64,000 nucleotides of DNA from Chamaesiphon sp. Its GTDB lineage: Bacteria > Cyanobacteriota > Cyanobacteriia > Cyanobacteriales > Chamaesiphonaceae. The stretch's first letter is position 1. Each line of letters opens with the position of its first letter. The DNA is taken from positions 64,001-128,000 of the forward strand of contig CBDFFH010000005.1 in NCBI GenBank assembly GCA_965246715.1, given 5' to 3'. The notes under the pieces are model-generated. The model saw only the letters and a list, made by a program, of their open reading frames with translations, was not told the origin of the DNA and did not search any database. The translations under genes were made by a program, and so were the position numbers. This document shows, piece by piece, positions 1-64,000 of the stretch.

Positions 1-71
1 AGCGGCTGAATTTATCGATCGGTGATGTCTCGACACTGGGCGATGTCGATCGACCGGAAGATTTACACTTA

Positions 72-785
72 TTGTCACAGATATCTACAGGAGCGAGGAT
101 TTCGATCGTTATCCCCGCCCTAAATGAAGCCCGATCGATTGCTAAAGTAATAGCAGATATTCATGCGCTCCCAAATGTCGAAACGATCGTCGTCGATGGT
201 GGTTCTAACGACGATACAGTCGCGATCGTGCAAGGATTGGGGGTGAAAGTAATTACTTCCGGGCAAGGACGCGCTCGGCAAATGAATGCTGGCGCTAGGG
301 CTGCAACGGGCAAAATCCTGCTCTTTCTCCATGCGGATACTTTTTTGCCGTCGGGATTCGATTTGATGGTGCGTGAGGCGCTACAGCCATCGCTGACAGC
401 AAAAAAATCTTTAACTGTAGCTGGCGCTTTTGCCTTAAAAATTGATAGCGAGCTGCCGAGTTTGCGATGGATCGAACGATTGGTAAATTGGCGATCGCAA
501 TGGCGGCAAATGCCATATGGAGATCAAGCAATTTTTCTCACTGCAGCGACATTTTGGGAGCTTGGGGGTTTTCCCGAACAGCCGATTATGGAAGACTTTG
601 AACTGATGCGGCAATTACAACGACGTGGGAAAATTGCGCTTGTCTCGACACCTGTAATTACCTCTGCACGGCGGTGGCTGAAGTTGGGAGTCTGGAGAAC
701 AACCTTAATCAATCAATCGATCGTGATGGCTTATCTAGTGGGCGTTTCACCAACACGACTAGCTACTTGGTATCGCCGTAGATAG
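72..785 (+). CDS. GT2 family glycosyltransferase (TIGR04283-like)
   Basis: ISIVIPALNE, VVDGGSND, GRARQMNAGA, LLFLHAD, PYGDQAIF, IMED and TSARRW motifs. Confidence 0.9.
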   Translation: MSQISTGARISIVIPALNEARSIAKVIADIHALPNVETIVVDGGSNDDTVAIVQGLGVKVITSGQGRARQMNAGARAATGKILLFLHADTFLPSGFDLMVREALQPSLTAKKSLTVAGAFALKIDSELPSLRWIERLVNWRSQWRQMPYGDQAIFLTAATFWELGGFPEQPIMEDFELMRQLQRRGKIALVSTPVITSARRWLKLGVWRTTLINQSIVMAYLVGVSPTRLATWYRRR

Positions 786-962
786 CAAAATACCCAAGTC
801 GATTGTAACCAAAGCGGTTTAATGGAAACAAACAGACATTGACGATTGCATATTTACCAAGTCGATCCTGAAGTCTCGAGCGGCGATAAGCGTCAAATTC
901 TCGATTTTTCGCAATGACTATATCGATCGGCACAAAACAGCTACAAATATCGCTAAATTTGC

Positions 963-1631
963 CTATTTCGCCACTGCTGAATCCGGCATCATGCTTTGCA
1001 TAAATAACATTGCCTTACCCACCAACTCCGCCCCCGCTTTTTCCGGCGATCCGGTATCGAATGGCGGAGCAGGATCGTACTCCAGCAATAGTTGAGTAAT
1101 CTTGGCGATTTCTGCACCATAAAGGATACTCGCGATCGTCAGCCCAAAATCGATACCTGCTGTCACACCACCACCAGAAATCCGATTGCGATCGACTACC
1201 ACGCGCTCGGTACCTACTTCTACACCTAACTGGGCGAGTTGGGAGCGTGCCGCCCAGTGAGTAGCTGCTCGATAGCCATCGAGTAGTCCTGCCTTAGCCA
1301 AAAACTGCGAGCCACCACACACAGAAGTAATAAATTTGGCGGTGATGCCTTGTTTGCGAAGAAATGCTAGTACCTCTGGATCGTCTTCTACTACTGCCTG
1401 TCCCAGACCGCCACCGATACAAACAATATCTAATCGCGGGCAATTTGCGAAGGTGGTATCGGGTAAAACCATCATGCCATCGTCGGTTTTGACTGGCTCT
1501 AGGGTTTTCCAGATCCGATAAGTCTCGACACCAGGTAGTGGGCTTAAAACCTGTTGTGGTCCGAGTATATCGAGCGATGTCATACCGGGATAAAAGACCA
1601 AACCAAGAGTGTACTTTGGGGAGTCAGTCAT
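963..1631 (-). CDS. DJ-1/PfpI family protein (isonitrile hydratase-like)
   Basis: LDILGP, ITSVCGGS (nucleophilic Cys), RAATHW, GGGVTAGIDFGL, EYDPAPPF; ATG at 1631 (MTDSPK) preferred over the ORF-track start. Confidence 0.9.
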   Translation of the reverse strand: MTDSPKYTLGLVFYPGMTSLDILGPQQVLSPLPGVETYRIWKTLEPVKTDDGMMVLPDTTFANCPRLDIVCIGGGLGQAVVEDDPEVLAFLRKQGITAKFITSVCGGSQFLAKAGLLDGYRAATHWAARSQLAQLGVEVGTERVVVDRNRISGGGVTAGIDFGLTIASILYGAEIAKITQLLLEYDPAPPFDTGSPEKAGAELVGKAMLFMQSMMPDSAVAK

Positions 1632-1733
1632 AAATCGATTTCCTAGTGATGAGAGCAATAAAGCTGATAATGTCTATACTAAGAGTGGAAATCGATCGGG
1701 CATAGTCCTCGATCGGGTACTCTTTTTGACACT

Positions 1734-2417
1734 ATGGTTGGTTCCTTACAGCCTTTATTTACAGCGATCGATCTAGTCGAATCAGAACGAGAGTTGAAAA
1801 CGGATGTCATCCCAAAAGTTGGCGAGCATTTCACAGCTAAACGAGTGGGGATCTTTTTCTTTGACCAACTTTCACAGCTAGATCCCAATCTTCAGAAGCT
1901 GTTCAAAGTTGCACTATCAATCGAGCTTAATCCAGTTGCCCGTTATCTAACAGAGCGTCACGCACCCGTACATGAAGGATTGGTAACATCACCCAAGGTT
2001 TGGAAGATGATTTGTCCCCGTCCCGACCACTGGCATGTGATGGCGGGGCCAATTGTCGTTCGCGCTCAACTTGTAGGTTCGGTAGGCTGTACTCGCGATC
2101 GATCGATGCCTGCTTTCGATACCCAAAATCTCGCCGATTTGAGTGGGATCTGTTTGCACTTATCGATCTGGGCGGCAACAACGCGTTCGCCTGGCGTTTC
2201 CGCCGGAAAATCGTCATCCCCATCTGGCAAAATTAAGCTATTGACAGCGCGTGAATTGCAAATTGTCGAACTAGTTGCTTTGGGGCGCACTAATGCTGAA
2301 ATTGGTACTGAGCTGTGGATTACTGAGAATTCAGTTAAGCAGGCTCTGAAGCGAATGTTTCGTAAACTTGAAGTCTCCTCTCGTACCGAAATGGTGGCAC
2401 AGCTTTCTACTTGTTAG
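1734..2417 (+). CDS. LuxR C-terminal HTH regulator with N-terminal GAF-like sensor
   Basis: LTARELQIVELVALGRTNAEIG...ENSVKQALKRMFRKLEVSSR; divergent from the DJ-1 gene. Confidence 0.88.
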   Translation: MVGSLQPLFTAIDLVESERELKTDVIPKVGEHFTAKRVGIFFFDQLSQLDPNLQKLFKVALSIELNPVARYLTERHAPVHEGLVTSPKVWKMICPRPDHWHVMAGPIVVRAQLVGSVGCTRDRSMPAFDTQNLADLSGICLHLSIWAATTRSPGVSAGKSSSPSGKIKLLTARELQIVELVALGRTNAEIGTELWITENSVKQALKRMFRKLEVSSRTEMVAQLSTC

Positions 2418-2556
2418 TTGGTATTTGGAGCGACCACAGCCGATCGATTGGCGATGTTACCAGACAGCTTGCTTTGTCAAATTGATGGAGTAAATCCTCC
2501 TAAACCAATATTTGGTGAAAGGATTTCAGGTTCTTGCTGGTAACACTTAAATAGAC

Positions 2557-3075
2557 CTAAACAGATCGACAATTTAGATACATAGCAACCCGATATTGTA
2601 GTCCTTGGGCAGCTTCTTCGGCTAATACCCGATCGATTTCGGCCGGAAGCTCGTCAGCATGATAACGCGTGAACCCCAGCCGTTCGTACATCGGCGCATT
2701 CCAAGGCAAATGAGCGAACGTAGTCAAAGTTACCGCTTGGAGATCCATCATCTTTGCCCATCTCACCACGCATTTAACCAGCGCCGTCCCAATTCCCTGT
2801 CGCCCAGATGTTGGCAAAACATCCAATTCCGCCAAAAAGGCCATCCGATCGATAATACTGGCAAGTGCAAACCCAACAGGTCGATCGTTAGCATCAGCCG
2901 CAACCCATAGCTGTCCCAACAGTCTGGCTCGCTCGTGAATCTCGATCGACAACACTTCATCTACCATCCCAGCCGGAAAAGTCCCAGGCGGAAATCTGGT
3001 GGCAGCTTCCAGCTCGATCGTGGGTAAGACGAAGAGATCGTCATGATGCGCCAGTCTGATGCGGTATCGCTCCAT
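2557..3075 (-). CDS. GNAT family acetyltransferase
   Basis: ELDVLP..GRQGIGTALV acetyl-CoA motif; TLTTF..PWNAPMYERLGF. Confidence 0.9.
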   Translation of the reverse strand: MERYRIRLAHHDDLFVLPTIELEAATRFPPGTFPAGMVDEVLSIEIHERARLLGQLWVAADANDRPVGFALASIIDRMAFLAELDVLPTSGRQGIGTALVKCVVRWAKMMDLQAVTLTTFAHLPWNAPMYERLGFTRYHADELPAEIDRVLAEEAAQGLQYRVAMYLNCRSV

Positions 3076-3234
3076 CTGCCCAACCTCTAACTTATCGCTG
3101 AGTAGTGCCCAGAAATTCGATCGCGGAGATTTTTAGAATCCCTTTCGATCGCATTGCCGCCCGAATCGACTCGCTACTCGATTCGGTTACCATTAATTGT
3201 AAGTAGTATCCATCGTGTCGATCGAGAAGAAAAA

Positions 3235-3645
3235 ATGAAACTTAAATATGCTTACACTAGATTAAATGTCGAAAATTACCAGGCTTGCAAGCAATTTTAC
3301 CAAAAGGTTTTAGGTTTTGAGGTTTTGTATGCCAACGATGCCCAGGAATATGCTGAGCTAGCCACTGGGGAAACCACAATTACCATCCTCAATCGCAATC
3401 GCTTGAAAGAGTTTATCGGCTCGGCAGCTACAGCCACCTATGATGCCAATGATGCCAAGATTGCCTTGACTTTTATGGTACCTAATCTAGATGAAGCGAT
3501 CGCTGAGCTAAAGACCCACAGTATTACTCTCGTCAATAACCCATGGCAACGCCCAGAGGATGAGCTGATGCAGGCGGGGGTACTGACGGCATGTTTTCGC
3601 GACCCAGATGGTAATCTGATTGAATTCGTCCAATTATTAACCTGA
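3235..3645 (+). CDS. VOC/glyoxalase family protein
   Basis: FYQKVLGF, FMVPNLDEA, FRDPDGNLIEF; ATG at 3235 (MKLKYAY). Confidence 0.88.
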   Translation: MKLKYAYTRLNVENYQACKQFYQKVLGFEVLYANDAQEYAELATGETTITILNRNRLKEFIGSAATATYDANDAKIALTFMVPNLDEAIAELKTHSITLVNNPWQRPEDELMQAGVLTACFRDPDGNLIEFVQLLT

Positions 3646-3802
3646 TCGGCAAAACCGATCGCGAGACGATCGGCAATACTATAGAGTTTCGGGGGAGGTG
3701 ATATTTGCGACAGGATCGAAAAAATGTTTGTGGTAATGTCTATACAGCATTCGGGATTCAGCTTTCCTGACTGACACTGCCTCCCTAAATCACTCAAAAT
3801 CC

Positions 3803-6043
3803 ATGTATCAGTTTCGCATCAGTGCTTACACGCAAACTGGGGAATATATCGGTCTAGTCGGTTCTACGCCTGAGTTGGGGATGTGGGATGTTCGCAACTG
3901 CCTTCGTCTGCACACGAGTGGCGATCGCTATCCGATCTGGTGGACGGAATACATTCAGCTGTCTGATAAATCTAGCGATCGTGTTGAATACAAGTACGTA
4001 CATCTCGATGCCGATGGGAATGCTCGGTGGGAAGCTCTGGGTGTAAATCGTTGGGTTCCGATCGAGCCAGAACTACCGTCTGCCAAGATGATTGTCGATG
4101 ATGGTGCATTTGGTTATTTACAGCCTTATCCCTTCGGCTACGTTGAGGAAGCTGCGGTGCAAAAGCCGCAGGTAGCCAACAATAGCGGGCTGAAAATTGC
4201 AGTCATCGGCAGTTCTGTTGCTTGGGGTCATAAAGCTTGGCGATTGGCGGGCTGGGCTGAGCAACTAGGACGGGTATTGCACCAAAAATATGGGCACCAA
4301 CTCATCAATGTGTCAGAAGTCGGGGCAAATGTCAGCAGAACGATCGCCAGATTTGACGCAGTTGTCACCCCCGAGCGACCGGATCTGGTAATTATTGCCC
4401 TATCGCTGGGTAATGAAGGATTCGCACATTGCCATGCCCGCGACCGCCGTGCGGCACAGCGGCGGTTTGAAAGTGGCTTGCAGCAGTTGGTGAAAATGAG
4501 CCGCAACATCGGTGCGCGACCGATCCTCGGCGGAGTCTATCCGCATAACGATTATCAACCCGAACATCGCGTGCTATTGCAAGATACCCACGATCGGATG
4601 TTGAAGTGGGACATCCCAGTTTTGGATTGGTTGGCAGCAGTAGATGATGGGCAAGGACGATGGCGACCTGGTAGCTCGTTCGATCCGGCTCACCCCAATA
4701 CGATCGGGCATCAACTCATGTTTGAAGCGATCGATTTATGCGCGTTCGATCTCGATCGACAGCAACTAGATCGAGAACGCCAACACCGCTTGCAACCGCA
4801 TGAAGTCTCAGTCTATTCCAACAATCTCGGATTCGATATCTGGGCTTGTCCCGCCGAAAATCGGGTGCGAATTAGTAATCGATCTCCAGCCAACTATACG
4901 ATCGCGCCCTACTGTCAGCAACTCCAAACCGCCCTGCGACGGCAAGCAAAACTCCTGCCTGGTGTCTACATTAGCTCAACACCCCGATCGGGAACGCTAC
5001 CATTTTTCGCCGTGCCAGCAGATGGATCGATCGAGAGTACTATCGAGATTCCTGCAAGTAGCGATTTAGAATATACCGCCAGCTTCCAACTTTGCACGAC
5101 CGCCAACCCACAGCTATTCTTTGATAATGGCGAGGTGCGGATGCTGCGATCGGACGCTCTGCACCTCTGGATAATTAACGAATCCGACCACGAGTACAAT
5201 ATCCAGCCGATGTGGGAAGAAGCAAGCATCGCGTTAAAAGCCCTGCCTGCTGGTGTCTACACAGATCCGCTCTACCCCGATCTGCCATTCCGTACCTTGA
5301 CGATCGGGGATAATGGTTTGGAAAGTCGCGTAAAAGTCCCCGCACAATCAGCCATCTGGTTTGAATATCACTGCAAGTTATCCGAGATCGAGCGGATCGC
5401 GATTTTGCCGTTAGGCGATCGCTGTGCCGTACGGATGATGTTATATAAAATGCAGTACGATGGCCCCGCATTTCCCTTCGATCTGACACGCACGACCGAG
5501 ATTGCCGATATCGCCGATATCATCGACACTGGATTTGCGGACATGTGGAATCCGCACCTGCTACATTACGATGCCTTCATCCGACGCATCTACCATCAAA
5601 AATGGACAGGATTATCTTTTGCCCATGAGGTGGAAGATGACGAGCATCCCGAACACGATATGTCGCCAGTCTTCGAGCGGATGCGATCGCGTTATTCGGC
5701 TCGCGCTCAGCGGTTTTGGTATACGATCGCGCATTGCGATCGGGCATTATTTATCCGCACCGGAATTGCCGATCGGGGTGGTACGCTAGATTTGGTTGAA
5801 AAATTAGCAAAAAAATGCCAAGGCAAACCGTTTCAACTGATGATTCTCTCGCCGCAACCTAGCGATGAGTTTGCAGATATTCCCAATGTATTGCATTTCG
5901 AGGCAGACTTTAATCCCGATCTCATGTACGCAGATGTAGAACATTGGCTGCATTGTACGGGCATCATGCACGAGATTTTAGATAAGGTCGGGGTATCTAG
6001 CAAAAACTTATTTTGGTGTCCGCCTAAGTTACCACCGCAATAG
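3803..6043 (+). CDS. Multidomain protein: CBM20-like + SGNH/GDSL hydrolase + DUF1796-like putative cysteine peptidase
   Basis: GLVGSTPELGMWD/EYKYV/WE (CBM20); VIGSSVAWG, GAN, LGNE, DPAHPN (SGNH blocks); LPLGDRCAV..PFD..FAHE (DUF1796-like). Confidence 0.75.
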   Translation: MYQFRISAYTQTGEYIGLVGSTPELGMWDVRNCLRLHTSGDRYPIWWTEYIQLSDKSSDRVEYKYVHLDADGNARWEALGVNRWVPIEPELPSAKMIVDDGAFGYLQPYPFGYVEEAAVQKPQVANNSGLKIAVIGSSVAWGHKAWRLAGWAEQLGRVLHQKYGHQLINVSEVGANVSRTIARFDAVVTPERPDLVIIALSLGNEGFAHCHARDRRAAQRRFESGLQQLVKMSRNIGARPILGGVYPHNDYQPEHRVLLQDTHDRMLKWDIPVLDWLAAVDDGQGRWRPGSSFDPAHPNTIGHQLMFEAIDLCAFDLDRQQLDRERQHRLQPHEVSVYSNNLGFDIWACPAENRVRISNRSPANYTIAPYCQQLQTALRRQAKLLPGVYISSTPRSGTLPFFAVPADGSIESTIEIPASSDLEYTASFQLCTTANPQLFFDNGEVRMLRSDALHLWIINESDHEYNIQPMWEEASIALKALPAGVYTDPLYPDLPFRTLTIGDNGLESRVKVPAQSAIWFEYHCKLSEIERIAILPLGDRCAVRMMLYKMQYDGPAFPFDLTRTTEIADIADIIDTGFADMWNPHLLHYDAFIRRIYHQKWTGLSFAHEVEDDEHPEHDMSPVFERMRSRYSARAQRFWYTIAHCDRALFIRTGIADRGGTLDLVEKLAKKCQGKPFQLMILSPQPSDEFADIPNVLHFEADFNPDLMYADVEHWLHCTGIMHEILDKVGVSSKNLFWCPPKLPPQ

Positions 6044-6050
6044 ACTGTTA

Positions 6051-6076
6051 GGGGATTGGGGATTGGGGATTGGGGA
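6051..6076. repeat. STRR-type heptamer tandem repeat (GGGGATT)x3 + GGGGA
   Basis: ggggattggggattggggattgggga, the reverse complement of (CCCCAAT)n, between convergent genes. Confidence 0.8.
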
Positions 6077-6116
6077 TAGAAGAATTTTAGGTCTATCGAG
6101 ACTTCCCAATTATGAG

Positions 6117-6142
6117 TTGGCGTAGCCTCTCCACTAGGAGAA
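6117..6142. repeat. Short dispersed repeat TTGGCGTAGCCT...GAA, copy 1
   Basis: Related copies at 7857-7886 (inverted) and 52021-52050. Confidence 0.7.
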
Positions 6143-7660
6143 ACTGACTTTACCGAACAACTCAATAACCGTCGGCTTCATGACTTTCCCCATCGCATTG
6201 CGTGGTAATTCAGCAACTAGGATAATTTCCCTCGGTACCTTATAAACCGCCAATCGCTCCTTCGCCCAACTCCGAAACGCTGCTAGTGTTAATTGACCCT
6301 GAGGCTGCAACACCAGCGCCACACACACGCGCTCTCCCCATTCCAAATCCTCAATTCCCACCACCGCACATTCGACGATATCGGGATGAGTTCGCAGCAC
6401 TTCCTCGATTTCCAGCGCCGAAACCTTATAACCACCAGTTTTGATGATATCGACACTCATCCTCCCGAGAATCCGGTAGCTACCATCTTCCACTACCGCC
6501 AGATCTCCCGTACAAAACCAGCCATCTCGAAAAGCTTTAGCCGTTGCTGCGGGATTTTGCCAATATTCTCTAAACACACCCGGACTTTTAACCTGAATTT
6601 CTCCTGGAGTTCCTGGTGCGACTATTTCCCCGCTCTCATCCACCAATCTCACTTCCACCTGCGGTAACGGCTCGCCGACAAATCCCGATCGACGTTGCCC
6701 GTGCAGCGGATTGGATAGTGCCATCCCAATTTCCGTCATCCCATATCGCTCCAGCAAAAAATGACCGCTAAGCTGCTGCCACTCTTCTAAAACTCGAACT
6801 GGTAATGCTGCCGAGCCAGACACCATCAAGCGCATCCTCCTGCCACCTGCAGACATATTTTCCTGGAGTTCGCCGGTAGCTTGTTGCCAAGCGTTAATCA
6901 GCTTGACATAAATCGTCGGCACAGCCATAAATAGCGTTAAATCCCCCTTGCAAATTCGATTCCAAACCGTTTCCGGATCGAATTTTGCTAGCATGTGACA
7001 TTGCGCCCCAGCCCATAAAGCACAAGTTAAGACATTGACAATGCCATGAATGTGATGCAGTGGCAATACATGTAAAATACGATCGCTAGTAGTCCAGTCC
7101 CACGCGGCGACTAAACTAGTTACTTGCGCTTGAATATTTTCATGGGTCATCACGACACCCTTGGGCTTGCCTGTCGTACCACTGGTGTAGAGAATTAATG
7201 CCCGTCTGTGAATATCTATCTCTGGGAGCGAATCGATCGAGTCTGGGAGCGGATCTGAAGTGAGGGTAAATCGTAAATCGTGCGTCTCTGAAATCGGGCG
7301 CAGTACTGCCTCAAAGCTAGGATGAGCCAAGATATTTACCGCTCCAGAATTGACAATAACATATTCCAATTCCGGTCGGGGATGGGAAACACATAGCGGT
7401 ACGGCAATACCTCCCGCCAGCCAAATTCCCCACAGCGTTGCGACATACTCAAATCCTGGCGAGATCAGCAGAGCAATTCGCTGTTCTTGTAAATCGGGAA
7501 CATTCTCGAGCAAATTTGTGGCGATTTGGCTAGCAGTGTGGAGCAAATCTCGATAGGTAAATGCTCCTTCATCTGTTACGATCGCGATGTTCTCACTCTG
7601 CAACCGCGCACGCGCAATTAGGGGTAGATTCACTGTTTTATCGATCGATTTTATAGTCAA
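6134..7660 (-). CDS. Acyl-CoA synthetase (MatB/ACSF3-like AMP-binding enzyme)
   Basis: YTSGTTGKPKG, LPLHHIHG, ERYGMTE, TGD, DIIKTGGYKVSALEIE, PRNAMGKV. Confidence 0.92.
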   Translation of the reverse strand: MTIKSIDKTVNLPLIARARLQSENIAIVTDEGAFTYRDLLHTASQIATNLLENVPDLQEQRIALLISPGFEYVATLWGIWLAGGIAVPLCVSHPRPELEYVIVNSGAVNILAHPSFEAVLRPISETHDLRFTLTSDPLPDSIDSLPEIDIHRRALILYTSGTTGKPKGVVMTHENIQAQVTSLVAAWDWTTSDRILHVLPLHHIHGIVNVLTCALWAGAQCHMLAKFDPETVWNRICKGDLTLFMAVPTIYVKLINAWQQATGELQENMSAGGRRMRLMVSGSAALPVRVLEEWQQLSGHFLLERYGMTEIGMALSNPLHGQRRSGFVGEPLPQVEVRLVDESGEIVAPGTPGEIQVKSPGVFREYWQNPAATAKAFRDGWFCTGDLAVVEDGSYRILGRMSVDIIKTGGYKVSALEIEEVLRTHPDIVECAVVGIEDLEWGERVCVALVLQPQGQLTLAAFRSWAKERLAVYKVPREIILVAELPRNAMGKVMKPTVIELFGKVSFS

Positions 7661-7856
7661 TTCTATCCGATCGCTATGAACACAACGCCATCGGGTAATT
7701 TTCTAACCAAAGAGATACTGACGGTCGAGCGATATTTTAATGAAACCAAATCCTGGTGGGCTGTTAGATCCAAAAGATGCGATCGGTACCATTCATCTAG
7801 ACTTTGACGACTTGCCTTGTTAATACCTCCATGACAATAACCATCGGACCAAAGAT

Positions 7857-7886
7857 CGATTCCGCAAAGCGGAGGCTACGCCAACG
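7857..7886. repeat. Short dispersed repeat, copy 2 (inverted)
   Basis: Reverse complement reads cgttggcgtagcctccgctttgcggaatcg. Confidence 0.7.
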
Positions 7887-8514
7887 AATTAACTCGATCG
7901 ATCGAACCCAAAATAATCGATCGATTATTTTGACAGGGTATGAAGATGCTCCTCAATGGCGATTATCTCCGGTCATTCGTGACAAGTTAAGAAGCGATCG
8001 CAGTTGTCAAGCGGGTTTGAGGCGATGAATCGAAGAAAAAATTGTCCGTTCGACTTACGGAATCAGGAAAAGGTGCAATAATCAACTTTTGATGAGGTTT
8101 TCGGAGCGTTTTAACAATACCCAAATCTTGATTTTCGGGAGCCGCAAAATATTTAACAGGGTCAGTAGCTAAATTTTTGTGATGAGCAATATAAAAATGA
8201 TAAAGACCTCTATAAATCATGTCTAAGGAAATGCGGTCGAATGGGAGAGATAGTTCATCGACGACAGCATCACCTAAATCGACTAGTACTGCATAGAATA
8301 ACCAAAGCCGTCACCAAGGCAAAATTCGCTCGAATTTTGCCTTGGTAAATTCAATACTTTGTGGCAGCGGTCGCTGTTTTCTATTGTGCCACTTCATTCT
8401 GAATTCTGGTAATAATTCCTTAAACACTCTTTCAAATAACTCGGCTGGAAAGGTCAAGAATCTTTGAGCAATCGCCTGCTGACTTACTTTTGTCGGCTCA
8501 CACCATAAAAATCC

Positions 8515-9341
8515 GGCGTTGCTGGATTAAGATATGATTTGGCGATCGAGAGGTAATCTGTGCCGTCGATCGCCAGAACTAACTGAATTAGGAGTTGGTA
8601 CTTCACCAAATTTAAGATAATGAATTAACAATCTAATAGAATGCTTTAGCATTTGTTCGCACTTAGAATAACATAATGTTTTTCTTTTTAATCGAGCTAA
8701 GTAATGTCTGAGCCTAGTGTTTTCACCCTCAACTCTTGTCATATAAGTTTTACTCACGATTTGGTCACCATCTGGAATAAATATTGGATAGACCCTCCAC
8801 CCATCCGTCACATAAAAATAACATTTCCATGTACTTACCAAATTCTCCCATAGCGGTCTAAATGTCTTAGCACTGTGGTCGCCTAATACCCATCCTAAAA
8901 TACCCATCTGAAAGTGATTTACTGCCGTCCAGAGCCAGATCTTGTTTTTTTTGAGCCAACAAACGTCTCTAACTCATCCAACTCACCAACTTCTGGTATT
9001 TGGTCTGAATTATAGTAATCTGGGAGATTTGCCCCTACTTGCTTCACCCAATCCATGACAGTTGTATTATGCACACCCATTACTCTTTCTATTGCTCGAA
9101 ATCCCATCCCATTAACATACATTGACAAACATTTCTGCTTGATTTGTGGTGAATATCCTCTGTGTGCTTCATAACAATCTATAAATTGCCGTCCGCAGTC
9201 TTTACAAATATGGTTCTGCTTTCCCTTTATTCGCCCATTTTTATTGATATTGGACGATCTACATTCAGGACATTCCATTTAGATATTTGCTCTTGTTACT
9301 TCTCTCGATCGCCTTAGATCATATCCTAATCCAGCAACGCC
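8515..9341 (-). mobile_element. IS1-family element, apparently intact
   Basis: IRs GGCGTTGCTGGATTA(A/G)GATATGAT at both ends; 8-bp target duplication AAAAATCC at 8507-8514 and 9342-9349. Confidence 0.93.
8527..9278 (-). CDS. IS1 transposase InsA/InsB joined by -1 programmed frameshift
   Basis: CPEC..CKDC zinc finger, ELDELETFVG, A8C slippery site at 8944-8952 giving KKNKIWLWTAV, then YVTDGW and RVEGENTRLRHYLARL. Confidence 0.9.
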
Positions 9342-9697
9342 AAAAATCCTTCTCGCTCTAGCATTCGACTTAGTTCTCTGACTCCTGGCACATTCCGCCA
9401 TAGTAGCGTCAGCACTGCTGCCATCATCAATGGCAAATTTAACAGCCGATTTATCAGCCCCAATTGTCGGTAGTAATGACTTTGGTTGAAGATTGCTGGT
9501 GTCAATAAAGCATCTAATTGAGCGGCGATGACTTCCTCTTCCACACTTGGTTGGTTGTGCTTTTTGGCGTGGTCACGGTTAGTTCTGCGGCGGCTGGTCA
9601 TCAGGTATCTATTGCCTCAAACTGTTGACTAGAAGCAGTTTGACATCTTTCCTCAGCCTCTTGACAAATCTCTGATTTTCTTAACTTGTCACTAATG

Positions 9698-10049
9698 ATT
9701 CCTGGTGATTTTGAGAATTCAGTTTTTTTTCAATTCTTCCATCTCTCTTGCTAACTTTTCTTGCTGTTCTTGTGCCAAGAGTGCTTTTTCTTTCCACAGC
9801 TCTCTACTTGCACTTAAATCTCCGATCTTAACTTCCATTCCTCGCATTCTTTTCTGTTTTTCTGCTACTCTTTTTTTCCACTTTTCTCGACTATTGCTAA
9901 ATAGCCTTACTAATCTGCTATCATCACTTTTGAATCCTTCCATCAGCTTTACTCACAGCGGCTTTGACGACCATCCCTTTTTATCGCACTTTCTGCATGA
10001 ACACAATTGACGCTTTTTAACCTAGAATTAACATACTAGGCACTGCCCA
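9698..10049 (-). mobile_element. Truncated IS remnant (short basic ORF 9719-9943, family unassigned)
   Basis: Coiled-coil ORF ending in an A-tract, typical of frameshifting IS ORF1; cut by the IS4 end; possible terminus GGGCAGTGCC at 10040-10049. Confidence 0.45.
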
Positions 10050-10099
10050 CCTTAATTTGTTTTATCCGTTTCAATAATAAAATATCTTCCGATCGATCT

Positions 10100-10495
10100 A
10101 TGTCTCAAATCAAAATTCATGGAATCCGATCGCAACTAGATCCGATTAAGCACCAACTTTCAGATCTGATTCATAGCTGCGTAGTGGATGCCTTGCAATA
10201 TCCCCAACACAAACGCGCGCATCGCTTTTTTCCACTAGATCCTAACGATTTTTATTATCCACCCGAACCCGGCCGTACCGATCGATATACAATTATCGAG
10301 ATTAGTATGTTTGAAGGGCGATCTGTTGAAGCGAAAAAACAATTGATTCGACTGCTATTCGATCGATCGGACAAACAGTTAAACATCTCGAATCAAAACT
10401 TAGAAATCACCATTTTTGAAACTCCCAAACATAACTGGGGATTTCGTGGCTTGCCAGGGGACGAGCATAGTTTAGATTATCGAGTGAATGTGTAA
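10100..10495 (+). CDS. Tautomerase family protein
   Basis: IIEISMFEGRSVEAKKQLI, EITIFETPKHNWGFRG. Confidence 0.85.
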   Translation: MSQIKIHGIRSQLDPIKHQLSDLIHSCVVDALQYPQHKRAHRFFPLDPNDFYYPPEPGRTDRYTIIEISMFEGRSVEAKKQLIRLLFDRSDKQLNISNQNLEITIFETPKHNWGFRGLPGDEHSLDYRVNV

Positions 10496-10610
10496 TGTGG
10501 CTCGACACATTACATGAGATTTTATTGATGAGAATATAGCCTTCAAACTACATTAATTTACTAAGGGATCGTAATTCTGACTAAGAGTGCCGATTAGCCA
10601 TCGCTCGCGA

Positions 10611-10651
10611 GCTATAAAATTCGATCGAGCTGCTCGATCGAATTTTATAGC
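10611..10651. terminator. Perfect 20-bp inverted repeat between convergent genes
   Basis: gctataaaattcgatcgagc-t-gctcgatcgaattttatagc. Confidence 0.6.
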
Positions 10652-10698
10652 AAAGTGTGGCATTGAGATAATTATCGCTAAAGTTATCTAAATCGCTG

Positions 10699-11313
10699 CT
10701 AATTGTGAGTGTCACCGTTCGGCATGATTGCCCCCGTGAATACTGTTTCACTGATATCGGTTAAATCCAAATTTGCTCCGCACAAGTTGGCTTCACAGAG
10801 ATTGGCTTCACAGATATCTGCCCCTCGCAAATTTGCATCACATAAATTTGCCTTCCATAGTCTTGCCCCATTCATGCTGGCTGCTGTCAGATTAGATGCT
10901 TGCATGTTAGCTTCTGATAGACAAGTCAGATGCAGTACGGCATTACTTAAGTCAGCCTCGACTAGCGATGCTCCACTCAGATCGGCTTCACTTAGATGTG
11001 CTGCAGTCAGAACTGCGTGACTGAGATCGGCTCCACTCAAAAATGCTCCGAACAAGTTGGCTCCACTTAAGTTGGCTCCACTTAAGTTGGCTTCACTAAG
11101 GTTTACCGATCTCAATGTGGCATGAACCAGATTAGCTCCGCTCAGATCTGCTCTACTAAGATCGATGCCACTCAAACACGCTCCGCTCAGTTCAGCTCGT
11201 GGCAAACTGACATTCTTAAAATCTCTCTCTCCTGCTGCATAGCGTCTTAGCAATTCGGCGGTATCGATCGGTTGTTTGCCCGTTGCGGTTAATGGTTGAT
11301 TGATGAGAGTCAT
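10699..11313 (-). CDS. Pentapeptide repeat protein
   Basis: LLRRYAAGERDF leader, then A(D/N)LxG repeats, ending GAIMPNG. Confidence 0.95.
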   Translation of the reverse strand: MTLINQPLTATGKQPIDTAELLRRYAAGERDFKNVSLPRAELSGACLSGIDLSRADLSGANLVHATLRSVNLSEANLSGANLSGANLFGAFLSGADLSHAVLTAAHLSEADLSGASLVEADLSNAVLHLTCLSEANMQASNLTAASMNGARLWKANLCDANLRGADICEANLCEANLCGANLDLTDISETVFTGAIMPNGDTHN

Positions 11314-12199
11314 GTATCAGCTCCTCACTTAGAGTGTATAGCGATTTTCTTTCGGAGTTGCAATGGTTGCAGAGCTTCGACCTCAGCCTCAGCCAAACAG
11401 TGAAATCCTTGGAAATTACCAGTATTAGGAGAGGCTACTTCCAAATACAAAGATTTCTGATTCAGTCATGCTTAATAGTTTCCTTGGTGTTTTGAAAAAT
11501 AGCAGGAATTACCAGCTCGAACCCGTCCATCCTGCAAGCCAAAACATGTATTGAATCAAATTAAGATGAGGAAGTTGTGAGGATTTTTTGTGTGAGAGTT
11601 AAAAATTATCGAATAACTGCGCCACAATATCGGCACAAACGACCGCTCAGGCGATCTTCGAGCATCTGAAATTATCTTTGCACAACTTTTAAAATTGCCC
11701 TAGTTCTGAGATCGATCGCAGTGTAAAGTGTCAAAGCATGACGATCGGGAAAGATGACATTAGTCGATAACACAGCACTTGGCAAGTTACGACCACAGAA
11801 TCAAAACAGTAGGTGTTTTTAGATCGGCATCAGCACCCCCATAACCGGCTGACAGGAGTGACTTCGATCGAATTATTGGGCGCGAAGTATTTCACAGTGC
11901 GCGTAAGAGACCTTTGATATCGCGGGTTTGACGGTTAGCATTACCCGAAGCTGTTTCTGACTGAGTAGCGATCGATTGTCCCGCAGTAATCCGATCTAAA
12001 GCATAATGTGCCCTGCTCGATCGCGATTGATTCTAATTCTGAGCATCTAAGCCGACGCAAACGTCGTCTCAAGAGAAGGCTGAAACACGTTGAAACTTTT
12101 TATAATAACCCGTAAATAGCATCGTTCGTACACTCTAAATTTGCAGTGCAAATTTTGTAGTACTATCAAAATCCTCAATCGGTACTGAGCCACCGCCAA

Positions 12200-12342
12200 C
12201 CCCTTGACTCACCGCGCTAGGGAAAATTGGCACCCCGACCGATCGAGCGACACGAGAGCTAGTAAAACTTGCTAGTTCGGTCGGGGAGTCCAATTTTAGC
12301 GCGGTGGTAAAGGGGCAAGCCCTTCGGGTTGGCTGAACCCGA
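12200..12342. other. Long bulged stem-loop plus a small hairpin in non-coding DNA
   Basis: Nested pairings CCCCTT/AAGGGG, CACCGCGCTA/TAGCGCGGTG, AAAATTGG/CCAATTTT, CCCCGACCGA/TCGGTCGGGG; then TCGGGTT/AACCCGA. Confidence 0.75.
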
Positions 12343-12368
12343 CCCCTTCCCTCTCTCGCTCCCTCAAG

Positions 12369-13386
12369 CTAGCTGTTTAGTTTTTGCTTAATAATTTCGG
12401 CAATAGTATCTTGACCAACTGGCAGATAGATAATTAGATTTTCTAGCTTCGATTTATTGAGTTGGGCATTATTAGATTTTGATTGTAATTCTCTTTTGAC
12501 TCGTCCTGCTATATATAGCTTTAGAAAATCTAGGTTGCATGAGTTGTTTTCAAACTTAGGCTTAATGATACCTGATACATCAGAAATATAAAACTCTGCT
12601 TCTTGATTAAAAATTTGAATTGTCCCAGCTTTTGCACCTTTTCTACTCCAGATCAATGAAGGCCCTTTTACCTTTACCTTTCTAGGAATATCGTCCCTCA
12701 CAAAATAAGCTGGCCCATCAGTAGCAGCCGTATAAACGGGAATGTTGCCAGGATAAGAATAAGCATCTTTCTTGGAAAATCCAGTACCTTGAACAATATG
12801 AAATTTATCAATAATTTTGACTGGCTCGATATCATCTGAGTAAAAGTCATTTCTAAAAAAGTCGATTATATCTTCTTCATTACTCACCGCTAATTTTAAT
12901 AATCTTGGAATGATTTGATTAATATCTATTCTCTCTTCTTTTAAGCCCAAGTATCTGCTACTATCTGGATTTAAATCGATATCATCAATAATATCAATTT
13001 TTATTAACTCTAATAATTTTTCATTATCTGATATACGAGAATATTTAATAAAAGAAATTTCATCAAACTTACTTATGTCAGCAGGTTTAATAATTAGATC
13101 TTTATTAAAGTTATTTAAAAAATTTTCATAGTTATCTTTTCCTACATATTCCTCTATTTCATCCTCATTTAATGCCTCAAGAAAACTAATAATCAAATCT
13201 TGCAAAGCCGCTGATTTAATATTTTTTTCGATTTCTCTTTTATATCTGACAAGTTGTAAATAATTCCATTTACTCCCTTCTTCGATATTCCATCCTTTAC
13301 CATTCCAGCCCTCTAAAGTTCTTAATTGATCCCAATTTTTATTTAAATTGGCAAAGTTATAGTCCCAAGCCCACTCAAGCTTAGAC
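12369..13386 (-). pseudogene. 5'-truncated restriction-modification specificity (HsdS-like TRD) gene
   Basis: QGTGFSKK..GNIPVYTA, LIWSRKG.KAG, QLNKSKLENLIIYLP..Q..IA; AT-rich; ORF-track start lies inside the ISKra4 IR. Confidence 0.7.
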
Positions 13387-14612
13387 GGGAGCATCCCACT
13401 TTTTATTTAGCGATCGCAAATTAACCCGTTGAGGTAGGCGCAGCGATGCGCTAATACTTGAGGAACATTTTCAGATTTCCACTGCGCTCCAGAAATTTTA
13501 GTCCGGCGATCGATCTGTTTAATTGTAGACTCAATGGAACCAGAACCAATAGAGCAGATTTGTTCGGCTTGAAAATAATAATAATTAATTATCCGATGAC
13601 GATGTTTCTCTAAATAAGCACAAAAGTTTTCAGCTTGCTTGAGATTACAATCACCAAACAACTTAATCGTCTCATCAACTTTTCCGTACCAGAGTAATTC
13701 TCTGGCTGCAAATAATCTTTGGTTGGAACCGCCAATTTTATGGAGATTTTCCATCAAATGAAACCAGTCGAGAATTTCTCTTCTTTCACCAATAGGTACA
13801 AATTCCTTGATGATATTCCATACCCCGTCATGGCCATCACCTAAGCAAGTAACAACTGGAGCTAATTCTTGACTATTTACCCAATTAACGATCGTCTCAT
13901 TTTCTTGAAATGATGATGCAATTTTTTGCTGTTGATGTAGTACTGTTGCTTTGTATCCTTTCCAGCTACACACCTCTCCCTTTGGGGTTCTCACTCGAAT
14001 ATTCCCCCCATCTACACTCAATTCTGCCACGGGTGTCTCAGCTTGAGGCAATTCAAATTCTTGTCTGTGAATTAACCTCTGTTGGGCACTTTTTGATATC
14101 TCCACTCCAGTTAAATATTTGACTTCCTCTGTTGTCCTTTCGTAAGAAATTGATGCACTTATACGCAAGCAACAAGCTTCCAAATACGGACTGATTTGGG
14201 TATGACTTTTGATATTTAGCTTGGCTGCCTGTTTGCTTGTGATTGCTAATTCTCCAATTATGCTTTGGATCTGTCTTTTATATCCTCCAGTTTCGACTGT
14301 GACATTTTCGATAAAAAAATTCCGACGGATGGCATCACATACTCTTGCATTCTCGCTCTCACCGCTTCTTCGATTTTTCCTAAGCTTGTTAGTTCTTCTT
14401 TTGGTGTATTTTTATACAATATTTTGGCAATAGCTTTTGTGTGTCGATCGAGTTCTTTTTGCTCTTCTGGACTCATTACACTACCTTAGTTTACTTGACC
14501 CCATTATCTCAAGATTATGCTCCCTCTGCTGCTATTTTCACCAGATTTCTCGATCGCCATACTAGTACATACGCTTTATCTACATAAAACTAATAAAAAG
14601 TGGGATGCTCCC
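13387..14612 (-). mobile_element. ISKra4-family element
   Basis: Perfect 21-bp IRs GGGAGCATCCCACTTTTTATT; no target duplication. Confidence 0.88.
13407..14476 (-). CDS. ISKra4 transposase, two ORFs joined by frameshift at a T7 run (~14295)
   Basis: SVDGG, CLGDGHDGVWN, EILDWFHL, IGSGSIES, SGAQW. Confidence 0.85.
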
Positions 14613-14978
14613 TAGTAAGACCTCATCTAGGCAATGTATTAATGAGATAGAGTATCGATAGATCGGCTATCTATACACTCTGATTTTGATTATTTTTTTA
14701 ACATACCGATCGATCTTGATTGCCACTCGTTCTCCGTTCATCCGTCCCATTATTTTTCGATTGCCAGCAAGTCGCAAAATGGCGGATGACCCTTCACCAG
14801 TTACAATGTTTAGAGTTCACACCAAAATTAAACACAAATGTTGAGTCTAATATCAACGTCAGAGCCACTCGATCGACGACTCATCGAGTGGCTGAACTTT
14901 TAGTATTTGTGGAAATTCACTTTAACGCGATCGATCTCGCCTTCCAGTCCCGATATTTATTGTGTAATTGGAACGGAC

Positions 14979-17900
14979 TCATGAGATTATCACTAATTCT
15001 TCGCGGGTGACGCTGCCATGACTGCGGACAGTAAAGCCCGTGAAGTAACTGTTACCTTTAATCTCGGTTATGCGATCGACCTTACCTCGATATTGCAGCA
15101 TGTTTCCGACGTAACGCACTCGATCGCCAACTTTTAGTGCATTTTCAGAAATATAAATACCTAACTGTGTTTTGGGTGGTGATACTGTTGATACTAGTGA
15201 TGCCACGGCTGAAACCTTTGCCTCTAAACGATTTGAGTTGGTGATACTGGGATCGTTAGCCTGTGATACCTCAGTGATACTGGTGATACCTACATCTTGA
15301 ATGTCTTTGCAAGTATCACCAGTATCACTCGCCAAAATCGGAAGGTGATCCTGAGTTGATACCACTGAAACTATTGCAGGAGGAGGGTTAGAAGTACTAG
15401 TATCACTGGTGTCACTAGTATCACCCTCATTTTCGTGTTTACCAAAAACATAATAGTAACTTGCTTTACCTTTCAGCTTGCGGATGCGAATCGCTTTGCC
15501 ATCAGGACGGGGTGGTAATAGTAATCCTTTTCGCTGCAACTCTTTTACCAGCTCAGTTTTATTAACACCATTACAAAACTCTTTATCGAATACTGTGGTG
15601 GGAACCCAAAGCTCTTCGGTCTGACCATCTAGATCGATCTTCCGATAAGCCAATAAACCGCCCCGTATCTTGAGATTGTCATTATCTGGAAGTGTGTAGA
15701 TCCGATCGCTGAATTCATTGGTAACTAATAGATGTTCGATGCGAGCGATCGCTTGTTTGATCTCGATCGAGCCATCACCACCTCGCTGGGTCAACCAATC
15801 TGTGAACATTTTCTTAATTGCCCACTCAATTCGATCGACTGGAAAGGGAAGGATACCGTAAGAATGAGCAATTTCTAAAGCTACCTGCACCAACGCGAAC
15901 CTATTAGCGACGCGACTAACAGCAAGGTCTATAGTCCCCTCGGCCAACTTCTTAGCCAGTTGAAACACCCGCGCCGCCGTTACGCCGTCAAAGCTCTTAT
16001 CTCGGCGATCGACCACCAATAGAGCCAGGAACTCATTGATAGCAGTACCGCGATACTTTTGACAAGCTGCTTCTAAGTTTTCGGCAAATTCTTTAGATGA
16101 ATCACAGCCATGAATCGATTCAAACACTCCATAAGGCGAACCAAATGGAACGGCTGGGATATCTGGCATCCCAACCTCTTGCCCGCCCTTTTGAACTTTC
16201 CCTGCCTGTGCCATATATGAGGTTAGGCTATGCTCTCCGGTCGATAGAAATAATAACCGCCAAGTTTTTACTTTCCGCGCTTTTAAATCCTTGGTCGATC
16301 GGCTCTTCCCCTGACCATTTCGCAGCATGTAACATGCTTCACCAACACCTTTCTCGTCAGCCTGTCCGATCTCATCAAGTGGCAGCATCGAATGATTATG
16401 AGCTGTCGCCGTCATCTCTAGTCCGTTGGCCGTAGTCCGCCAGTTTGGGATCTCTTTCTCGCCAGTGACCGAAACCGCTACTTTCACAGCGGTAGTCTTG
16501 CCCGTACTGGTGTCACCCATTAGATGAAAACCACCGGATTCTAGTCCTACAACCGCCAATAATGGAGCCGCGAACGCAATGCCTAGAACGAAAATTAAGC
16601 GGCTGTTATTATCGCATTTACTTCCTACCTTGGCTTTCCAGTCCTCTAGACTGCCTTTAATTTCGGTTGCTGTCTCGGTATTTGGTTCTGCTTGCTGGAA
16701 AACATAATCGCCATCTCCATAGGTCTTGTGCTGGCTGATGTAGCGACCATTAACCCAACCAGTGGAATCGACGAGCGTGTAAGTTTGCTCGATGTCAGCC
16801 CCAAGACCGTGCAGGTACTCTAGTAAATCAGCTTTATTTTTGCGGTTGTAGTAATAGCCGCATCCCATCAGATAGGACAGAATTGCAACTCCATCGCCAG
16901 CCAAATCAGAACGGGAAATAGAAAGCTTTCTGACCTGATTCCGAACAGTTTTAAATTCAAGTAATATTGCCGCGCCTGTCCCTTCTGAATTATCAAGATA
17001 TGCGATTGCCTCTAAATGGTTGCCGATTTTCTCTCTCGATTCACTTTGTTTACCATCGCTTTCGTTGGATGTAATTTTTTCTAGCCCACTCTCGATCGAG
17101 GTGGCAAACCCATAAAGATTACTATCTTTAGGCTTCGGGCTTTGAATTTTAACCTCCTTGCGCTTGGTATAGAGGCGATCGAGTGCTTTGAACCCTTTGG
17201 CGGCGATGTAGTCATCGATTCCTTTGTGACTTTTCCAAGTCAGTTGAGTTACTGTGATGCCATCTCCATCAATATGTCTTAGCAAGCTACTTTTAGCACT
17301 CTCAACCATCCGCACGGTATCGGGATTGGAATCGCGATCGAATGCTAATACTATTTCTCGACCGTCTAAAAATGGCTCTAAGTCTGGGTGAATGGTTTTG
17401 ATGCTTTTCCCGCGATCGTCTTTCTCGACATTCCCAAACATATCTCGATCGTTGGTTCCCCATCCCCACACCCCATTAAGAGCGATCGCGGGATATCCAT
17501 TTGAAACCAAGCTACAGGCTTTTTTTGCCCCTTCCGTGATGATGATGAATCCGTCATGCTCTAGATACCAGTCCCAGAAGTCTGGATCTTCCTTATCTGG
17601 CGATAGTGATTCGATCCGTTGGCGGTATTCTTTCTCTACTGCTTCTCCCAGTTTGGCGGCGATCTCAATTCCTGCTCGCACTGATACGCGAGGGATCAAA
17701 AGCTGTAGTTTCCCTTGCCCTCTGGGAGATTCATACTTGATATCTTTCTCTTCGCCGTTCTCATCCTTAACCTTGCGGGGTGAGTTAGGTTTGACGCATA
17801 TCCCCTTGTGACCATCAAAAATCCACCCGCTCGATCGAAGTGCATTGGCTAGGTTATTTGGGGATTTACCCTTTAAAGTCCCGTTGTTATTGTGGTCTGG

Positions 17901-18092
17901 CTCTTCAATCAGTAGGGTGAAGGCTTCATCTAGATCGTTCTCGTTTTCACCATCGAACGATCGGAAGTTGAGGGCGACGATATCATCTGCGATCGCACTA
18001 TCTCTGACTTCTGCCAGATGTTGCTCATCGAGGATAGTAGCCGGAAAATTATTCATAATGACGCTCTGTTGGTAATAAGCACGACAGAGCAC
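14979..18092 (-). CDS. DUF3854 (TOPRIM-like) / DUF927 primase-helicase
   Basis: IIITEGAKKA, LAFDRD, KGIDD (TOPRIM); ESGGFHLMGDTSTGKTT Walker A, LPLDEIGQ, NGQGKSR, LSTGE; real start may be 18056. Confidence 0.88.
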   Translation of the reverse strand: MLCRAYYQQSVIMNNFPATILDEQHLAEVRDSAIADDIVALNFRSFDGENENDLDEAFTLLIEEPDHNNNGTLKGKSPNNLANALRSSGWIFDGHKGICVKPNSPRKVKDENGEEKDIKYESPRGQGKLQLLIPRVSVRAGIEIAAKLGEAVEKEYRQRIESLSPDKEDPDFWDWYLEHDGFIIITEGAKKACSLVSNGYPAIALNGVWGWGTNDRDMFGNVEKDDRGKSIKTIHPDLEPFLDGREIVLAFDRDSNPDTVRMVESAKSSLLRHIDGDGITVTQLTWKSHKGIDDYIAAKGFKALDRLYTKRKEVKIQSPKPKDSNLYGFATSIESGLEKITSNESDGKQSESREKIGNHLEAIAYLDNSEGTGAAILLEFKTVRNQVRKLSISRSDLAGDGVAILSYLMGCGYYYNRKNKADLLEYLHGLGADIEQTYTLVDSTGWVNGRYISQHKTYGDGDYVFQQAEPNTETATEIKGSLEDWKAKVGSKCDNNSRLIFVLGIAFAAPLLAVVGLESGGFHLMGDTSTGKTTAVKVAVSVTGEKEIPNWRTTANGLEMTATAHNHSMLPLDEIGQADEKGVGEACYMLRNGQGKSRSTKDLKARKVKTWRLLFLSTGEHSLTSYMAQAGKVQKGGQEVGMPDIPAVPFGSPYGVFESIHGCDSSKEFAENLEAACQKYRGTAINEFLALLVVDRRDKSFDGVTAARVFQLAKKLAEGTIDLAVSRVANRFALVQVALEIAHSYGILPFPVDRIEWAIKKMFTDWLTQRGGDGSIEIKQAIARIEHLLVTNEFSDRIYTLPDNDNLKIRGGLLAYRKIDLDGQTEELWVPTTVFDKEFCNGVNKTELVKELQRKGLLLPPRPDGKAIRIRKLKGKASYYYVFGKHENEGDTSDTSDTSTSNPPPAIVSVVSTQDHLPILASDTGDTCKDIQDVGITSITEVSQANDPSITNSNRLEAKVSAVASLVSTVSPPKTQLGIYISENALKVGDRVRYVGNMLQYRGKVDRITEIKGNSYFTGFTVRSHGSVTREELVIIS
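15179..15424. repeat. Cluster of GTGATAC/GTATCAC heptamers (iteron-like)
   Basis: Nine exact copies counted (15179, 15241, 15263, 15274, 15283, 15313, 15322, 15400, 15418) plus about four single-mismatch copies. Confidence 0.8.
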
Positions 18093-18312
18093 CCAATAGA
18101 AATGGTAAGATTGACCTAATAAGTTTTATGCCGACCTAGCCCCAAAACTATTGGATGCTGGGTAGAAGACCCCCAGATTTTGTGGAATCTCTGGGGGCCT
18201 TCCTTTGAAAAGAAATTACATCCCCTTGGCCTGGGGATATAAATTTACATAGACTGAGATTGGTTTTATGTTTCGATCGCCATCTGTCATTTGTTGAAGA
18301 GGGCGATTTTTC

Positions 18313-18594
18313 TTAGGCGGCTTGGGAACTGGGGAGACTTTTGTAAAAAGACTCGATCGCTCTTTGGTGAGCAAGTGAATCGCCGTTGAGCAACCAATCC
18401 CGAACCAGTGCGGCATTCCACAGCACTCGAACACTACCTGGTGGGTGAAACCAATAAAGCTTTTCTGGCAACACCTCAGTTCTAAGAAACTTCAAACGGT
18501 CTGGTGATAAGCCGCAAGTAGCGACCATTTCCCTCGTCCGCACGAAGGGAAAAGCAGTTAATTTAGGGTCTGGTTGTTTTTTGCTTGAGGTCAA
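18313..18594 (-). CDS. Small excisionase/AlpA-like DNA-binding protein
   Basis: FVRTREMVATCGLSPDRLKFLR HTH-like segment, VLWN..LVRDW; lies between integrase and primase. Confidence 0.6.
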   Translation of the reverse strand: MTSSKKQPDPKLTAFPFVRTREMVATCGLSPDRLKFLRTEVLPEKLYWFHPPGSVRVLWNAALVRDWLLNGDSLAHQRAIESFYKSLPSSQAA

Positions 18595-18697
18595 AAAAAA
18601 TCTCCTTTTTCTCTACGGGTAAATAGGCTGGAAAGGTAGGGTAATGGCTGAAATAGGGGGATTGTGATAATCAATTTACTATCTCCCCCAACTTGTC

Positions 18698-19789
18698 TCA
18701 AGTGCGATTTTGGGAGATAAACACAAGATACTTTTGTACTATAAGAATGGCGGGATACTCTTTTATGCTGCGGTGCAGCTTTTTTCTATCCTGTCTTTTG
18801 TCAGTGCGTTTGTAACGGTTCAGGAGCGTAATCTCATAGTCTTCATATTCATACTTGACTTGAAACCACTCTTGGAGAGCTTTTTGCACAATAGGACAAT
18901 TACTTTGTGCCAGGAAAGTTGGTAGCCGTATACCACTGGCGAAACTTGATAGTTTTGGGTCGATACCATTCTCTAAAGCAAGCATCAACAATTTATTGTT
19001 AGCTTTTAACGCATCTTCTGGTGTAAAATTTCCTTCCTCATCTTGCCCTTTTGTAGCGTATCCATAAACTTGCCTTTTTAGCTCGTGTAGCTTGCTGAAT
19101 GAAATCGAAATACCTTCATTAGCATTAGCTTGGGAAATAATTGCTTGTCTGAAAAGCCATTCCGATTGAGCTACCAGCATATCTAAGAATAAATTCTGGT
19201 AGTTGTAGGACATTTCTGGGCAATTATCTTGCATTGCCTGCGAGCCAAGTTTAACTACCTTATACAAGGTAATTTGTTCTTTCGCCATAAGTAATATTTT
19301 GTTCCTGAGATCCTTACTCCAATTGTGTTGAAGATATTTTACATCTATGTTTCCTTCATTTTGATAGCGACAAAATAAGTTATATATTTCTAGCCATCGC
19401 ATTTTGTGTTTTAGCCATACAAGCAGCTCGGCTACTGTTGGATCGGAACCCAAATAATCTACTCGTGGCAAGTCAAATATTCGAGGGTTACTCAGTACCG
19501 CAGAATCGAAATAAAGATCTTTCATTTCATCTGAATTCATGCGAATCGTATAGTTTCGACTTTCAGGTGTACCTTTGATGACTCTGGCATAGCCATTTAT
19601 AACTATTAGGTTCATTAGATTGCGTCGATATTGGGCTGTTAATACTTTTTGCCCTACTCCTGGTATATAATTTCTTGCCAAATACTCAGACGTAATATCT
19701 TCCTTAGTATGTTTGAACTTTTCTGCAAAGGCATTAATGTGAGAATCTTTCCATTGAAATGGAGGATTGATAAATGAATCTTGCTGCAT
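18698..19789 (-). CDS. Hypothetical protein immediately downstream of the integrase
   Basis: 363-aa AT-rich ORF starting 3 bp after the integrase stop; no motif recognised. Confidence 0.7.
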   Translation of the reverse strand: MQQDSFINPPFQWKDSHINAFAEKFKHTKEDITSEYLARNYIPGVGQKVLTAQYRRNLMNLIVINGYARVIKGTPESRNYTIRMNSDEMKDLYFDSAVLSNPRIFDLPRVDYLGSDPTVAELLVWLKHKMRWLEIYNLFCRYQNEGNIDVKYLQHNWSKDLRNKILLMAKEQITLYKVVKLGSQAMQDNCPEMSYNYQNLFLDMLVAQSEWLFRQAIISQANANEGISISFSKLHELKRQVYGYATKGQDEEGNFTPEDALKANNKLLMLALENGIDPKLSSFASGIRLPTFLAQSNCPIVQKALQEWFQVKYEYEDYEITLLNRYKRTDKRQDRKKLHRSIKEYPAILIVQKYLVFISQNRT

Positions 19790-19792
19790 AAT

Positions 19793-20902
19793 TTAAACCT
19801 CAATGAATAGATATTTTTTATCGATCGCGTGGGCATAAGTATCCAATAAAACCCGATTGTCGTGTCCAGTTTGTTCGGCTAATGCAATCGGATTTGCACC
19901 CTTAGCTAAAGCATGAGAGATGGCAGAATGCCTGATCGCATAGGGTTTGCGATACTCGATATTGCAGATTTCCAGAATTTTTGTCCAGCATCTCGCTCGA
20001 AAACGATTGTCATCGATTGCACCGCCTTTAGGAGCCGGGAACACTAGGTCGTCAGGTTTAGGTTTTGCTTTTGCTTGTTGGTACTTAGATAATAGAACCG
20101 CTTGTAATGTTGGGGAAAGCTGAATTGTTCTCGCTTTGCCAGTTTTTGTAGTGCCACTACGCCCCCTGCTGATACTCTCCCCGATCCAGACAGTAGTATA
20201 GTCCGCGCTTAAATGCTTCCATCTTAAGCCAGCAGCCTCCCCAAAGCGGCATCCGGTATTAGTTAGGAAGGAGATAAAATCGGAGTAGTGGCGATATTGG
20301 GGATGATTGGCGATCGCGGCTCGAATTGCCTGTAACTCCTCGATGGTGAAGGGTTTAACCTGCTGTCTGGGTAAAATTTGGAACCTCGCAGCACTACCCA
20401 TCCAAGGATTTTCAGATACCAGGTGGTACTTATCTTTAGCCCAGTCCCAACAGGATTGAATTAACCAGCATCGTTCCTTCGCAGTGCGACCAGAGATAGT
20501 TTCCTGACAGATCGCCACAAAATTATCGACCTGACGCTTCCCAATCGTGTGAGCAGGTTTGTTCAGGTACTTTTCCAGCATTCTGACGATCGGTTTATAG
20601 CGAGACTCGATCGACGATCTGGACACGCCTTTATATTTGGCTTGGTGTTCGCCAAACAGCCGAAAGAGTTCGGGTGCTAATATCTCGGTCGCAGTCTTAC
20701 CGATAGTTCGAGGGCGATATTTGAGTAGAGTGCGATCGTATTGACCGATTACCCAATCATGCTCGATTTCAGCCTTCTTCTTTTGTGCTAGCGATCGACC
20801 AACAGGCGTATCGTTCACACCAATAGCTAGCGTTTGGCGTTTATCGCCATCATCCCACCGCAGCCGTAAGCGACCGTTATGGTTTTCGATTTGAATCTTC
20901 AT
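19793..20902 (-). CDS. Tyrosine integrase with N-terminal arm-binding domain
   Basis: GRLRLRW arm domain; TGCRFGE, KT, YAIRH, GH and Y catalytic residues; ATG at 20902. Confidence 0.93.
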   Translation of the reverse strand: MKIQIENHNGRLRLRWDDGDKRQTLAIGVNDTPVGRSLAQKKKAEIEHDWVIGQYDRTLLKYRPRTIGKTATEILAPELFRLFGEHQAKYKGVSRSSIESRYKPIVRMLEKYLNKPAHTIGKRQVDNFVAICQETISGRTAKERCWLIQSCWDWAKDKYHLVSENPWMGSAARFQILPRQQVKPFTIEELQAIRAAIANHPQYRHYSDFISFLTNTGCRFGEAAGLRWKHLSADYTTVWIGESISRGRSGTTKTGKARTIQLSPTLQAVLLSKYQQAKAKPKPDDLVFPAPKGGAIDDNRFRARCWTKILEICNIEYRKPYAIRHSAISHALAKGANPIALAEQTGHDNRVLLDTYAHAIDKKYLFIEV

Positions 20903-20909
20903 TAAATTA

Positions 20910-20931
20910 AGCGGGGTAATGAGCGGGGTAA
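20910..20931. repeat. Tandem AGCGGGGTAA x2 at 12-bp period, putative integrase arm sites
   Basis: Direct repeat just upstream of the integrase start. Confidence 0.55.
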
Positions 20932-21050
20932 AATTGACCCCCATTAACACCCCTTAGCCCACTTAGCAAAAAGCTTATTGACAATACAAAAGTTCCTGAA
21001 AAGTCATATTACTTCCCAGAAACCCTTATATATCAACCTTTCCAACCCTA

Positions 21051-21097
21051 TGGACGTACGCCGACTCGAACGGCGGACCTCATCGATGTCAACGATG
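21051..21097 (-). tRNA. 3' half of tRNA-Val(GAC), att-site duplication and not a complete gene
   Basis: Minus strand CATCG-TTGACAT-CGATG-AGGTC-CGCCG-TTCGAGT-CGGCG-TACGTCC-A: anticodon arm, T arm and 3' acceptor strand; no D arm or 5' acceptor strand upstream. Confidence 0.88.
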
Positions 21098-21155
21098 AAT
21101 CAACAATCAGTGAATAATATACGGAGCAAGACTTCCAGAGCTTGATGAAAAGCGC

Positions 21156-21177
21156 GGGGGGTCTATTGGGGGGTCTA
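21156..21177. repeat. Tandem GGGGGGTCTA x2 at 12-bp period, putative arm sites
   Basis: Direct repeat about 60 bp right of the tRNA fragment. Confidence 0.55.
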
Positions 21178-21314
21178 GCTAATATTTCCGCTGTACTCTC
21201 ACCTCATAGCCAAAGGCTAATATGCTGAAGGCAAAATCGAGAGCGGGTGTTTATGTTAATTCAGCTAGATCCAATGATGCCGTGCCACAAACATTTGCGG
21301 ATTGAATTGCCAGC

Positions 21315-21614
21315 TCAGGCAGCACCGACGGTCGGGATGCGAGCATACACTGCTTGATTCTCGTGTTTTGCTTGTCTGATGTCATAATGCGCTTGTAAGT
21401 TTAACCAAAACTGAGCACTATTGCCAAAATAGCAAGCAAACCGGAGAGCTGTATCTGCACTAATCCGCCGCTTACCATTCAAGATTTCGCCCACACGGGT
21501 CTTGGTTACACCGATATCAACACTAAGTCGATAAGGGGTAATATTCATCGGCTCTAGGAATTCTCGCTTCAAGATTTCCCCTGGATGAATATTTGGTAAG
21601 CGTTCGTCACTCAT
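21315..21614 (-). CDS. higA: HigA/VapI family antitoxin (no adjacent toxin)
   Basis: IHPGEILKREFLEP..ISADTALR..FGNSAQFWLNLQ. Confidence 0.9.
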   Translation of the reverse strand: MSDERLPNIHPGEILKREFLEPMNITPYRLSVDIGVTKTRVGEILNGKRRISADTALRFACYFGNSAQFWLNLQAHYDIRQAKHENQAVYARIPTVGAA

Positions 21615-22120
21615 AGTTAATTAGTAGTAGTAAGTGAAGCTGGTTTTAATAGTATCGCGGCACGACACTGCTGTCAATCGATCTTCATTCTCCGCTCCGA
21701 TCGGCACTTGCTGTTTTCGAGCTGGAGAGTCTTCACCGAAACAAGAACGATTGTTATTTTAGATTTTGTATCAAAACTAAAATAACAGCTCTAGCTATTT
21801 TAGTTTTAAAGTAAAGAGGCATTATATCTCGCAAGGATATTCCCGAAGCTTCGGCCCAATCCTATCGATCGAGTATAGTCTTTTACTTATAGATCTGAGT
21901 CAGTTACTAAGGCAAGCAGATCGAGAACTGGGCAAGTTAGATATTTACTCCGATCTCATTCTTAACATCGATCTGTCGAGAGGTGGGTACGTTCTCAAAG
22001 AAGCCATTCAATTGTTGATCGCCAGAGCTGCCTCAATCTCTGAAAAAATGGGTTAGTCACGTTACGGATGAGACTCTGGGGGGAAGAATATAGGTGTAAG
22101 TATCATGATACGGCTTCAAA

Positions 22121-22462
22121 ATGACTACCTCAGCACTGAATAAGCTTCTTTCTGTTTTTTCACTTGCTTCGAGCGCAACGACTATTTTCATAAATCCGGC
22201 TTTTGCCAGACCAATAGTTCATCACGGCGATAAGGGTACATACACTATCGATTTTGAAGCTGGTACATATCGGGGATGTCTCAATGGTGGAGGTTGTGTT
22301 TTTCTAGGACGAAAGTATCTTGTTGAAAACCGTAATCCTGAGTCAGAAAGTACTGCATGGACAAAAGGTGAGTATACATACGCAGTCGGTGAAGGTGAGA
22401 TATGGGTGACTAAAAACGGTCGAACCATATTTGAGGACCATATGTATCGAACGAGGAAATAA
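22121..22462 (+). CDS. Small secreted hypothetical protein
   Basis: Signal peptide ending PAFA; GC..GGC motif. Confidence 0.7.
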   Translation: MTTSALNKLLSVFSLASSATTIFINPAFARPIVHHGDKGTYTIDFEAGTYRGCLNGGGCVFLGRKYLVENRNPESESTAWTKGEYTYAVGEGEIWVTKNGRTIFEDHMYRTRK

Positions 22463-22572
22463 CTAAAGAACAAATATAGCAAACTAAATTCTCAGAACCT
22501 GGTAATTAAACCCTGCTTGTGGGAATTATAAGGTTGTTTATATTCTTAGCTCAAAGCAAAGGAGTGCTACTG

Positions 22573-23241
22573 ATGACCGCTGAGACTACCCCTTATTACA
22601 AATTAAGAAAATTAAAAAGATTTCCATCTACACTTATCGTATGGGAAGAATATGATGGCGGAAAGGCATTTGTTGCATTCCTTCTAGTTATAGCTTCTAT
22701 TTACTTTCTATCTGGCTTTTGGGGCTTTCTCATAGATCGCAATGATTGGCTGCACAATTTGTTTGCCAAGCAAACGAATATACTCGAATCGAGTCCTAGT
22801 CATTGGTGGCAGGTTTGGAAGTACTTTAACCCTTTTAGTCATTTTGCAAATAGTGCAATTGGCTATATAGATATAGTATTCAGGCTGTTTATTTTGCTAT
22901 GTGCTTACTGCTTGACATGGACAGCATTCGATCCTAGAAATATTGAAGGTTATATTTTAGGTATTATTAATGCTTTGATTGGTGGAGCATATGTGATTTC
23001 TCCCATCGACTTCATTCCTGACTCAGTACCTATTGCAGGTACTGTTGACGACACAATTCTTGGTATAGGGATGGTTTTTGTTGGCGTTTCTGGCTGGTAT
23101 CGAACTCACATGCGTGAAGTAAATACAACAACTATTCTTGAGATAGTCAATCAGGGTAATCATAGCTTGGCATTAGAGTTATTATTAAAAGACAAAGGAT
23201 TGTCTGTTCAAGAAATTAATGCTACGAATAACCCCCTGTGA
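22573..23241 (+). CDS. YkvA/DUF1232 membrane protein
   Basis: YVISPIDFIPDSVPIAGTVDD motif; several hydrophobic helices; ATG at 22573. Confidence 0.8.
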   Translation: MTAETTPYYKLRKLKRFPSTLIVWEEYDGGKAFVAFLLVIASIYFLSGFWGFLIDRNDWLHNLFAKQTNILESSPSHWWQVWKYFNPFSHFANSAIGYIDIVFRLFILLCAYCLTWTAFDPRNIEGYILGIINALIGGAYVISPIDFIPDSVPIAGTVDDTILGIGMVFVGVSGWYRTHMREVNTTTILEIVNQGNHSLALELLLKDKGLSVQEINATNNPL

Positions 23242-23351
23242 TTTCTCGCTCAATTTACATAATTGAGATTATTTGCTTTTAAATAATATCAAAAATCAAG
23301 AATGGCTTTTGATTGCGACAATTATACTACCTCATTTTAGTCGATAAAATG

Positions 23352-23399
23352 GCATAAAAAAGCAGGATTGGAACTAGTTTCAATCCTGCTTTTTTATGC
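23352..23399. terminator. Bidirectional intrinsic terminator
   Basis: gcataaaaaagcaggattg...caatcctgcttttttatgc between convergent genes. Confidence 0.85.
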
Positions 23400-23411
23400 A
23401 AGCCTTACACA

Positions 23412-23747
23412 TTACTCAAGGTAATCCATATAGAGACATTGCTCATTTTTGAGGAAATCATTTATTTCATGCAATAATCTAAGCTGCCATGACTGCTTTA
23501 ATGACTCTTGAATAATTGCAGCTCGGAAGAATGCGAGCAATTTCTGTCGAGCTGCACTGGTGAGTAAAACAACTTCAATTTCGTATCTTTCCTCTTCATC
23601 ATCTTCTTCTAATACCAGTGGTTCACAAGCTCTTACTCCTTTGATTCTATAAAGTCCTTTGTCAAGCAGCCACTGGGCAAAATCAACTGTGTAATCGACA
23701 TAGCCAATACGCTGCTTATCTTTTGAATAGAATGTAATGCTAAACAT
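23412..23747 (-). CDS. Acidic hypothetical protein
   Basis: 111-aa ORF with GGAG RBS, last gene of a three-gene run. Confidence 0.6.
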   Translation of the reverse strand: MFSITFYSKDKQRIGYVDYTVDFAQWLLDKGLYRIKGVRACEPLVLEEDDEEERYEIEVVLLTSAARQKLLAFFRAAIIQESLKQSWQLRLLHEINDFLKNEQCLYMDYLE

Positions 23748-23792
23748 TTTAGTTTCTCCGATCGTGTTGTGGGTAGTGTGAAATAGTTGAAA

Positions 23793-23999
23793 TTAGTCTT
23801 TAACTTGAGCTTTGGCTTTCCGCCACAATTCTCTGGGCATTCGTTCCCAGTAGATGACACCTGCCGAGCGCAGCAATGCTTTAGCTGCTTTGTCGATAAC
23901 ACCAGTTGTAAAGAGGACTCGCTTACCTTGCCTAATTAACTTCCTGGCATCGCGTAACTCAAAGATGCGTTGAGTTCTCATTTCAAAGAAGATCTTCAT
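23793..23999 (-). CDS. Small basic hypothetical protein
   Basis: 68 aa; TAATG coupling with the upstream ORF. Confidence 0.55.
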   Translation of the reverse strand: MKIFFEMRTQRIFELRDARKLIRQGKRVLFTTGVIDKAAKALLRSAGVIYWERMPRELWRKAKAQVKD

Positions 24000-24445
24000 T
24001 AGTTTTTATTTGAAAGATCGTGTTCGGAGATTAGTTGTTTTACTGCATTCAATAGTGATTCGCCGTTATCATCTACTTCACAGAACATGTCACCATTTGG
24101 ATCGTTAATTTTTAGTGTTCGTCTGACATGAAATTTCTTCTTTGCTAATGCCGCTATAGACCAGCCAATACCGTCCCTGTGATCTTCTAGATGTTCGATC
24201 ATTACATCTTCTGGAAGACGACATTGTGTATCTGCTCTTTTGGCAGCCTGAATAAAACTGAATGATTCTTGTGACGGTGAGGCTGACTGAGATGGTTTTT
24301 GTCTATCGAAGACCTGTCTTTTCTTCAAGACGCTATGCGAACGGAGATCGCGTAAGCGCGCAGCAAGGCAATCGAAGATTAACTGGACGATCTGCTTAAA
24401 AATCGTGCCTAGTAGACTGAAAAATTGTCGGATATATAGATTCAT
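23999..24445 (-). CDS. Hypothetical protein
   Basis: 148-aa ORF coupled to the next gene. Confidence 0.55.
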   Translation of the reverse strand: MNLYIRQFFSLLGTIFKQIVQLIFDCLAARLRDLRSHSVLKKRQVFDRQKPSQSASPSQESFSFIQAAKRADTQCRLPEDVMIEHLEDHRDGIGWSIAALAKKKFHVRRTLKINDPNGDMFCEVDDNGESLLNAVKQLISEHDLSNKN

Positions 24446-24950
24446 AAGTTATGAGGTTGATGACAACAAAATAGGCGCAGAGTCAATTGACTCTACTCCT
24501 ATTGGTAAAAGGTAATGCACTGTTGATTTAAGCGGCTAAATTAATAGCTGGGGCAACTAATCTTGTTTGAAAAGTAGATAATGTGTAAATCCCTAAAGGT
24601 TGCTTTTTTATCGCGGTGAGATGGTTCTGAAATTTTGGCAGGGCACTATTGAGACTGTGTGCTAATTTGCCACACCAGAAAAATCTTACTTTCTCTTTTT
24701 ACCAGGTATGTTACTAGTATAACACCAAGATGAATCTAGTGCAATACCAAGCATAATACTTTATTAGCAAGTAACATACTTTGTTAAATGTTTTGAGTAT
24801 TGTATTAGTATTGGACTAACTGAACGATCGATAGTACTCCAGAATATCGATCGAGCATCACATTTAGTAGCTAGAGAACTGGATATGAAATTTACTGCCA
24901 AAAAATTCTGGAGATAGACGATAAATCCTTGTAACCAATCTTACAAGCAC

Positions 24951-25808
24951 ATGTTTAAGTCTTATCTCTATCTAGTGCCAGCCTTGCTCTGTCTACTTCC
25001 TGGCTGTCAACTTCCATTGCCAAAGTCGGATACTGGCGAATCTACCCAGAAGCCAGGGCTGACATTATCCCCCGATCCCCAAGCTATTGCTGGCGCACCG
25101 TCTCAAGTGACCGATCGCAAGCCACTCATGCCACTCCGTCTGGCTGGTGTCCTGGATAAAACAGGCAGTACGGAGCCGAATAAGATTCCAAGCTATACAG
25201 AGGAACATTTTAAAACCATTGCTAAAGCATTACAGGAACGGAGCGGGGAATTCCGGTTGTTGGTTCTGTGTAGTGATTCTGATAAGGTGCTGGCACACTT
25301 GAAAATCCCCGTATCTGCAACACCCCCAGCCTCCCCCGCATCGCTACCAGATGAGAATTCAGTTAACACCATCGAGTACGCCAAATTAGAACAGGGGTAT
25401 TCTCAACGAGTGACTGAGTACAAGACTAAAAAGGCCGAGTTCGATCGAGCTAACCAAGTCCAGCGCAAGGCTAATGAAGTGGAGATCGCTATCTTCCTCA
25501 AAGCGGCTAGAAGTGTCCTAGCCGCACCGCCAACCTGTAAATCAACCGATATTGTGGGTGGAATTAAGCGGGTGGATCTTTTCCTCAGCGAACGGCAACC
25601 AGCGGGGTCGATTTCAGCACGGGAGGTGGCATTTTTTGTGAGTGATGGCGAACACAATACGACTGCGGCGACGAAGCCACCGGAAATGAAGAGTAAGCCG
25701 GAGATCGTTGTTGTCAGCCCTGGGTCGGGTGCGGGGATGTTGGAGCAGTTGCAGCCGACTAAGTTTGAATCGATCGATGCGGCGATCGAGGATATTCTAA
25801 GCCACTAA
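24951..25808 (+). CDS. Lipoprotein with VWA-like fold and helical insertion
   Basis: Lipobox LPGC; MIDAS-like LDKTGS, STD, FVSDGE. Confidence 0.7.
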   Translation: MFKSYLYLVPALLCLLPGCQLPLPKSDTGESTQKPGLTLSPDPQAIAGAPSQVTDRKPLMPLRLAGVLDKTGSTEPNKIPSYTEEHFKTIAKALQERSGEFRLLVLCSDSDKVLAHLKIPVSATPPASPASLPDENSVNTIEYAKLEQGYSQRVTEYKTKKAEFDRANQVQRKANEVEIAIFLKAARSVLAAPPTCKSTDIVGGIKRVDLFLSERQPAGSISAREVAFFVSDGEHNTTAATKPPEMKSKPEIVVVSPGSGAGMLEQLQPTKFESIDAAIEDILSH

Positions 25809-25815
25809 GAATATC

Positions 25816-25850
25816 GCCCCAACTTCCTGATGAAGTCGGGGCTTTTTGTT
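25816..25850 (+). terminator. Intrinsic terminator
   Basis: gccccaacttc..gaagtcggggc followed by a T-tract. Confidence 0.7.
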
Positions 25851-26047
25851 GCGGGGCTGAGTTCAGTCAAATAGCCGAGCGATTATTGCCAAATTCGGGA
25901 GCCATCACGCGATACATATTTATAACCAACACAGCACCAAGAAAAACAATCGACTCCGCAGATCGAACGCTGCTCGATCGAATTCTGCCAAAAATTTCAA
26001 ACTTCTATCGACATATATCCATAGCCCACCATACCAACTGCAATTAT

Positions 26048-26221
26048 ATGACCTCTACTATCACTTATCGATCGCCTGTAAATCGCCAGATCGATCGAGT
26101 CAAACATCAACACTTACTCGACAGGCTCAATCATCGGCTAGCAGTAGCCATCGAGCGTGGCGATCGAATGTTGGTCGCTCAACTAACTACCGAACTGGGC
26201 GACCTCCAAGCCTCAATCTAA
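26048..26221 (+). CDS. Small PirA-like protein
   Basis: 57 aa; HQHLLDRLNHRLAVAIERGDRMLVAQLTTE resembles the L..RL..A...GD..LV.QL..E pattern recalled for PirA/Ssr0692. Confidence 0.5.
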   Translation: MTSTITYRSPVNRQIDRVKHQHLLDRLNHRLAVAIERGDRMLVAQLTTELGDLQASI

Positions 26222-26275
26222 CTTTTTTACGATCGCAGGTGCATCGATCCTCAACACTACTCAAAGGCAATCGAC

Positions 26276-27181
26276 ATGAAATACTCGATCGACGAGCGCG
26301 CAAATCGTCACAATTTACAGCAACAGGAAGACGAGCTTAAAGCTCTGACTGGAGATATCAGTCGGCAATGGATTATACATCGCGACTGGAAAGTAGCTTA
26401 TTATCATCACTACTCACTCAACTATATTTATCTCCATCCCAAGATTGGCGATCAGTTGGCAGTACCGCTGCTGATTGCATTTACGATGGCGGTATATTTT
26501 ATCGATTTGATATTTGCGTATAATATTAGCGAATATCAGGCTCGGATGGCTTTTCACAATAATAGCTATGCGATCGCCTTTGCCATCTTTGTCTTACCAT
26601 TAGCATTCGTAACGCTCGAAATTTTTGTAAATTACTTGACTTATGAGGCGAAACTAGAAGCTGAAAATCGCAGTAATAAAGCTGGAAAGGTGTGGAAGTA
26701 TCGAGTGCTCCTGCTAGTCAGTCTTCTCCTCGCCATGACGATCCCTTTTTTATTCTTTATAACGGGATTTAAAGGTGAGGCAAAAGCAGGAAACCCAGTA
26801 TTTCTTGGTTTGCTTTTGGGCTTGGCGGTAATGGTGGGTCTCGTTCATATTGTGACTATTTTCGCAAGCGGGAAAATTACTGTCGCCAAAAATCGGATAG
26901 TGGCCATCTGGCAGCACAAATGGCTCAAGGGCAAGATGCAATCTAGTTATCATTGCTTGTCTAAAATGGTTGACGATGGCCAGAGCTTGTACATCAACTA
27001 TCTGCGGGATGTCGATGATTATAATCGCGGTCGTATTGTTGAAGATCGCTTCCTTCCGGTTCCCTTGTCGGAACTAGTCCACTACCTGATCCGCTATGTT
27101 GGGCAGGATTACTACCACATCCCACCAGGAGAAGAGCCAGGATTCGACGATCGCCAGCCGCCCAGATCGATCGCGGCGTAG
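26276..27181 (+). CDS. Four-TM membrane protein
   Basis: Four hydrophobic segments flanked by helical regions. Confidence 0.75.
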   Translation: MKYSIDERANRHNLQQQEDELKALTGDISRQWIIHRDWKVAYYHHYSLNYIYLHPKIGDQLAVPLLIAFTMAVYFIDLIFAYNISEYQARMAFHNNSYAIAFAIFVLPLAFVTLEIFVNYLTYEAKLEAENRSNKAGKVWKYRVLLLVSLLLAMTIPFLFFITGFKGEAKAGNPVFLGLLLGLAVMVGLVHIVTIFASGKITVAKNRIVAIWQHKWLKGKMQSSYHCLSKMVDDGQSLYINYLRDVDDYNRGRIVEDRFLPVPLSELVHYLIRYVGQDYYHIPPGEEPGFDDRQPPRSIAA

Positions 27182-27318
27182 TCCAATATCTCTAATTTTC
27201 TCTACATCCACCTTGAGCAGGTGGATTTTTTTGTGTCCAGGGAGTCAGCAATTTCCAAATGCAAACAGATTCGATTGCTGGCGCAGACGGCAAGCCGTTC
27301 GATAAATCTATGCACCGA

Positions 27319-27900
27319 TTAGGTTTCCGGTTCGGGGAAGACAATATCTTCGTATATTTGCTCGATCTGGAATGTCAGATTGACGCTTTTTAGCTCGATC
27401 GTATCCCCTGCTTGGTAGTTAATAATTCGCCAGTCATCTGTTTCGAGTCTGCGAAATAGTTCGACTTCGATCGTCTCCGCACTGACTAATACATATTCTT
27501 GCAAACTGGGATTGCGGCGGTACATTTTGAATTTGTTGCCACGATCGTATGCTTCGGTACTGGGAGATAGTACTTCAATAATCAGGCAGGGATAGCTAAT
27601 GTACTGGGTTGTGGTCTTGTCTCGATCGTCACAGGTAACGCTGGTATCGGGATAAATATATTTGTCCATGCCCATAACTTTGACTCGGCAATCAGAGTTA
27701 AGGGTTTTACAACCGCGTCCGCGCATGTGAGTTTTAAGCAAGACCCCAAAATTTAGGGCAATATCACCATGATTTATAGTGCCGCCACTCATGGCATAAA
27801 CTTCGCCATCCATGTACTCGTGACGCTCTAGTTGCTGTTCTTCCCAGGCGAAGTATTCTTCGGGGGTGAATCTTGGAAAATGTTCTTTGAGAGCAACCAT
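27319..27900 (-). CDS. Uma2 (DUF820) family endonuclease-like protein
   Basis: RHEYMDGEVYAMSGGT, YPD, IIEVLSPSTEAYDRGNKF, LQEYVLV. Confidence 0.93.
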   Translation of the reverse strand: MVALKEHFPRFTPEEYFAWEEQQLERHEYMDGEVYAMSGGTINHGDIALNFGVLLKTHMRGRGCKTLNSDCRVKVMGMDKYIYPDTSVTCDDRDKTTTQYISYPCLIIEVLSPSTEAYDRGNKFKMYRRNPSLQEYVLVSAETIEVELFRRLETDDWRIINYQAGDTIELKSVNLTFQIEQIYEDIVFPEPET

Positions 27901-28155
27901 ATCGGCAGAGGCTGTAGGGGTGGGTTTATGCTATCCATCTACGATTTTACCAACAACCACGAACAAAACCCACCCACCCCCACCAGCAAAGATCGATTAT
28001 TTGATTGCCGAGTTAATGCCTGAAAACCCAGGTAGGGTGAATTTTTGCCAAAAGTTTGTTCGAGCCGCCGATACAAGATTGAAGCCCCCATTCAGATCGA
28101 AGATACTTGATTCTGTGGGGGAATAATACAAGTACCATGCTGGAGCCTCACCCCA

Positions 28156-31100
28156 ATGTCCGATCGTAACGAACAACGCCAAAATGATTATCTAGAGCTA
28201 ATCCAAGCTCTGCTGGAATGTCCCCAAGATGAAGAAGATCGCCTACTTGCAGGCCATCCTAGCTTGATGGATGAGGGGTTGGTGATGGAATTATTGAATG
28301 TGGCTGAGATGCTGGTCAAGCGAAACGATCCAGAAGCAGCTTCCACAATTGAATGGTTAGTGAATTTTGCCGAACATTTAGCGCAAAAATTAGGATTGGA
28401 TCTAGAGAGTGGCAAGGTCGATAGTGAAGAATACGTGAAATTTTCTCTGGAGTTATTACAAGTGGTTGCCATGAATAATGGTGATCGACAGATAGTCGAT
28501 CAATTTTTTAACGAACATTGCACTTACCTTAACGAACATTTATTATTCACCTTGCCTAGAGTAGTGGAGATGATATTGGTGAAGGAAGAAGATCCAGATC
28601 GAAAATTTTTTATCGCATCAACACTGGGAAATTTAGCTATGTGTCTATATGGCTTTCGGAAAGGAAATCGATCGCTGAATCTGGAACTGTCGATCACCTG
28701 TTATGATCGCGCTCTCGTGGAATGTGCCCGCGAGAAATTTTCCATCGAGTGGGCGAAGACACAAACAAATCGGGCGAATGTCTATAGCGATCGAATTAAG
28801 GGCGAGAAAGCGGAGAATATCGAACTGGCAATTGCTGGATATAATGCGGCACTGGAAGTAAGAACCCGTGAGAAATTGCCGATCCAGTGGGCGGCGACGC
28901 AGATGAATTTAGCTGGTGCTTATTGGGATCGAATTAAGGGCGAGAAAGCGGAGAATATCGAACTGGCAATTGCTGGATACAACGCGGCACTGGAAGTATA
29001 TACCCGTAGGCAATTCCCGTTTGAGTGGGCGACAACGCACATGAATCTAGCTGTTGCTTACAGCGATCGAATTAAGGGCGAGAAAGGGGAGAATATCGAA
29101 CTAGCGATCAGTGGTTGTAATGCAGCACTGGAAGTATATACCCGTAGGCAATTCCCGTTTGAGTGGGCGACAACGCACATGAATCTAGCTGTTGCTTACA
29201 GCGATCGAATTAAGGGCGAGAAAGGGGAGAATATCGAATTAGCGATCGGTGGTTGTAATACAGCACTGGAAGTATATACCCGCGCCCAATTCCCGTTCGA
29301 TTGGGCGAAGACGCAAATGATTTTAGCTGTTGCTTACAAGAATCGAATTGAAGGCGAGGAAGGGGAGAATATCGAACTAGCAATCGCTGGTTATGAAGCT
29401 GCATTGGAAGTACATACCCGCGATAAATTCCCGTTCGATTGGGCAATGACTCAATTGAATCGGGCGAATGCTTACCAGAATCGAATTGAAGGCGAGAAAG
29501 GGGAGAATATCGAACTAGCGATCGCTGGTTATAAAGCTGCATTGGAAGTATATACCCGCAATGAATTCCCGATCGAGTGGGCGATGACTACCGAAAACCT
29601 TGCCATTCTGCATACAGGTGAAAATGATGAACTGGCGATCAATCTTTACCATCAGGTTTTAGAAGTATTTACCCCTGCCAATTTACCTATTAATGCCCTC
29701 ACAGCAAGTCGTGGATTAGCAAATATTTATTTCAAACAAGGTGTGTGGCAATCTGCTATGACAGCCTATGAAACCGCCATGCAATCCGTCGAAACCTCCC
29801 GCAGTTGGATCATCAACGAAGACTCCCGCCAACAACTGCTCAAAGATGCCCTCTCAGTCTATGAAAACGCGATCCAGTGTGCCATCAACCTTGGTAACTA
29901 TCCCCAATCCATCCAATACACCGAACGCATCCGCAGCCGCCAACTAGTCGATCTGATGGGCACCAAAGATCTCTATCCCGATGCTGAAATCCCCGCAGAT
30001 ATCCAGCAATACCTAAACGAATACGAACAACTCAACCGCCAAATTCAACACCTGCGCGAACATGGCAGCCCCGACAGCGATGGCACCACCAACTCCACCC
30101 GTACAGCCCGCAGCCTCAGCCGAGACAACACCACAATCCAGGCTCTAGAAGCACAAAAAAGAGCACAGTATCTCAAAATCCGCGCCTTCGATCCTGCTAT
30201 CGCCGGACAAATCGCCGTAGAGCCGATCGACTTTGCCGCCATCCAAAAACTAATTACCACCCCCCACACCGCCATCCTCACCTGCTACACCACCGATGAC
30301 GATACCCACATCTTCATCATCAAGCAGGGACAACAGCCAACGCTACATACCTGTACCAGTCAAGGTTGGAGCGAATTGCAACGCTGGTTACAAACAGAAT
30401 GGGTTAATCCCTACCACAACGACAATTCTATCTGGCAGCAAAACTTACCCACCTTACTCACCGAAATCTCCCACCGCCTCCAACTCGATACCCTAATCGA
30501 ACAACACCTCACCGACATCACCGAACTAATCATCGTCCCCCACCTCAACCTCCACCAAATCCCCTTCGCCGCCCTCCCCATAAATCCCACCCAAACCGAA
30601 GCCAGTAAAAATCCCATCCCCGAAGGCACTAGTGACCAAAATCCCCTCCTCGGAGGGGTGCCCGAAGGGCGGGGTGTGTTACTCGGAGACAAATTCATCA
30701 TCCGCTCCATCCCTAGCTGCCAGATCCTCCACTACTGCCAACAACGCAAACCCATCACCACCAAACACATCGGCACCGTCGAAGATGCTGAAGACAACCT
30801 CCTCGGCGCACGGTATGAAGGCGAACAAATCGCCGCACTCTACAACATCCCCACCGCCAACCGTCTGCGCGGCTCCACGCAAGCCACCGTTGCCAACTAC
30901 CGCGAACTCCTCACCAGAGTCAACCGCCTCCACTCCAGCCATCACGCCATCTCCCGCCCCGACAATCCGATCGAATCCGCCCTCATCCTCGCCAACGGCG
31001 AACGCATCACCCTCGGCGATTTACTCCTGGGCAAACGTTACCGCGATACCCTTGATGAAGTCTTCCTCTCCGCCTGTGAAACCCACGTTGGTACCGCCAC

Positions 31101-31587
31101 TCTCACCGATGATGTAGCCACCCTCACCACTGGCTTCCTCTGCATCGGCGCACGCTCTGTTCAAAGCACCCTCTGGAGTGTTGATGACCTCGTAACCGCC
31201 CTGTTTGATATTTTCTACCACCAGGAGCGAAGAGACGATCGAAGTCGCGCCTTCTCGCTCAGAGCCGCCCAATTCCGACTACGTAATTTCAGCGGTAGTG
31301 AATTTAAACTCAGATTCTACGATGAACTGATCGAACACTTCAACAAAAACAGCCCCGCCATGATTACCGATCTCAAGCAGCAGTGTAAAAAACTCAATGC
31401 TCAACAATCTACTCTGAATAACGATACAGAGGAATGGCAGAAGCTAGCAGAAACGATGAAGAATCTCATTCGGAAAATTAAATCGATCGAGTCTATACCC
31501 GCAGTATTAAATGGCTACTGCGCGACCGATCGACCATTTGCAAAACCTTACTACTGGGCAGCCTTTATCACTCAGGGTATGGCTTAG
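28156..31587 (+). CDS. TPR-repeat CHAT-domain (caspase-like) protease A
   Basis: 46-aa helical repeats; IVPH..LHQIPFAAL, LHSSHHA, FLSACET, STLWSVDD, PYYWAAF. Confidence 0.92.
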   Translation: MSDRNEQRQNDYLELIQALLECPQDEEDRLLAGHPSLMDEGLVMELLNVAEMLVKRNDPEAASTIEWLVNFAEHLAQKLGLDLESGKVDSEEYVKFSLELLQVVAMNNGDRQIVDQFFNEHCTYLNEHLLFTLPRVVEMILVKEEDPDRKFFIASTLGNLAMCLYGFRKGNRSLNLELSITCYDRALVECAREKFSIEWAKTQTNRANVYSDRIKGEKAENIELAIAGYNAALEVRTREKLPIQWAATQMNLAGAYWDRIKGEKAENIELAIAGYNAALEVYTRRQFPFEWATTHMNLAVAYSDRIKGEKGENIELAISGCNAALEVYTRRQFPFEWATTHMNLAVAYSDRIKGEKGENIELAIGGCNTALEVYTRAQFPFDWAKTQMILAVAYKNRIEGEEGENIELAIAGYEAALEVHTRDKFPFDWAMTQLNRANAYQNRIEGEKGENIELAIAGYKAALEVYTRNEFPIEWAMTTENLAILHTGENDELAINLYHQVLEVFTPANLPINALTASRGLANIYFKQGVWQSAMTAYETAMQSVETSRSWIINEDSRQQLLKDALSVYENAIQCAINLGNYPQSIQYTERIRSRQLVDLMGTKDLYPDAEIPADIQQYLNEYEQLNRQIQHLREHGSPDSDGTTNSTRTARSLSRDNTTIQALEAQKRAQYLKIRAFDPAIAGQIAVEPIDFAAIQKLITTPHTAILTCYTTDDDTHIFIIKQGQQPTLHTCTSQGWSELQRWLQTEWVNPYHNDNSIWQQNLPTLLTEISHRLQLDTLIEQHLTDITELIIVPHLNLHQIPFAALPINPTQTEASKNPIPEGTSDQNPLLGGVPEGRGVLLGDKFIIRSIPSCQILHYCQQRKPITTKHIGTVEDAEDNLLGARYEGEQIAALYNIPTANRLRGSTQATVANYRELLTRVNRLHSSHHAISRPDNPIESALILANGERITLGDLLLGKRYRDTLDEVFLSACETHVGTATLTDDVATLTTGFLCIGARSVQSTLWSVDDLVTALFDIFYHQERRDDRSRAFSLRAAQFRLRNFSGSEFKLRFYDELIEHFNKNSPAMITDLKQQCKKLNAQQSTLNNDTEEWQKLAETMKNLIRKIKSIESIPAVLNGYCATDRPFAKPYYWAAFITQGMA
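28744..29590 (+). repeat. Intragenic 138-bp tandem repeats (about 6 units)
   Basis: Repeated ENIELAI..Y.AALEV.TR..FP..WA.T..NLA.AY.DRIKGEK. Confidence 0.9.
30643..30676. repeat. REP-like double hairpin inside the CHAT domain
   Basis: cccctcc-tc-ggagggg-t-gccc-gaa-gggc-ggggtg; absent from the three paralogues. Confidence 0.65.
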
Positions 31588-31715
31588 AAGATTTTGTCAA
31601 AATTGATGCTCGATCGTGCCAATTTTTCCAGATTGGGAACGATTAAAGATAGAAGGGGGAAAATATTCCCCCACATTTCGTTGTTACTGAAAATCTCTAT
31701 TCATGTCGATCGCCT

Positions 31716-32498
31716 ATGTCACCCGACCTTAATGCCTTGCGCCGATTGGTGCATACAGATTTAGATACTCGATTATTAAATATCTTATCCAAGATATACG
31801 GCTCCGAGCGACGTACAAGACAACGGCAACGTGCTTGTGGTGAATTGTTTCTATTTCTATCCAGCCTTCCTGAATTTCGGGCTAGCTCTACGAAAAATCG
31901 ACAGATTGACTCACTAGCCAATGAAGCTCATAGAAGTGCTGATATTCTCGATAACTTATGGGAGTGGTTCTTTGGTGAGGGAAAAGACGGTATTCCCCGA
32001 ATTGAGAAGTTTTCACCTAGTAACCTGAATGAAGGATTACTCGAAAATATGCTGATTTGGTTGCGGGATAAACGTTACAACTTTAAGCTTGAAAATCATC
32101 GTAAGTACTGCAAACAAAGCCAAATCTTGCCAAGTGATGCAGCTAAAAATGTGGGTGATAATGAAGCAGGTACCTTCTTAGAATCATTTGCCGCTACTCC
32201 GACAGCCAAATGGCGAAAATTCTTGGATGCCTGCTATCATGACGAGGACAATTCACTCAAACAACCATTCAGTAAAAAATTCCCTACTTTTAACTGCCAT
32301 GTCTATTTAATGGTTGTAGAATTCCGTGAGCCAAGACCAGGGAATGTAGAGGAAGTTGCTGAAGTTCTGGCACATGAACACAAATTAAATATTCCCACAG
32401 ATACGATCGGTCGTTTGGCACGAGAAAATTTCGTACCATTGCTCAAACAAAAATATCAAGACTTTCTTGATAATGATGGCGAATTAATTACCAATTAA
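31716..32498 (+). CDS. Divergent sigma-70/ECF-like DNA-binding protein
   Basis: Region-2-like LWEWF..IEKFSP..L..ML.WL; C-terminal D.D..L...FPTFNC..EEVAEVL..IPTDTI..FVPLLK HTH-like domain, similar to 48826-50004. Confidence 0.55.
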   Translation: MSPDLNALRRLVHTDLDTRLLNILSKIYGSERRTRQRQRACGELFLFLSSLPEFRASSTKNRQIDSLANEAHRSADILDNLWEWFFGEGKDGIPRIEKFSPSNLNEGLLENMLIWLRDKRYNFKLENHRKYCKQSQILPSDAAKNVGDNEAGTFLESFAATPTAKWRKFLDACYHDEDNSLKQPFSKKFPTFNCHVYLMVVEFREPRPGNVEEVAEVLAHEHKLNIPTDTIGRLARENFVPLLKQKYQDFLDNDGELITN

Positions 32499-32553
32499 TC
32501 TAAATTAAACCCGATTTAATAGCAAGACCCTTCATTACTTCAAAATCTAAATC

Positions 32554-33318
32554 ATGACAAACATACATTCAATAGTTTTGGACACACCAAAACTTCCCCT
32601 GAGCACCAAGGCTCACAATGAGGCGAAACAGGCGATCGAATCTATCTCAGATCCTCAGTTAAAGGATTCACTTTACTCCTCAATTCTAGCCGCCTATGGA
32701 CTACACCGCTATTTCACGTTTATTGGTATCGATAGCGAAATAAAGATCGCCGAAACCGTCTTCATTCATCTACCCGAACTTGGTAATTTAGAATGCCAAA
32801 TCGCCAGTCTCGAACAAATACAGCTAGATTTACCACCCAGCAAATTACCAAATCGGATCGGCTGTATCATCTTCAAATTCACTGAAGCAGATATAGACAT
32901 CGAAGACTTAGCTGAAGTTGAAATCTTTGGATTTACCAAAGCAACTGCAACCACGATCGATCTTAGCTCACTCCTGACAACTGACGACCTTCTCATCTAT
33001 CTAGATGAATATGAAGTCGGCCTAACTCCAGCCTTAAAGCCCACGATCGATCGCATCCTCGAAATCATCCCTACTCTATGGGCGGGTGCGATTGTCAAGG
33101 CAAAAGCTGAAATATTAGCAAAGTATGAGGAATGGGAGGTAGTAACTGAATTTGCAATTTGGTTGCAGGACTGTTTACTAAATGGAGGTAATACTCTACA
33201 AGTTGCTACGGAAAATCGTGGAAAAAGAGGGGATGAAATAAAGCCAACTAATGATGAGGAAACCAACAAAAAAATTAACGAGCTAAATAGATTAGCTGAT
33301 GATTTGATGAAATCATAG
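32554..33318 (+). CDS. DUF1822-like protein (N-terminal part of the family)
   Basis: AHNEAKQ..LYSSILAAYGLHRYF, LPELGNLEC, NRIGCI, EVEIFGF. Confidence 0.7.
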   Translation: MTNIHSIVLDTPKLPLSTKAHNEAKQAIESISDPQLKDSLYSSILAAYGLHRYFTFIGIDSEIKIAETVFIHLPELGNLECQIASLEQIQLDLPPSKLPNRIGCIIFKFTEADIDIEDLAEVEIFGFTKATATTIDLSSLLTTDDLLIYLDEYEVGLTPALKPTIDRILEIIPTLWAGAIVKAKAEILAKYEEWEVVTEFAIWLQDCLLNGGNTLQVATENRGKRGDEIKPTNDEETNKKINELNRLADDLMKS

Positions 33319-33414
33319 CGATCCTGAGATTAACTCAATTAATCTTGTAGAACATTTTTCTTTAAACGCATCACCTCGATCGTGGTGCGCTTTATGTATT
33401 CAGCCATCGCCAAA

Positions 33415-34029
33415 TCAAAACAAACCGTAATCATAACAGGTTAATATCTCTGCCAATAACTTCGGATTAGATTCGAGTAAATTACCCAAATTCTGTTCCT
33501 GTAGCGCATCCGCACATCGATCGAATATCCCATAGCAATATCGCTCATCATCATGACGCGATCGATACCTAATGCCATCTACCGCTTGGGGATGGTCGTA
33601 AATTGCCTGTGCCCATTGCCGAGCAGCAACATAAGAACCCGATGAAAGTCTGGCATCAGCACCCATTTTCACCAAACCATTCCCCGTCACATCCGCAAAT
33701 ACTAGCTCTCGTTGACTGTCGATCGTAAATAAATTGCGCTGTCTCAGTACTATCTCCGAGACACCTTTCGCCCCATGAGTCCGCCCATAGCATTCGATCC
33801 AACTCGCATAGACATCTGCACCTACATACAAAATCCCATAGCCCTGGGCTGGGCTATCGAATCTACCCGATCCAGATCGATCGAAATAAAGGCTAGAAGG
33901 GAAGTCTCGATCATTTAATCGATACCAAGTCCCCTTGCTGCTCACAGTTGGTAATTCCCTACTCCTAAAATCCGCTGGTGGCGACGGATGCGGAATTAGG
34001 GGATCTTCAGGCGGGGTTGGGTTTACCAT
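33415..34029 (-). CDS. RES-domain toxin (putative NAD+ phosphorylase)
   Basis: WYR, GRFD, YGILY, E, DGIRYRSRHD; ATG at 34029. Confidence 0.88.
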   Translation of the reverse strand: MVNPTPPEDPLIPHPSPPADFRSRELPTVSSKGTWYRLNDRDFPSSLYFDRSGSGRFDSPAQGYGILYVGADVYASWIECYGRTHGAKGVSEIVLRQRNLFTIDSQRELVFADVTGNGLVKMGADARLSSGSYVAARQWAQAIYDHPQAVDGIRYRSRHDDERYCYGIFDRCADALQEQNLGNLLESNPKLLAEILTCYDYGLF

Positions 34030-34693
34030 AGCAAGCAGCAGCATTAACTACGGCATCGATATCTCCAGCAACAAGGCATTCTAAAGGCGTGCGATCGTCT
34101 AACCGCAAATCTCCAGTTTTCATAAACATTAGCTGTGTCCAACCATCGAATTTAGCCAAGGCTGATAGGATTCGATCGAGTCCTGTCAATACCGCTCCAT
34201 CTTGAAACTGCCAGAGTGGATAGAAGTAGCCACGTTTTCCCAGCGAAACAGCTAAAAGCTGTCCCTTACTCCGCCGTTTATCGACAGCCTGACGAGAAAT
34301 CCCCAGTAGTTGAGCAACTTCTTCACTCCGTAGGGGTTGACCATCGCTGGATAATAGATCCTGCTTGACTATCATCCCTCTCAGCCGCGCACCTGCTAGC
34401 GGATCGATCGGTGCAAGTTCGGCTAATAGTTCCGGTGATGTCAACGCCGCGATCGTCTGCGCCAAACTACTAGAGTGGGGCTTTGCAGTAACATTACTGG
34501 CATGAGTGGCGGCTAGAGCCACATCTACGATCGACTGCCAATATTGTGCCAAGTTGCTGTGATGCTTGGATTCGCGTAATGCGGTCGCTAACGCATCTCT
34601 AAACTGGGGTGAAGTATCGAGTAAATTGGCAATCAGTACTCGATCGCTGGGGGTGGAGGTTTGCACCCGTTCGATTAGGGCTTCTGCGCTCAT
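34007..34693 (-). CDS. HTH + Xre/MbcA-like antitoxin of the RES toxin
   Basis: EVAQLLGISRQAVDKRR, YPLWQF, LDDRTPLECL; overlaps the RES gene. Confidence 0.82.
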   Translation of the reverse strand: MSAEALIERVQTSTPSDRVLIANLLDTSPQFRDALATALRESKHHSNLAQYWQSIVDVALAATHASNVTAKPHSSSLAQTIAALTSPELLAELAPIDPLAGARLRGMIVKQDLLSSDGQPLRSEEVAQLLGISRQAVDKRRSKGQLLAVSLGKRGYFYPLWQFQDGAVLTGLDRILSALAKFDGWTQLMFMKTGDLRLDDRTPLECLVAGDIDAVVNAAACYGKPNPA

Positions 34694-34860
34694 AAGTTAA
34701 ACTCACAACTAAGTTTGATTGACTAAGTTGCACAACTTAGTCAACTTATTTCTAGTCTAACCTTCTTTATCGGCGATCGTTATGAAATTTTGGCAAAATT
34801 TAAACGACCATTGATAAATCTCAACACAGCAATTGCACTACACTCGAATTCACATGATGA

Positions 34861-37815
34861 TTAAGCCATCCCTTGACAGATGAAGCCAGCCCAATAGAAG
34901 GGCGATTCAAAGGGTCGATCCATCGTGCAGTAGCGTTGTAATGTTGCTGGTATGGACTCGATCGATTTAATTTGTTGAGTCAGGTTCTTCATCGTCTGAG
35001 CGATATCCTGCCATTCTTGCGATCGATCGTCCAGAGTCGATTTTTGTTGGTAAAGTTCTTTCCTGTGATGCGTGAGCGTGGCTATCTCTTGAGCGACATG
35101 TTCGATTAGTTGTGGATAGTGACTAATCTTAAATTCTTCCCCCGTCAGATTCAGCAGTCGGAGTTGGGCGGACTGGAGAGAGATTGCGCGATTGAAACCA
35201 TCTCGCCGCTCTTGGTGATAAAAGATATCAAACAGGGCAGTTACTAAATCATCGACACTCCAAAGTGTGCTTATTACGCTCCTAGCACCAATACACAAAA
35301 ATCCAGTACTTAGGGTCACTACATCATCAGTGAAAGTAAATTGACCCAAGTGCGTTTCACATGCTGAGAGAAATACTTCATCTAGCTCTGGATATCTTTT
35401 GCCGATCAGTAAATCGCCTAATGTAATTTTGCCATCTGCCAGAATAAGTGCCGATTCTAAAGGATTATCTAAGCGTGAGATTGCATGATGGCTGGAGTGG
35501 AGGCGGTTGACTCTGGAAAGAATATCTCGATAGTTTGCGATAGTGGCTTGGGTGGAGCCTCGTAGACGGTTAATATTGGACACATCATAAAGTGCGGCGA
35601 TTTGTTCGCCTTCATACCGCGCTCCTAGCAGATTATCATTAGCATCCTCGACAATGCCTTGAACACTTCCGCTAACTACAGGTCGCTGCTGGCAGTATTG
35701 TAAAATTTGGCAACTAGGGACAGAACGAATAGTAAATCTTTCCCCTAACAACACTCCATCACATATCGGTAAAGCCGCAAAGGGAATTTGATGTAATAGT
35801 AAGTGTGGCACCAGAACTATTTCATGGATGTCACTAGAGAGAATTTCAAATAGTTGGTTGAGTTGTAAACGATCAGCGATCTCAGCCAATACCTTTGGCA
35901 TCTGGACTCGCCATCCAGAACTGTCTAAGTTGTTGTAGGGTTTAAACCAATTTTCAATCAGCCATTGCTGAAATTCATGCCAGCCTTGACTAGGGCATGT
36001 GAGTAACTGTGGTTCTTGGTTTTGCTTCAGGATGAAGATATGAGTATCATCATCAGTGCTATAGAAAATCAAAATTGCAGTTTGGGAATTGGTAATTAGC
36101 TTCTGGATAGCAGCAAATTCGATTTGTTCTACTGCAATTTGTCCAGCAATAGCCGGATCGAAAGCACGAATTTTGAGATATAGCTCTCTTTTTTGTGCTT
36201 CTAAAGCCAGAATTGCGACGTTATCATGACTGAGGCTGACAGCATTACGTGTAGATATGATGCCATCACCTTCGAGGCTACCATGCTCGGACAGTTGTTG
36301 AATCTGGTGGCTGAGTTGTTCGTATTCGGCTAGATACTTCTGGATCTCTGCGGGAATTTCGGTATCAGGATAGACATCTTTGGTGCCTATTAGATCGACT
36401 AGTTGGCGACTGCGGATGCGCTCAGTGTATTCGATCGCTTTTCTGTAGTCATTTATTTTGATAGCGCACTGGATCGCGTTTTCATAGACGGAGATTGCAT
36501 CTTTAAGCAGTTGTTGGCGATTTTGTTCATTTGCAACCCAAGTACGAGAGGTTTCAACGGCTTGCATGGCGATTTCGTAGACATCGATAGCTTTTTGCCA
36601 GTTTCCTTGGATAAAGTGAACGTTACCCAAATTTCGAGCAGATTGTAGGCAGTCGCTAGGCAAAGATTGAGGGGTTCTTACTTCTAAGGAAGAGCCATAG
36701 CAGTCAATCGACATTTCCAGATTCTTAGATCTGTCACCCTGCATTCTCTGACTGTAAGCATTAGCAAGATTATTTTGCGTCATCGCCCATTGAACGGGGA
36801 AATCCCACTTGGTATAAACCGCTAGTGCCGATTCATAGCTCAAGATCGCCCGTTCCAAATTCTCGGCTTTGTCCCCCGCAATCCGGTTTAGGTATGAATT
36901 TGCAATATTGTTTTGAGTTATCGCCCATTGAACGGGGAAATCAGCACGATTTCTTACCTCTAGTGATAATTGATAGCTCAAAATCGCCCGTTCCAAATTC
37001 TCGGCTCTATCTCCCCGAATCCTGTCACTGTAAGCATTAGCAAGATTATTTTGTGTCATCGCCCATTGAACGGAGAAATCCCACTTGGTATAAACTGCTA
37101 GTGCCGATTCATAGCTCAAAATCGCCCGTTCCAAATTCTCGGCTCTGTCCCCCCAAATCCTGTCTTTGTATACATTAGCGAGATTATTTTGTGTCATCGC
37201 CCATTGTTTGGGGAAACATTCTTTAGTGTAAATCTCCGAGGCTGATTTATAGCAAGCGATCGACATTTCCAAATTCTCAGATCTATCTCCCAGAATCCTG
37301 TCACTGTAAGCATTAGCAAGATTATTTTGTGTCATCGCCCATTGTTTGGGAAAACATTCTTTAGTGTAAATCTCCGAGGCTGATTCATAGCAAACGATCG
37401 ACTTTTCCAAATTCTCGGCTTTGTCACCCCGAATCCTTTCACTATAGGCAATAGCAAGACTATTTTGAATTGAAGCCCATGTTTCAGGAACTTCATGAAT
37501 CGTCAGTACTTGAACTGCTAGATTGTAACAAGAGATCGACAATTCCATATTCACAGCCCTATTCCCCAATGGGAATTCCTGAATTAAGTTGCCAAATTCA
37601 CCAATAATCATGGCTATAAACCTCTGTTCTTCTCTCTCGATTGCTGCGAACCGATCGACCGTAAAAGTCTCCAGCACTGCTATCATTTCATCGTCTAATA
37701 GTGCTAAGTTTTCACGCAGTAGTGAATGAATAATCTGATAATCTCCATTAATATCAGTGATTAGCTGTAATACCTCAAGCAAAAAATGTAACTGTTCTGG
37801 TTGGAATCTACTCAC
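34861..37815 (-). CDS. TPR-repeat CHAT-domain protease B
   Basis: 46-aa repeats (QWAMTQNNLA); LHSSHHA, FLSACET, STLWSVDD, PFYWAGF. Confidence 0.92.
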   Translation of the reverse strand: MSRFQPEQLHFLLEVLQLITDINGDYQIIHSLLRENLALLDDEMIAVLETFTVDRFAAIEREEQRFIAMIIGEFGNLIQEFPLGNRAVNMELSISCYNLAVQVLTIHEVPETWASIQNSLAIAYSERIRGDKAENLEKSIVCYESASEIYTKECFPKQWAMTQNNLANAYSDRILGDRSENLEMSIACYKSASEIYTKECFPKQWAMTQNNLANVYKDRIWGDRAENLERAILSYESALAVYTKWDFSVQWAMTQNNLANAYSDRIRGDRAENLERAILSYQLSLEVRNRADFPVQWAITQNNIANSYLNRIAGDKAENLERAILSYESALAVYTKWDFPVQWAMTQNNLANAYSQRMQGDRSKNLEMSIDCYGSSLEVRTPQSLPSDCLQSARNLGNVHFIQGNWQKAIDVYEIAMQAVETSRTWVANEQNRQQLLKDAISVYENAIQCAIKINDYRKAIEYTERIRSRQLVDLIGTKDVYPDTEIPAEIQKYLAEYEQLSHQIQQLSEHGSLEGDGIISTRNAVSLSHDNVAILALEAQKRELYLKIRAFDPAIAGQIAVEQIEFAAIQKLITNSQTAILIFYSTDDDTHIFILKQNQEPQLLTCPSQGWHEFQQWLIENWFKPYNNLDSSGWRVQMPKVLAEIADRLQLNQLFEILSSDIHEIVLVPHLLLHQIPFAALPICDGVLLGERFTIRSVPSCQILQYCQQRPVVSGSVQGIVEDANDNLLGARYEGEQIAALYDVSNINRLRGSTQATIANYRDILSRVNRLHSSHHAISRLDNPLESALILADGKITLGDLLIGKRYPELDEVFLSACETHLGQFTFTDDVVTLSTGFLCIGARSVISTLWSVDDLVTALFDIFYHQERRDGFNRAISLQSAQLRLLNLTGEEFKISHYPQLIEHVAQEIATLTHHRKELYQQKSTLDDRSQEWQDIAQTMKNLTQQIKSIESIPATLQRYCTMDRPFESPFYWAGFICQGMA
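36680..37470 (-). repeat. Intragenic 138-bp tandem repeats (5 full units plus partials)
   Basis: D(K/R)AENLE..I..Y.S...QWAMTQNNLANAY..RI.G. Confidence 0.88.
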
Positions 37816-37934
37816 GATCTAAAATTATGAAAATCACATGCAGCACAAGCATCTATTGAGCCAAAGAAACTTGAGTGGAAGCATTTCACGATCTAACTAT
37901 AGCAATCCTAAATGATTCATGAGATTTATTATTC

Positions 37935-37967
37935 GGTGCGTTACGCTATCGCGATAACACACACTAC
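37935..37967. repeat. REP-like imperfect palindrome
   Basis: ggtgcgttacgctatcgcgataacacacactac in an intergenic gap. Confidence 0.45.
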
Positions 37968-37994
37968 GATCTTCTTACAAATCAAATAGGACTG

Positions 37995-38780
37995 CTATAG
38001 ATAAATCTGTATGATTAAATCAAGCCCAGAACATACGCAGAGTATCAAGACGATTGAATACAAGGACAGGAATTCCTTGATTAAAGTTTCATGCTCTTTT
38101 GTTATATTTTTAAGATCTCTATATGAAATATTCATCTTTTCGATAATCTCTTTTCTGTTATGTCCTGTCAAGAACATTTGTAAGATACTAGCCAATTTGA
38201 CATCCGGTCTCGCTCCCATAGAGATCGAGCCAAAAATAGACTCCAGGTCATTATATAATTCTTCTTCACGCTCCGATGTTTTATCTGCGAGGGAATTGAG
38301 ACGGGTTAAACCTTCACAAACATCTAAGTCTAGCGATTCCGTCGTTAATACCTTTTTAAACGAGTCATCTACTTTACGCCGACGAATATTCAAATACTTT
38401 TCTTGAGCATCTTGACTTACCCCTGCTCGACTTTTATTAAATAAATGCTTGAGGTTACGTTTTTCCACTGAACTCTCAGCACGAATAGCATTCCAAATTC
38501 TGCCATCCATCATAGAAATCGACTCGTTAACTGTTTCATTTCTGAGACTACCATCTAGTCCATATGGATTCGGATACTTGGACTTGTCAGCAATCTCTGG
38601 TAAATTTTCCCGACGGAGCCGCTCATATCCCTGATCGATAGCACGAGTAATTTGCTGATGCTGTAGTGAATGCAGATCTTCCTGGGTTCTTTGAAGATCG
38701 AGTGCCGCTAGATATTTTTGCCGTTCCTCAATAGTCTCAGGGAATTCTGGGATATTGGGTGTTGTCATAGTATCCTCCAA
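37995..38780 (-). CDS. Hypothetical protein with C-terminal sigma-region-4-like HTH and hydrophobic tail
   Basis: ILQMFLTGHNRKEIIEKMNISYRDLKN, then FLSLYSIVLILCVC; GGAGG RBS favours ATG at 38768. Confidence 0.5.
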   Translation of the reverse strand: MEDTMTTPNIPEFPETIEERQKYLAALDLQRTQEDLHSLQHQQITRAIDQGYERLRRENLPEIADKSKYPNPYGLDGSLRNETVNESISMMDGRIWNAIRAESSVEKRNLKHLFNKSRAGVSQDAQEKYLNIRRRKVDDSFKKVLTTESLDLDVCEGLTRLNSLADKTSEREEELYNDLESIFGSISMGARPDVKLASILQMFLTGHNRKEIIEKMNISYRDLKNITKEHETLIKEFLSLYSIVLILCVCSGLDLIIQIYL

Positions 38781-38902
38781 GAAGTGTTGATAACTGTTGC
38801 CTTACAGATGTATCGGAAGCTAGCCTCTTAAATTAGCTAAATCTCAGAAAATTTATTTCAAAGTTGGTTGTCGTCTTTCCGAATTGTGAAGACAAGGTAC
38901 TG

Positions 38903-39553
38903 TTATCTCAGAGAATAGAACTTCTTGTATTTTGAGCAACTCTTATCAACCTCTCGTTGTGGGGGGACAAAAGACTCCACGATCGAGATAGATTCATTAA
39001 TCACCTCAGAAATATGTCCTGATGCTAAGTTATTCCATCCCTTTCCTTTTGCGGAGATCGATGACAGCTTCGATCTGCTCGAAACTATATATCTTGCTGT
39101 CGCAATGTCAGCTAATTCCCAATTGCGAGTTCCTAACTGTAATACAGCTTTACTAATCGTCATATCCAGTGCAGACATTACCTCTTGAAGCCGATCGAAT
39201 CCGACTGCGCGGTAATGATTGGCTTCATACTTTTGAATCTGCTGCTCTTGAACTCCGATTTTGTCCGCCAGTTCCTTCTGAGTCATTCCCGCCGCAATTC
39301 TGGCTTCGATCATTACACGTGGGAGATCTCCCAGAGATTCGATCGGAAACTTGGTAATCTGGCCGCTCTTGAGCCGATCATACTCCGCGATTTCCTGCTC
39401 TAATTCCCCAATTAAGATGTTTAAGCTGTTCTTCCGTGCCAGCATCAGTCGAGGATGCAAGTCAGAGTCTGGAGCATCTAGAGCCGATAGGTCGAGCTTG
39501 AGGTTTCTTAATTTAGTCTGAGTGATTTTATATTGACGTTCATTTTGAATCAT
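38903..39553 (-). CDS. XRE-family HTH regulator/antitoxin
   Basis: MIQNERQYKIT N-terminus; ARIAAGMTQKELADKIGVQEQQIQKYE. Confidence 0.88.
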   Translation of the reverse strand: MIQNERQYKITQTKLRNLKLDLSALDAPDSDLHPRLMLARKNSLNILIGELEQEIAEYDRLKSGQITKFPIESLGDLPRVMIEARIAAGMTQKELADKIGVQEQQIQKYEANHYRAVGFDRLQEVMSALDMTISKAVLQLGTRNWELADIATARYIVSSRSKLSSISAKGKGWNNLASGHISEVINESISIVESFVPPQREVDKSCSKYKKFYSLR

Positions 39554-39563
39554 AGTCTGTGCC

Positions 39564-39977
39564 TCACTGAGTAATGAATTCTTTGGGATCTAAGGCAATT
39601 ACCCCTTTGGGATTACCTTCTCGATCGGTTCGGAAGAAGCCCTCGTAACTTGGTAGATCGAACAGTCTGCCGCCAAATACGATTTGTTGGTCGTTAGCAT
39701 TTTCAACAAACAGAGAATCGAGAGTGTTTGGATCGAGTCCAAAATCGTCATACCAGCCGTCAAAATCATTAGGTTGCTCTTTTGTGGTGACAAAGCTGCC
39801 CCCAAGGATGACCCGCCGACAGCCAGCTATCCCAAGTTTACGCAAAGCAGCCGCTAGACCCGTGGCTAATCTCTGTCGGTGGCGGTTGATGACAAATCTT
39901 TCCATGAATTCTTGCCAGCTAGCTTCATAAACGCCTGGTGGGAGGTATCCTAAGTCGTTGAATTCTGGAATGGACAT
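39564..39977 (-). CDS. DUF6932-like nucleotidyltransferase-fold protein
   Basis: GYLPPGVY, GGSFVTTKEQPNDFD, DREGNPKGVI; 10 bp upstream of the XRE gene. Confidence 0.8.
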   Translation of the reverse strand: MSIPEFNDLGYLPPGVYEASWQEFMERFVINRHRQRLATGLAAALRKLGIAGCRRVILGGSFVTTKEQPNDFDGWYDDFGLDPNTLDSLFVENANDQQIVFGGRLFDLPSYEGFFRTDREGNPKGVIALDPKEFITQ

Positions 39978-40058
39978 TAGAACAACTTAGGGTAAAAATT
40001 GTGTCAACCATAATTTAACACAATTTCTAGATTGGGTTCATGAAAGATCGTAGTTGTT

Positions 40059-43000
40059 TTATGCCATGCCCTGGCAGATAAAGCCAGCCCAATAGAAGGA
40101 GGATTCAAATGGTCGATCCATCGTGCAGTAGCCTTCTAATATTTCTGGTATGGACTCGATCGATTTAATTTTCTGAGTGAGACTCTTCATCGTCTCTGCT
40201 AGCTCTTGCCATTCCTCTGTTTGGTTACTCAGCGTAGATTGTTGCTGGTAAAGTTTTTTTATTTGCTGCTTGAGTGCAGCGATTCTCGCAGAGCTATCAG
40301 CGTTGACATGCTCGATCAGCTTAGGAAAATGATAAAGCTTAAACTCTTCACCAGTAAGATTCCGCAGTCTGTTCTGAGCCGATTGCAAAGATCGAGCGCG
40401 ATCGAGTCCATCTCGTCGTGCTTCGTGATAAAAGATATCAAACAGCGCAGTTACCAAGTCATCGACGCTCCACAGCGTACTTTGGACGCTCCTGGCACCG
40501 ATGCACAAGAAGCCAGTGGTGAGGGTAGCAACATCATCGGTGAAGGTGAATTTGCCCAAATGGGTTTCACAAGCCGAGAGGAAGATTTCATCGAGGTTTG
40601 GGTATTTCTCGCCCATCAACAGATCGCCGAGGGTGATTTTGCCGTCAGCCAGAAATAATGCTGATTCCAAGGGATTTTCTAGGTTGGAACTAGCATGGTG
40701 GCTGGAGTGGAGACGATTGACACGACTCAGGAGTTGACGGTAGTTAGCGATCGTTGCTTGACTCTTACCACGCAGTCGATCGATCTCCAATACGCCATGA
40801 ATTTCGGCAATCTTTTGACCTTCATATCGCGCTCCTAGCAAACTATCATCCGCATCTTCAACGATCCCTTGAGTGCTAGTCAGAATCGGAGATCGATCTT
40901 GGCAGTATTTCAAAATCTGACAACTGGGGATCGATCGGATGGTGAATTTTTCACCGAGTAATTCTTCAGAGTTGCCTGTAGGTAAAGCGGCGAAGGGGAT
41001 TTGGTGGAGGAGCAAATGCGGTACCAAAACTAGTTCTTGGATGTCGCTGAGGTGGTCAGCAATAAGTTGGGGGAGTTGCAGCCGTTCGGCGATCTCTGCG
41101 AGTACTGATGGCATTCGATCGCGCCATGCAGAATTATCTTCTTGTTTGTATGGGTTGAGCCAATTTTCAATCAGCCATTTCTGAAATTCATTCCAGCCTT
41201 GTCCGGTGCAGGTGAATAGCTCCGGCTCTTGGTTTTGCTTGAGGATAAAGATGTGGGTATGGTCGTTGGTGCTATAGCAGGTCAGGATCGCGGTGTGGGC
41301 GTTGGTAATCAGCTTTTGAATCTCGCTGTGGGAAATGGGTGCGATCGCAATCTGTCCGGCAAGTACGGGGTCGTGGGTGCGGATTTTGTCGTAGAGAATT
41401 TGTTTGCGATCGGCTAGGGAATTGATTTTCTCGTTATCTGCTCGTAAGGTTTGGCTATCTCGGCTAGTTTTGGTAGCGGACATGGTTCGATCGCCACCTT
41501 CTCGGAGGTTCTCGATGTCCTCGTTGAGTTGTCGGTATTCGGTCAAATAAGCTTGAATCTCAGCGGGGACTTGGGCATCACCATACAAGTCTTTACTAGC
41601 CATTAGTTCAACGAGTTGACGGCTACGAACGCGCTCGGTGTATTCGATCGCGCTTCGATAGTCTTTCAGGTTAATGGCGCACTGAATAGCATTTTCATAC
41701 ACACTGAGAGCTGTTTGCAAGACACGCTGGCGTTCGGTGTCATTTACCGACCAACTGCGGGATGTTTCAGCGGATTGCATAGCGATTTTATAAGCTTCGA
41801 TTGCTTTTTGCCAATGCTCTTGTTTTAAATAAATATTTCCTATTCCTCTATTAGCTTTTATTACATTTATAGGTAAGGTTTCGGGGGTGAAGATCTCTAG
41901 TGCTTTCAAATAATGCTCGATCGCCAAATCATTTTGCCCTTTTTCTAAGTAGAAAATTGCTATATTTTCTTGAGTTCCTGCCCACTCTATTGGGAAATTT
42001 TCTTTCGTTCTTATTTCTAACGCCGCTTCATAGCAACCGATCGATTTTTCCAAATTTTCAGCCTTATGCCCTTCTATTCTTTCACCATAAACATTTGCCA
42101 GGTTGTTTTGGGTTGTTGCCCATTGTATTGGGAAATTTCCTTTCGTTCTTATTTCTAATGCCGCTTCGTAGCAGACAATCGCTTTCTCCATATTCTCTGA
42201 CTTGTCACCTTTGATTCTGTTTTTATATGAAACAGCCAAATTATTTTGGGTTGTTGCCCACTGTATTGGAAAATCTTCCTTCTTGTATATCTCCAGTGCC
42301 GCTTCATAGCACGCAATCGCTTTTTCTATATTCTCTGCTTTATCTCCTTTGATTCTGTCACTCCATGAACCAGCCAAGTTATTTTTAGTCCCTGCCCACT
42401 GTATGGGAAAATCCTCTTTTGTCCTTATCGACAGTGCCGCTTCGTAGCAAGAGATCGCTTTTTCTATATTCTCTGCTTTATCCCCTTTGATCCTGTTTTT
42501 ATATGAAACAGCCAAGTTGTTTTGAGTTGTTGCCCACTGTATTGGGAAATCTTCCTTCTTACATATCTCCAGTGCCGCTTCATAGCAAGAGATAGCTTTC
42601 TCTATATTTTCTGCTTTATCCCATTTAATTCTGTCACTGTATGCCGCAGCTAGGTTGTTTTGAGTCCCTGCCCATTGTATTGGAAAATCTTCTTTCTTCC
42701 TGATTGACAGTGCCGCTTCATAGAAAGAGATAGCTTTCTCTATATTTTCTGCTTTATCCCCTTTAATTCTGTCACTGTATGCCGCAGCTAGGTTATTTTG
42801 GGTTTGTGCCCACTTCTGAGAATGATTCTCTCTTGTTCTAACCGTTAAAACCGCCACCAAACCCGCTATCACAATCTCCATATTCTGAGCGCGATTTCCC
42901 AGCGGAAACTCATAAAGCCTAATCACTATATTTTCAATCAATGCCACAAAACCTTCTGCATCTTGTGGCTGAGTGGCTACAATCTGCTCTATGTAGATTT

Positions 43001-43400
43001 TCATGATTGCCCCCAAACCCATAGTCAGGCTCTCCAGATTTTGAGCAAATAGTGCTTTAACTTGATGTTCATCCCGTTGTTCTGCTTCAATCAAAGCATT
43101 CAGAAAATCTAAATCCTCTTGCTCGTAATCTTCATTTTGACTCTTATCTTCAATCGCTACACCTAACTGCCCAGCTAAATCCTGAGCAAAATTCACCAAC
43201 CAGTCTACAGTCGCTTCTGCCTCTCGACCATCCCGTTCTGTCAGCATCTCAGCTACAGCCAACAAAGCCATTACCAAATTTTCATCAATCAATTCCGATC
43301 TTTTTGCCAGTAATGTCTGCTCCTCTCCCTCTTGACAATCCAATAATTCTTGCACCAGATCTAAATAATCCTGATATTTCCCGTCTTGCCTTTCCGACAT
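40059..43400 (-). CDS. TPR-repeat CHAT-domain protease C
   Basis: 46-aa repeats; LHSSHHA, FLSACET, STLWSVDD, FYWAGF; ATG at 43400 (MSERQ) matches paralogue A start (MSDRN). Confidence 0.92.
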   Translation of the reverse strand: MSERQDGKYQDYLDLVQELLDCQEGEEQTLLAKRSELIDENLVMALLAVAEMLTERDGREAEATVDWLVNFAQDLAGQLGVAIEDKSQNEDYEQEDLDFLNALIEAEQRDEHQVKALFAQNLESLTMGLGAIMKIYIEQIVATQPQDAEGFVALIENIVIRLYEFPLGNRAQNMEIVIAGLVAVLTVRTRENHSQKWAQTQNNLAAAYSDRIKGDKAENIEKAISFYEAALSIRKKEDFPIQWAGTQNNLAAAYSDRIKWDKAENIEKAISCYEAALEICKKEDFPIQWATTQNNLAVSYKNRIKGDKAENIEKAISCYEAALSIRTKEDFPIQWAGTKNNLAGSWSDRIKGDKAENIEKAIACYEAALEIYKKEDFPIQWATTQNNLAVSYKNRIKGDKSENMEKAIVCYEAALEIRTKGNFPIQWATTQNNLANVYGERIEGHKAENLEKSIGCYEAALEIRTKENFPIEWAGTQENIAIFYLEKGQNDLAIEHYLKALEIFTPETLPINVIKANRGIGNIYLKQEHWQKAIEAYKIAMQSAETSRSWSVNDTERQRVLQTALSVYENAIQCAINLKDYRSAIEYTERVRSRQLVELMASKDLYGDAQVPAEIQAYLTEYRQLNEDIENLREGGDRTMSATKTSRDSQTLRADNEKINSLADRKQILYDKIRTHDPVLAGQIAIAPISHSEIQKLITNAHTAILTCYSTNDHTHIFILKQNQEPELFTCTGQGWNEFQKWLIENWLNPYKQEDNSAWRDRMPSVLAEIAERLQLPQLIADHLSDIQELVLVPHLLLHQIPFAALPTGNSEELLGEKFTIRSIPSCQILKYCQDRSPILTSTQGIVEDADDSLLGARYEGQKIAEIHGVLEIDRLRGKSQATIANYRQLLSRVNRLHSSHHASSNLENPLESALFLADGKITLGDLLMGEKYPNLDEIFLSACETHLGKFTFTDDVATLTTGFLCIGARSVQSTLWSVDDLVTALFDIFYHEARRDGLDRARSLQSAQNRLRNLTGEEFKLYHFPKLIEHVNADSSARIAALKQQIKKLYQQQSTLSNQTEEWQELAETMKSLTQKIKSIESIPEILEGYCTMDRPFESSFYWAGFICQGMA
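41960..42810 (-). repeat. Intragenic 138-bp tandem repeats (about 6 units)
   Basis: DKAENIEKAI.CYEAAL.I..KEDFPIQWA.TQNNLA. Confidence 0.9.
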
Positions 43401-43580
43401 CTTAGTTTCCTCTAAGTTATCAACAACTCCCAAACCACCACAAATTTATACTTCTAAACCTGACTTTCTACCACTTAATTAGCCAGCCTTTTAGTGAAGA
43501 TTAGGCTAGTGGTGCAGATTTCTCAATTTTCCATTACATCCCACGATTGAGCTAGGATCGTATCATCCAATTATGTAACA

Positions 43581-43928
43581 TTGGCTATGATAGTTACCCA
43601 ATTCTCTATTGAAACCGATCGAACCTCATCGTCCACACCTATCCTGGTAACACAACGCGCAGATCGGGTCTGGATTGCCAAATTATTAACTTGGGCAGGC
43701 TTTTCAGTTGAAGGCAATAGTCGCGAAGATGCTCTGTTTAAACTAGACCAACAAGTCAAAGCACAGCTAGCCGATGGTGAGATTGCCTACTTAGACTTGC
43801 TATTAGTACAAGCAAAAAACCCCTGGTTGGCGATCGCGGGGAAATACAAAGACGACCCTACTTGGGATGAATACCAAACAGCCATTGCCACAGCCCGCCA
43901 AGCATCCAATGAGAGCGAAGGCATTTGA
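43581..43928 (+). CDS. HicB-like antitoxin-fold protein (no adjacent toxin)
   Basis: VEGNSREDAL..L; C-terminal NPWLAIAGKYKDDPTWDEY; start uncertain. Confidence 0.6.
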   Translation: MAMIVTQFSIETDRTSSSTPILVTQRADRVWIAKLLTWAGFSVEGNSREDALFKLDQQVKAQLADGEIAYLDLLLVQAKNPWLAIAGKYKDDPTWDEYQTAIATARQASNESEGI

Positions 43929-43978
43929 CAGAACAGGAAAAGGCGATCGCTATATTTATCGATCGCCTTTCTAAATAT

Positions 43979-44224
43979 CTAACCCTTATTTTTGCGTAGA
44001 TGCTGCTTCTGAGCTAACTTTCGGCGTGATTTCCGCGTACCCTTCGCCGCCTTCTTCGCCTTATACTCAGCCTTCGTTTCCTTCCAAGCTTCCCGCGCCG
44101 CCGTCCCCATCAACAACCGAAATATTAGCGGTGCAAAAGCCTGAGCCGGAGGTGCCGTCGCACCCACAACCACCGCCGAAGCCGCAGCACCACCAGCCAA
44201 ACCAAATAATTGTCTACGATTCAC
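43979..44224 (-). CDS. Small Tat-signal basic protein
   Basis: MNRRQLFG twin-arginine signal, AQA cleavage site, K/R-rich tail; GGAGG RBS. Confidence 0.75.
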   Translation of the reverse strand: MNRRQLFGLAGGAAASAVVVGATAPPAQAFAPLIFRLLMGTAAREAWKETKAEYKAKKAAKGTRKSRRKLAQKQHLRKNKG

Positions 44225-44244
44225 AATCTTGCCTCCAGTAATAG

Positions 44245-44655
44245 TTAGAAGTATTTCGCCAGCACACCTTTCTTTCTTCCTCGCGCCATCGCCCGTTGCG
44301 GACGACTGCGATTGTCATTGGTAATTTCAAACCGTAAGTGTTTGGGATTGATGCTTCCCCGTTTCATCGGATGATGCCCGATATCATAGCCCTTGGGATT
44401 TTTGAACCGAGGGAAACCAGTCTTCCCCTTCCGCTGCCAGCGATTCAACTGACTTTGCAATGCACCGCGAATAAATTTGGGCTGCTTGGGGTTGATTAGT
44501 GCCCCGCGCATAAACAGTTGTCTGGCCTTTCCCCAGCCACGCGGAGATTTTGCTTCGGCTGGCTGCCCAGAAGCTAATAAAACCAACAGCACCAGCAGGG
44601 CTGCCATATATTTACCAAAACGATTCGCCACAGGCGACGCTACACGATCGAACAC
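44245..44655 (-). CDS. Secreted basic protein with HNH-like toxin motif
   Basis: Signal peptide ending AEA; PKFIRG..Q, NPKGYDIGH..LRFE...NRSR. Confidence 0.55.
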   Translation of the reverse strand: MFDRVASPVANRFGKYMAALLVLLVLLASGQPAEAKSPRGWGKARQLFMRGALINPKQPKFIRGALQSQLNRWQRKGKTGFPRFKNPKGYDIGHHPMKRGSINPKHLRFEITNDNRSRPQRAMARGRKKGVLAKYF

Positions 44656-44762
44656 GATTGAATCTCCATTACTTGTCTTACCAATTATTTATCGGAGTTC
44701 ATCTGGCAATTTTGGCAAAATTTGGAAAATTTATTTACCTTGTTCCAAAATCTCCGCCACAT

Positions 44763-44800
44763 ATCAAGACTCGATCGATTGGGGTCGATCGAGTCTTGAT
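44763..44800. terminator. 16-bp inverted repeat downstream of protease D
   Basis: atcaagactcgatcga-ttgggg-tcgatcgagtcttgat. Confidence 0.5.
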
Positions 44801-44889
44801 TAATCCTCCGCAGAGCGCGGACTTATAGCGTGTTAGGGTGACACTGGTGATAGCGATCGGTCAAATCGATCGCCATTGTCCAAACAGTT

Positions 44890-47800
44890 TTAGGGCAAGC
44901 CTTGGCACGTAAATGCAGCCCAGTAAACTGGGTCAGAGAATGGGCGATCTTGACCACAGAGATATTTCAAGTTTTCGGTCATGTCTTCGACTTTTTGGAG
45001 CCGCTCGAATGATGCTTCAGCAGCTTTCTCCCCTTTGGTTAGCTCTACATCATGGGCGCGGGATAGTTGCTCGCGGTTAATTTCCAGACATGCTTCTAGC
45101 CGCTCACCGTAAACATTATCCAGAGTGGCACCAGAGAGCTGGCGGAGCTGCTGCTGGGCAGCTTGGAGGGCGCGGGGTCGATCGAGTCCCCGTTTTCGTT
45201 GTTCGTAGTAGAAGATGCACATCAGGGCAGCGGAGAGTTGATCTACCGACCAGAGGGTGGCGATGACGGTTCTGGCTCCGGCACAGAGGAAGCCGCTGGC
45301 TAGGGTGAAGACTTCATCGGTGGTGGTTTGGCTGATGCCAAAGGCGGTTTCGCAGCAGGACAAAAAGACTTCTTGGAGTCCGGTGAGTTGCCAAACTAGG
45401 AGTTGAGCCAGGGTGATATTGCCATCGGCGAGGGCGAGGCTGGATTTGAGGGGTTCGTTGGGGTTGGAGCTGGCATGATGGTAGGAATGGAGGATGTTGA
45501 CGGTCTGGGCGAGTTGTTTGAAGTTGTCGATCGTGGCTTCCGTTGTACCGCACAGGCGTTGGGCTAAGGGAATGTTCAGGAGGGTGGCGATCTCTTCGCC
45601 CTGGAAGATCCCATAGGGTACGTCGAGGCTTGCTCCTTCGATGATGCCGTAGTTGAGGTTGACATTAAGTTCTGGTCGATCGTCACAGATTTTGAGAATT
45701 TCGCAACTAGGGGCATAGCGGATGGTAAAGCGATCTCCTAGAAGTTTTGCTCCATCTTTAGTATTGGTTGGGAGCGCGGCAAAGGGGATTTGATGGAGGT
45801 AGAGGTGGGGAATGAGGATTAGGTCGGTGATGGTGTCATCTAGGTGTTGAGCGATGAGGGTGTCGATCGATAGTCGATCGCTACATTCTTGCAAAAATGG
45901 TGTGATTTGTTTCGACCATTCTCTGTAATTTTTATCGGCATAATAGGGTTTAATCCATTGTTCCAAAATTGCATTATGGAAGGTATCGAAGCCTTGGTCG
46001 GGACAATGGTGGACGGCGATCTGAAGTTGTTGTTGGGAATCGCGGCGGGCGATGAAGATGAAGGTATCGGTGGGGGTGGAGAAGAAGCTGAGGAGGGCGG
46101 TGTGGGTATCCTTGCCTATGAGTTTGTTGATATCCGCGATCTCTAGGGGGAGGATGCGTTTACCAGCGGCGGCGATCGGATCTTGACGACGGAGTTCTTG
46201 CCAGAGGGTGGTTTGTTGGGCTTCTAGAGCGGTGACGTGCTGTTGCTCGATCTCACTGATACTGGGGCGGAGGGTATCCAGGGTGAGGGTTTGGGAATTG
46301 CCATCGAGTTTGTGATAAATGGCATCGATTTGACGCTGGAGGGCATCGTAGGCATCGAGTTTCGTTTTGATGTCGGTGGGGATTTCGCCTTTCTGATAAA
46401 AATCATTGACGCGCATCAGGTCGGAAAGCCGCTTAGAACGGGATCGTTCGGCGTATTGGAGGGCTTCGGGGTAGCGATGGAGTTGAATTTGGGCTTGGAC
46501 GATGTTGGTATAGACTTCGATCGCGTTAGATTGGACTTCTTCCCGATGGCTTTCTTCCCTAGACCAAGCACGACTTTGTTCGATCGCTTCAATTGCCAAG
46601 CTGTAACCTTCGATGGATATTTCCCAGTTGCCTAATTTAAAGCCCAGATTGCCAAGAGTTCGACCAGTTCTCAAGCAATCAGCGGCTAGGGTGTTGGGGT
46701 TGAAGAATTGGAGAGCTGCACGGTAGGATTCGATCGCCAGGTTGTTGTTCGCCTCTGGTTCCACTCCCATTTCGGCGAGGATTAAATAGGCGTTTCCCCG
46801 ATTAGTGAGGGTAGAAGAGAGGTTGCGGGTCAGACCAGCAGCACTTCTAATCTCAGCAGCTTCATCATAATCGGCGATCGCACTGCGGAGATTGGTCATT
46901 CCATCCACACCCATTTTGGCGAGGATTAAATAGGCATTTCCCCGATTATTGAGGATGGATGAGAGGTCGCGTGTCAGTTTGGCAGCCCGTCTAATCTCGG
47001 CAGCTTCATCATAATCGGCGATCGCCCTGCGGAGATTAGTCACTCCATCCACTCCCATTCCGGCGAGGGTTGAATAGGCATTTCCCCGATTATTGAGGGT
47101 AGAAGAGAGGTCGCGTGTCAGTTTGGCAGCCCGTCTAATCTCGGCAGCTTCATCATAATCGGCGATGGCGAGGTAGAGATTAGTCACTCCATCTACACCC
47201 ATATCGGCGAGGGTTAAATAGGTATTTCCCCGATTATTGAGGGTAGAAGAGAGGTCGCGTGTCAGTTTGGTAGCCCGTCTAATCTCGGCAGCTTCATCAT
47301 AATCGGCGATCGCCCTGCGGAGATTAGTCACTCCATCCACCCCCATTCTTCCGAGGGTTTGATAGGCAGCACCTCGATTAGTAAAAGTTTGAGCGCGTTT
47401 GGGTTGATTGTTCCGAATCAGGTTGAGGACGATCTCATACCCAGCCACTGCAATTTCATTCACCTCTAGAAATTTGCCATAGGGAAATTTCTGTAGGTAA
47501 ATGCAAATATTTCCAAGCATTCCCGCCATGGACTCCGATTCCTGGGGGTGCTGCGCTAGGATATCGGCCACAAATTGCCCCATCGCCGCACCCAAGGATC
47601 GATCCACCTGAGCCAAATTATTACACATTAAATTATGAATGGTGACAGTAGCCTGTCCCTCATTTTCCATTTCGGCTAAGATTAGCTGGTGCAAAAATTC
47701 CCTTGCGCCCTGCTCGCTCTTACCTAGCAAATAGCGGGTCAATTGAGTCGCCGAATCCTGTAAAAATCTGGCTTTATTGCTCTGCCTCTCTCCCAGCATC

Positions 47801-47958
47801 TGTGCCGCTACATCCTCCATTACAGCAACTAACCCCATATCTATCAATTCCTGCTGGGCATTCAGCACATCATTTTCTTCCCCATGAGGGCAAGTCAAAA
47901 GTGCCTGAATCAATTCCAAATAAGCCCGTAATCTTTGTTCGTCCATGAGTATCTCCAA
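44890..47958 (-). CDS. TPR-repeat CHAT-domain protease D
   Basis: 48-aa repeats; LIPH..LHQIPFAAL, LHSYHHA, FLSCCET, ATLWSVD, PVYWAAF. Confidence 0.92.
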   Translation of the reverse strand: MEILMDEQRLRAYLELIQALLTCPHGEENDVLNAQQELIDMGLVAVMEDVAAQMLGERQSNKARFLQDSATQLTRYLLGKSEQGAREFLHQLILAEMENEGQATVTIHNLMCNNLAQVDRSLGAAMGQFVADILAQHPQESESMAGMLGNICIYLQKFPYGKFLEVNEIAVAGYEIVLNLIRNNQPKRAQTFTNRGAAYQTLGRMGVDGVTNLRRAIADYDEAAEIRRATKLTRDLSSTLNNRGNTYLTLADMGVDGVTNLYLAIADYDEAAEIRRAAKLTRDLSSTLNNRGNAYSTLAGMGVDGVTNLRRAIADYDEAAEIRRAAKLTRDLSSILNNRGNAYLILAKMGVDGMTNLRSAIADYDEAAEIRSAAGLTRNLSSTLTNRGNAYLILAEMGVEPEANNNLAIESYRAALQFFNPNTLAADCLRTGRTLGNLGFKLGNWEISIEGYSLAIEAIEQSRAWSREESHREEVQSNAIEVYTNIVQAQIQLHRYPEALQYAERSRSKRLSDLMRVNDFYQKGEIPTDIKTKLDAYDALQRQIDAIYHKLDGNSQTLTLDTLRPSISEIEQQHVTALEAQQTTLWQELRRQDPIAAAGKRILPLEIADINKLIGKDTHTALLSFFSTPTDTFIFIARRDSQQQLQIAVHHCPDQGFDTFHNAILEQWIKPYYADKNYREWSKQITPFLQECSDRLSIDTLIAQHLDDTITDLILIPHLYLHQIPFAALPTNTKDGAKLLGDRFTIRYAPSCEILKICDDRPELNVNLNYGIIEGASLDVPYGIFQGEEIATLLNIPLAQRLCGTTEATIDNFKQLAQTVNILHSYHHASSNPNEPLKSSLALADGNITLAQLLVWQLTGLQEVFLSCCETAFGISQTTTDEVFTLASGFLCAGARTVIATLWSVDQLSAALMCIFYYEQRKRGLDRPRALQAAQQQLRQLSGATLDNVYGERLEACLEINREQLSRAHDVELTKGEKAAEASFERLQKVEDMTENLKYLCGQDRPFSDPVYWAAFTCQGLP
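46760..47380 (-). repeat. Intragenic 144-bp near-identical tandem repeats (about 4 units)
   Basis: MGVDGVTNLRRAIADYDEAAEIRRAAKLTRDLSSTLNNRGNAY. Confidence 0.9.
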
Positions 47959-47974
47959 TATTTTTAACGCAAAC

Positions 47975-48820
47975 CTAGTTAGATCGATGTTGCCGAAACC
48001 AAGCCGCCACCTTCAACGCCAGCGATTTGTCAAAGTCAACGCTTCCCGATCGCAGTTCCCCCTCTGCCTTAACTGATTCCACCTCATCCTCATCACTCAA
48101 AACCACCAGCTCCCGCTCTCGCACCTCTGACTGTTGTTGCAACTCCTGCAAATACACCTCCACCCGCCGATTTTGTAAATCTGGATTAGATTCCAGCAAA
48201 AATATTTGTTCCAAACTTGCCACAATCCCATTCAAAGCTCGATCGGCGAACTGTGCCTGTACCTCCTCTAGCAGTCGATCTTCACTATCCTCCACCACCG
48301 TCATCACCCGCTGAATCGTCCGCAAATAACTGGGCAAAGACTCCACCGACTGCTTCCGAAACTGCCGTACACTCAGAGCCAACGTATTCGAGGGATATTC
48401 ATAAACGAATCCCAGCAACTGCGCTCGATCGAGCATCGCCCCAAACCCCACCGCTACATAAGCCACCCGATCCTCCACCGCCGTCAACGGAATTTCCACA
48501 GGCACACCACGATCCAATAACACCGGACGGCATTCGATTTTACCTACACCCACTACTTCTAAATCGGCCACATCGATCGGTGTCGCCAAACTCGGTTGCC
48601 AACTATCACTCGCCGCCCAATTGGTGTCAATTCCTGCTTCCTGCAAAAAACTTTCCACCGCATAAACCGCCAGCGTATTCAGATAAACCTTTTCCGCCAA
48701 ATCCACATTCGGCATTCCCACCGCAAACGATCGCGCCTGAAGTTGCACCGCCGTGGGAATCGAGATTTCGATTACATTACTTGTCATCATATTTTTCCTG
48801 GGTAATACAAAATTGCTCAC
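47975..48820 (-). CDS. DUF1822 family protein (lacking the usual C-terminal region)
   Basis: AEKVYLNTLAVYAVESFL, SDSWQP, DVADLEV.GVGKIECRPV, EDRVAYVAV, AQLLGF. Confidence 0.85.
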   Translation of the reverse strand: MSNFVLPRKNMMTSNVIEISIPTAVQLQARSFAVGMPNVDLAEKVYLNTLAVYAVESFLQEAGIDTNWAASDSWQPSLATPIDVADLEVVGVGKIECRPVLLDRGVPVEIPLTAVEDRVAYVAVGFGAMLDRAQLLGFVYEYPSNTLALSVRQFRKQSVESLPSYLRTIQRVMTVVEDSEDRLLEEVQAQFADRALNGIVASLEQIFLLESNPDLQNRRVEVYLQELQQQSEVRERELVVLSDEDEVESVKAEGELRSGSVDFDKSLALKVAAWFRQHRSN

Positions 48821-48825
48821 AACAC

Positions 48826-50004
48826 CTAACCAAAAAACACGCTAACCATCTTGGCTAAAGGCTTCTGGCACTTCCGCACCCAAAAATCCGCCAACATCTC
48901 CGCCGTCAGCTTCTTGTAACCAAACCGCTCCTGTGCCAACTTAGCGATCGCCTCAAAATCCACAGGCGGATCGCTATAGATCCAGAGATGCTGCTGTGCC
49001 ACAAACTGCACCGTCACCTTGGGCATCTTGTTCTTTATTGGTGTCTGCAACACACAATTGGTATCTCGATCGATATCCTCCCGCACCATCGCCGATTGCT
49101 CGTCCGTCAACAAATTAGGCTCTAACAACAACGACTGGGCGCGAGGCACCACATGACGTTCATAAAAAGGGTAAAACTTGTGATATTTCATGCCGTATGC
49201 CGTGGCTAGATCTGTTAGATCGTCCGGTGGCCGTTTAAATCCCATCCGCCACAACACATCTCGCACCGTACAGGTTGGACAGTCAGCATGACTGAAATCC
49301 AACAACTCCGAACTGCCATTTTCTATCAACTCCAGCCACCGATTCTTCGTAACTGATAAATCTTGTGCCAGCATTTCTCTCAAATCTGAGGCTTGGGGTT
49401 GTTCCGCAAAATCTTGCCAATCTAACTGCTCGTCCAGCGATGAGAGTTGATCTCGCTTTTGCTTTCTAAAATAATTGCTGACTGTTGCTTGCACCGCATA
49501 GCGAAAATAGGTACGACAGCAACCCACAACACTAAATCCCGTCGGCGAAAACTTCGGCAAAGTGATTTGCATAAAGTACAAACAACTATCTTGGGCAAGA
49601 TCTTCGATCGTTACTCGATCCTTAATTCCCCACTGCCGAATCCAGTAATAGAGGAACTGGAGCTTATCCCCAGTCAGCAACGGAAACACCTGACCCTCCA
49701 GCCGTTGCTGGACGATTGGGGACGACGCAGCCAACAACTCCGTCAAGATCTGCTTGAACTGGGAGTCTTCAGAGGTCAGACTCGATCGACTTTCCAAACA
49801 ATCATACAAATGCTGCCAGATAGATGAGTGCGATCGAGTCTCTTTCAGAGACACTTCGTGAACGGACATAGGCGGCGAAACCTCTTGTTGTATTACCATA
49901 TATAGGCTAATCCTCCAATATATTAGGTGGCCAGCGCAGCAATGAATCTTAGCCATCACGCACCAGCCATTTAAGTAACAGCAAGATTTATCAAAAGTTG
50001 GCAA
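48826..50004 (-). CDS. Sigma-70/ECF-like protein with duplicated C-terminal HTH-like domain
   Basis: IEDLAQDSCLYF..KFSP..RTYFRY.V...V.NYFRKQKR..SSLDEQL; start uncertain (49899 or 49869 plausible). Confidence 0.72.
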   Translation of the reverse strand: MPTFDKSCCYLNGWCVMAKIHCCAGHLIYWRISLYMVIQQEVSPPMSVHEVSLKETRSHSSIWQHLYDCLESRSSLTSEDSQFKQILTELLAASSPIVQQRLEGQVFPLLTGDKLQFLYYWIRQWGIKDRVTIEDLAQDSCLYFMQITLPKFSPTGFSVVGCCRTYFRYAVQATVSNYFRKQKRDQLSSLDEQLDWQDFAEQPQASDLREMLAQDLSVTKNRWLELIENGSSELLDFSHADCPTCTVRDVLWRMGFKRPPDDLTDLATAYGMKYHKFYPFYERHVVPRAQSLLLEPNLLTDEQSAMVREDIDRDTNCVLQTPIKNKMPKVTVQFVAQQHLWIYSDPPVDFEAIAKLAQERFGYKKLTAEMLADFWVRKCQKPLAKMVSVFFG

Positions 50005-50509
50005 AAATCGTCAACTTTCTTCAAATCCTTGGCTAGAGGACTTTGTAGCTAGCTTAACCACCACACCAATTTGCCAACTCCAACTCAGAATAGCTATCTT
50101 CCAAGGTTGCCAAAGGACAAATAACATAATTAGGACATCGATCGATCGCCAAGCGGTTTGGGACGAGAATCGGATCTGTCGTCCCTGTGAAAATCACTTC
50201 CATCCACAGATACTGCCAGATAAATAGTTCGATCTGATTTGTAAATAGAGAACAAGACTGAGTAGTTGCCATAAATTTGTTGGTTCTATTTCCTTACCTA
50301 CACCTAGATATCGCAACCGTCGCTAATTTTTTGGCAAGAACATTAGGCTGTCAGACAATAAATTCCAGAGCTATTTCACCTCCAATCGCATTTGATATCT
50401 TAACGATCGAATCAAGCCAAAAGTGCCAAATTCCAAAGACTCTGGGCGATAGATCCTTATCGAGTTGTATGACAGGCTCGTGCAACATCAGTAGCTGAGG
50501 GCCGGATTT

Positions 50510-51610
50510 GTGATTGAGCGAAAATTGGCATTGAAAAAACTCGTTCGCGTAGCGTCCCCTTTGGGGAATCGACTCCAATCGATCGGGTCTGGATTGAACC
50601 GCCGTAAAGCGATCGGAATTATCGCCACCATCCTCGCTTTAACCGGAGCCACTGGCTGTGGTAAACAAGTCTCGATCGATGAATATCCCGCTGTAGCAGC
50701 CGAAAACTTCAACCCTAAACAACTCCCCATACTGCGAAAGCACATTCTCGCGATGTACTTTAGCCGTTACCTCGCTGGAGCTAATAACGACGAGCACAGT
50801 GTCCGCCGCCAGGTGCGCTACTATCGCACTCGCGGCATCAACACCCTAATTGTGGGCGTGTGGGGCAATGGCTGTGCGATGTATCAAAGCGAAGTTACCA
50901 AAAGGCTGCTCGGTCAATCTAGCTGTCCCAACACCTTCCCAGATCGGTGGCTGGATTGGACGATCGACGAAGCCAAGAAACAGGGAATGCAAGTTCACGC
51001 CTACTTCGAGCGCGGCATCAAGATCGATAATAGTAGCCTAATCTACAATCTCGCCGTCACCCGCAAATGGTTAATCCCAGGAGTCGATCGCACCTATCCC
51101 AAGATGGAACAGTATGTCTTCGATGTCGAACATCCCGAAGTAATCGCCCTGTTTAAAGGCGTGATGGCTGAATTTGTCAACAGATACCCGACGATCGATG
51201 CCGTGCAGTGGGACGACTTTCTCGCCTACTCTGTGAAGCTCCCAGGCATAAATCGCACTGCCAAACTGACCAAATTCTCGATCGATCTGTATCACATTAC
51301 CAAACGAGCTAATCCCAGAGTTAGCTTCGATCTGTGCCATCTCAACCCTGATTGGTCGAAACGGACATTATCAGCCGACTGGAAACGCTGGAAAATCGAT
51401 CGAGCGTTTGTCCAACTTTACAGCGAACCGACCTTCAGACAAGAACTAGCCTACGCCGAAAACAGTGCGGGAATTGCCATCACCGATAGACAGTTACACC
51501 GCCTACCAGCACTGCTCAAGAACCCCAAAATCAAAGGAATCTTCATTTTCCCCCTCACAGGCAATCCCCGCATGGCTGCGGCGAATCTACAGCTAGCCGC
51601 AGTCAAATAA
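50510..51610 (+). CDS. GHL10/DUF187-like glycoside hydrolase lipoprotein
   Basis: Lipobox ATGC; GINTLIVGVW.NG, EAKKQGMQVHAYFE, HPEV, RYPTIDAVQWDD; start uncertain. Confidence 0.8.
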   Translation: MIERKLALKKLVRVASPLGNRLQSIGSGLNRRKAIGIIATILALTGATGCGKQVSIDEYPAVAAENFNPKQLPILRKHILAMYFSRYLAGANNDEHSVRRQVRYYRTRGINTLIVGVWGNGCAMYQSEVTKRLLGQSSCPNTFPDRWLDWTIDEAKKQGMQVHAYFERGIKIDNSSLIYNLAVTRKWLIPGVDRTYPKMEQYVFDVEHPEVIALFKGVMAEFVNRYPTIDAVQWDDFLAYSVKLPGINRTAKLTKFSIDLYHITKRANPRVSFDLCHLNPDWSKRTLSADWKRWKIDRAFVQLYSEPTFRQELAYAENSAGIAITDRQLHRLPALLKNPKIKGIFIFPLTGNPRMAAANLQLAAVK

Positions 51611-51754
51611 ATGGCCCTTTTATTGCCACCAATCTTACCAATGACAAGCGGACTATCTCGATCGGGCGAAATGCTTCGATCTTATATTGTTGCAGCTAGT
51701 CTTTTACTAGTGTATGATTAGTATTTCAGCATTGAAGGAATTGGGTTAATTAAA

Positions 51755-52567
51755 ATGGCTACAGACAATAGAGGGGTGATGGTTTACCTGCCATCAGAAG
51801 TAGAAGTGAAGATGGTCGAGTATTGTACTCAGCACAACATCACCCGTAAAGACAAGCAAGGAAATATCGTCACATCATTAGGAAGTGGGATAGTTGCGTA
51901 CCTCAAAAGTCAGTTACTTGGTGACATACCTAGAGTGGTGAGTGACAGACCTACTACTGGATTGACCAGGGAAGAAGTAATAGATTTAATAGCAGAGTCG
52001 AGTACTGGTAACACACCAATCGTTGGCGTAGCCTCTCTTGCGGAGAATCGATCGCCCGATCCATTAGGTGCGGATGTTTTACACCGTCTAGAAACGATCG
52101 AACAACAGCTATCATCGCCTATAGGCATATCGAGAGATGAGGTAGAGCAACTAATTCAATCATCGGAACAGAGAGTGATGGAGGCTGTCCGTAGCCTACA
52201 AGGTGAACTGGCGAAAATTAAAGCCATTGACGAGCGAGTCAGCACTCCCCAGTCCTCAAGCTCCAGACACAGCCAAAAGCGGGCAAGCGAGGATGCTGCG
52301 ATTAACTCGCCAGCTACAGATACCGAATCAATTGGTGCTATACCTGGCAATAAGCCTCCGACTAAAGATATCAAAAGATGGCTAGAACCTTTGAAGGATA
52401 ATAAGTTCAGTGACATTATTCAGACTGCCGTCGCTGAGAAGTTGAGCAATCAGGAGATAGTCACCAGATTGTATGATTCGGGCTATGGGAAGAATAACAA
52501 CACCGAGCCATATCCCCCCAACCTCGCCAGTGCAATGAAGACGGCTCTTTTATTGCTGAATAATTAA
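51755..52567 (+). CDS. Hypothetical protein, possibly DNA-binding
   Basis: 270-aa ORF; RGVMVYLP RHH-like start; repeated G(L/I)(T/S)R(E/D)EV..LI. Confidence 0.65.
   Translation: MATDNRGVMVYLPSEVEVKMVEYCTQHNITRKDKQGNIVTSLGSGIVAYLKSQLLGDIPRVVSDRPTTGLTREEVIDLIAESSTGNTPIVGVASLAENRSPDPLGADVLHRLETIEQQLSSPIGISRDEVEQLIQSSEQRVMEAVRSLQGELAKIKAIDERVSTPQSSSSRHSQKRASEDAAINSPATDTESIGAIPGNKPPTKDIKRWLEPLKDNKFSDIIQTAVAEKLSNQEIVTRLYDSGYGKNNNTEPYPPNLASAMKTALLLLNN
52021..52050. repeat. Short dispersed repeat, copy 3, inside a CDS
   Basis: cgttggcgtagcctctcttgcggagaatcg, translated as VGVASLAENR. Confidence 0.7.
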
Positions 52568-53842
52568 GACAAATCTTGACAGATAAAATCTGCCCTTTCA
52601 TAAGAATTGCGGAAAATAGGTCAAACTACGACTCAGCAGCATCTTTCTTTAAAATGGATGTTTCTGCGGAAATCCATTCAGATGGAATCAATGCAGTACC
52701 ATTGCGCCAACGTTCCACTACAGCTTCTTCATACCAAGTTTCTGCAATATCAGCGTGTTCGGTGATAATTATTTGGAAGTTGGGCTGAAGTTCTTCCACA
52801 ACATCTCTTATCAGCTCAAACATGCGGACGACCGCCGCCCTATCTTCATCACCAAGATCTGTTGCAGACCGTTGTATATTTTGTTCTGCGGGGAAATATA
52901 CCTGCGATGGTTGATCCAAGAATAGAAAATGTGGAACTGGCCTAGACTTTTTGACAAACCACAAATGGAGAGCAAGATGAGCGATCAAATGGCAACCTAC
53001 CCAGTTAGCTCCACTACCCATTCGATCCATGCGGATAGGCCCACCATCGGTATCTGCGACTACTTGTAAATTTCGCAGATCCAATCGAAATGGATTGCCA
53101 CTATGCTCAAGCTCTAGTTGATTTGACCATATAGTCATATCTTTTGAGATAACAGATAAAATCGAGTCCAGACGCTCCTGAAGATTATCGTTACTTAGGT
53201 TTGCCGCTAGCTGTTTTATCTCAGATTGGAGTTTGGAGATCTCTGTTCTTAATTCAGATGAATCAGCAATCTGCGGGAGAGTTTCGAGAAATAAGCTAAT
53301 TCTTCCAATTACATAAGCCCTACGAGAAGAATTATGTCTTAGTTCCATTAATCTATCATCTGCATCTCGTAAGGCTTCAAGGACACTTCTATTCTCCCGC
53401 AACAGTCTCTTTGTATCAGTAATCTTCTGTTCTTGATCGATTATTAACATCTCTAGACCTGGAGTGTGCCTGATAACTTGGTCGAGTTGTTTTGATGCTG
53501 TTTGTAGCTCTACTTCTAGAGTGTTGAATGATGGAATATCTGTAGGCCGATCGCATAATGGACAGCAAGGTTGCTCTGCAACATTAAAAAGTTGAAGACT
53601 TGTAAGTCGAGAAACCTGCTCTCCAACTTCTTTTTCAAAACTGCCTTTATCGGAAAGTAGAATTTTCATACCCTCTAAATCATCCTTTTGCCGAGCAAGT
53701 TGCTCTCGGAGATCTGTGCGTTCATCATTTAGTCTTAAAAGTTCTGATTGATCGATACTCTGTTCGTAGCGAGTGAGCTGTTCTTCCGGTGAAGTCTTTA
53801 TCACTGTACTTAGTAATTCAATGGCCGCACCCCAAGAATCTG

Positions 53843-55257
53843 GGTTCTACCGAACTTACTATGCTAAATCAAGGATTGAAATGCCATGCTAGCAAACTTC
53901 TGATCTGAAAATTCTCAAAATTTCTAAACCCATATCCCATTCTTTTTATTAGCTTGAGTTTATTGTTAATTCCTTCGACGACTCCTTGAGTTGTTCTATT
54001 ATCAAAATAGGCAATTATTTCACCAATCCATCTTTTAATAGTTCCACAACTCTTGGGGAATTTCCCACAAGCATTCTTGAGCCAGTCACACAAGCTTATT
54101 AGCCCATTTCCCCAATCTGTTTTTGATTCAAATATATCTCTAAATAACTCTTTTGTTTTGTGCATTGCTGCTAATTCTGGAAAAACGTCTCCAATCTCTT
54201 TCAACTTCTCTTTTTGCAATTCATTCAAATCCGCTTCGTTTTTGAGTATTGCATATTTACTGTGAGTTAATGCTGCTAATTTCTTGTTCTTTTCATCTTT
54301 GTTCTTCACCCTCTCAGCCTCTCTTTTGATTTTAATTCTCTCTCGATCTAACTCTTCATTTATCTGTTTCATTACATGAAATCTGTCTCCAACCACTTCA
54401 GCATTTGGTATCAATTCATTTACCAGACTTTTGTATGATGAAAATAGATCGATACTTACTTCTGTAATTTGGTTCAAAACCTCCGAACCCCAAGACTTCA
54501 AGCACTCACCAATACATTCTTGAGTCCTTTTTGGTAAGATGGCTATTAACTCTCTTTTTTCTAGATCTACTAACACCGCACAATAGTTTTTTTGCCCTTT
54601 AACAAAGGCAATTTCATCAATTCCTAGTCTGGTTAAATTCTCTGGCTTTTTTTGCACTAGATTTACCCCAGCTTTTTTGATTATTGTCTCCACTTCTTGC
54701 TCACTTAATCCATTTCTTTTGGCAACACTTTTAATATCACTAGCTAGACTCTCTTCGACAATCTTCTGCTTCATTCGCTCGGTGAAATGACTTCTCTTTT
54801 TGATGAAATTTAATTCCTCACTGAATTTTCGACCACAACTCATACACTTGAATTGACGACGATTAATTTTAAGGTAAACATCATGTTCACCGAATGGTAG
54901 ATCTCTCACTGTTAATTGGTGATTCTCATGAAGTTTATTACTTTCAGTTCCACAATGAGGACACACTGCTTTTAATTGCTGATTTTCTAGATAAATAAAA
55001 TAACCGATTTCATCTAAGATCTTATAAGCAGTGACGGTCATTCCGTCGATATTAAGAATTTCATTAATGGTTTTTAGTTGCGATTTGGATGACATAATGC
55101 AATTCAAGCTTATTTGTTGCCAGAAATCAAGATCTTACTATTCTATAATAAAATCTGTCATTTATGCTGCACCAAGCTTCCATAACTCAAAATTATCAAT
55201 TTTGTCAATTAAACTTGATTCTTATCCACTACTTAGCATAGCAAGTTCGGTAGAGCC
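53843..55257 (-). mobile_element. ISL3-family element, apparently intact
   Basis: IRs GG(T/C)TCTACCGAACTT(A/G)CTATGCTAA; 8-bp TSD AGAATCTG at 53835-53842 and 55258-55265. Confidence 0.95.
53869..55107 (-). CDS. ISL3 transposase
   Basis: CPHCG..VRDLP..RRQFKC..C, LGIDE, VSIDL, DRFHV, TQGVVEGINNKLKLIKR.GYGFRNF. Confidence 0.95.
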   Translation of the reverse strand: MNCIMSSKSQLKTINEILNIDGMTVTAYKILDEIGYFIYLENQQLKAVCPHCGTESNKLHENHQLTVRDLPFGEHDVYLKINRRQFKCMSCGRKFSEELNFIKKRSHFTERMKQKIVEESLASDIKSVAKRNGLSEQEVETIIKKAGVNLVQKKPENLTRLGIDEIAFVKGQKNYCAVLVDLEKRELIAILPKRTQECIGECLKSWGSEVLNQITEVSIDLFSSYKSLVNELIPNAEVVGDRFHVMKQINEELDRERIKIKREAERVKNKDEKNKKLAALTHSKYAILKNEADLNELQKEKLKEIGDVFPELAAMHKTKELFRDIFESKTDWGNGLISLCDWLKNACGKFPKSCGTIKRWIGEIIAYFDNRTTQGVVEGINNKLKLIKRMGYGFRNFENFQIRSLLAWHFNP

Positions 55258-56018
55258 AGAATCTGGAGCTTCATCTAAAGCCAATAGTCCAACATCTCGC
55301 CCTTCTGAAAGCAGTGCAGATGCTTCACTAATTCCTCCACTTGCCATAGATTCAAGTCGAGCTAGTGCAAGTTCCTGTTTCTGCAATGAACGACGTAGTT
55401 CTCTAAGTCTTGCTTTCTCAGCCATATAGTTTTCATCTACTACTCCGAGAAAGTATGGCAACGTATCTTTGATTGCTTGTGCAGTCCAATTATCGCTTTG
55501 TTTATGAAATAGAAAACCAGGCTGGCTAATTTCATGTTGAGGCTGGAATGCGAAGATAAGCGCATGTCTGAGTGTTGTCGTTAGGGGAGGTCGGGTTTGT
55601 CCATCAGGAGGTTCATGAACACTGAGATCGATACCGACAATACCTTTCAATTGCTCAATCAGAGTTTCAATGTTAGTTGTAACAGAGAGCCGATCTGCGG
55701 GAGGAATGGTTATTGTTGAACCCACCATATAGTAAGCTCCTGAGTTGCTTACTTTTCCAGGATCTGGTGCGCGACGTGCAATGAAATACTCGGCAGAACC
55801 ATCAGTAAGTCGGAGTGCATACCAGCCAACACTATTTCTAATAACTCCTTCTGGGACAGCACATGATGAGCTGCCCAGGCAGTAATCAACTATGCCAATC
55901 AAAGCAGATTTTCCTGTTTTCGAGTCCCCTGTAATTATATTGATTGCACCAGGACGAAGTGACAACAGACGGCGTTCACCCTGCAATGAATACAGGATAA
56001 TATCAAGGATCTGAATAC

Positions 56019-56519
56019 TCAAGGAGCAACCCCCCAGAGAGCCATGATGGTTGAGTATTCACCGGAGGATGCAAACCATTTGCCCACGAACTTAGCCTTT
56101 TTCATACAATCATTAACTTCCTCTGAAGCCTGTGTCAAGAAACTGTTCATCGAACGCGGTCGTGTTGCCGCAAGGATTTGTGAGGAAGATAATTCAATTA
56201 ACTTACCATTTGCACCAAATAGTATACCTTCTTTGATCAGAGGTACCAAGGCTGTTGCTCGTTCCGCGAAGCGAACATGAGCCTGTGGATTTTGGACAAG
56301 CCAAGTAGCCATAGATGTTCTGGTTGTTCTCGGCAAACTTTCTCGCGTAGCCTTGTGTAGAGTCACAGGCATTGCAATGAATGTTAAAGGATAAGGAATG
56401 CCTCGTTCCGTGACACTGCTATATCCTTCACTACAAGACCAAAGCAGTGCGGCAAGAAACGCGGGATTAAGAAGTCGAGCTTGCTCGACGGATCTATCTG
56501 ACCATATAGGAGTACTCAT
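56019..56519 (-). CDS. ABC three-component system middle component (DdmB/LmuC-like)
   Basis: LLNPAFLA, P.TLHK.TRESLP, WF..G...TI..LWGVAP; 4-bp overlaps with both neighbours. Confidence 0.82.
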   Translation of the reverse strand: MSTPIWSDRSVEQARLLNPAFLAALLWSCSEGYSSVTERGIPYPLTFIAMPVTLHKATRESLPRTTRTSMATWLVQNPQAHVRFAERATALVPLIKEGILFGANGKLIELSSSQILAATRPRSMNSFLTQASEEVNDCMKKAKFVGKWFASSGEYSTIMALWGVAP

Positions 56520-57727
56520 GTGACCCCCTTCGGCTCAAGAATCTGCTGAAGATGCTGCATGAATTCAGGATGCCACCCAACTTTTAGCCGATCGGATAGC
56601 ATGTGAAATGACCCCCTGGTCATGCTTGGATGCTGGACTTGGGAACGAATTGGAAAAGAACTGTTTTCAACCCAAGCATAGATCTTTCGAGCAACTTCTC
56701 GCTTGATTTCCTCAGATTCGTTCTCACCAAGCTCATCAGATATGCGGTCAAACTGAAGCTCCCATTCCTCTCGTAGCAATTGCTCATACCTATCGAGTTC
56801 ACCAACTAACACCAGATCCTCTCGCACCCATCGGGATCGTTGTTCAAAGGCACGGTAGTAGTCCCGAATCGCGGCGAAGATTCGTTTATTGCCAATACCA
56901 ACCATTCTCACCTGATGGACAAAAACAGCATCTTCGTAAGCTGTCACGTCAACATCAGCACTCAAAATATCCTGATCTACAGGAAGAGCATCAGGATTAA
57001 ACTGCTCACGAAGAATATCAAATTCGCCTTCAATTTCGCTGCTAAGGATTGGAGATGAACTTGAGTCGTTCAATTGCCTAATCACTCGCTGATACCACCA
57101 ACCTTCGAGCCTTGTTAGAAAAGAGTCAAGATGGTTGCGTCGCACTGCGAGGCGAGCCTCTGAGCGAAGAGCGTCCTCAACACGAACAATATTTGGTGCA
57201 TTGGGAAATATGACAACAGAACCGATCAGTGCTGCTTGCTCATCTGGTTGAAGGCACCGAAATAGCTTATACGCTGGTTCATTCTTCTGGTTGCTAGAGG
57301 TATTTACTGTTGCTCGTAACCGATCGAGAGCCTTCACTTCATCGCGATTATCGATCGTCAGATAGCTAGCTGAAGAACCTTCACCAACTTTACTAGTCGT
57401 AATCAAATACAGCTTTGCATCTTTAGGAATTTTTTGATTTTCTCGACCCTCAATCCAAACTCGTAAACTCTTCCATATGTCAGGACTCGCATCAGTCAAG
57501 CTTGCTGCACGATCGCAGTGATGCTTCATCTGCAACAACTCGGATGCCGAGCCATCACGATCGAAGACAACATCATCAAGTGTCTCCAGGTAGGCTGCAA
57601 ATTCTTCATTTTGAGCAAGACGTTGAAGAGATGATAGCAACGCCCACCTCACTTGGTATAAGTACCCAAGTGCAGCATCGGTAGCGGAAAAATCAGTCTG
57701 TGTTTGTGAGTTTGAAGCCACTAGCAT
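56516..57727 (-). CDS. ABC three-component effector with Cap4/DUF4297-like nuclease (DdmA/LmuA-like)
   Basis: A.DAALGYLYQ, E.LDDV, LLQMKHH, LTD.S.DIWKSL.VW; C-terminal RGSFHMLSD.LKVGWHP. Confidence 0.85.
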   Translation of the reverse strand: MLVASNSQTQTDFSATDAALGYLYQVRWALLSSLQRLAQNEEFAAYLETLDDVVFDRDGSASELLQMKHHCDRAASLTDASPDIWKSLRVWIEGRENQKIPKDAKLYLITTSKVGEGSSASYLTIDNRDEVKALDRLRATVNTSSNQKNEPAYKLFRCLQPDEQAALIGSVVIFPNAPNIVRVEDALRSEARLAVRRNHLDSFLTRLEGWWYQRVIRQLNDSSSSPILSSEIEGEFDILREQFNPDALPVDQDILSADVDVTAYEDAVFVHQVRMVGIGNKRIFAAIRDYYRAFEQRSRWVREDLVLVGELDRYEQLLREEWELQFDRISDELGENESEEIKREVARKIYAWVENSSFPIRSQVQHPSMTRGSFHMLSDRLKVGWHPEFMQHLQQILEPKGVT

Positions 57728-57993
57728 CTCCCTCTTGTATTGAGGTGTTCATGGGAAGAGTAATTGCTTTTCTAGATTTCTAAATATCCCATTACTGGCT
57801 CCCACCGTATGAAATATTGTAGCAGGAGAACCGCAGCGATTGGTACATATGTAATGACACAAGGCTAAAATTGCCTTACTACAGGTTGATACCAGTAACT
57901 AGTAACTCTGTTGTCATTAAACTCGATCGTATGTCTAAACTTATTTTGAGAAGGTGTCATCGGCTCTATTGTCTCAGTTCGTTTGCAAAAATC

Positions 57994-58230
57994 TCACTGG
58001 AAATTTTCAGAGATTTTTTTTAACAAAGCCTTCCTCTCTCGCCCCAACTGAGACAAGAATTCTCTCATTACCTTCGATCGCAATCCATGTTTAAGCGAGT
58101 TTCGGGCGGCTTTTGCCTTTCCGACCGGGCTGGTTGGCCCCGTCGAGCGTTCCCACGGACGCTGCTGGTAGATCGATAACTTCATGCGAGAACTCTGCTG
58201 TTTCCGTGCTTCCAAATTCCACCTTGGCAT
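57994..58230 (-). CDS. Small basic protein with STGP..GK...NSLKHG motif (HGGxSTG-related)
   Basis: PWERSTGPTSPVGKAKAARNSLKHGLRS; overlaps the upstream ORF by 140 bp. Confidence 0.65.
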   Translation of the reverse strand: MPRWNLEARKQQSSRMKLSIYQQRPWERSTGPTSPVGKAKAARNSLKHGLRSKVMREFLSQLGRERKALLKKISENFQ

Positions 58231-58756
58231 AGGGTCGATCCTCCAATTGTTTCTGTAGTTCTTCAGTCTTCGTTACTAATTGATTCACCTGCTGCGCGAT
58301 CGCATTCTTGATGAACACCGTCTTCGGTTTAGGATTTTTGATGTCGTGAATTGTCTGTAACGTCTTCCGCGCCTGCTCCTGCGCTTTCATCGCCGCCTCT
58401 GAATAGGTCACAAACTGGTTGCTATTGGTTGTCAGAGTAGCCATCTGCATATATCGATTAAATGCCGCGTTGAGGATAGCCACCTGCCCATAGAGCAATT
58501 CAGTCACCGCCATAGCTTCATCGGTCATCAATGCTGTTGTTTGAGCCTCGATCGCTTCCTGAATCTGTAAAGTCTGTTCGGTGCCAGTCTGCTTTTCAGA
58601 CCCATGAATCAACAGATTGAGGGTATGTGCCGCCCCAAAGCTGGGATCTGCAACTCCCAGCATCTGAAGATCCAAGAGAACCTGACCTTTTTCGTTACAG
58701 GGCAGAACTCCAAACTTGTCAATATATTGCTGGGCTAATTTATCTTTCATGTTCAT
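58091..58756 (-). CDS. Hypothetical mobile-element protein
   Basis: ELLYGQVAILNAAF, AMKAQEQARKTLQTI.DIKNPK..FIK; GAGGAG RBS; co-oriented with the polymerase gene. Confidence 0.7.
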   Translation of the reverse strand: MNMKDKLAQQYIDKFGVLPCNEKGQVLLDLQMLGVADPSFGAAHTLNLLIHGSEKQTGTEQTLQIQEAIEAQTTALMTDEAMAVTELLYGQVAILNAAFNRYMQMATLTTNSNQFVTYSEAAMKAQEQARKTLQTIHDIKNPKPKTVFIKNAIAQQVNQLVTKTEELQKQLEDRPYAKVEFGSTETAEFSHEVIDLPAASVGTLDGANQPGRKGKSRPKLA

Positions 58757-58767
58757 CTCCTCGATGA

Positions 58768-60765
58768 TTAATGGAATGGTGTTTTGAGCTGAATTGGGGA
58801 AGATTGAGGCATAACCACTGTCGTCTTTTCGATCCCCAGAATAGATCGATATGCTGTATCTAGTAGACCGACATAGTGCTCCGCCCAGTATGGCTCGGTA
58901 GTAGTTTCTAGGGGATAACTGGCAAGCACTTTACCCGTTTTGGAATGGCAACGCTTACCTTCCGTAAGCCAGTAGCTCACACGATCTCCTGGCTTGCCAA
59001 TGCCCAGTTCTACCAAATTCTTCTCCGCAGAGCCGATTTTCCGATTGATAGTCAGATCGGCTACATCGATCCGGCGATCGATTAATAACGACCGAGTCTG
59101 GTGGTAATATTCATCAGCCGCTTGGGGCGATTCAATAAAATAGAGCCGCAGGAATTCGATCGGGAATTTATTCTCCAAGGGGTAACGATTCCGCTTTCTG
59201 AATAGTCCCTTAACCGTAGTTTTACCACTGGGATGAACGATCACATAGCTCTTAGCTTTGGGTGCATATAAACCGCAATCAGTTAGCTCTAGATCGATGT
59301 TGATCCCAGTAGGCAACGACCCAGAAACAAGCTCCTTAACTGTCTCTGGGTCATTATGACTAAATAACACCCCGTCGGTATCAATCTCGATCACTACGCC
59401 ACCGCAACTAGTTACCACTTCAACCATCAGATCCAAGATCTTCCGCCCGTAGGCGGTCACTAGAGCCGCCGCTTCGTAATCATTGAAAGTATAGAAACCA
59501 GTCCCCATAAACCCATATGAGCCGTTAATCAGAATCTTCAGCGATTTCTCTTGAAATGCTGCCGATTTGTCCCCAGATTTAGCCAATGCTTTGAGTTTTA
59601 ACCGTGCATCAACCATGTAAGCCAGTGCCCCCAGAAACTTATTCCCGTTATCTTTGCGACTACAGATCCCATATCTGAGCATGATCGAAGGATAGAGACT
59701 GGATACATCGATTTTGGCAACTTGCTGGTGTAGCCCTGGTGCCACTAGTTCGACCTTCCCACCATCATATTTAAGCGGCTCATCCGATTGAGGATTCAGC
59801 CGAGGTAATAATTTCTCGTGAATCTTCTGAGCTTTGAGTGCTGGCGAGGCGATCGCAATTTGCTGGAATGACAGCGCAGGCACATAAGCCAATTGATAGT
59901 ACACGACTGGTAACAGAAATTCAGCGAGTAGTTGCGTATCATCGAGATCGAATTTCAGATAATTCTCGATCGTCTCAGTATCGCCCGATTCCCAGCACTC
60001 GCGAATCTGGTTGACAGATAGTTCTAATCGTCTGTCATCTCTTAGCCCCAGTGCAATAACACTAGATTTGAGGTCATATCGATCGAGTCTTGCAGCTTGC
60101 TTATCCCAAATAGCGATCTGTTGGTAGGTATCGAGAATGTTAACACCACTCCAATAAATCGGAGTAAATTCGATTGGCTTACCATTCACAGTTGAAGAAG
60201 TGATCCGGCTGGTTTTATTACCCTTGCGGAACAGTTGAGAGATATTATGAACCCGACAGCGATCGGCTAAAAAGGGCAAATCGAAGTTAATCAGGTTATG
60301 ACCGATCAGGCATTCTGGTTGATGTTGCTTGAGGTGCTTGATCGTTCGAGCAAGCAGCGTCTTCTCATCTGGGTCTTTCAGGATAGTTATCTCTCCTTGA
60401 TTGTTAAGCAACCCAACCATTAATACTCGATCTGTTTTGGGATTTAACCCAGTCGTTTCGATATCAATGTAAATCTTAGTCAATTCCTCATAGGGTTTGA
60501 GTTTTACGGATGGCTGCCACTGGGGAATAAGTGTCTGGGGTTGATAATCGAGGGACAACCGATCGAGGTCAACTTCGACGCGCTCGCTAGTAATAGTGAC
60601 AGCATTCCGAGGATTGGGATGTAAAATCTCAACCACTCGATCCCGATTGATTATTTTCAAGTTTCCATCATCATCGGCGATAACTATTCTGACACCATGT
60701 ACCTTCAAAACCTCCCTGCTCAAGCCCTTAGCACTAGTAACGATCGATCCTACTACAATGTTCAT
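58768..60765 (-). CDS. Family B DNA polymerase with 3'-5' exonuclease
   Basis: ExoI DIETTG, ExoII GHNLINFDLPFL, ExoIII YLKFD; motif A DVSSLYPS, motif B KILINGSYG, motif C IDTDG. Confidence 0.92.
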   Translation of the reverse strand: MNIVVGSIVTSAKGLSREVLKVHGVRIVIADDDGNLKIINRDRVVEILHPNPRNAVTITSERVEVDLDRLSLDYQPQTLIPQWQPSVKLKPYEELTKIYIDIETTGLNPKTDRVLMVGLLNNQGEITILKDPDEKTLLARTIKHLKQHQPECLIGHNLINFDLPFLADRCRVHNISQLFRKGNKTSRITSSTVNGKPIEFTPIYWSGVNILDTYQQIAIWDKQAARLDRYDLKSSVIALGLRDDRRLELSVNQIRECWESGDTETIENYLKFDLDDTQLLAEFLLPVVYYQLAYVPALSFQQIAIASPALKAQKIHEKLLPRLNPQSDEPLKYDGGKVELVAPGLHQQVAKIDVSSLYPSIMLRYGICSRKDNGNKFLGALAYMVDARLKLKALAKSGDKSAAFQEKSLKILINGSYGFMGTGFYTFNDYEAAALVTAYGRKILDLMVEVVTSCGGVVIEIDTDGVLFSHNDPETVKELVSGSLPTGINIDLELTDCGLYAPKAKSYVIVHPSGKTTVKGLFRKRNRYPLENKFPIEFLRLYFIESPQAADEYYHQTRSLLIDRRIDVADLTINRKIGSAEKNLVELGIGKPGDRVSYWLTEGKRCHSKTGKVLASYPLETTTEPYWAEHYVGLLDTAYRSILGIEKTTVVMPQSSPIQLKTPFH

Positions 60766-60826
60766 TTAATCCTCCAGTTCAATTGCTCCGTCGTAGTTTG
60801 CATCTCATTCAATCCGCGTAATTAGC

Positions 60827-63559
60827 TCAAAAGTCTTCCTCTGTAGCTGGTGGAATAATGTCGATATCAATCTCAGCCAACAGATCATCTTGTTGCGATT
60901 GAGAAATTCGAGAATCTTTAGTAACTTTAGTAACAGGAACACTTAAATCTTTGCTGCACAAAGGTTTAAGACTGTTACTAGAGCAAGAATTAGCTAGTAA
61001 CTGGTTAGTAACAATTGCTGATGGCTGATGGCTACAACCTTTGACCTGTGCGGATTCAACGTTGTTACTAGACCAAGTAGCAGTATCCAAACCGTTATCT
61101 TGTAGCGATTCTGGAATATTCTGCGATGCTGTTGTTACTAAGCCGTTACTAGATGATTCATTTTCTAGTAACAGTGTTTTTCTTTGCGCTATTGACGTTT
61201 CAGACTTTTTGTTACTAGAGTTACTATGGTTTTCTAGAATTTCGATTTTGTAATCCGAGGATTGTCTTCTTGATTCATCATTTTCACGCGCATATCCTAG
61301 TTCAACTACTTTAAGCATGAAAGCCCGAATATCTTTGGCAGATGGTTTAGATTTGCCCGACCACCAATGTGTAACCATCCGAGTTGTTACCCACCCCTTC
61401 CCCCCAAAACGATTGATAAACTTCAGAATTCGAGCATCAGCGGGATCTGTTGTTGGATTAGAACCTGTCAGTGCTAACACCTTTTCGGTTTCTAGTAACA
61501 AACACCGACCCAATTCGATCGCGTGGTACATAGTGCTTGCTGACACTTCTCGATCAGGCTGTTTATTGTCCACCGCTGCCAACAACAAATGTAGAGCTAG
61601 TGCCAATCTTGCTACCCGATCCTTTGCCTTACCATAGATGCTTTCTAAGAATGTGCCGCTTTGATCGATCGTGAGATCGACCATATGGTTATACCAATCA
61701 GACCATAATTTTTGAGCCTTTGAGCTAGCTGTAAATGTTTGAGAGCTAAAGCCGTCAATAGTTGCATAAATCTTGGATAAAGCGGTGTACAGTAACCCGT
61801 CAGGATTGGGATCGTGAGAATAAGTTGCTGTTGTTGGTAAGTTGAAAAATACGAGTCTCGCCCACAGACCATCTTCCTTGTTGTCATCCTGCTCGAATAT
61901 TTTGGAGAGAGTCGTGTACTGGGTTGTTCCGACCAGAGATATCGCCGTTTTCTCGATGTGAATTCTCGGAGAACCTTTTCGTGTTACCTTCAGCTCATTC
62001 CCGTCGTACAAACTTAGCATTCGAGATCGATTATTAGCGGTTCCATATTTCTCAAAATCAGTAAACCCTTTAAGTTCATCTATCTTGATCAATAAGCAGT
62101 GTGATTTTTGGAACTGGCCGATATAGGCAAGAGATTCATATGTGTAGTCATCAACATAAAACTCTCGACATGCTGGTGAGTTGGGCTTGTCACCTAAATC
62201 TTCTTGTTTTTGACGTTTTTGCCGTTCGTATTCAGCTAATTCGCGCTCATACGCATCTACAGCTATGGCATATTCTTCATTCGCACCTTTTTGCAGTGCA
62301 GTGAGCGGCGATGTTATTGTTTTTAAGACTTCACTTTTGCCGCTGTTGGATGTACCAACTATTCCCACCCAGAGAATGGGTTTACCCCTAGTTTCCCTGA
62401 CATTTAGGGCGATCTCTACCTTAGACAGAGACAATACAACAGCTAATAAAGGTGCGACATATACCAGTGCGGGCAATGACCAGCGGATTGCTTCAGCTTC
62501 GATTAATCCTTTGAGTACATCGGGTAACGCCGATGCGGGATCGTATTCACTCTTTGTCAATAATCGGCTCAGGTCTTCGGATGCTTGTGAAACCACCTCT
62601 AGCCGATACCCTTGGTTAATCGCCTTAGTTTTGGCAGAATGATAAACTGCTGGTGGAGGACACCCCCCGTGACAGATAAAACCGCCCGTATCGCGATCGA
62701 TGTGAAGAGAATCATTACTTTCGCCATCGTGCGCGGGACACTTACACGTTATCCACCCTTGTCTGCCATCCTCCCGATAGCCCTCCAGATAAGGCGCGAA
62801 AGATCGAATGTCCGTTGGTGATGAATCGCTAGCTTCTATTTCTCTGATGGACTTGGTAGCCCATCGATCGAGATCGAGATCTGGCAACACTCGATCGAAT
62901 TCAGCGAGAGAATAACGGACATCGTTAAGCTGTAACAGTTCACAGGGAACGCGATCGAAGTTTTGAGTTTCAATGTTCCAAGAGAGATGGTCGAAACATG
63001 GTAATCTCATCAACTGAGCTGGATCGGCTAAGCTATCATCATCACAGTTCGAGTATTGAATCCACTGCCGCTGATAAGTGGCTAATCGATCGATTCTGAT
63101 AATTTCAGATGCCCAATAAGCGTGCAGCGATTTTCTAGTTTTAACAACTGCGGTAGGTTTTCCAAATTCAGCAGTTATTCGATCGATCTCCCGTTGTTGA
63201 TCTTCAAATGAGGCTTGATCGCTCTCATGAAAAAGTGTGGAACCATGGGTGATTTGGGAATTCTTATCACCGCCGTGGTGGGCGGCAAAATAGACCCCAT
63301 AACCTTGCTGGTTCAAAGATTTAAGGTATCCCCAACCATCTGGGATGACCACATGTCGATCCCGTCGCTGCTGAGAGAACTCGCCATTTTCTAAATTGAT
63401 GTAGCCTCGAACAACCGATATCTTAATCTCACCTGCTTGATTGGTGTATGTCATTCCCCGTGTCTCTAGTTCTAGCAGGGGACTATTCTTGGGTGGTAGG
63501 CAGCGAATGTAGACCCGATCTGAATGCCCGATTGCCTGAAGGAAATTAACGACATTCAT
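60827..63559 (-). CDS. Primase-like + Zn finger + DUF3987/YfjI ATPase replication protein
   Basis: LFHESD, KSLHAYW, DPAQLMRLP (RepB/AEP-like); CPAH..FICHGGC; VGTSNSGKS, IDEL, DGLWARL; ATG at 63559 coupled to the upstream stop. Confidence 0.85.
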   Translation of the reverse strand: MNVVNFLQAIGHSDRVYIRCLPPKNSPLLELETRGMTYTNQAGEIKISVVRGYINLENGEFSQQRRDRHVVIPDGWGYLKSLNQQGYGVYFAAHHGGDKNSQITHGSTLFHESDQASFEDQQREIDRITAEFGKPTAVVKTRKSLHAYWASEIIRIDRLATYQRQWIQYSNCDDDSLADPAQLMRLPCFDHLSWNIETQNFDRVPCELLQLNDVRYSLAEFDRVLPDLDLDRWATKSIREIEASDSSPTDIRSFAPYLEGYREDGRQGWITCKCPAHDGESNDSLHIDRDTGGFICHGGCPPPAVYHSAKTKAINQGYRLEVVSQASEDLSRLLTKSEYDPASALPDVLKGLIEAEAIRWSLPALVYVAPLLAVVLSLSKVEIALNVRETRGKPILWVGIVGTSNSGKSEVLKTITSPLTALQKGANEEYAIAVDAYERELAEYERQKRQKQEDLGDKPNSPACREFYVDDYTYESLAYIGQFQKSHCLLIKIDELKGFTDFEKYGTANNRSRMLSLYDGNELKVTRKGSPRIHIEKTAISLVGTTQYTTLSKIFEQDDNKEDGLWARLVFFNLPTTATYSHDPNPDGLLYTALSKIYATIDGFSSQTFTASSKAQKLWSDWYNHMVDLTIDQSGTFLESIYGKAKDRVARLALALHLLLAAVDNKQPDREVSASTMYHAIELGRCLLLETEKVLALTGSNPTTDPADARILKFINRFGGKGWVTTRMVTHWWSGKSKPSAKDIRAFMLKVVELGYARENDESRRQSSDYKIEILENHSNSSNKKSETSIAQRKTLLLENESSSNGLVTTASQNIPESLQDNGLDTATWSSNNVESAQVKGCSHQPSAIVTNQLLANSCSSNSLKPLCSKDLSVPVTKVTKDSRISQSQQDDLLAEIDIDIIPPATEEDF
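60919..61226. repeat. Cluster of TAGTAAC/GTTACTA heptamers (iteron-like)
   Basis: Eleven exact copies counted: 60919, 60928, 60974, 60995, 61006, 61064, 61134, 61145, 61166, 61211, 61220. Confidence 0.82.
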
Positions 63560-63750
63560 TAATTGACCTCCTCCCAGAGCGCACAAAACATACAACGCCC
63601 AATACCATAACCATCAAACTCGATCGGCTGATTGTGACAATCTTCGCAAACTGATGAAACGTATCTGATATGAGTTTGAAACGTTATGAGATCATTTTGA
63701 ATACTCGAAACTCGCACGTCGTTAAAAGACGCGCCAATACTGTCTGGCAT
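63559..63750 (-). CDS. Small putative zinc-finger protein
   Basis: CEDC..CMFC; AGGAG RBS; TAATG coupling to the replicase. Confidence 0.55.
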   Translation of the reverse strand: MPDSIGASFNDVRVSSIQNDLITFQTHIRYVSSVCEDCHNQPIEFDGYGIGRCMFCALWEEVN

Positions 63751-64000
63751 GGAGTGCTCCTGTTGATTGAAGATTACAGAGCATCCAAAGGTTGTGTTAA
63801 GATCGAACTAATATTTTCAAAAGCCGATCTAGTTCCAACCCCATTGGATACTAGATACATAACCCTTAACCTCGATAGGTTCGGGGTTATTCGCTATTTG
63901 GCTTTTGGAAGAGTAGATAAGTACTCCTCTATAAGAGCTTGATGTTCGGGTAGATCCTTCCCATTAATTAAATAATGGGATAGGAGAGTCCAATTCCAAA

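Follow-up and report, generated by a model that had tools for sequence, protein, structure and literature searches.

The window analyzed here is a 64,000-nucleotide stretch of a Chamaesiphon contig (C5), and its last part carries five minus-strand open reading frames (ORFs). These are a 63-aa CxxC ORF (63559..63750), a 910-aa primase-helicase (60827..63559), a 665-aa family-B DNA polymerase (PolB; 58768..60765), a 221-aa helical ORF (58091..58756) and a 78-aa basic ORF (57994..58230). A preliminary description read them as a coupled run of five genes. All five ORFs are real, but true coupling is confined to the first junction, where the primase-helicase ATG at 63559 overlaps the stop codon of the 63-aa ORF (TAATG) and is preceded by GGAGG. 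The primase-helicase and PolB genes are separated by 61 nt and PolB and the 221-aa ORF by 11 nt, while the 221-aa and 78-aa ORFs share 140 nt in different frames. A promoter scan 5' of the operon did no better than chance (7 vs 10.2).

The small ORFs had no PHROG match. The 63-aa ORF is weakly conserved: tblastn gave one match in 154 loci, at E 0.006, and two of 13 inspected loci have a similar CxxC ORF 5' of the primase. The other two are backbone genes: the 221-aa ORF has 106 homologues and is also found 3' of PolB-less helicases (74-80%), and the 78-aa ORF matches its copy in a PolB-less sister island at 85%. Structure modeling and a fold search of the 221-aa protein gave no match, with none to viral folds (BFVD) at E 0.001, and as a candidate terminase small subunit it returned nothing meaningful in Pfam, PHROGs, NCBIfam, Atlas or BFVD. 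We presumed an HGGxSTG-type label for the 78-aa ORF, which found no NCBIfam match; the ORF matched no family.

The tRNA-Val-integrated element and its cargo

The operon lies in a 46-kb element integrated at tRNA-Val and flanked by a 51-bp direct repeat of the 3' part of this gene. The distal att site, a copy of the tRNA-Val(GAC) 3' part (21047..21097, minus strand), matches C5:131002-131052 at 100% (C5 coordinates count along the whole contig; window position 63894 is C5:127894). The intact tRNA-Val(GAC), which is the proximal att site, is 46 kb away and beyond the window end (C5:131006-131079). Beside it, ~2 kb past the window end, is a gene for a 384-aa tyrosine integrase (C5:129709-130863), followed toward the window by a 376-aa ORF (C5:128516-129646). 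The att pair and integrase bear out the earlier proposal of an integrated element, with both the integrase and the intact tRNA gene found where they had been predicted. A further 88-aa minus-strand ORF (C5:127894-128160) starts outside the window and has its 3' part inside it (63894..64000). Its nearest Pfam-bearing Atlas cluster is Excisionase (at 0.89) and it is 73% to its counterpart in the sister island, which we treat as a lead toward an excisionase (xis). No att junction was present among the joints and loose ends listed for the contigs of four runs at the integrase end; contigs likely break at the 51-bp repeat. Relatives of the element are inserted at tRNA-Pro, -Val, -Phe, -Cys and -Thr; in one of them the repeats enclose ~11.3 kb.

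Variable cargo occupies 22519..52567 and includes, by Pfam, four CHAT-TPR and two DUF1822 genes, RES/Xre and DUF6932/HTH pairs, Uma2 and GHL10. Positions ~24800-51950 are absent from the sister island in a genome of the same genus (G410; blastn). The defence cargo proposed earlier is a Lamassu/ABC-3C operon (52626..57727, minus strand), detected by PADLOC and by Pfam CTD7, MC3, DUF3732 and DDE_Tnp_ISL3, though it is split by an insertion. It encodes LmuA (56516-57727) and LmuC (56019-56519), and LmuB is in two parts (55222-56022 and 52626-53804) separated by an ISL3 transposase (53869-55107).

The broken LmuB is what a decayed prophage or integrated plasmid fragment might show, with the operon as a remnant, and this reading gains from close PolB relatives in phage-like contigs (L033, L035, L038 and L088) and more distant ones on large plasmids. 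We consider it very improbable. The att sites at both ends, the integrase and every replication ORF are intact, and the same compact replication layout recurs in many loci. A Pfam scan of 34 element ORFs found no capsid, portal, terminase, relaxase or T4SS family and no structural, partition or conjugation genes, in agreement with the preliminary description. A remnant is largely refuted by the relative of 11 kb and by the conserved ends that this element and the sister island have in common.

The primase-helicase and a candidate origin

The 910-aa protein consists of an archaeo-eukaryotic-type (AEP) primase, a Zn finger, a DUF3987 MCM-like helicase, a winged helix and a low-complexity tail. 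Its motifs include AEP ExD, SLH, D and R, a Walker A (GTSNSGKS) and a Walker B (DE). Pfam detects DUF3987 at E 1e-47, and a Foldseek search with the AlphaFold model returned the S-2L AEP domain as best match, then MCM helicases, with RepB' also matched; both results uphold the earlier label of an AEP/RepB-like primase-DUF3987 protein. Across 49 sequences the AEP residues E, D, H, D and R do not vary, and the hallmarks of the PrimPol-PV1 AEP supergroup (all3500-like) are present: motifs I-III, the motif IV arginine and the motif II histidine. Another DUF3987 protein, AgaPH, is described as a 5'-3' helicase that binds its partner AEP (PMC11724360).

The 3' end of the helicase gene contains 11 copies of TAGTAAC, five on the plus and six on the minus strand (60919..61226), with 9-bp-spaced heptamer pairs at either end of the array. 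Only 0.05 copies are expected per 320 bp, and the next-best 320-bp cluster in the genome has three. Relatives have heptamers of their own: loci L012 and L030 have the GTAAC core as well, and L019, with a close helicase, has a different heptamer. With the cyanobacterial HIP1 repeat masked in the background, a heptamer with at least seven copies and at least three per strand was found in 19 of 23 element linkers vs 7 of 4000 genome windows and none of seven regions 5' of PolBs without helicase. PolB-less helicase genes also end in such an array (4 of 6 tested by the same measure), and thus the array ties to the helicase and not to PolB. Heptamer identity follows the recognition segment of the winged helix (partial r 0.21 and permutation p 0.014 for n=19, with the segment picked after the data were seen and kin among the 19 not independent). 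The array center is not AT-rich (0.50-0.55). In SaPIs, the Rep winged helix binds 6-12 opposed iterons directly 3' of rep (PMC9371898), and by this analogy the TAGTAAC array is likely a replication origin.

The polymerase, its relatives and PolB-less sister islands

PolB has exonuclease and polymerase domains by Pfam. As the preliminary description stated, this compact enzyme is intact in its motifs: Exo I, II and III, motifs A, B and C (IEIDTDG) and KxY are all present. A dN/dS of ~0.10 against a close relative (L003) indicates purifying selection. The protein ends in QLKTPF, its relatives in QLKLEL or QLEIPF and plasmid relatives in QLSLF; this type of tail may be a hexameric clamp motif, a degenerate one in that 50 of 94 tails fit a loose pattern. 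A complex prediction of PolB residues 630-665 with host DnaN scored 0.02. Genes for a clamp, loader or SSB are absent from the element, and a genome search found host copies only.

By sequence, PolB can be assigned to the described G3 group (Kazlauskas et al. 2020, PMC7544198; Timinskas et al. 2026, PMC12926913), with which it shares the ExDTDG motif C and active sites that are intact for both exonuclease and polymerase, and perhaps a clamp-motif-like tail. The motif C glutamate, given as a G3 feature in the group's description (PMC7544198), occurs in 107 of 133 ingroup sequences. In a tree with Pol II-like, T4-like and haloarchaeal outgroups and with B9, B10 and HelPrimPolB references left out, PolB is nested between the Nostoc and Salinibacter phage lineages that the G3 accounts name, inside the clade they span (ultrafast bootstrap 100). 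A FastTree run kept every third unfused representative after removal of eight duplicate loci. The nearest named relatives, the PolBs of Nostoc cyanophages A-1/N-1 and large cyanobacterial plasmids (Chenard et al. 2016, PMC4916379), are 32-42% identical but form a separate clade. G3 PolBs of plasmids often come with a clamp and loader, and the two plasmids inspected have such genes of their own, whereas the element has none. The G3 papers' accounts of the group call it experimentally uncharacterised, the second most common bacterial PolB group and related to the catalytic half of eukaryotic Pol epsilon (PMC7544198, PMC12926913). These accounts draw no tie to integrative elements or to primase-helicase operons or fusions, and the supplementary group tables could already list such PolBs.

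Pipolins are likewise integrative, encode a PolB and carry defence cargo (PMC11551731), which would suit a pipolin- or casposon-type self-synthesising element. A piPolB is primer-independent and without the first motif C aspartate, whereas the element has a conventional PolB with a dedicated primase-helicase. Motif C keeps both aspartates (DTDG), and the tree puts PolB in G3. The match to the TTDG polymerase of plasmid pSE-12228-03, which we take to be a piPolB, is marginal (33 bits). The only Cas1 match in the genome is on another contig (C34), and the element's integrase is of the tyrosine type, with direct repeats flanking the element. A pipolin or casposon is thus scarcely credible.

The close PolB set comprises 38 loci with PolB at least 47% identical, a cut-off chosen after seeing the data. 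After removal of six duplicate loci, with some duplicates remaining in the distant group and kin not independent, a primase-helicase adjoins or is fused to PolB in 20 of the 28 close loci having enough upstream DNA, an integrase is present in 11 of the 15 that have 5 kb or more upstream, and none of the 38 has clamp or loader genes; the distant loci have clamp or loader genes in 23 of 53 cases and an integrase match in 0 of 21 with 5 kb upstream. The other eight of the 28 lack an adjacent helicase match, and several resemble phage regions. Fusions also occur: PolBs of at least 1200 aa make up 32 of the best 150 representatives, and of 30 long PolBs scanned, 28 contain a domain from a primase or helicase family, which is DUF3987 in 12. 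Full primase-DUF3987-PolB fusions account for four of 90 relatives of the primase N-terminus. IMG/VR contributed three loci only, none of them a small element.

In the sister island (G410), which shares the backbone and the tRNA site, a different helicase (a DUF927 protein) is present and PolB is missing, and in another locus (L145) the 221-aa ORF directly follows a DUF3987 protein. PolB is therefore not required for the persistence of such elements, and the PolB cassette is optional and swappable, an addition to a backbone found with helicase-primase alone as well. PolB might accordingly be an accessory enzyme for gap filling, repair or backup without Pol III, the element replicating as SaPIs do through its primase-helicase and host Pol III. 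The PolB-less islands at the same site in the same genus speak for this, as do DUF3987 matches in 13 of 39 genomes of the family vs PolB in nine. We find it unlikely all the same: repeated in-frame fusion of PolB to several unrelated helicase families, the intact proofreading motifs, and relatives inside plasmid replication clusters with dnaN, dnaX and holA point to a replicase more than to a repair enzyme.

A proposed replication cycle and its relation to known elements

The element carries a primase-helicase, a likely origin array and an intact PolB gene, and because of this it is predicted to copy itself using its own enzymes. We interpret the operon as the probable replication module of an element that is integrated at a tRNA gene and would exist as an excised circle with its own origin, primase-helicase and PolB replicase, aided by host helpers. 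The integrated element would likely excise as a circle, and the winged helix of the primase-helicase may then bind the heptamers inside its own gene. By analogy with SaPI Rep and AgaPH, the helicase would load itself and unwind 5'-3', and the AEP domain would prime at the origin. The proofreading G3 PolB would extend these primers as the element's replicase, likely borrowing the host clamp, SSB and ligase. "Self-sufficient", as the operon was first called, is an overstatement for an element without clamp, loader or SSB gene and with a PolB that ends in a clamp-motif-like tail. The idea of a different self-synthesising element holds in part: it is neither pipolin nor casposon and pairs a separate primase-helicase with a nucleic-acid-primed PolB, but its int-xis-pri/hel-ori backbone is that of SaPIs and tycheposons, PolB is optional, and placement in the described G3 group weakens the case for a separate new class.

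Like SaPIs and other PICIs (PMC9371898), the element has an integrase, an excisionase-like gene (as a lead), a pri/rep gene fusing primase and helicase with a C-terminal winged helix, and opposed short repeats as a likely iteron origin. It differs in that the repeats are inside the helicase frame with a center that is not AT-rich, PolB follows, TerS and capsid genes are absent and its length is 46 kb. A PICI-like phage satellite would replicate and be packaged on induction by a helper; packaging would be redirected by the 78/221-aa pair or by a TerS, and PolB would be active during phage shut-down of host replication. The shared gene order, the TerS 3' of PolB in three of 38 close loci, the 11.3-kb version and the related G3 PolBs in Nostoc phages lean toward it, but this copy has no TerS or capsid gene, a relative's TerS is unmatched in the genome, the element is long, and the 221-aa model resembles no viral fold. 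We regard the satellite as improbable; it concerns lifestyle and is compatible with the chemistry of the replication module proposed above.

Cargo tycheposons of Prochlorococcus, as outlined in their preprint (bioRxiv 10.1101/2020.12.28.424599), share an inward-facing tRNA-targeting tyrosine integrase, an adjoining optional replication module, variable cargo and TerS in a minority. They belong to another host lineage, are smaller, and owe membership to lineage-specific integrase profiles. We predict that the element works like a SaPI or tycheposon pri-rep-ori module plus a polymerase. HelPrimPolB (gp55) of Lactococcus phage 1706, as characterized earlier (PMC4889955, PMC7544198), joins primase, helicase and PolB in one polypeptide, as do relatives of the element. 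It is described from phages, its helicase is SF3 and its motif C is divergent; here the helicase is DUF3987 MCM-like, the PolB gene is separate and motif C is of the G3 type, and the relatives' helicases are DUF3987 or other, on integrative elements. The AgaPP/AgaPH element is also tRNA-integrated, with integrase, AEP, DUF3987 helicase and defence cargo, but a BT4734-like PrimPol serves as its polymerase and the passages that describe it mention no PolB (PMC11724360).

The surprise is limited because the parts and logic are already known from SaPIs, tycheposons and phage all-in-one replicases. The element gives the G3 PolB a concrete candidate job. More broadly, and tentatively, cyanobacterial G3 PolBs could be the replicases of a widespread undescribed tRNA-integrated class. 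The entire replisome of such an element would be a single exchangeable cassette, often a single primase-helicase-PolB gene, with the origin in the coding linker, a winged-helix/heptamer code making origin specificity particular to each element, and replication independent of host Pol III, for example during phage takeover. The element offers a minimal test system: a single primase-helicase and a single polymerase with a 310-bp candidate origin. Nature also supplies single-chain fusions and, at the same tRNA site, a control without PolB. The variation in heptamer and winged helix may provide cyanobacterial replicons with several origins that are possibly orthogonal.

Boundaries and cargo of the element

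Past the window end, where the preliminary description had advised looking, we found both a tyrosine integrase (C5:129709-130863) and an intact tRNA-Val(GAC) (C5:131006-131079), together with an 88-aa excisionase-like ORF and a 376-aa ORF. A 51-bp portion of the tRNA is repeated at window 21047-21097, 46 kb away. Pfam scanning detected no capsid, terminase, or conjugation proteins among 34 element ORFs scanned, in keeping with the absence of capsid and conjugation genes noted earlier within the window. The predicted defense cargo was identified as Lamassu LmuA/C/B, with LmuB interrupted by ISL3; other cargo comprises four CHAT-TPR proteins and toxin-antitoxin-like pairs. The CHAT-TPR genes, two of which adjoin DUF1822 genes, lie in a 27-kb block (window 24800-51950) missing from the sister island in the same-genus genome G410, where the flanking sequences join directly. 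A 136-aa ORF (window 44245-44655) has a signal-like start, no family match, and what we take to be a GHH nuclease-like look.

A second, tandem element (window 14979-21046) begins right after the distal att and comprises an integrase (19793-20950), a 363-aa ORF, a stretch resembling xis, and the gene of a 1037-aa DUF3854/DUF927 primase-helicase, which has its own heptamer array (GTATCAC, nine copies) at the 3' end. The 6.1-Mb genome is rich in such elements: about ten more integrase matches of the same family occur on contigs C2, C5, C9, C27, C36, C37, and C46, several with a common motif between tRNA and integrase. At locus L001:1-8000, contig depth in run X1 was ~8 within the element versus 27-47 in the host flank, where the bases also differed, which suggests co-occurring strains without the element. 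Runs X3 and X4, from another study, contain near-identical pieces.

Primase-helicase and heptamer array

All five ORFs of the previously proposed replication operon were found in the window. The primase-helicase gene (start 63559, 910 aa) overlaps at its start the stop of a 63-aa ORF and is separated by 61 nt from PolB (665 aa), which is followed 3' by a 221-aa ORF and an overlapping 78-aa ORF. The closest genus-named homologues of both large proteins are from Chamaesiphon, and the host therefore probably belongs to this genus. In a fold search with a structure model of the primase-helicase (775 residues, tail omitted; mean pLDDT 87), the S-2L AEP domain was the top match, followed by many MCM chains, with RepB' lower down. 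Across 49 sequences, the residues of the AEP motifs do not vary, and this holds for the arginine of motif IV as well. DUF3987 has been linked to MCM (PMC4889955), and one member is described as a 5'-3' helicase binding its AEP (PMC11724360).

Immediately 3' of the winged-helix codons lie 11 copies of TAGTAAC, distributed over the two strands (window 60919-61226; 0.05 expected), which probably mark the replication origin. Elsewhere in the genome, no 320-bp segment contains more than three copies. Arrays of at least seven copies of a heptamer, with at least three per strand, were present in 19/23 element linkers (those of L005, L012, L031, and L065 fell short), with element-specific heptamers; among controls, 7/4000 HIP1-masked windows and 0/7 PolB upstream regions without a helicase had them. 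Many arrays start and end with opposite-orientation pairs 8-9 bp apart. SaPI Rep uses its winged helix to bind a set of 6-12 oppositely oriented iterons that lie directly behind rep (PMC9371898). The TAGTAAC array has no AT-rich center, which counts against reading it as an origin. Arrays also end 4/6 PolB-less helicase genes tested, and therefore the array belongs to the helicase.

By sequence comparison, the heptamer tracks the winged-helix recognition segment (partial r 0.21 with p 0.014, computed on 19 of 22 after three fragments were dropped; sequences related and choices post hoc). In L019, the helicase core is 64% identical and both recognition segment and heptamer differ; L012 and L030 (29-32% identity) have the final histidine and GTAAC core in common with the element.

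The PolB family and its genomic contexts

PolB profile matches were found in 10/401 genomes of the phylum and 9/39 of the family. The nearest named phage or plasmid relatives are from cyanobacterial plasmids and Nostoc phages (32-42% identity), enzymes described in PMC4916379. Bacterial PolB group G3, for which Nostoc and Salinibacter phage enzymes are named, is marked by a motif C glutamate (PMC7544198), which the element PolB has. It nests between these phage references (IQ-TREE, 38 sequences, bootstrap 100) and, as had been argued, is not of the pipolin type. G3, whose sites are intact and which carries a clamp motif, is described as uncharacterized (PMC12926913).

Genomic context splits in line with the tree. 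At a cut-off chosen after viewing the data, 38 close loci (at least 47% identity) were separated from 53 distant ones. A primase-helicase was adjacent or fused in 20/28 close loci with enough upstream DNA; among the other eight are contigs that look phage-like from a reading of their ORFs, a gene cut by an IS, one locus with an integrase but no primase, and some short contigs. Clamp or loader genes occurred in 0/38 close versus 23/53 distant loci, and integrases, where 5 kb upstream was available, in 11/15 versus 0/21. The primase domain is exchangeable (RepB-like in the element, Prim-Pol in L003 and L012), and integration sites of relatives include tRNA-Pro, -Val, -Phe, and -Cys. Six large cyanobacterial plasmids or similar contigs (L017, L018, L043, L047, L052, and L056) pair G3 PolB with dnaN, dnaX, and holA genes of their own, frequently also ssb, making a hybrid of a B-family polymerase and bacterial clamp machinery. 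A PolB on a phage-like contig (P0113, L088:825-3728) has a long, intein-looking motif B insertion (C start, GN end).

Among the best 150 PolB representatives, 32 reach at least 1200 aa. Of the 30 scanned, 24 carry a helicase-type domain (12 DUF3987, 6 DUF5906, 4 AAA_25, 1 DUF927, 1 DUF3631), four a primase-related domain, and two neither. Fusion of the three activities is already known from phage gp55 (PMC4889955). The 1698-aa P0212 combines Prim-Pol, PriCT-2, DUF3987, Dam methylase, and PolB, with the methyltransferase in the linker region.

Cassette exchange and predicted replication

At the same tRNA, beside a flank 95% identical to ours, G410 has a 39.7-kb island with similar integrase (80% identity), xis-like (73%), 221-aa (74%), and 78-aa (85%) ORFs. 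A single 1107-aa DUF927 protein, without PolB, lies between xis and the 221-aa ORF; in L145, a DUF3987 protein directly precedes the 221-aa ORF. The backbone therefore takes different replication cassettes, and PolB is optional. The sister island has another defense set (L132-L133, G410 C3:503061-517561; DruE-like helicase, DrmMI/type IIG methylase, DpdE/DrmD-like SNF2 helicase). A second G410 element, about 11.3 kb, carries PolB at a tRNA read from sequence as Thr.

The PolB keeps all its exonuclease (Exo I-III) and polymerase motifs (A, B, C, and KxY) intact, as first reported, and dN/dS is ~0.10 against L003 (dN 0.17, dS 1.79; dS is saturated against L019). PolB and this primase are single-copy in the genome, and all clamp, loader, and SSB homologues lie outside the element. 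The PolB tail, QLKTPF, may be a hexameric clamp motif; the tail of plasmid relatives reads QLSLF. We consider it likely that the element replicates itself: integrase and xis would excise it, the winged helix would bind the heptamers and the primase-helicase self-load there, unwind, and prime, and PolB would extend the primers, probably on the host clamp. The main rival reading, that PolB is accessory and host Pol III replicates the element, seems unlikely to us. TerS, present in 3/38 close loci and absent from the element copy, hints at phage packaging as a transfer route between cells.

The element is neither a pipolin (as described in PMC11551731) nor a casposon, both membership tests being negative, nor a HelPrimPolB, and the packaging criterion excludes a PICI. 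AEP families occur on integrated elements (PMC5862659), and VEIMEs are a further point of comparison for the replication module. We found no report of cyanobacterial integrative elements carrying G3 PolB in the literature searched; subscription papers or supplementary tables might hold one. The module would work as described for SaPIs and tycheposons (PMC9371898; bioRxiv 10.1101/2020.12.28.424599): this replication logic is known, and the G3 PolB is an addition to it.
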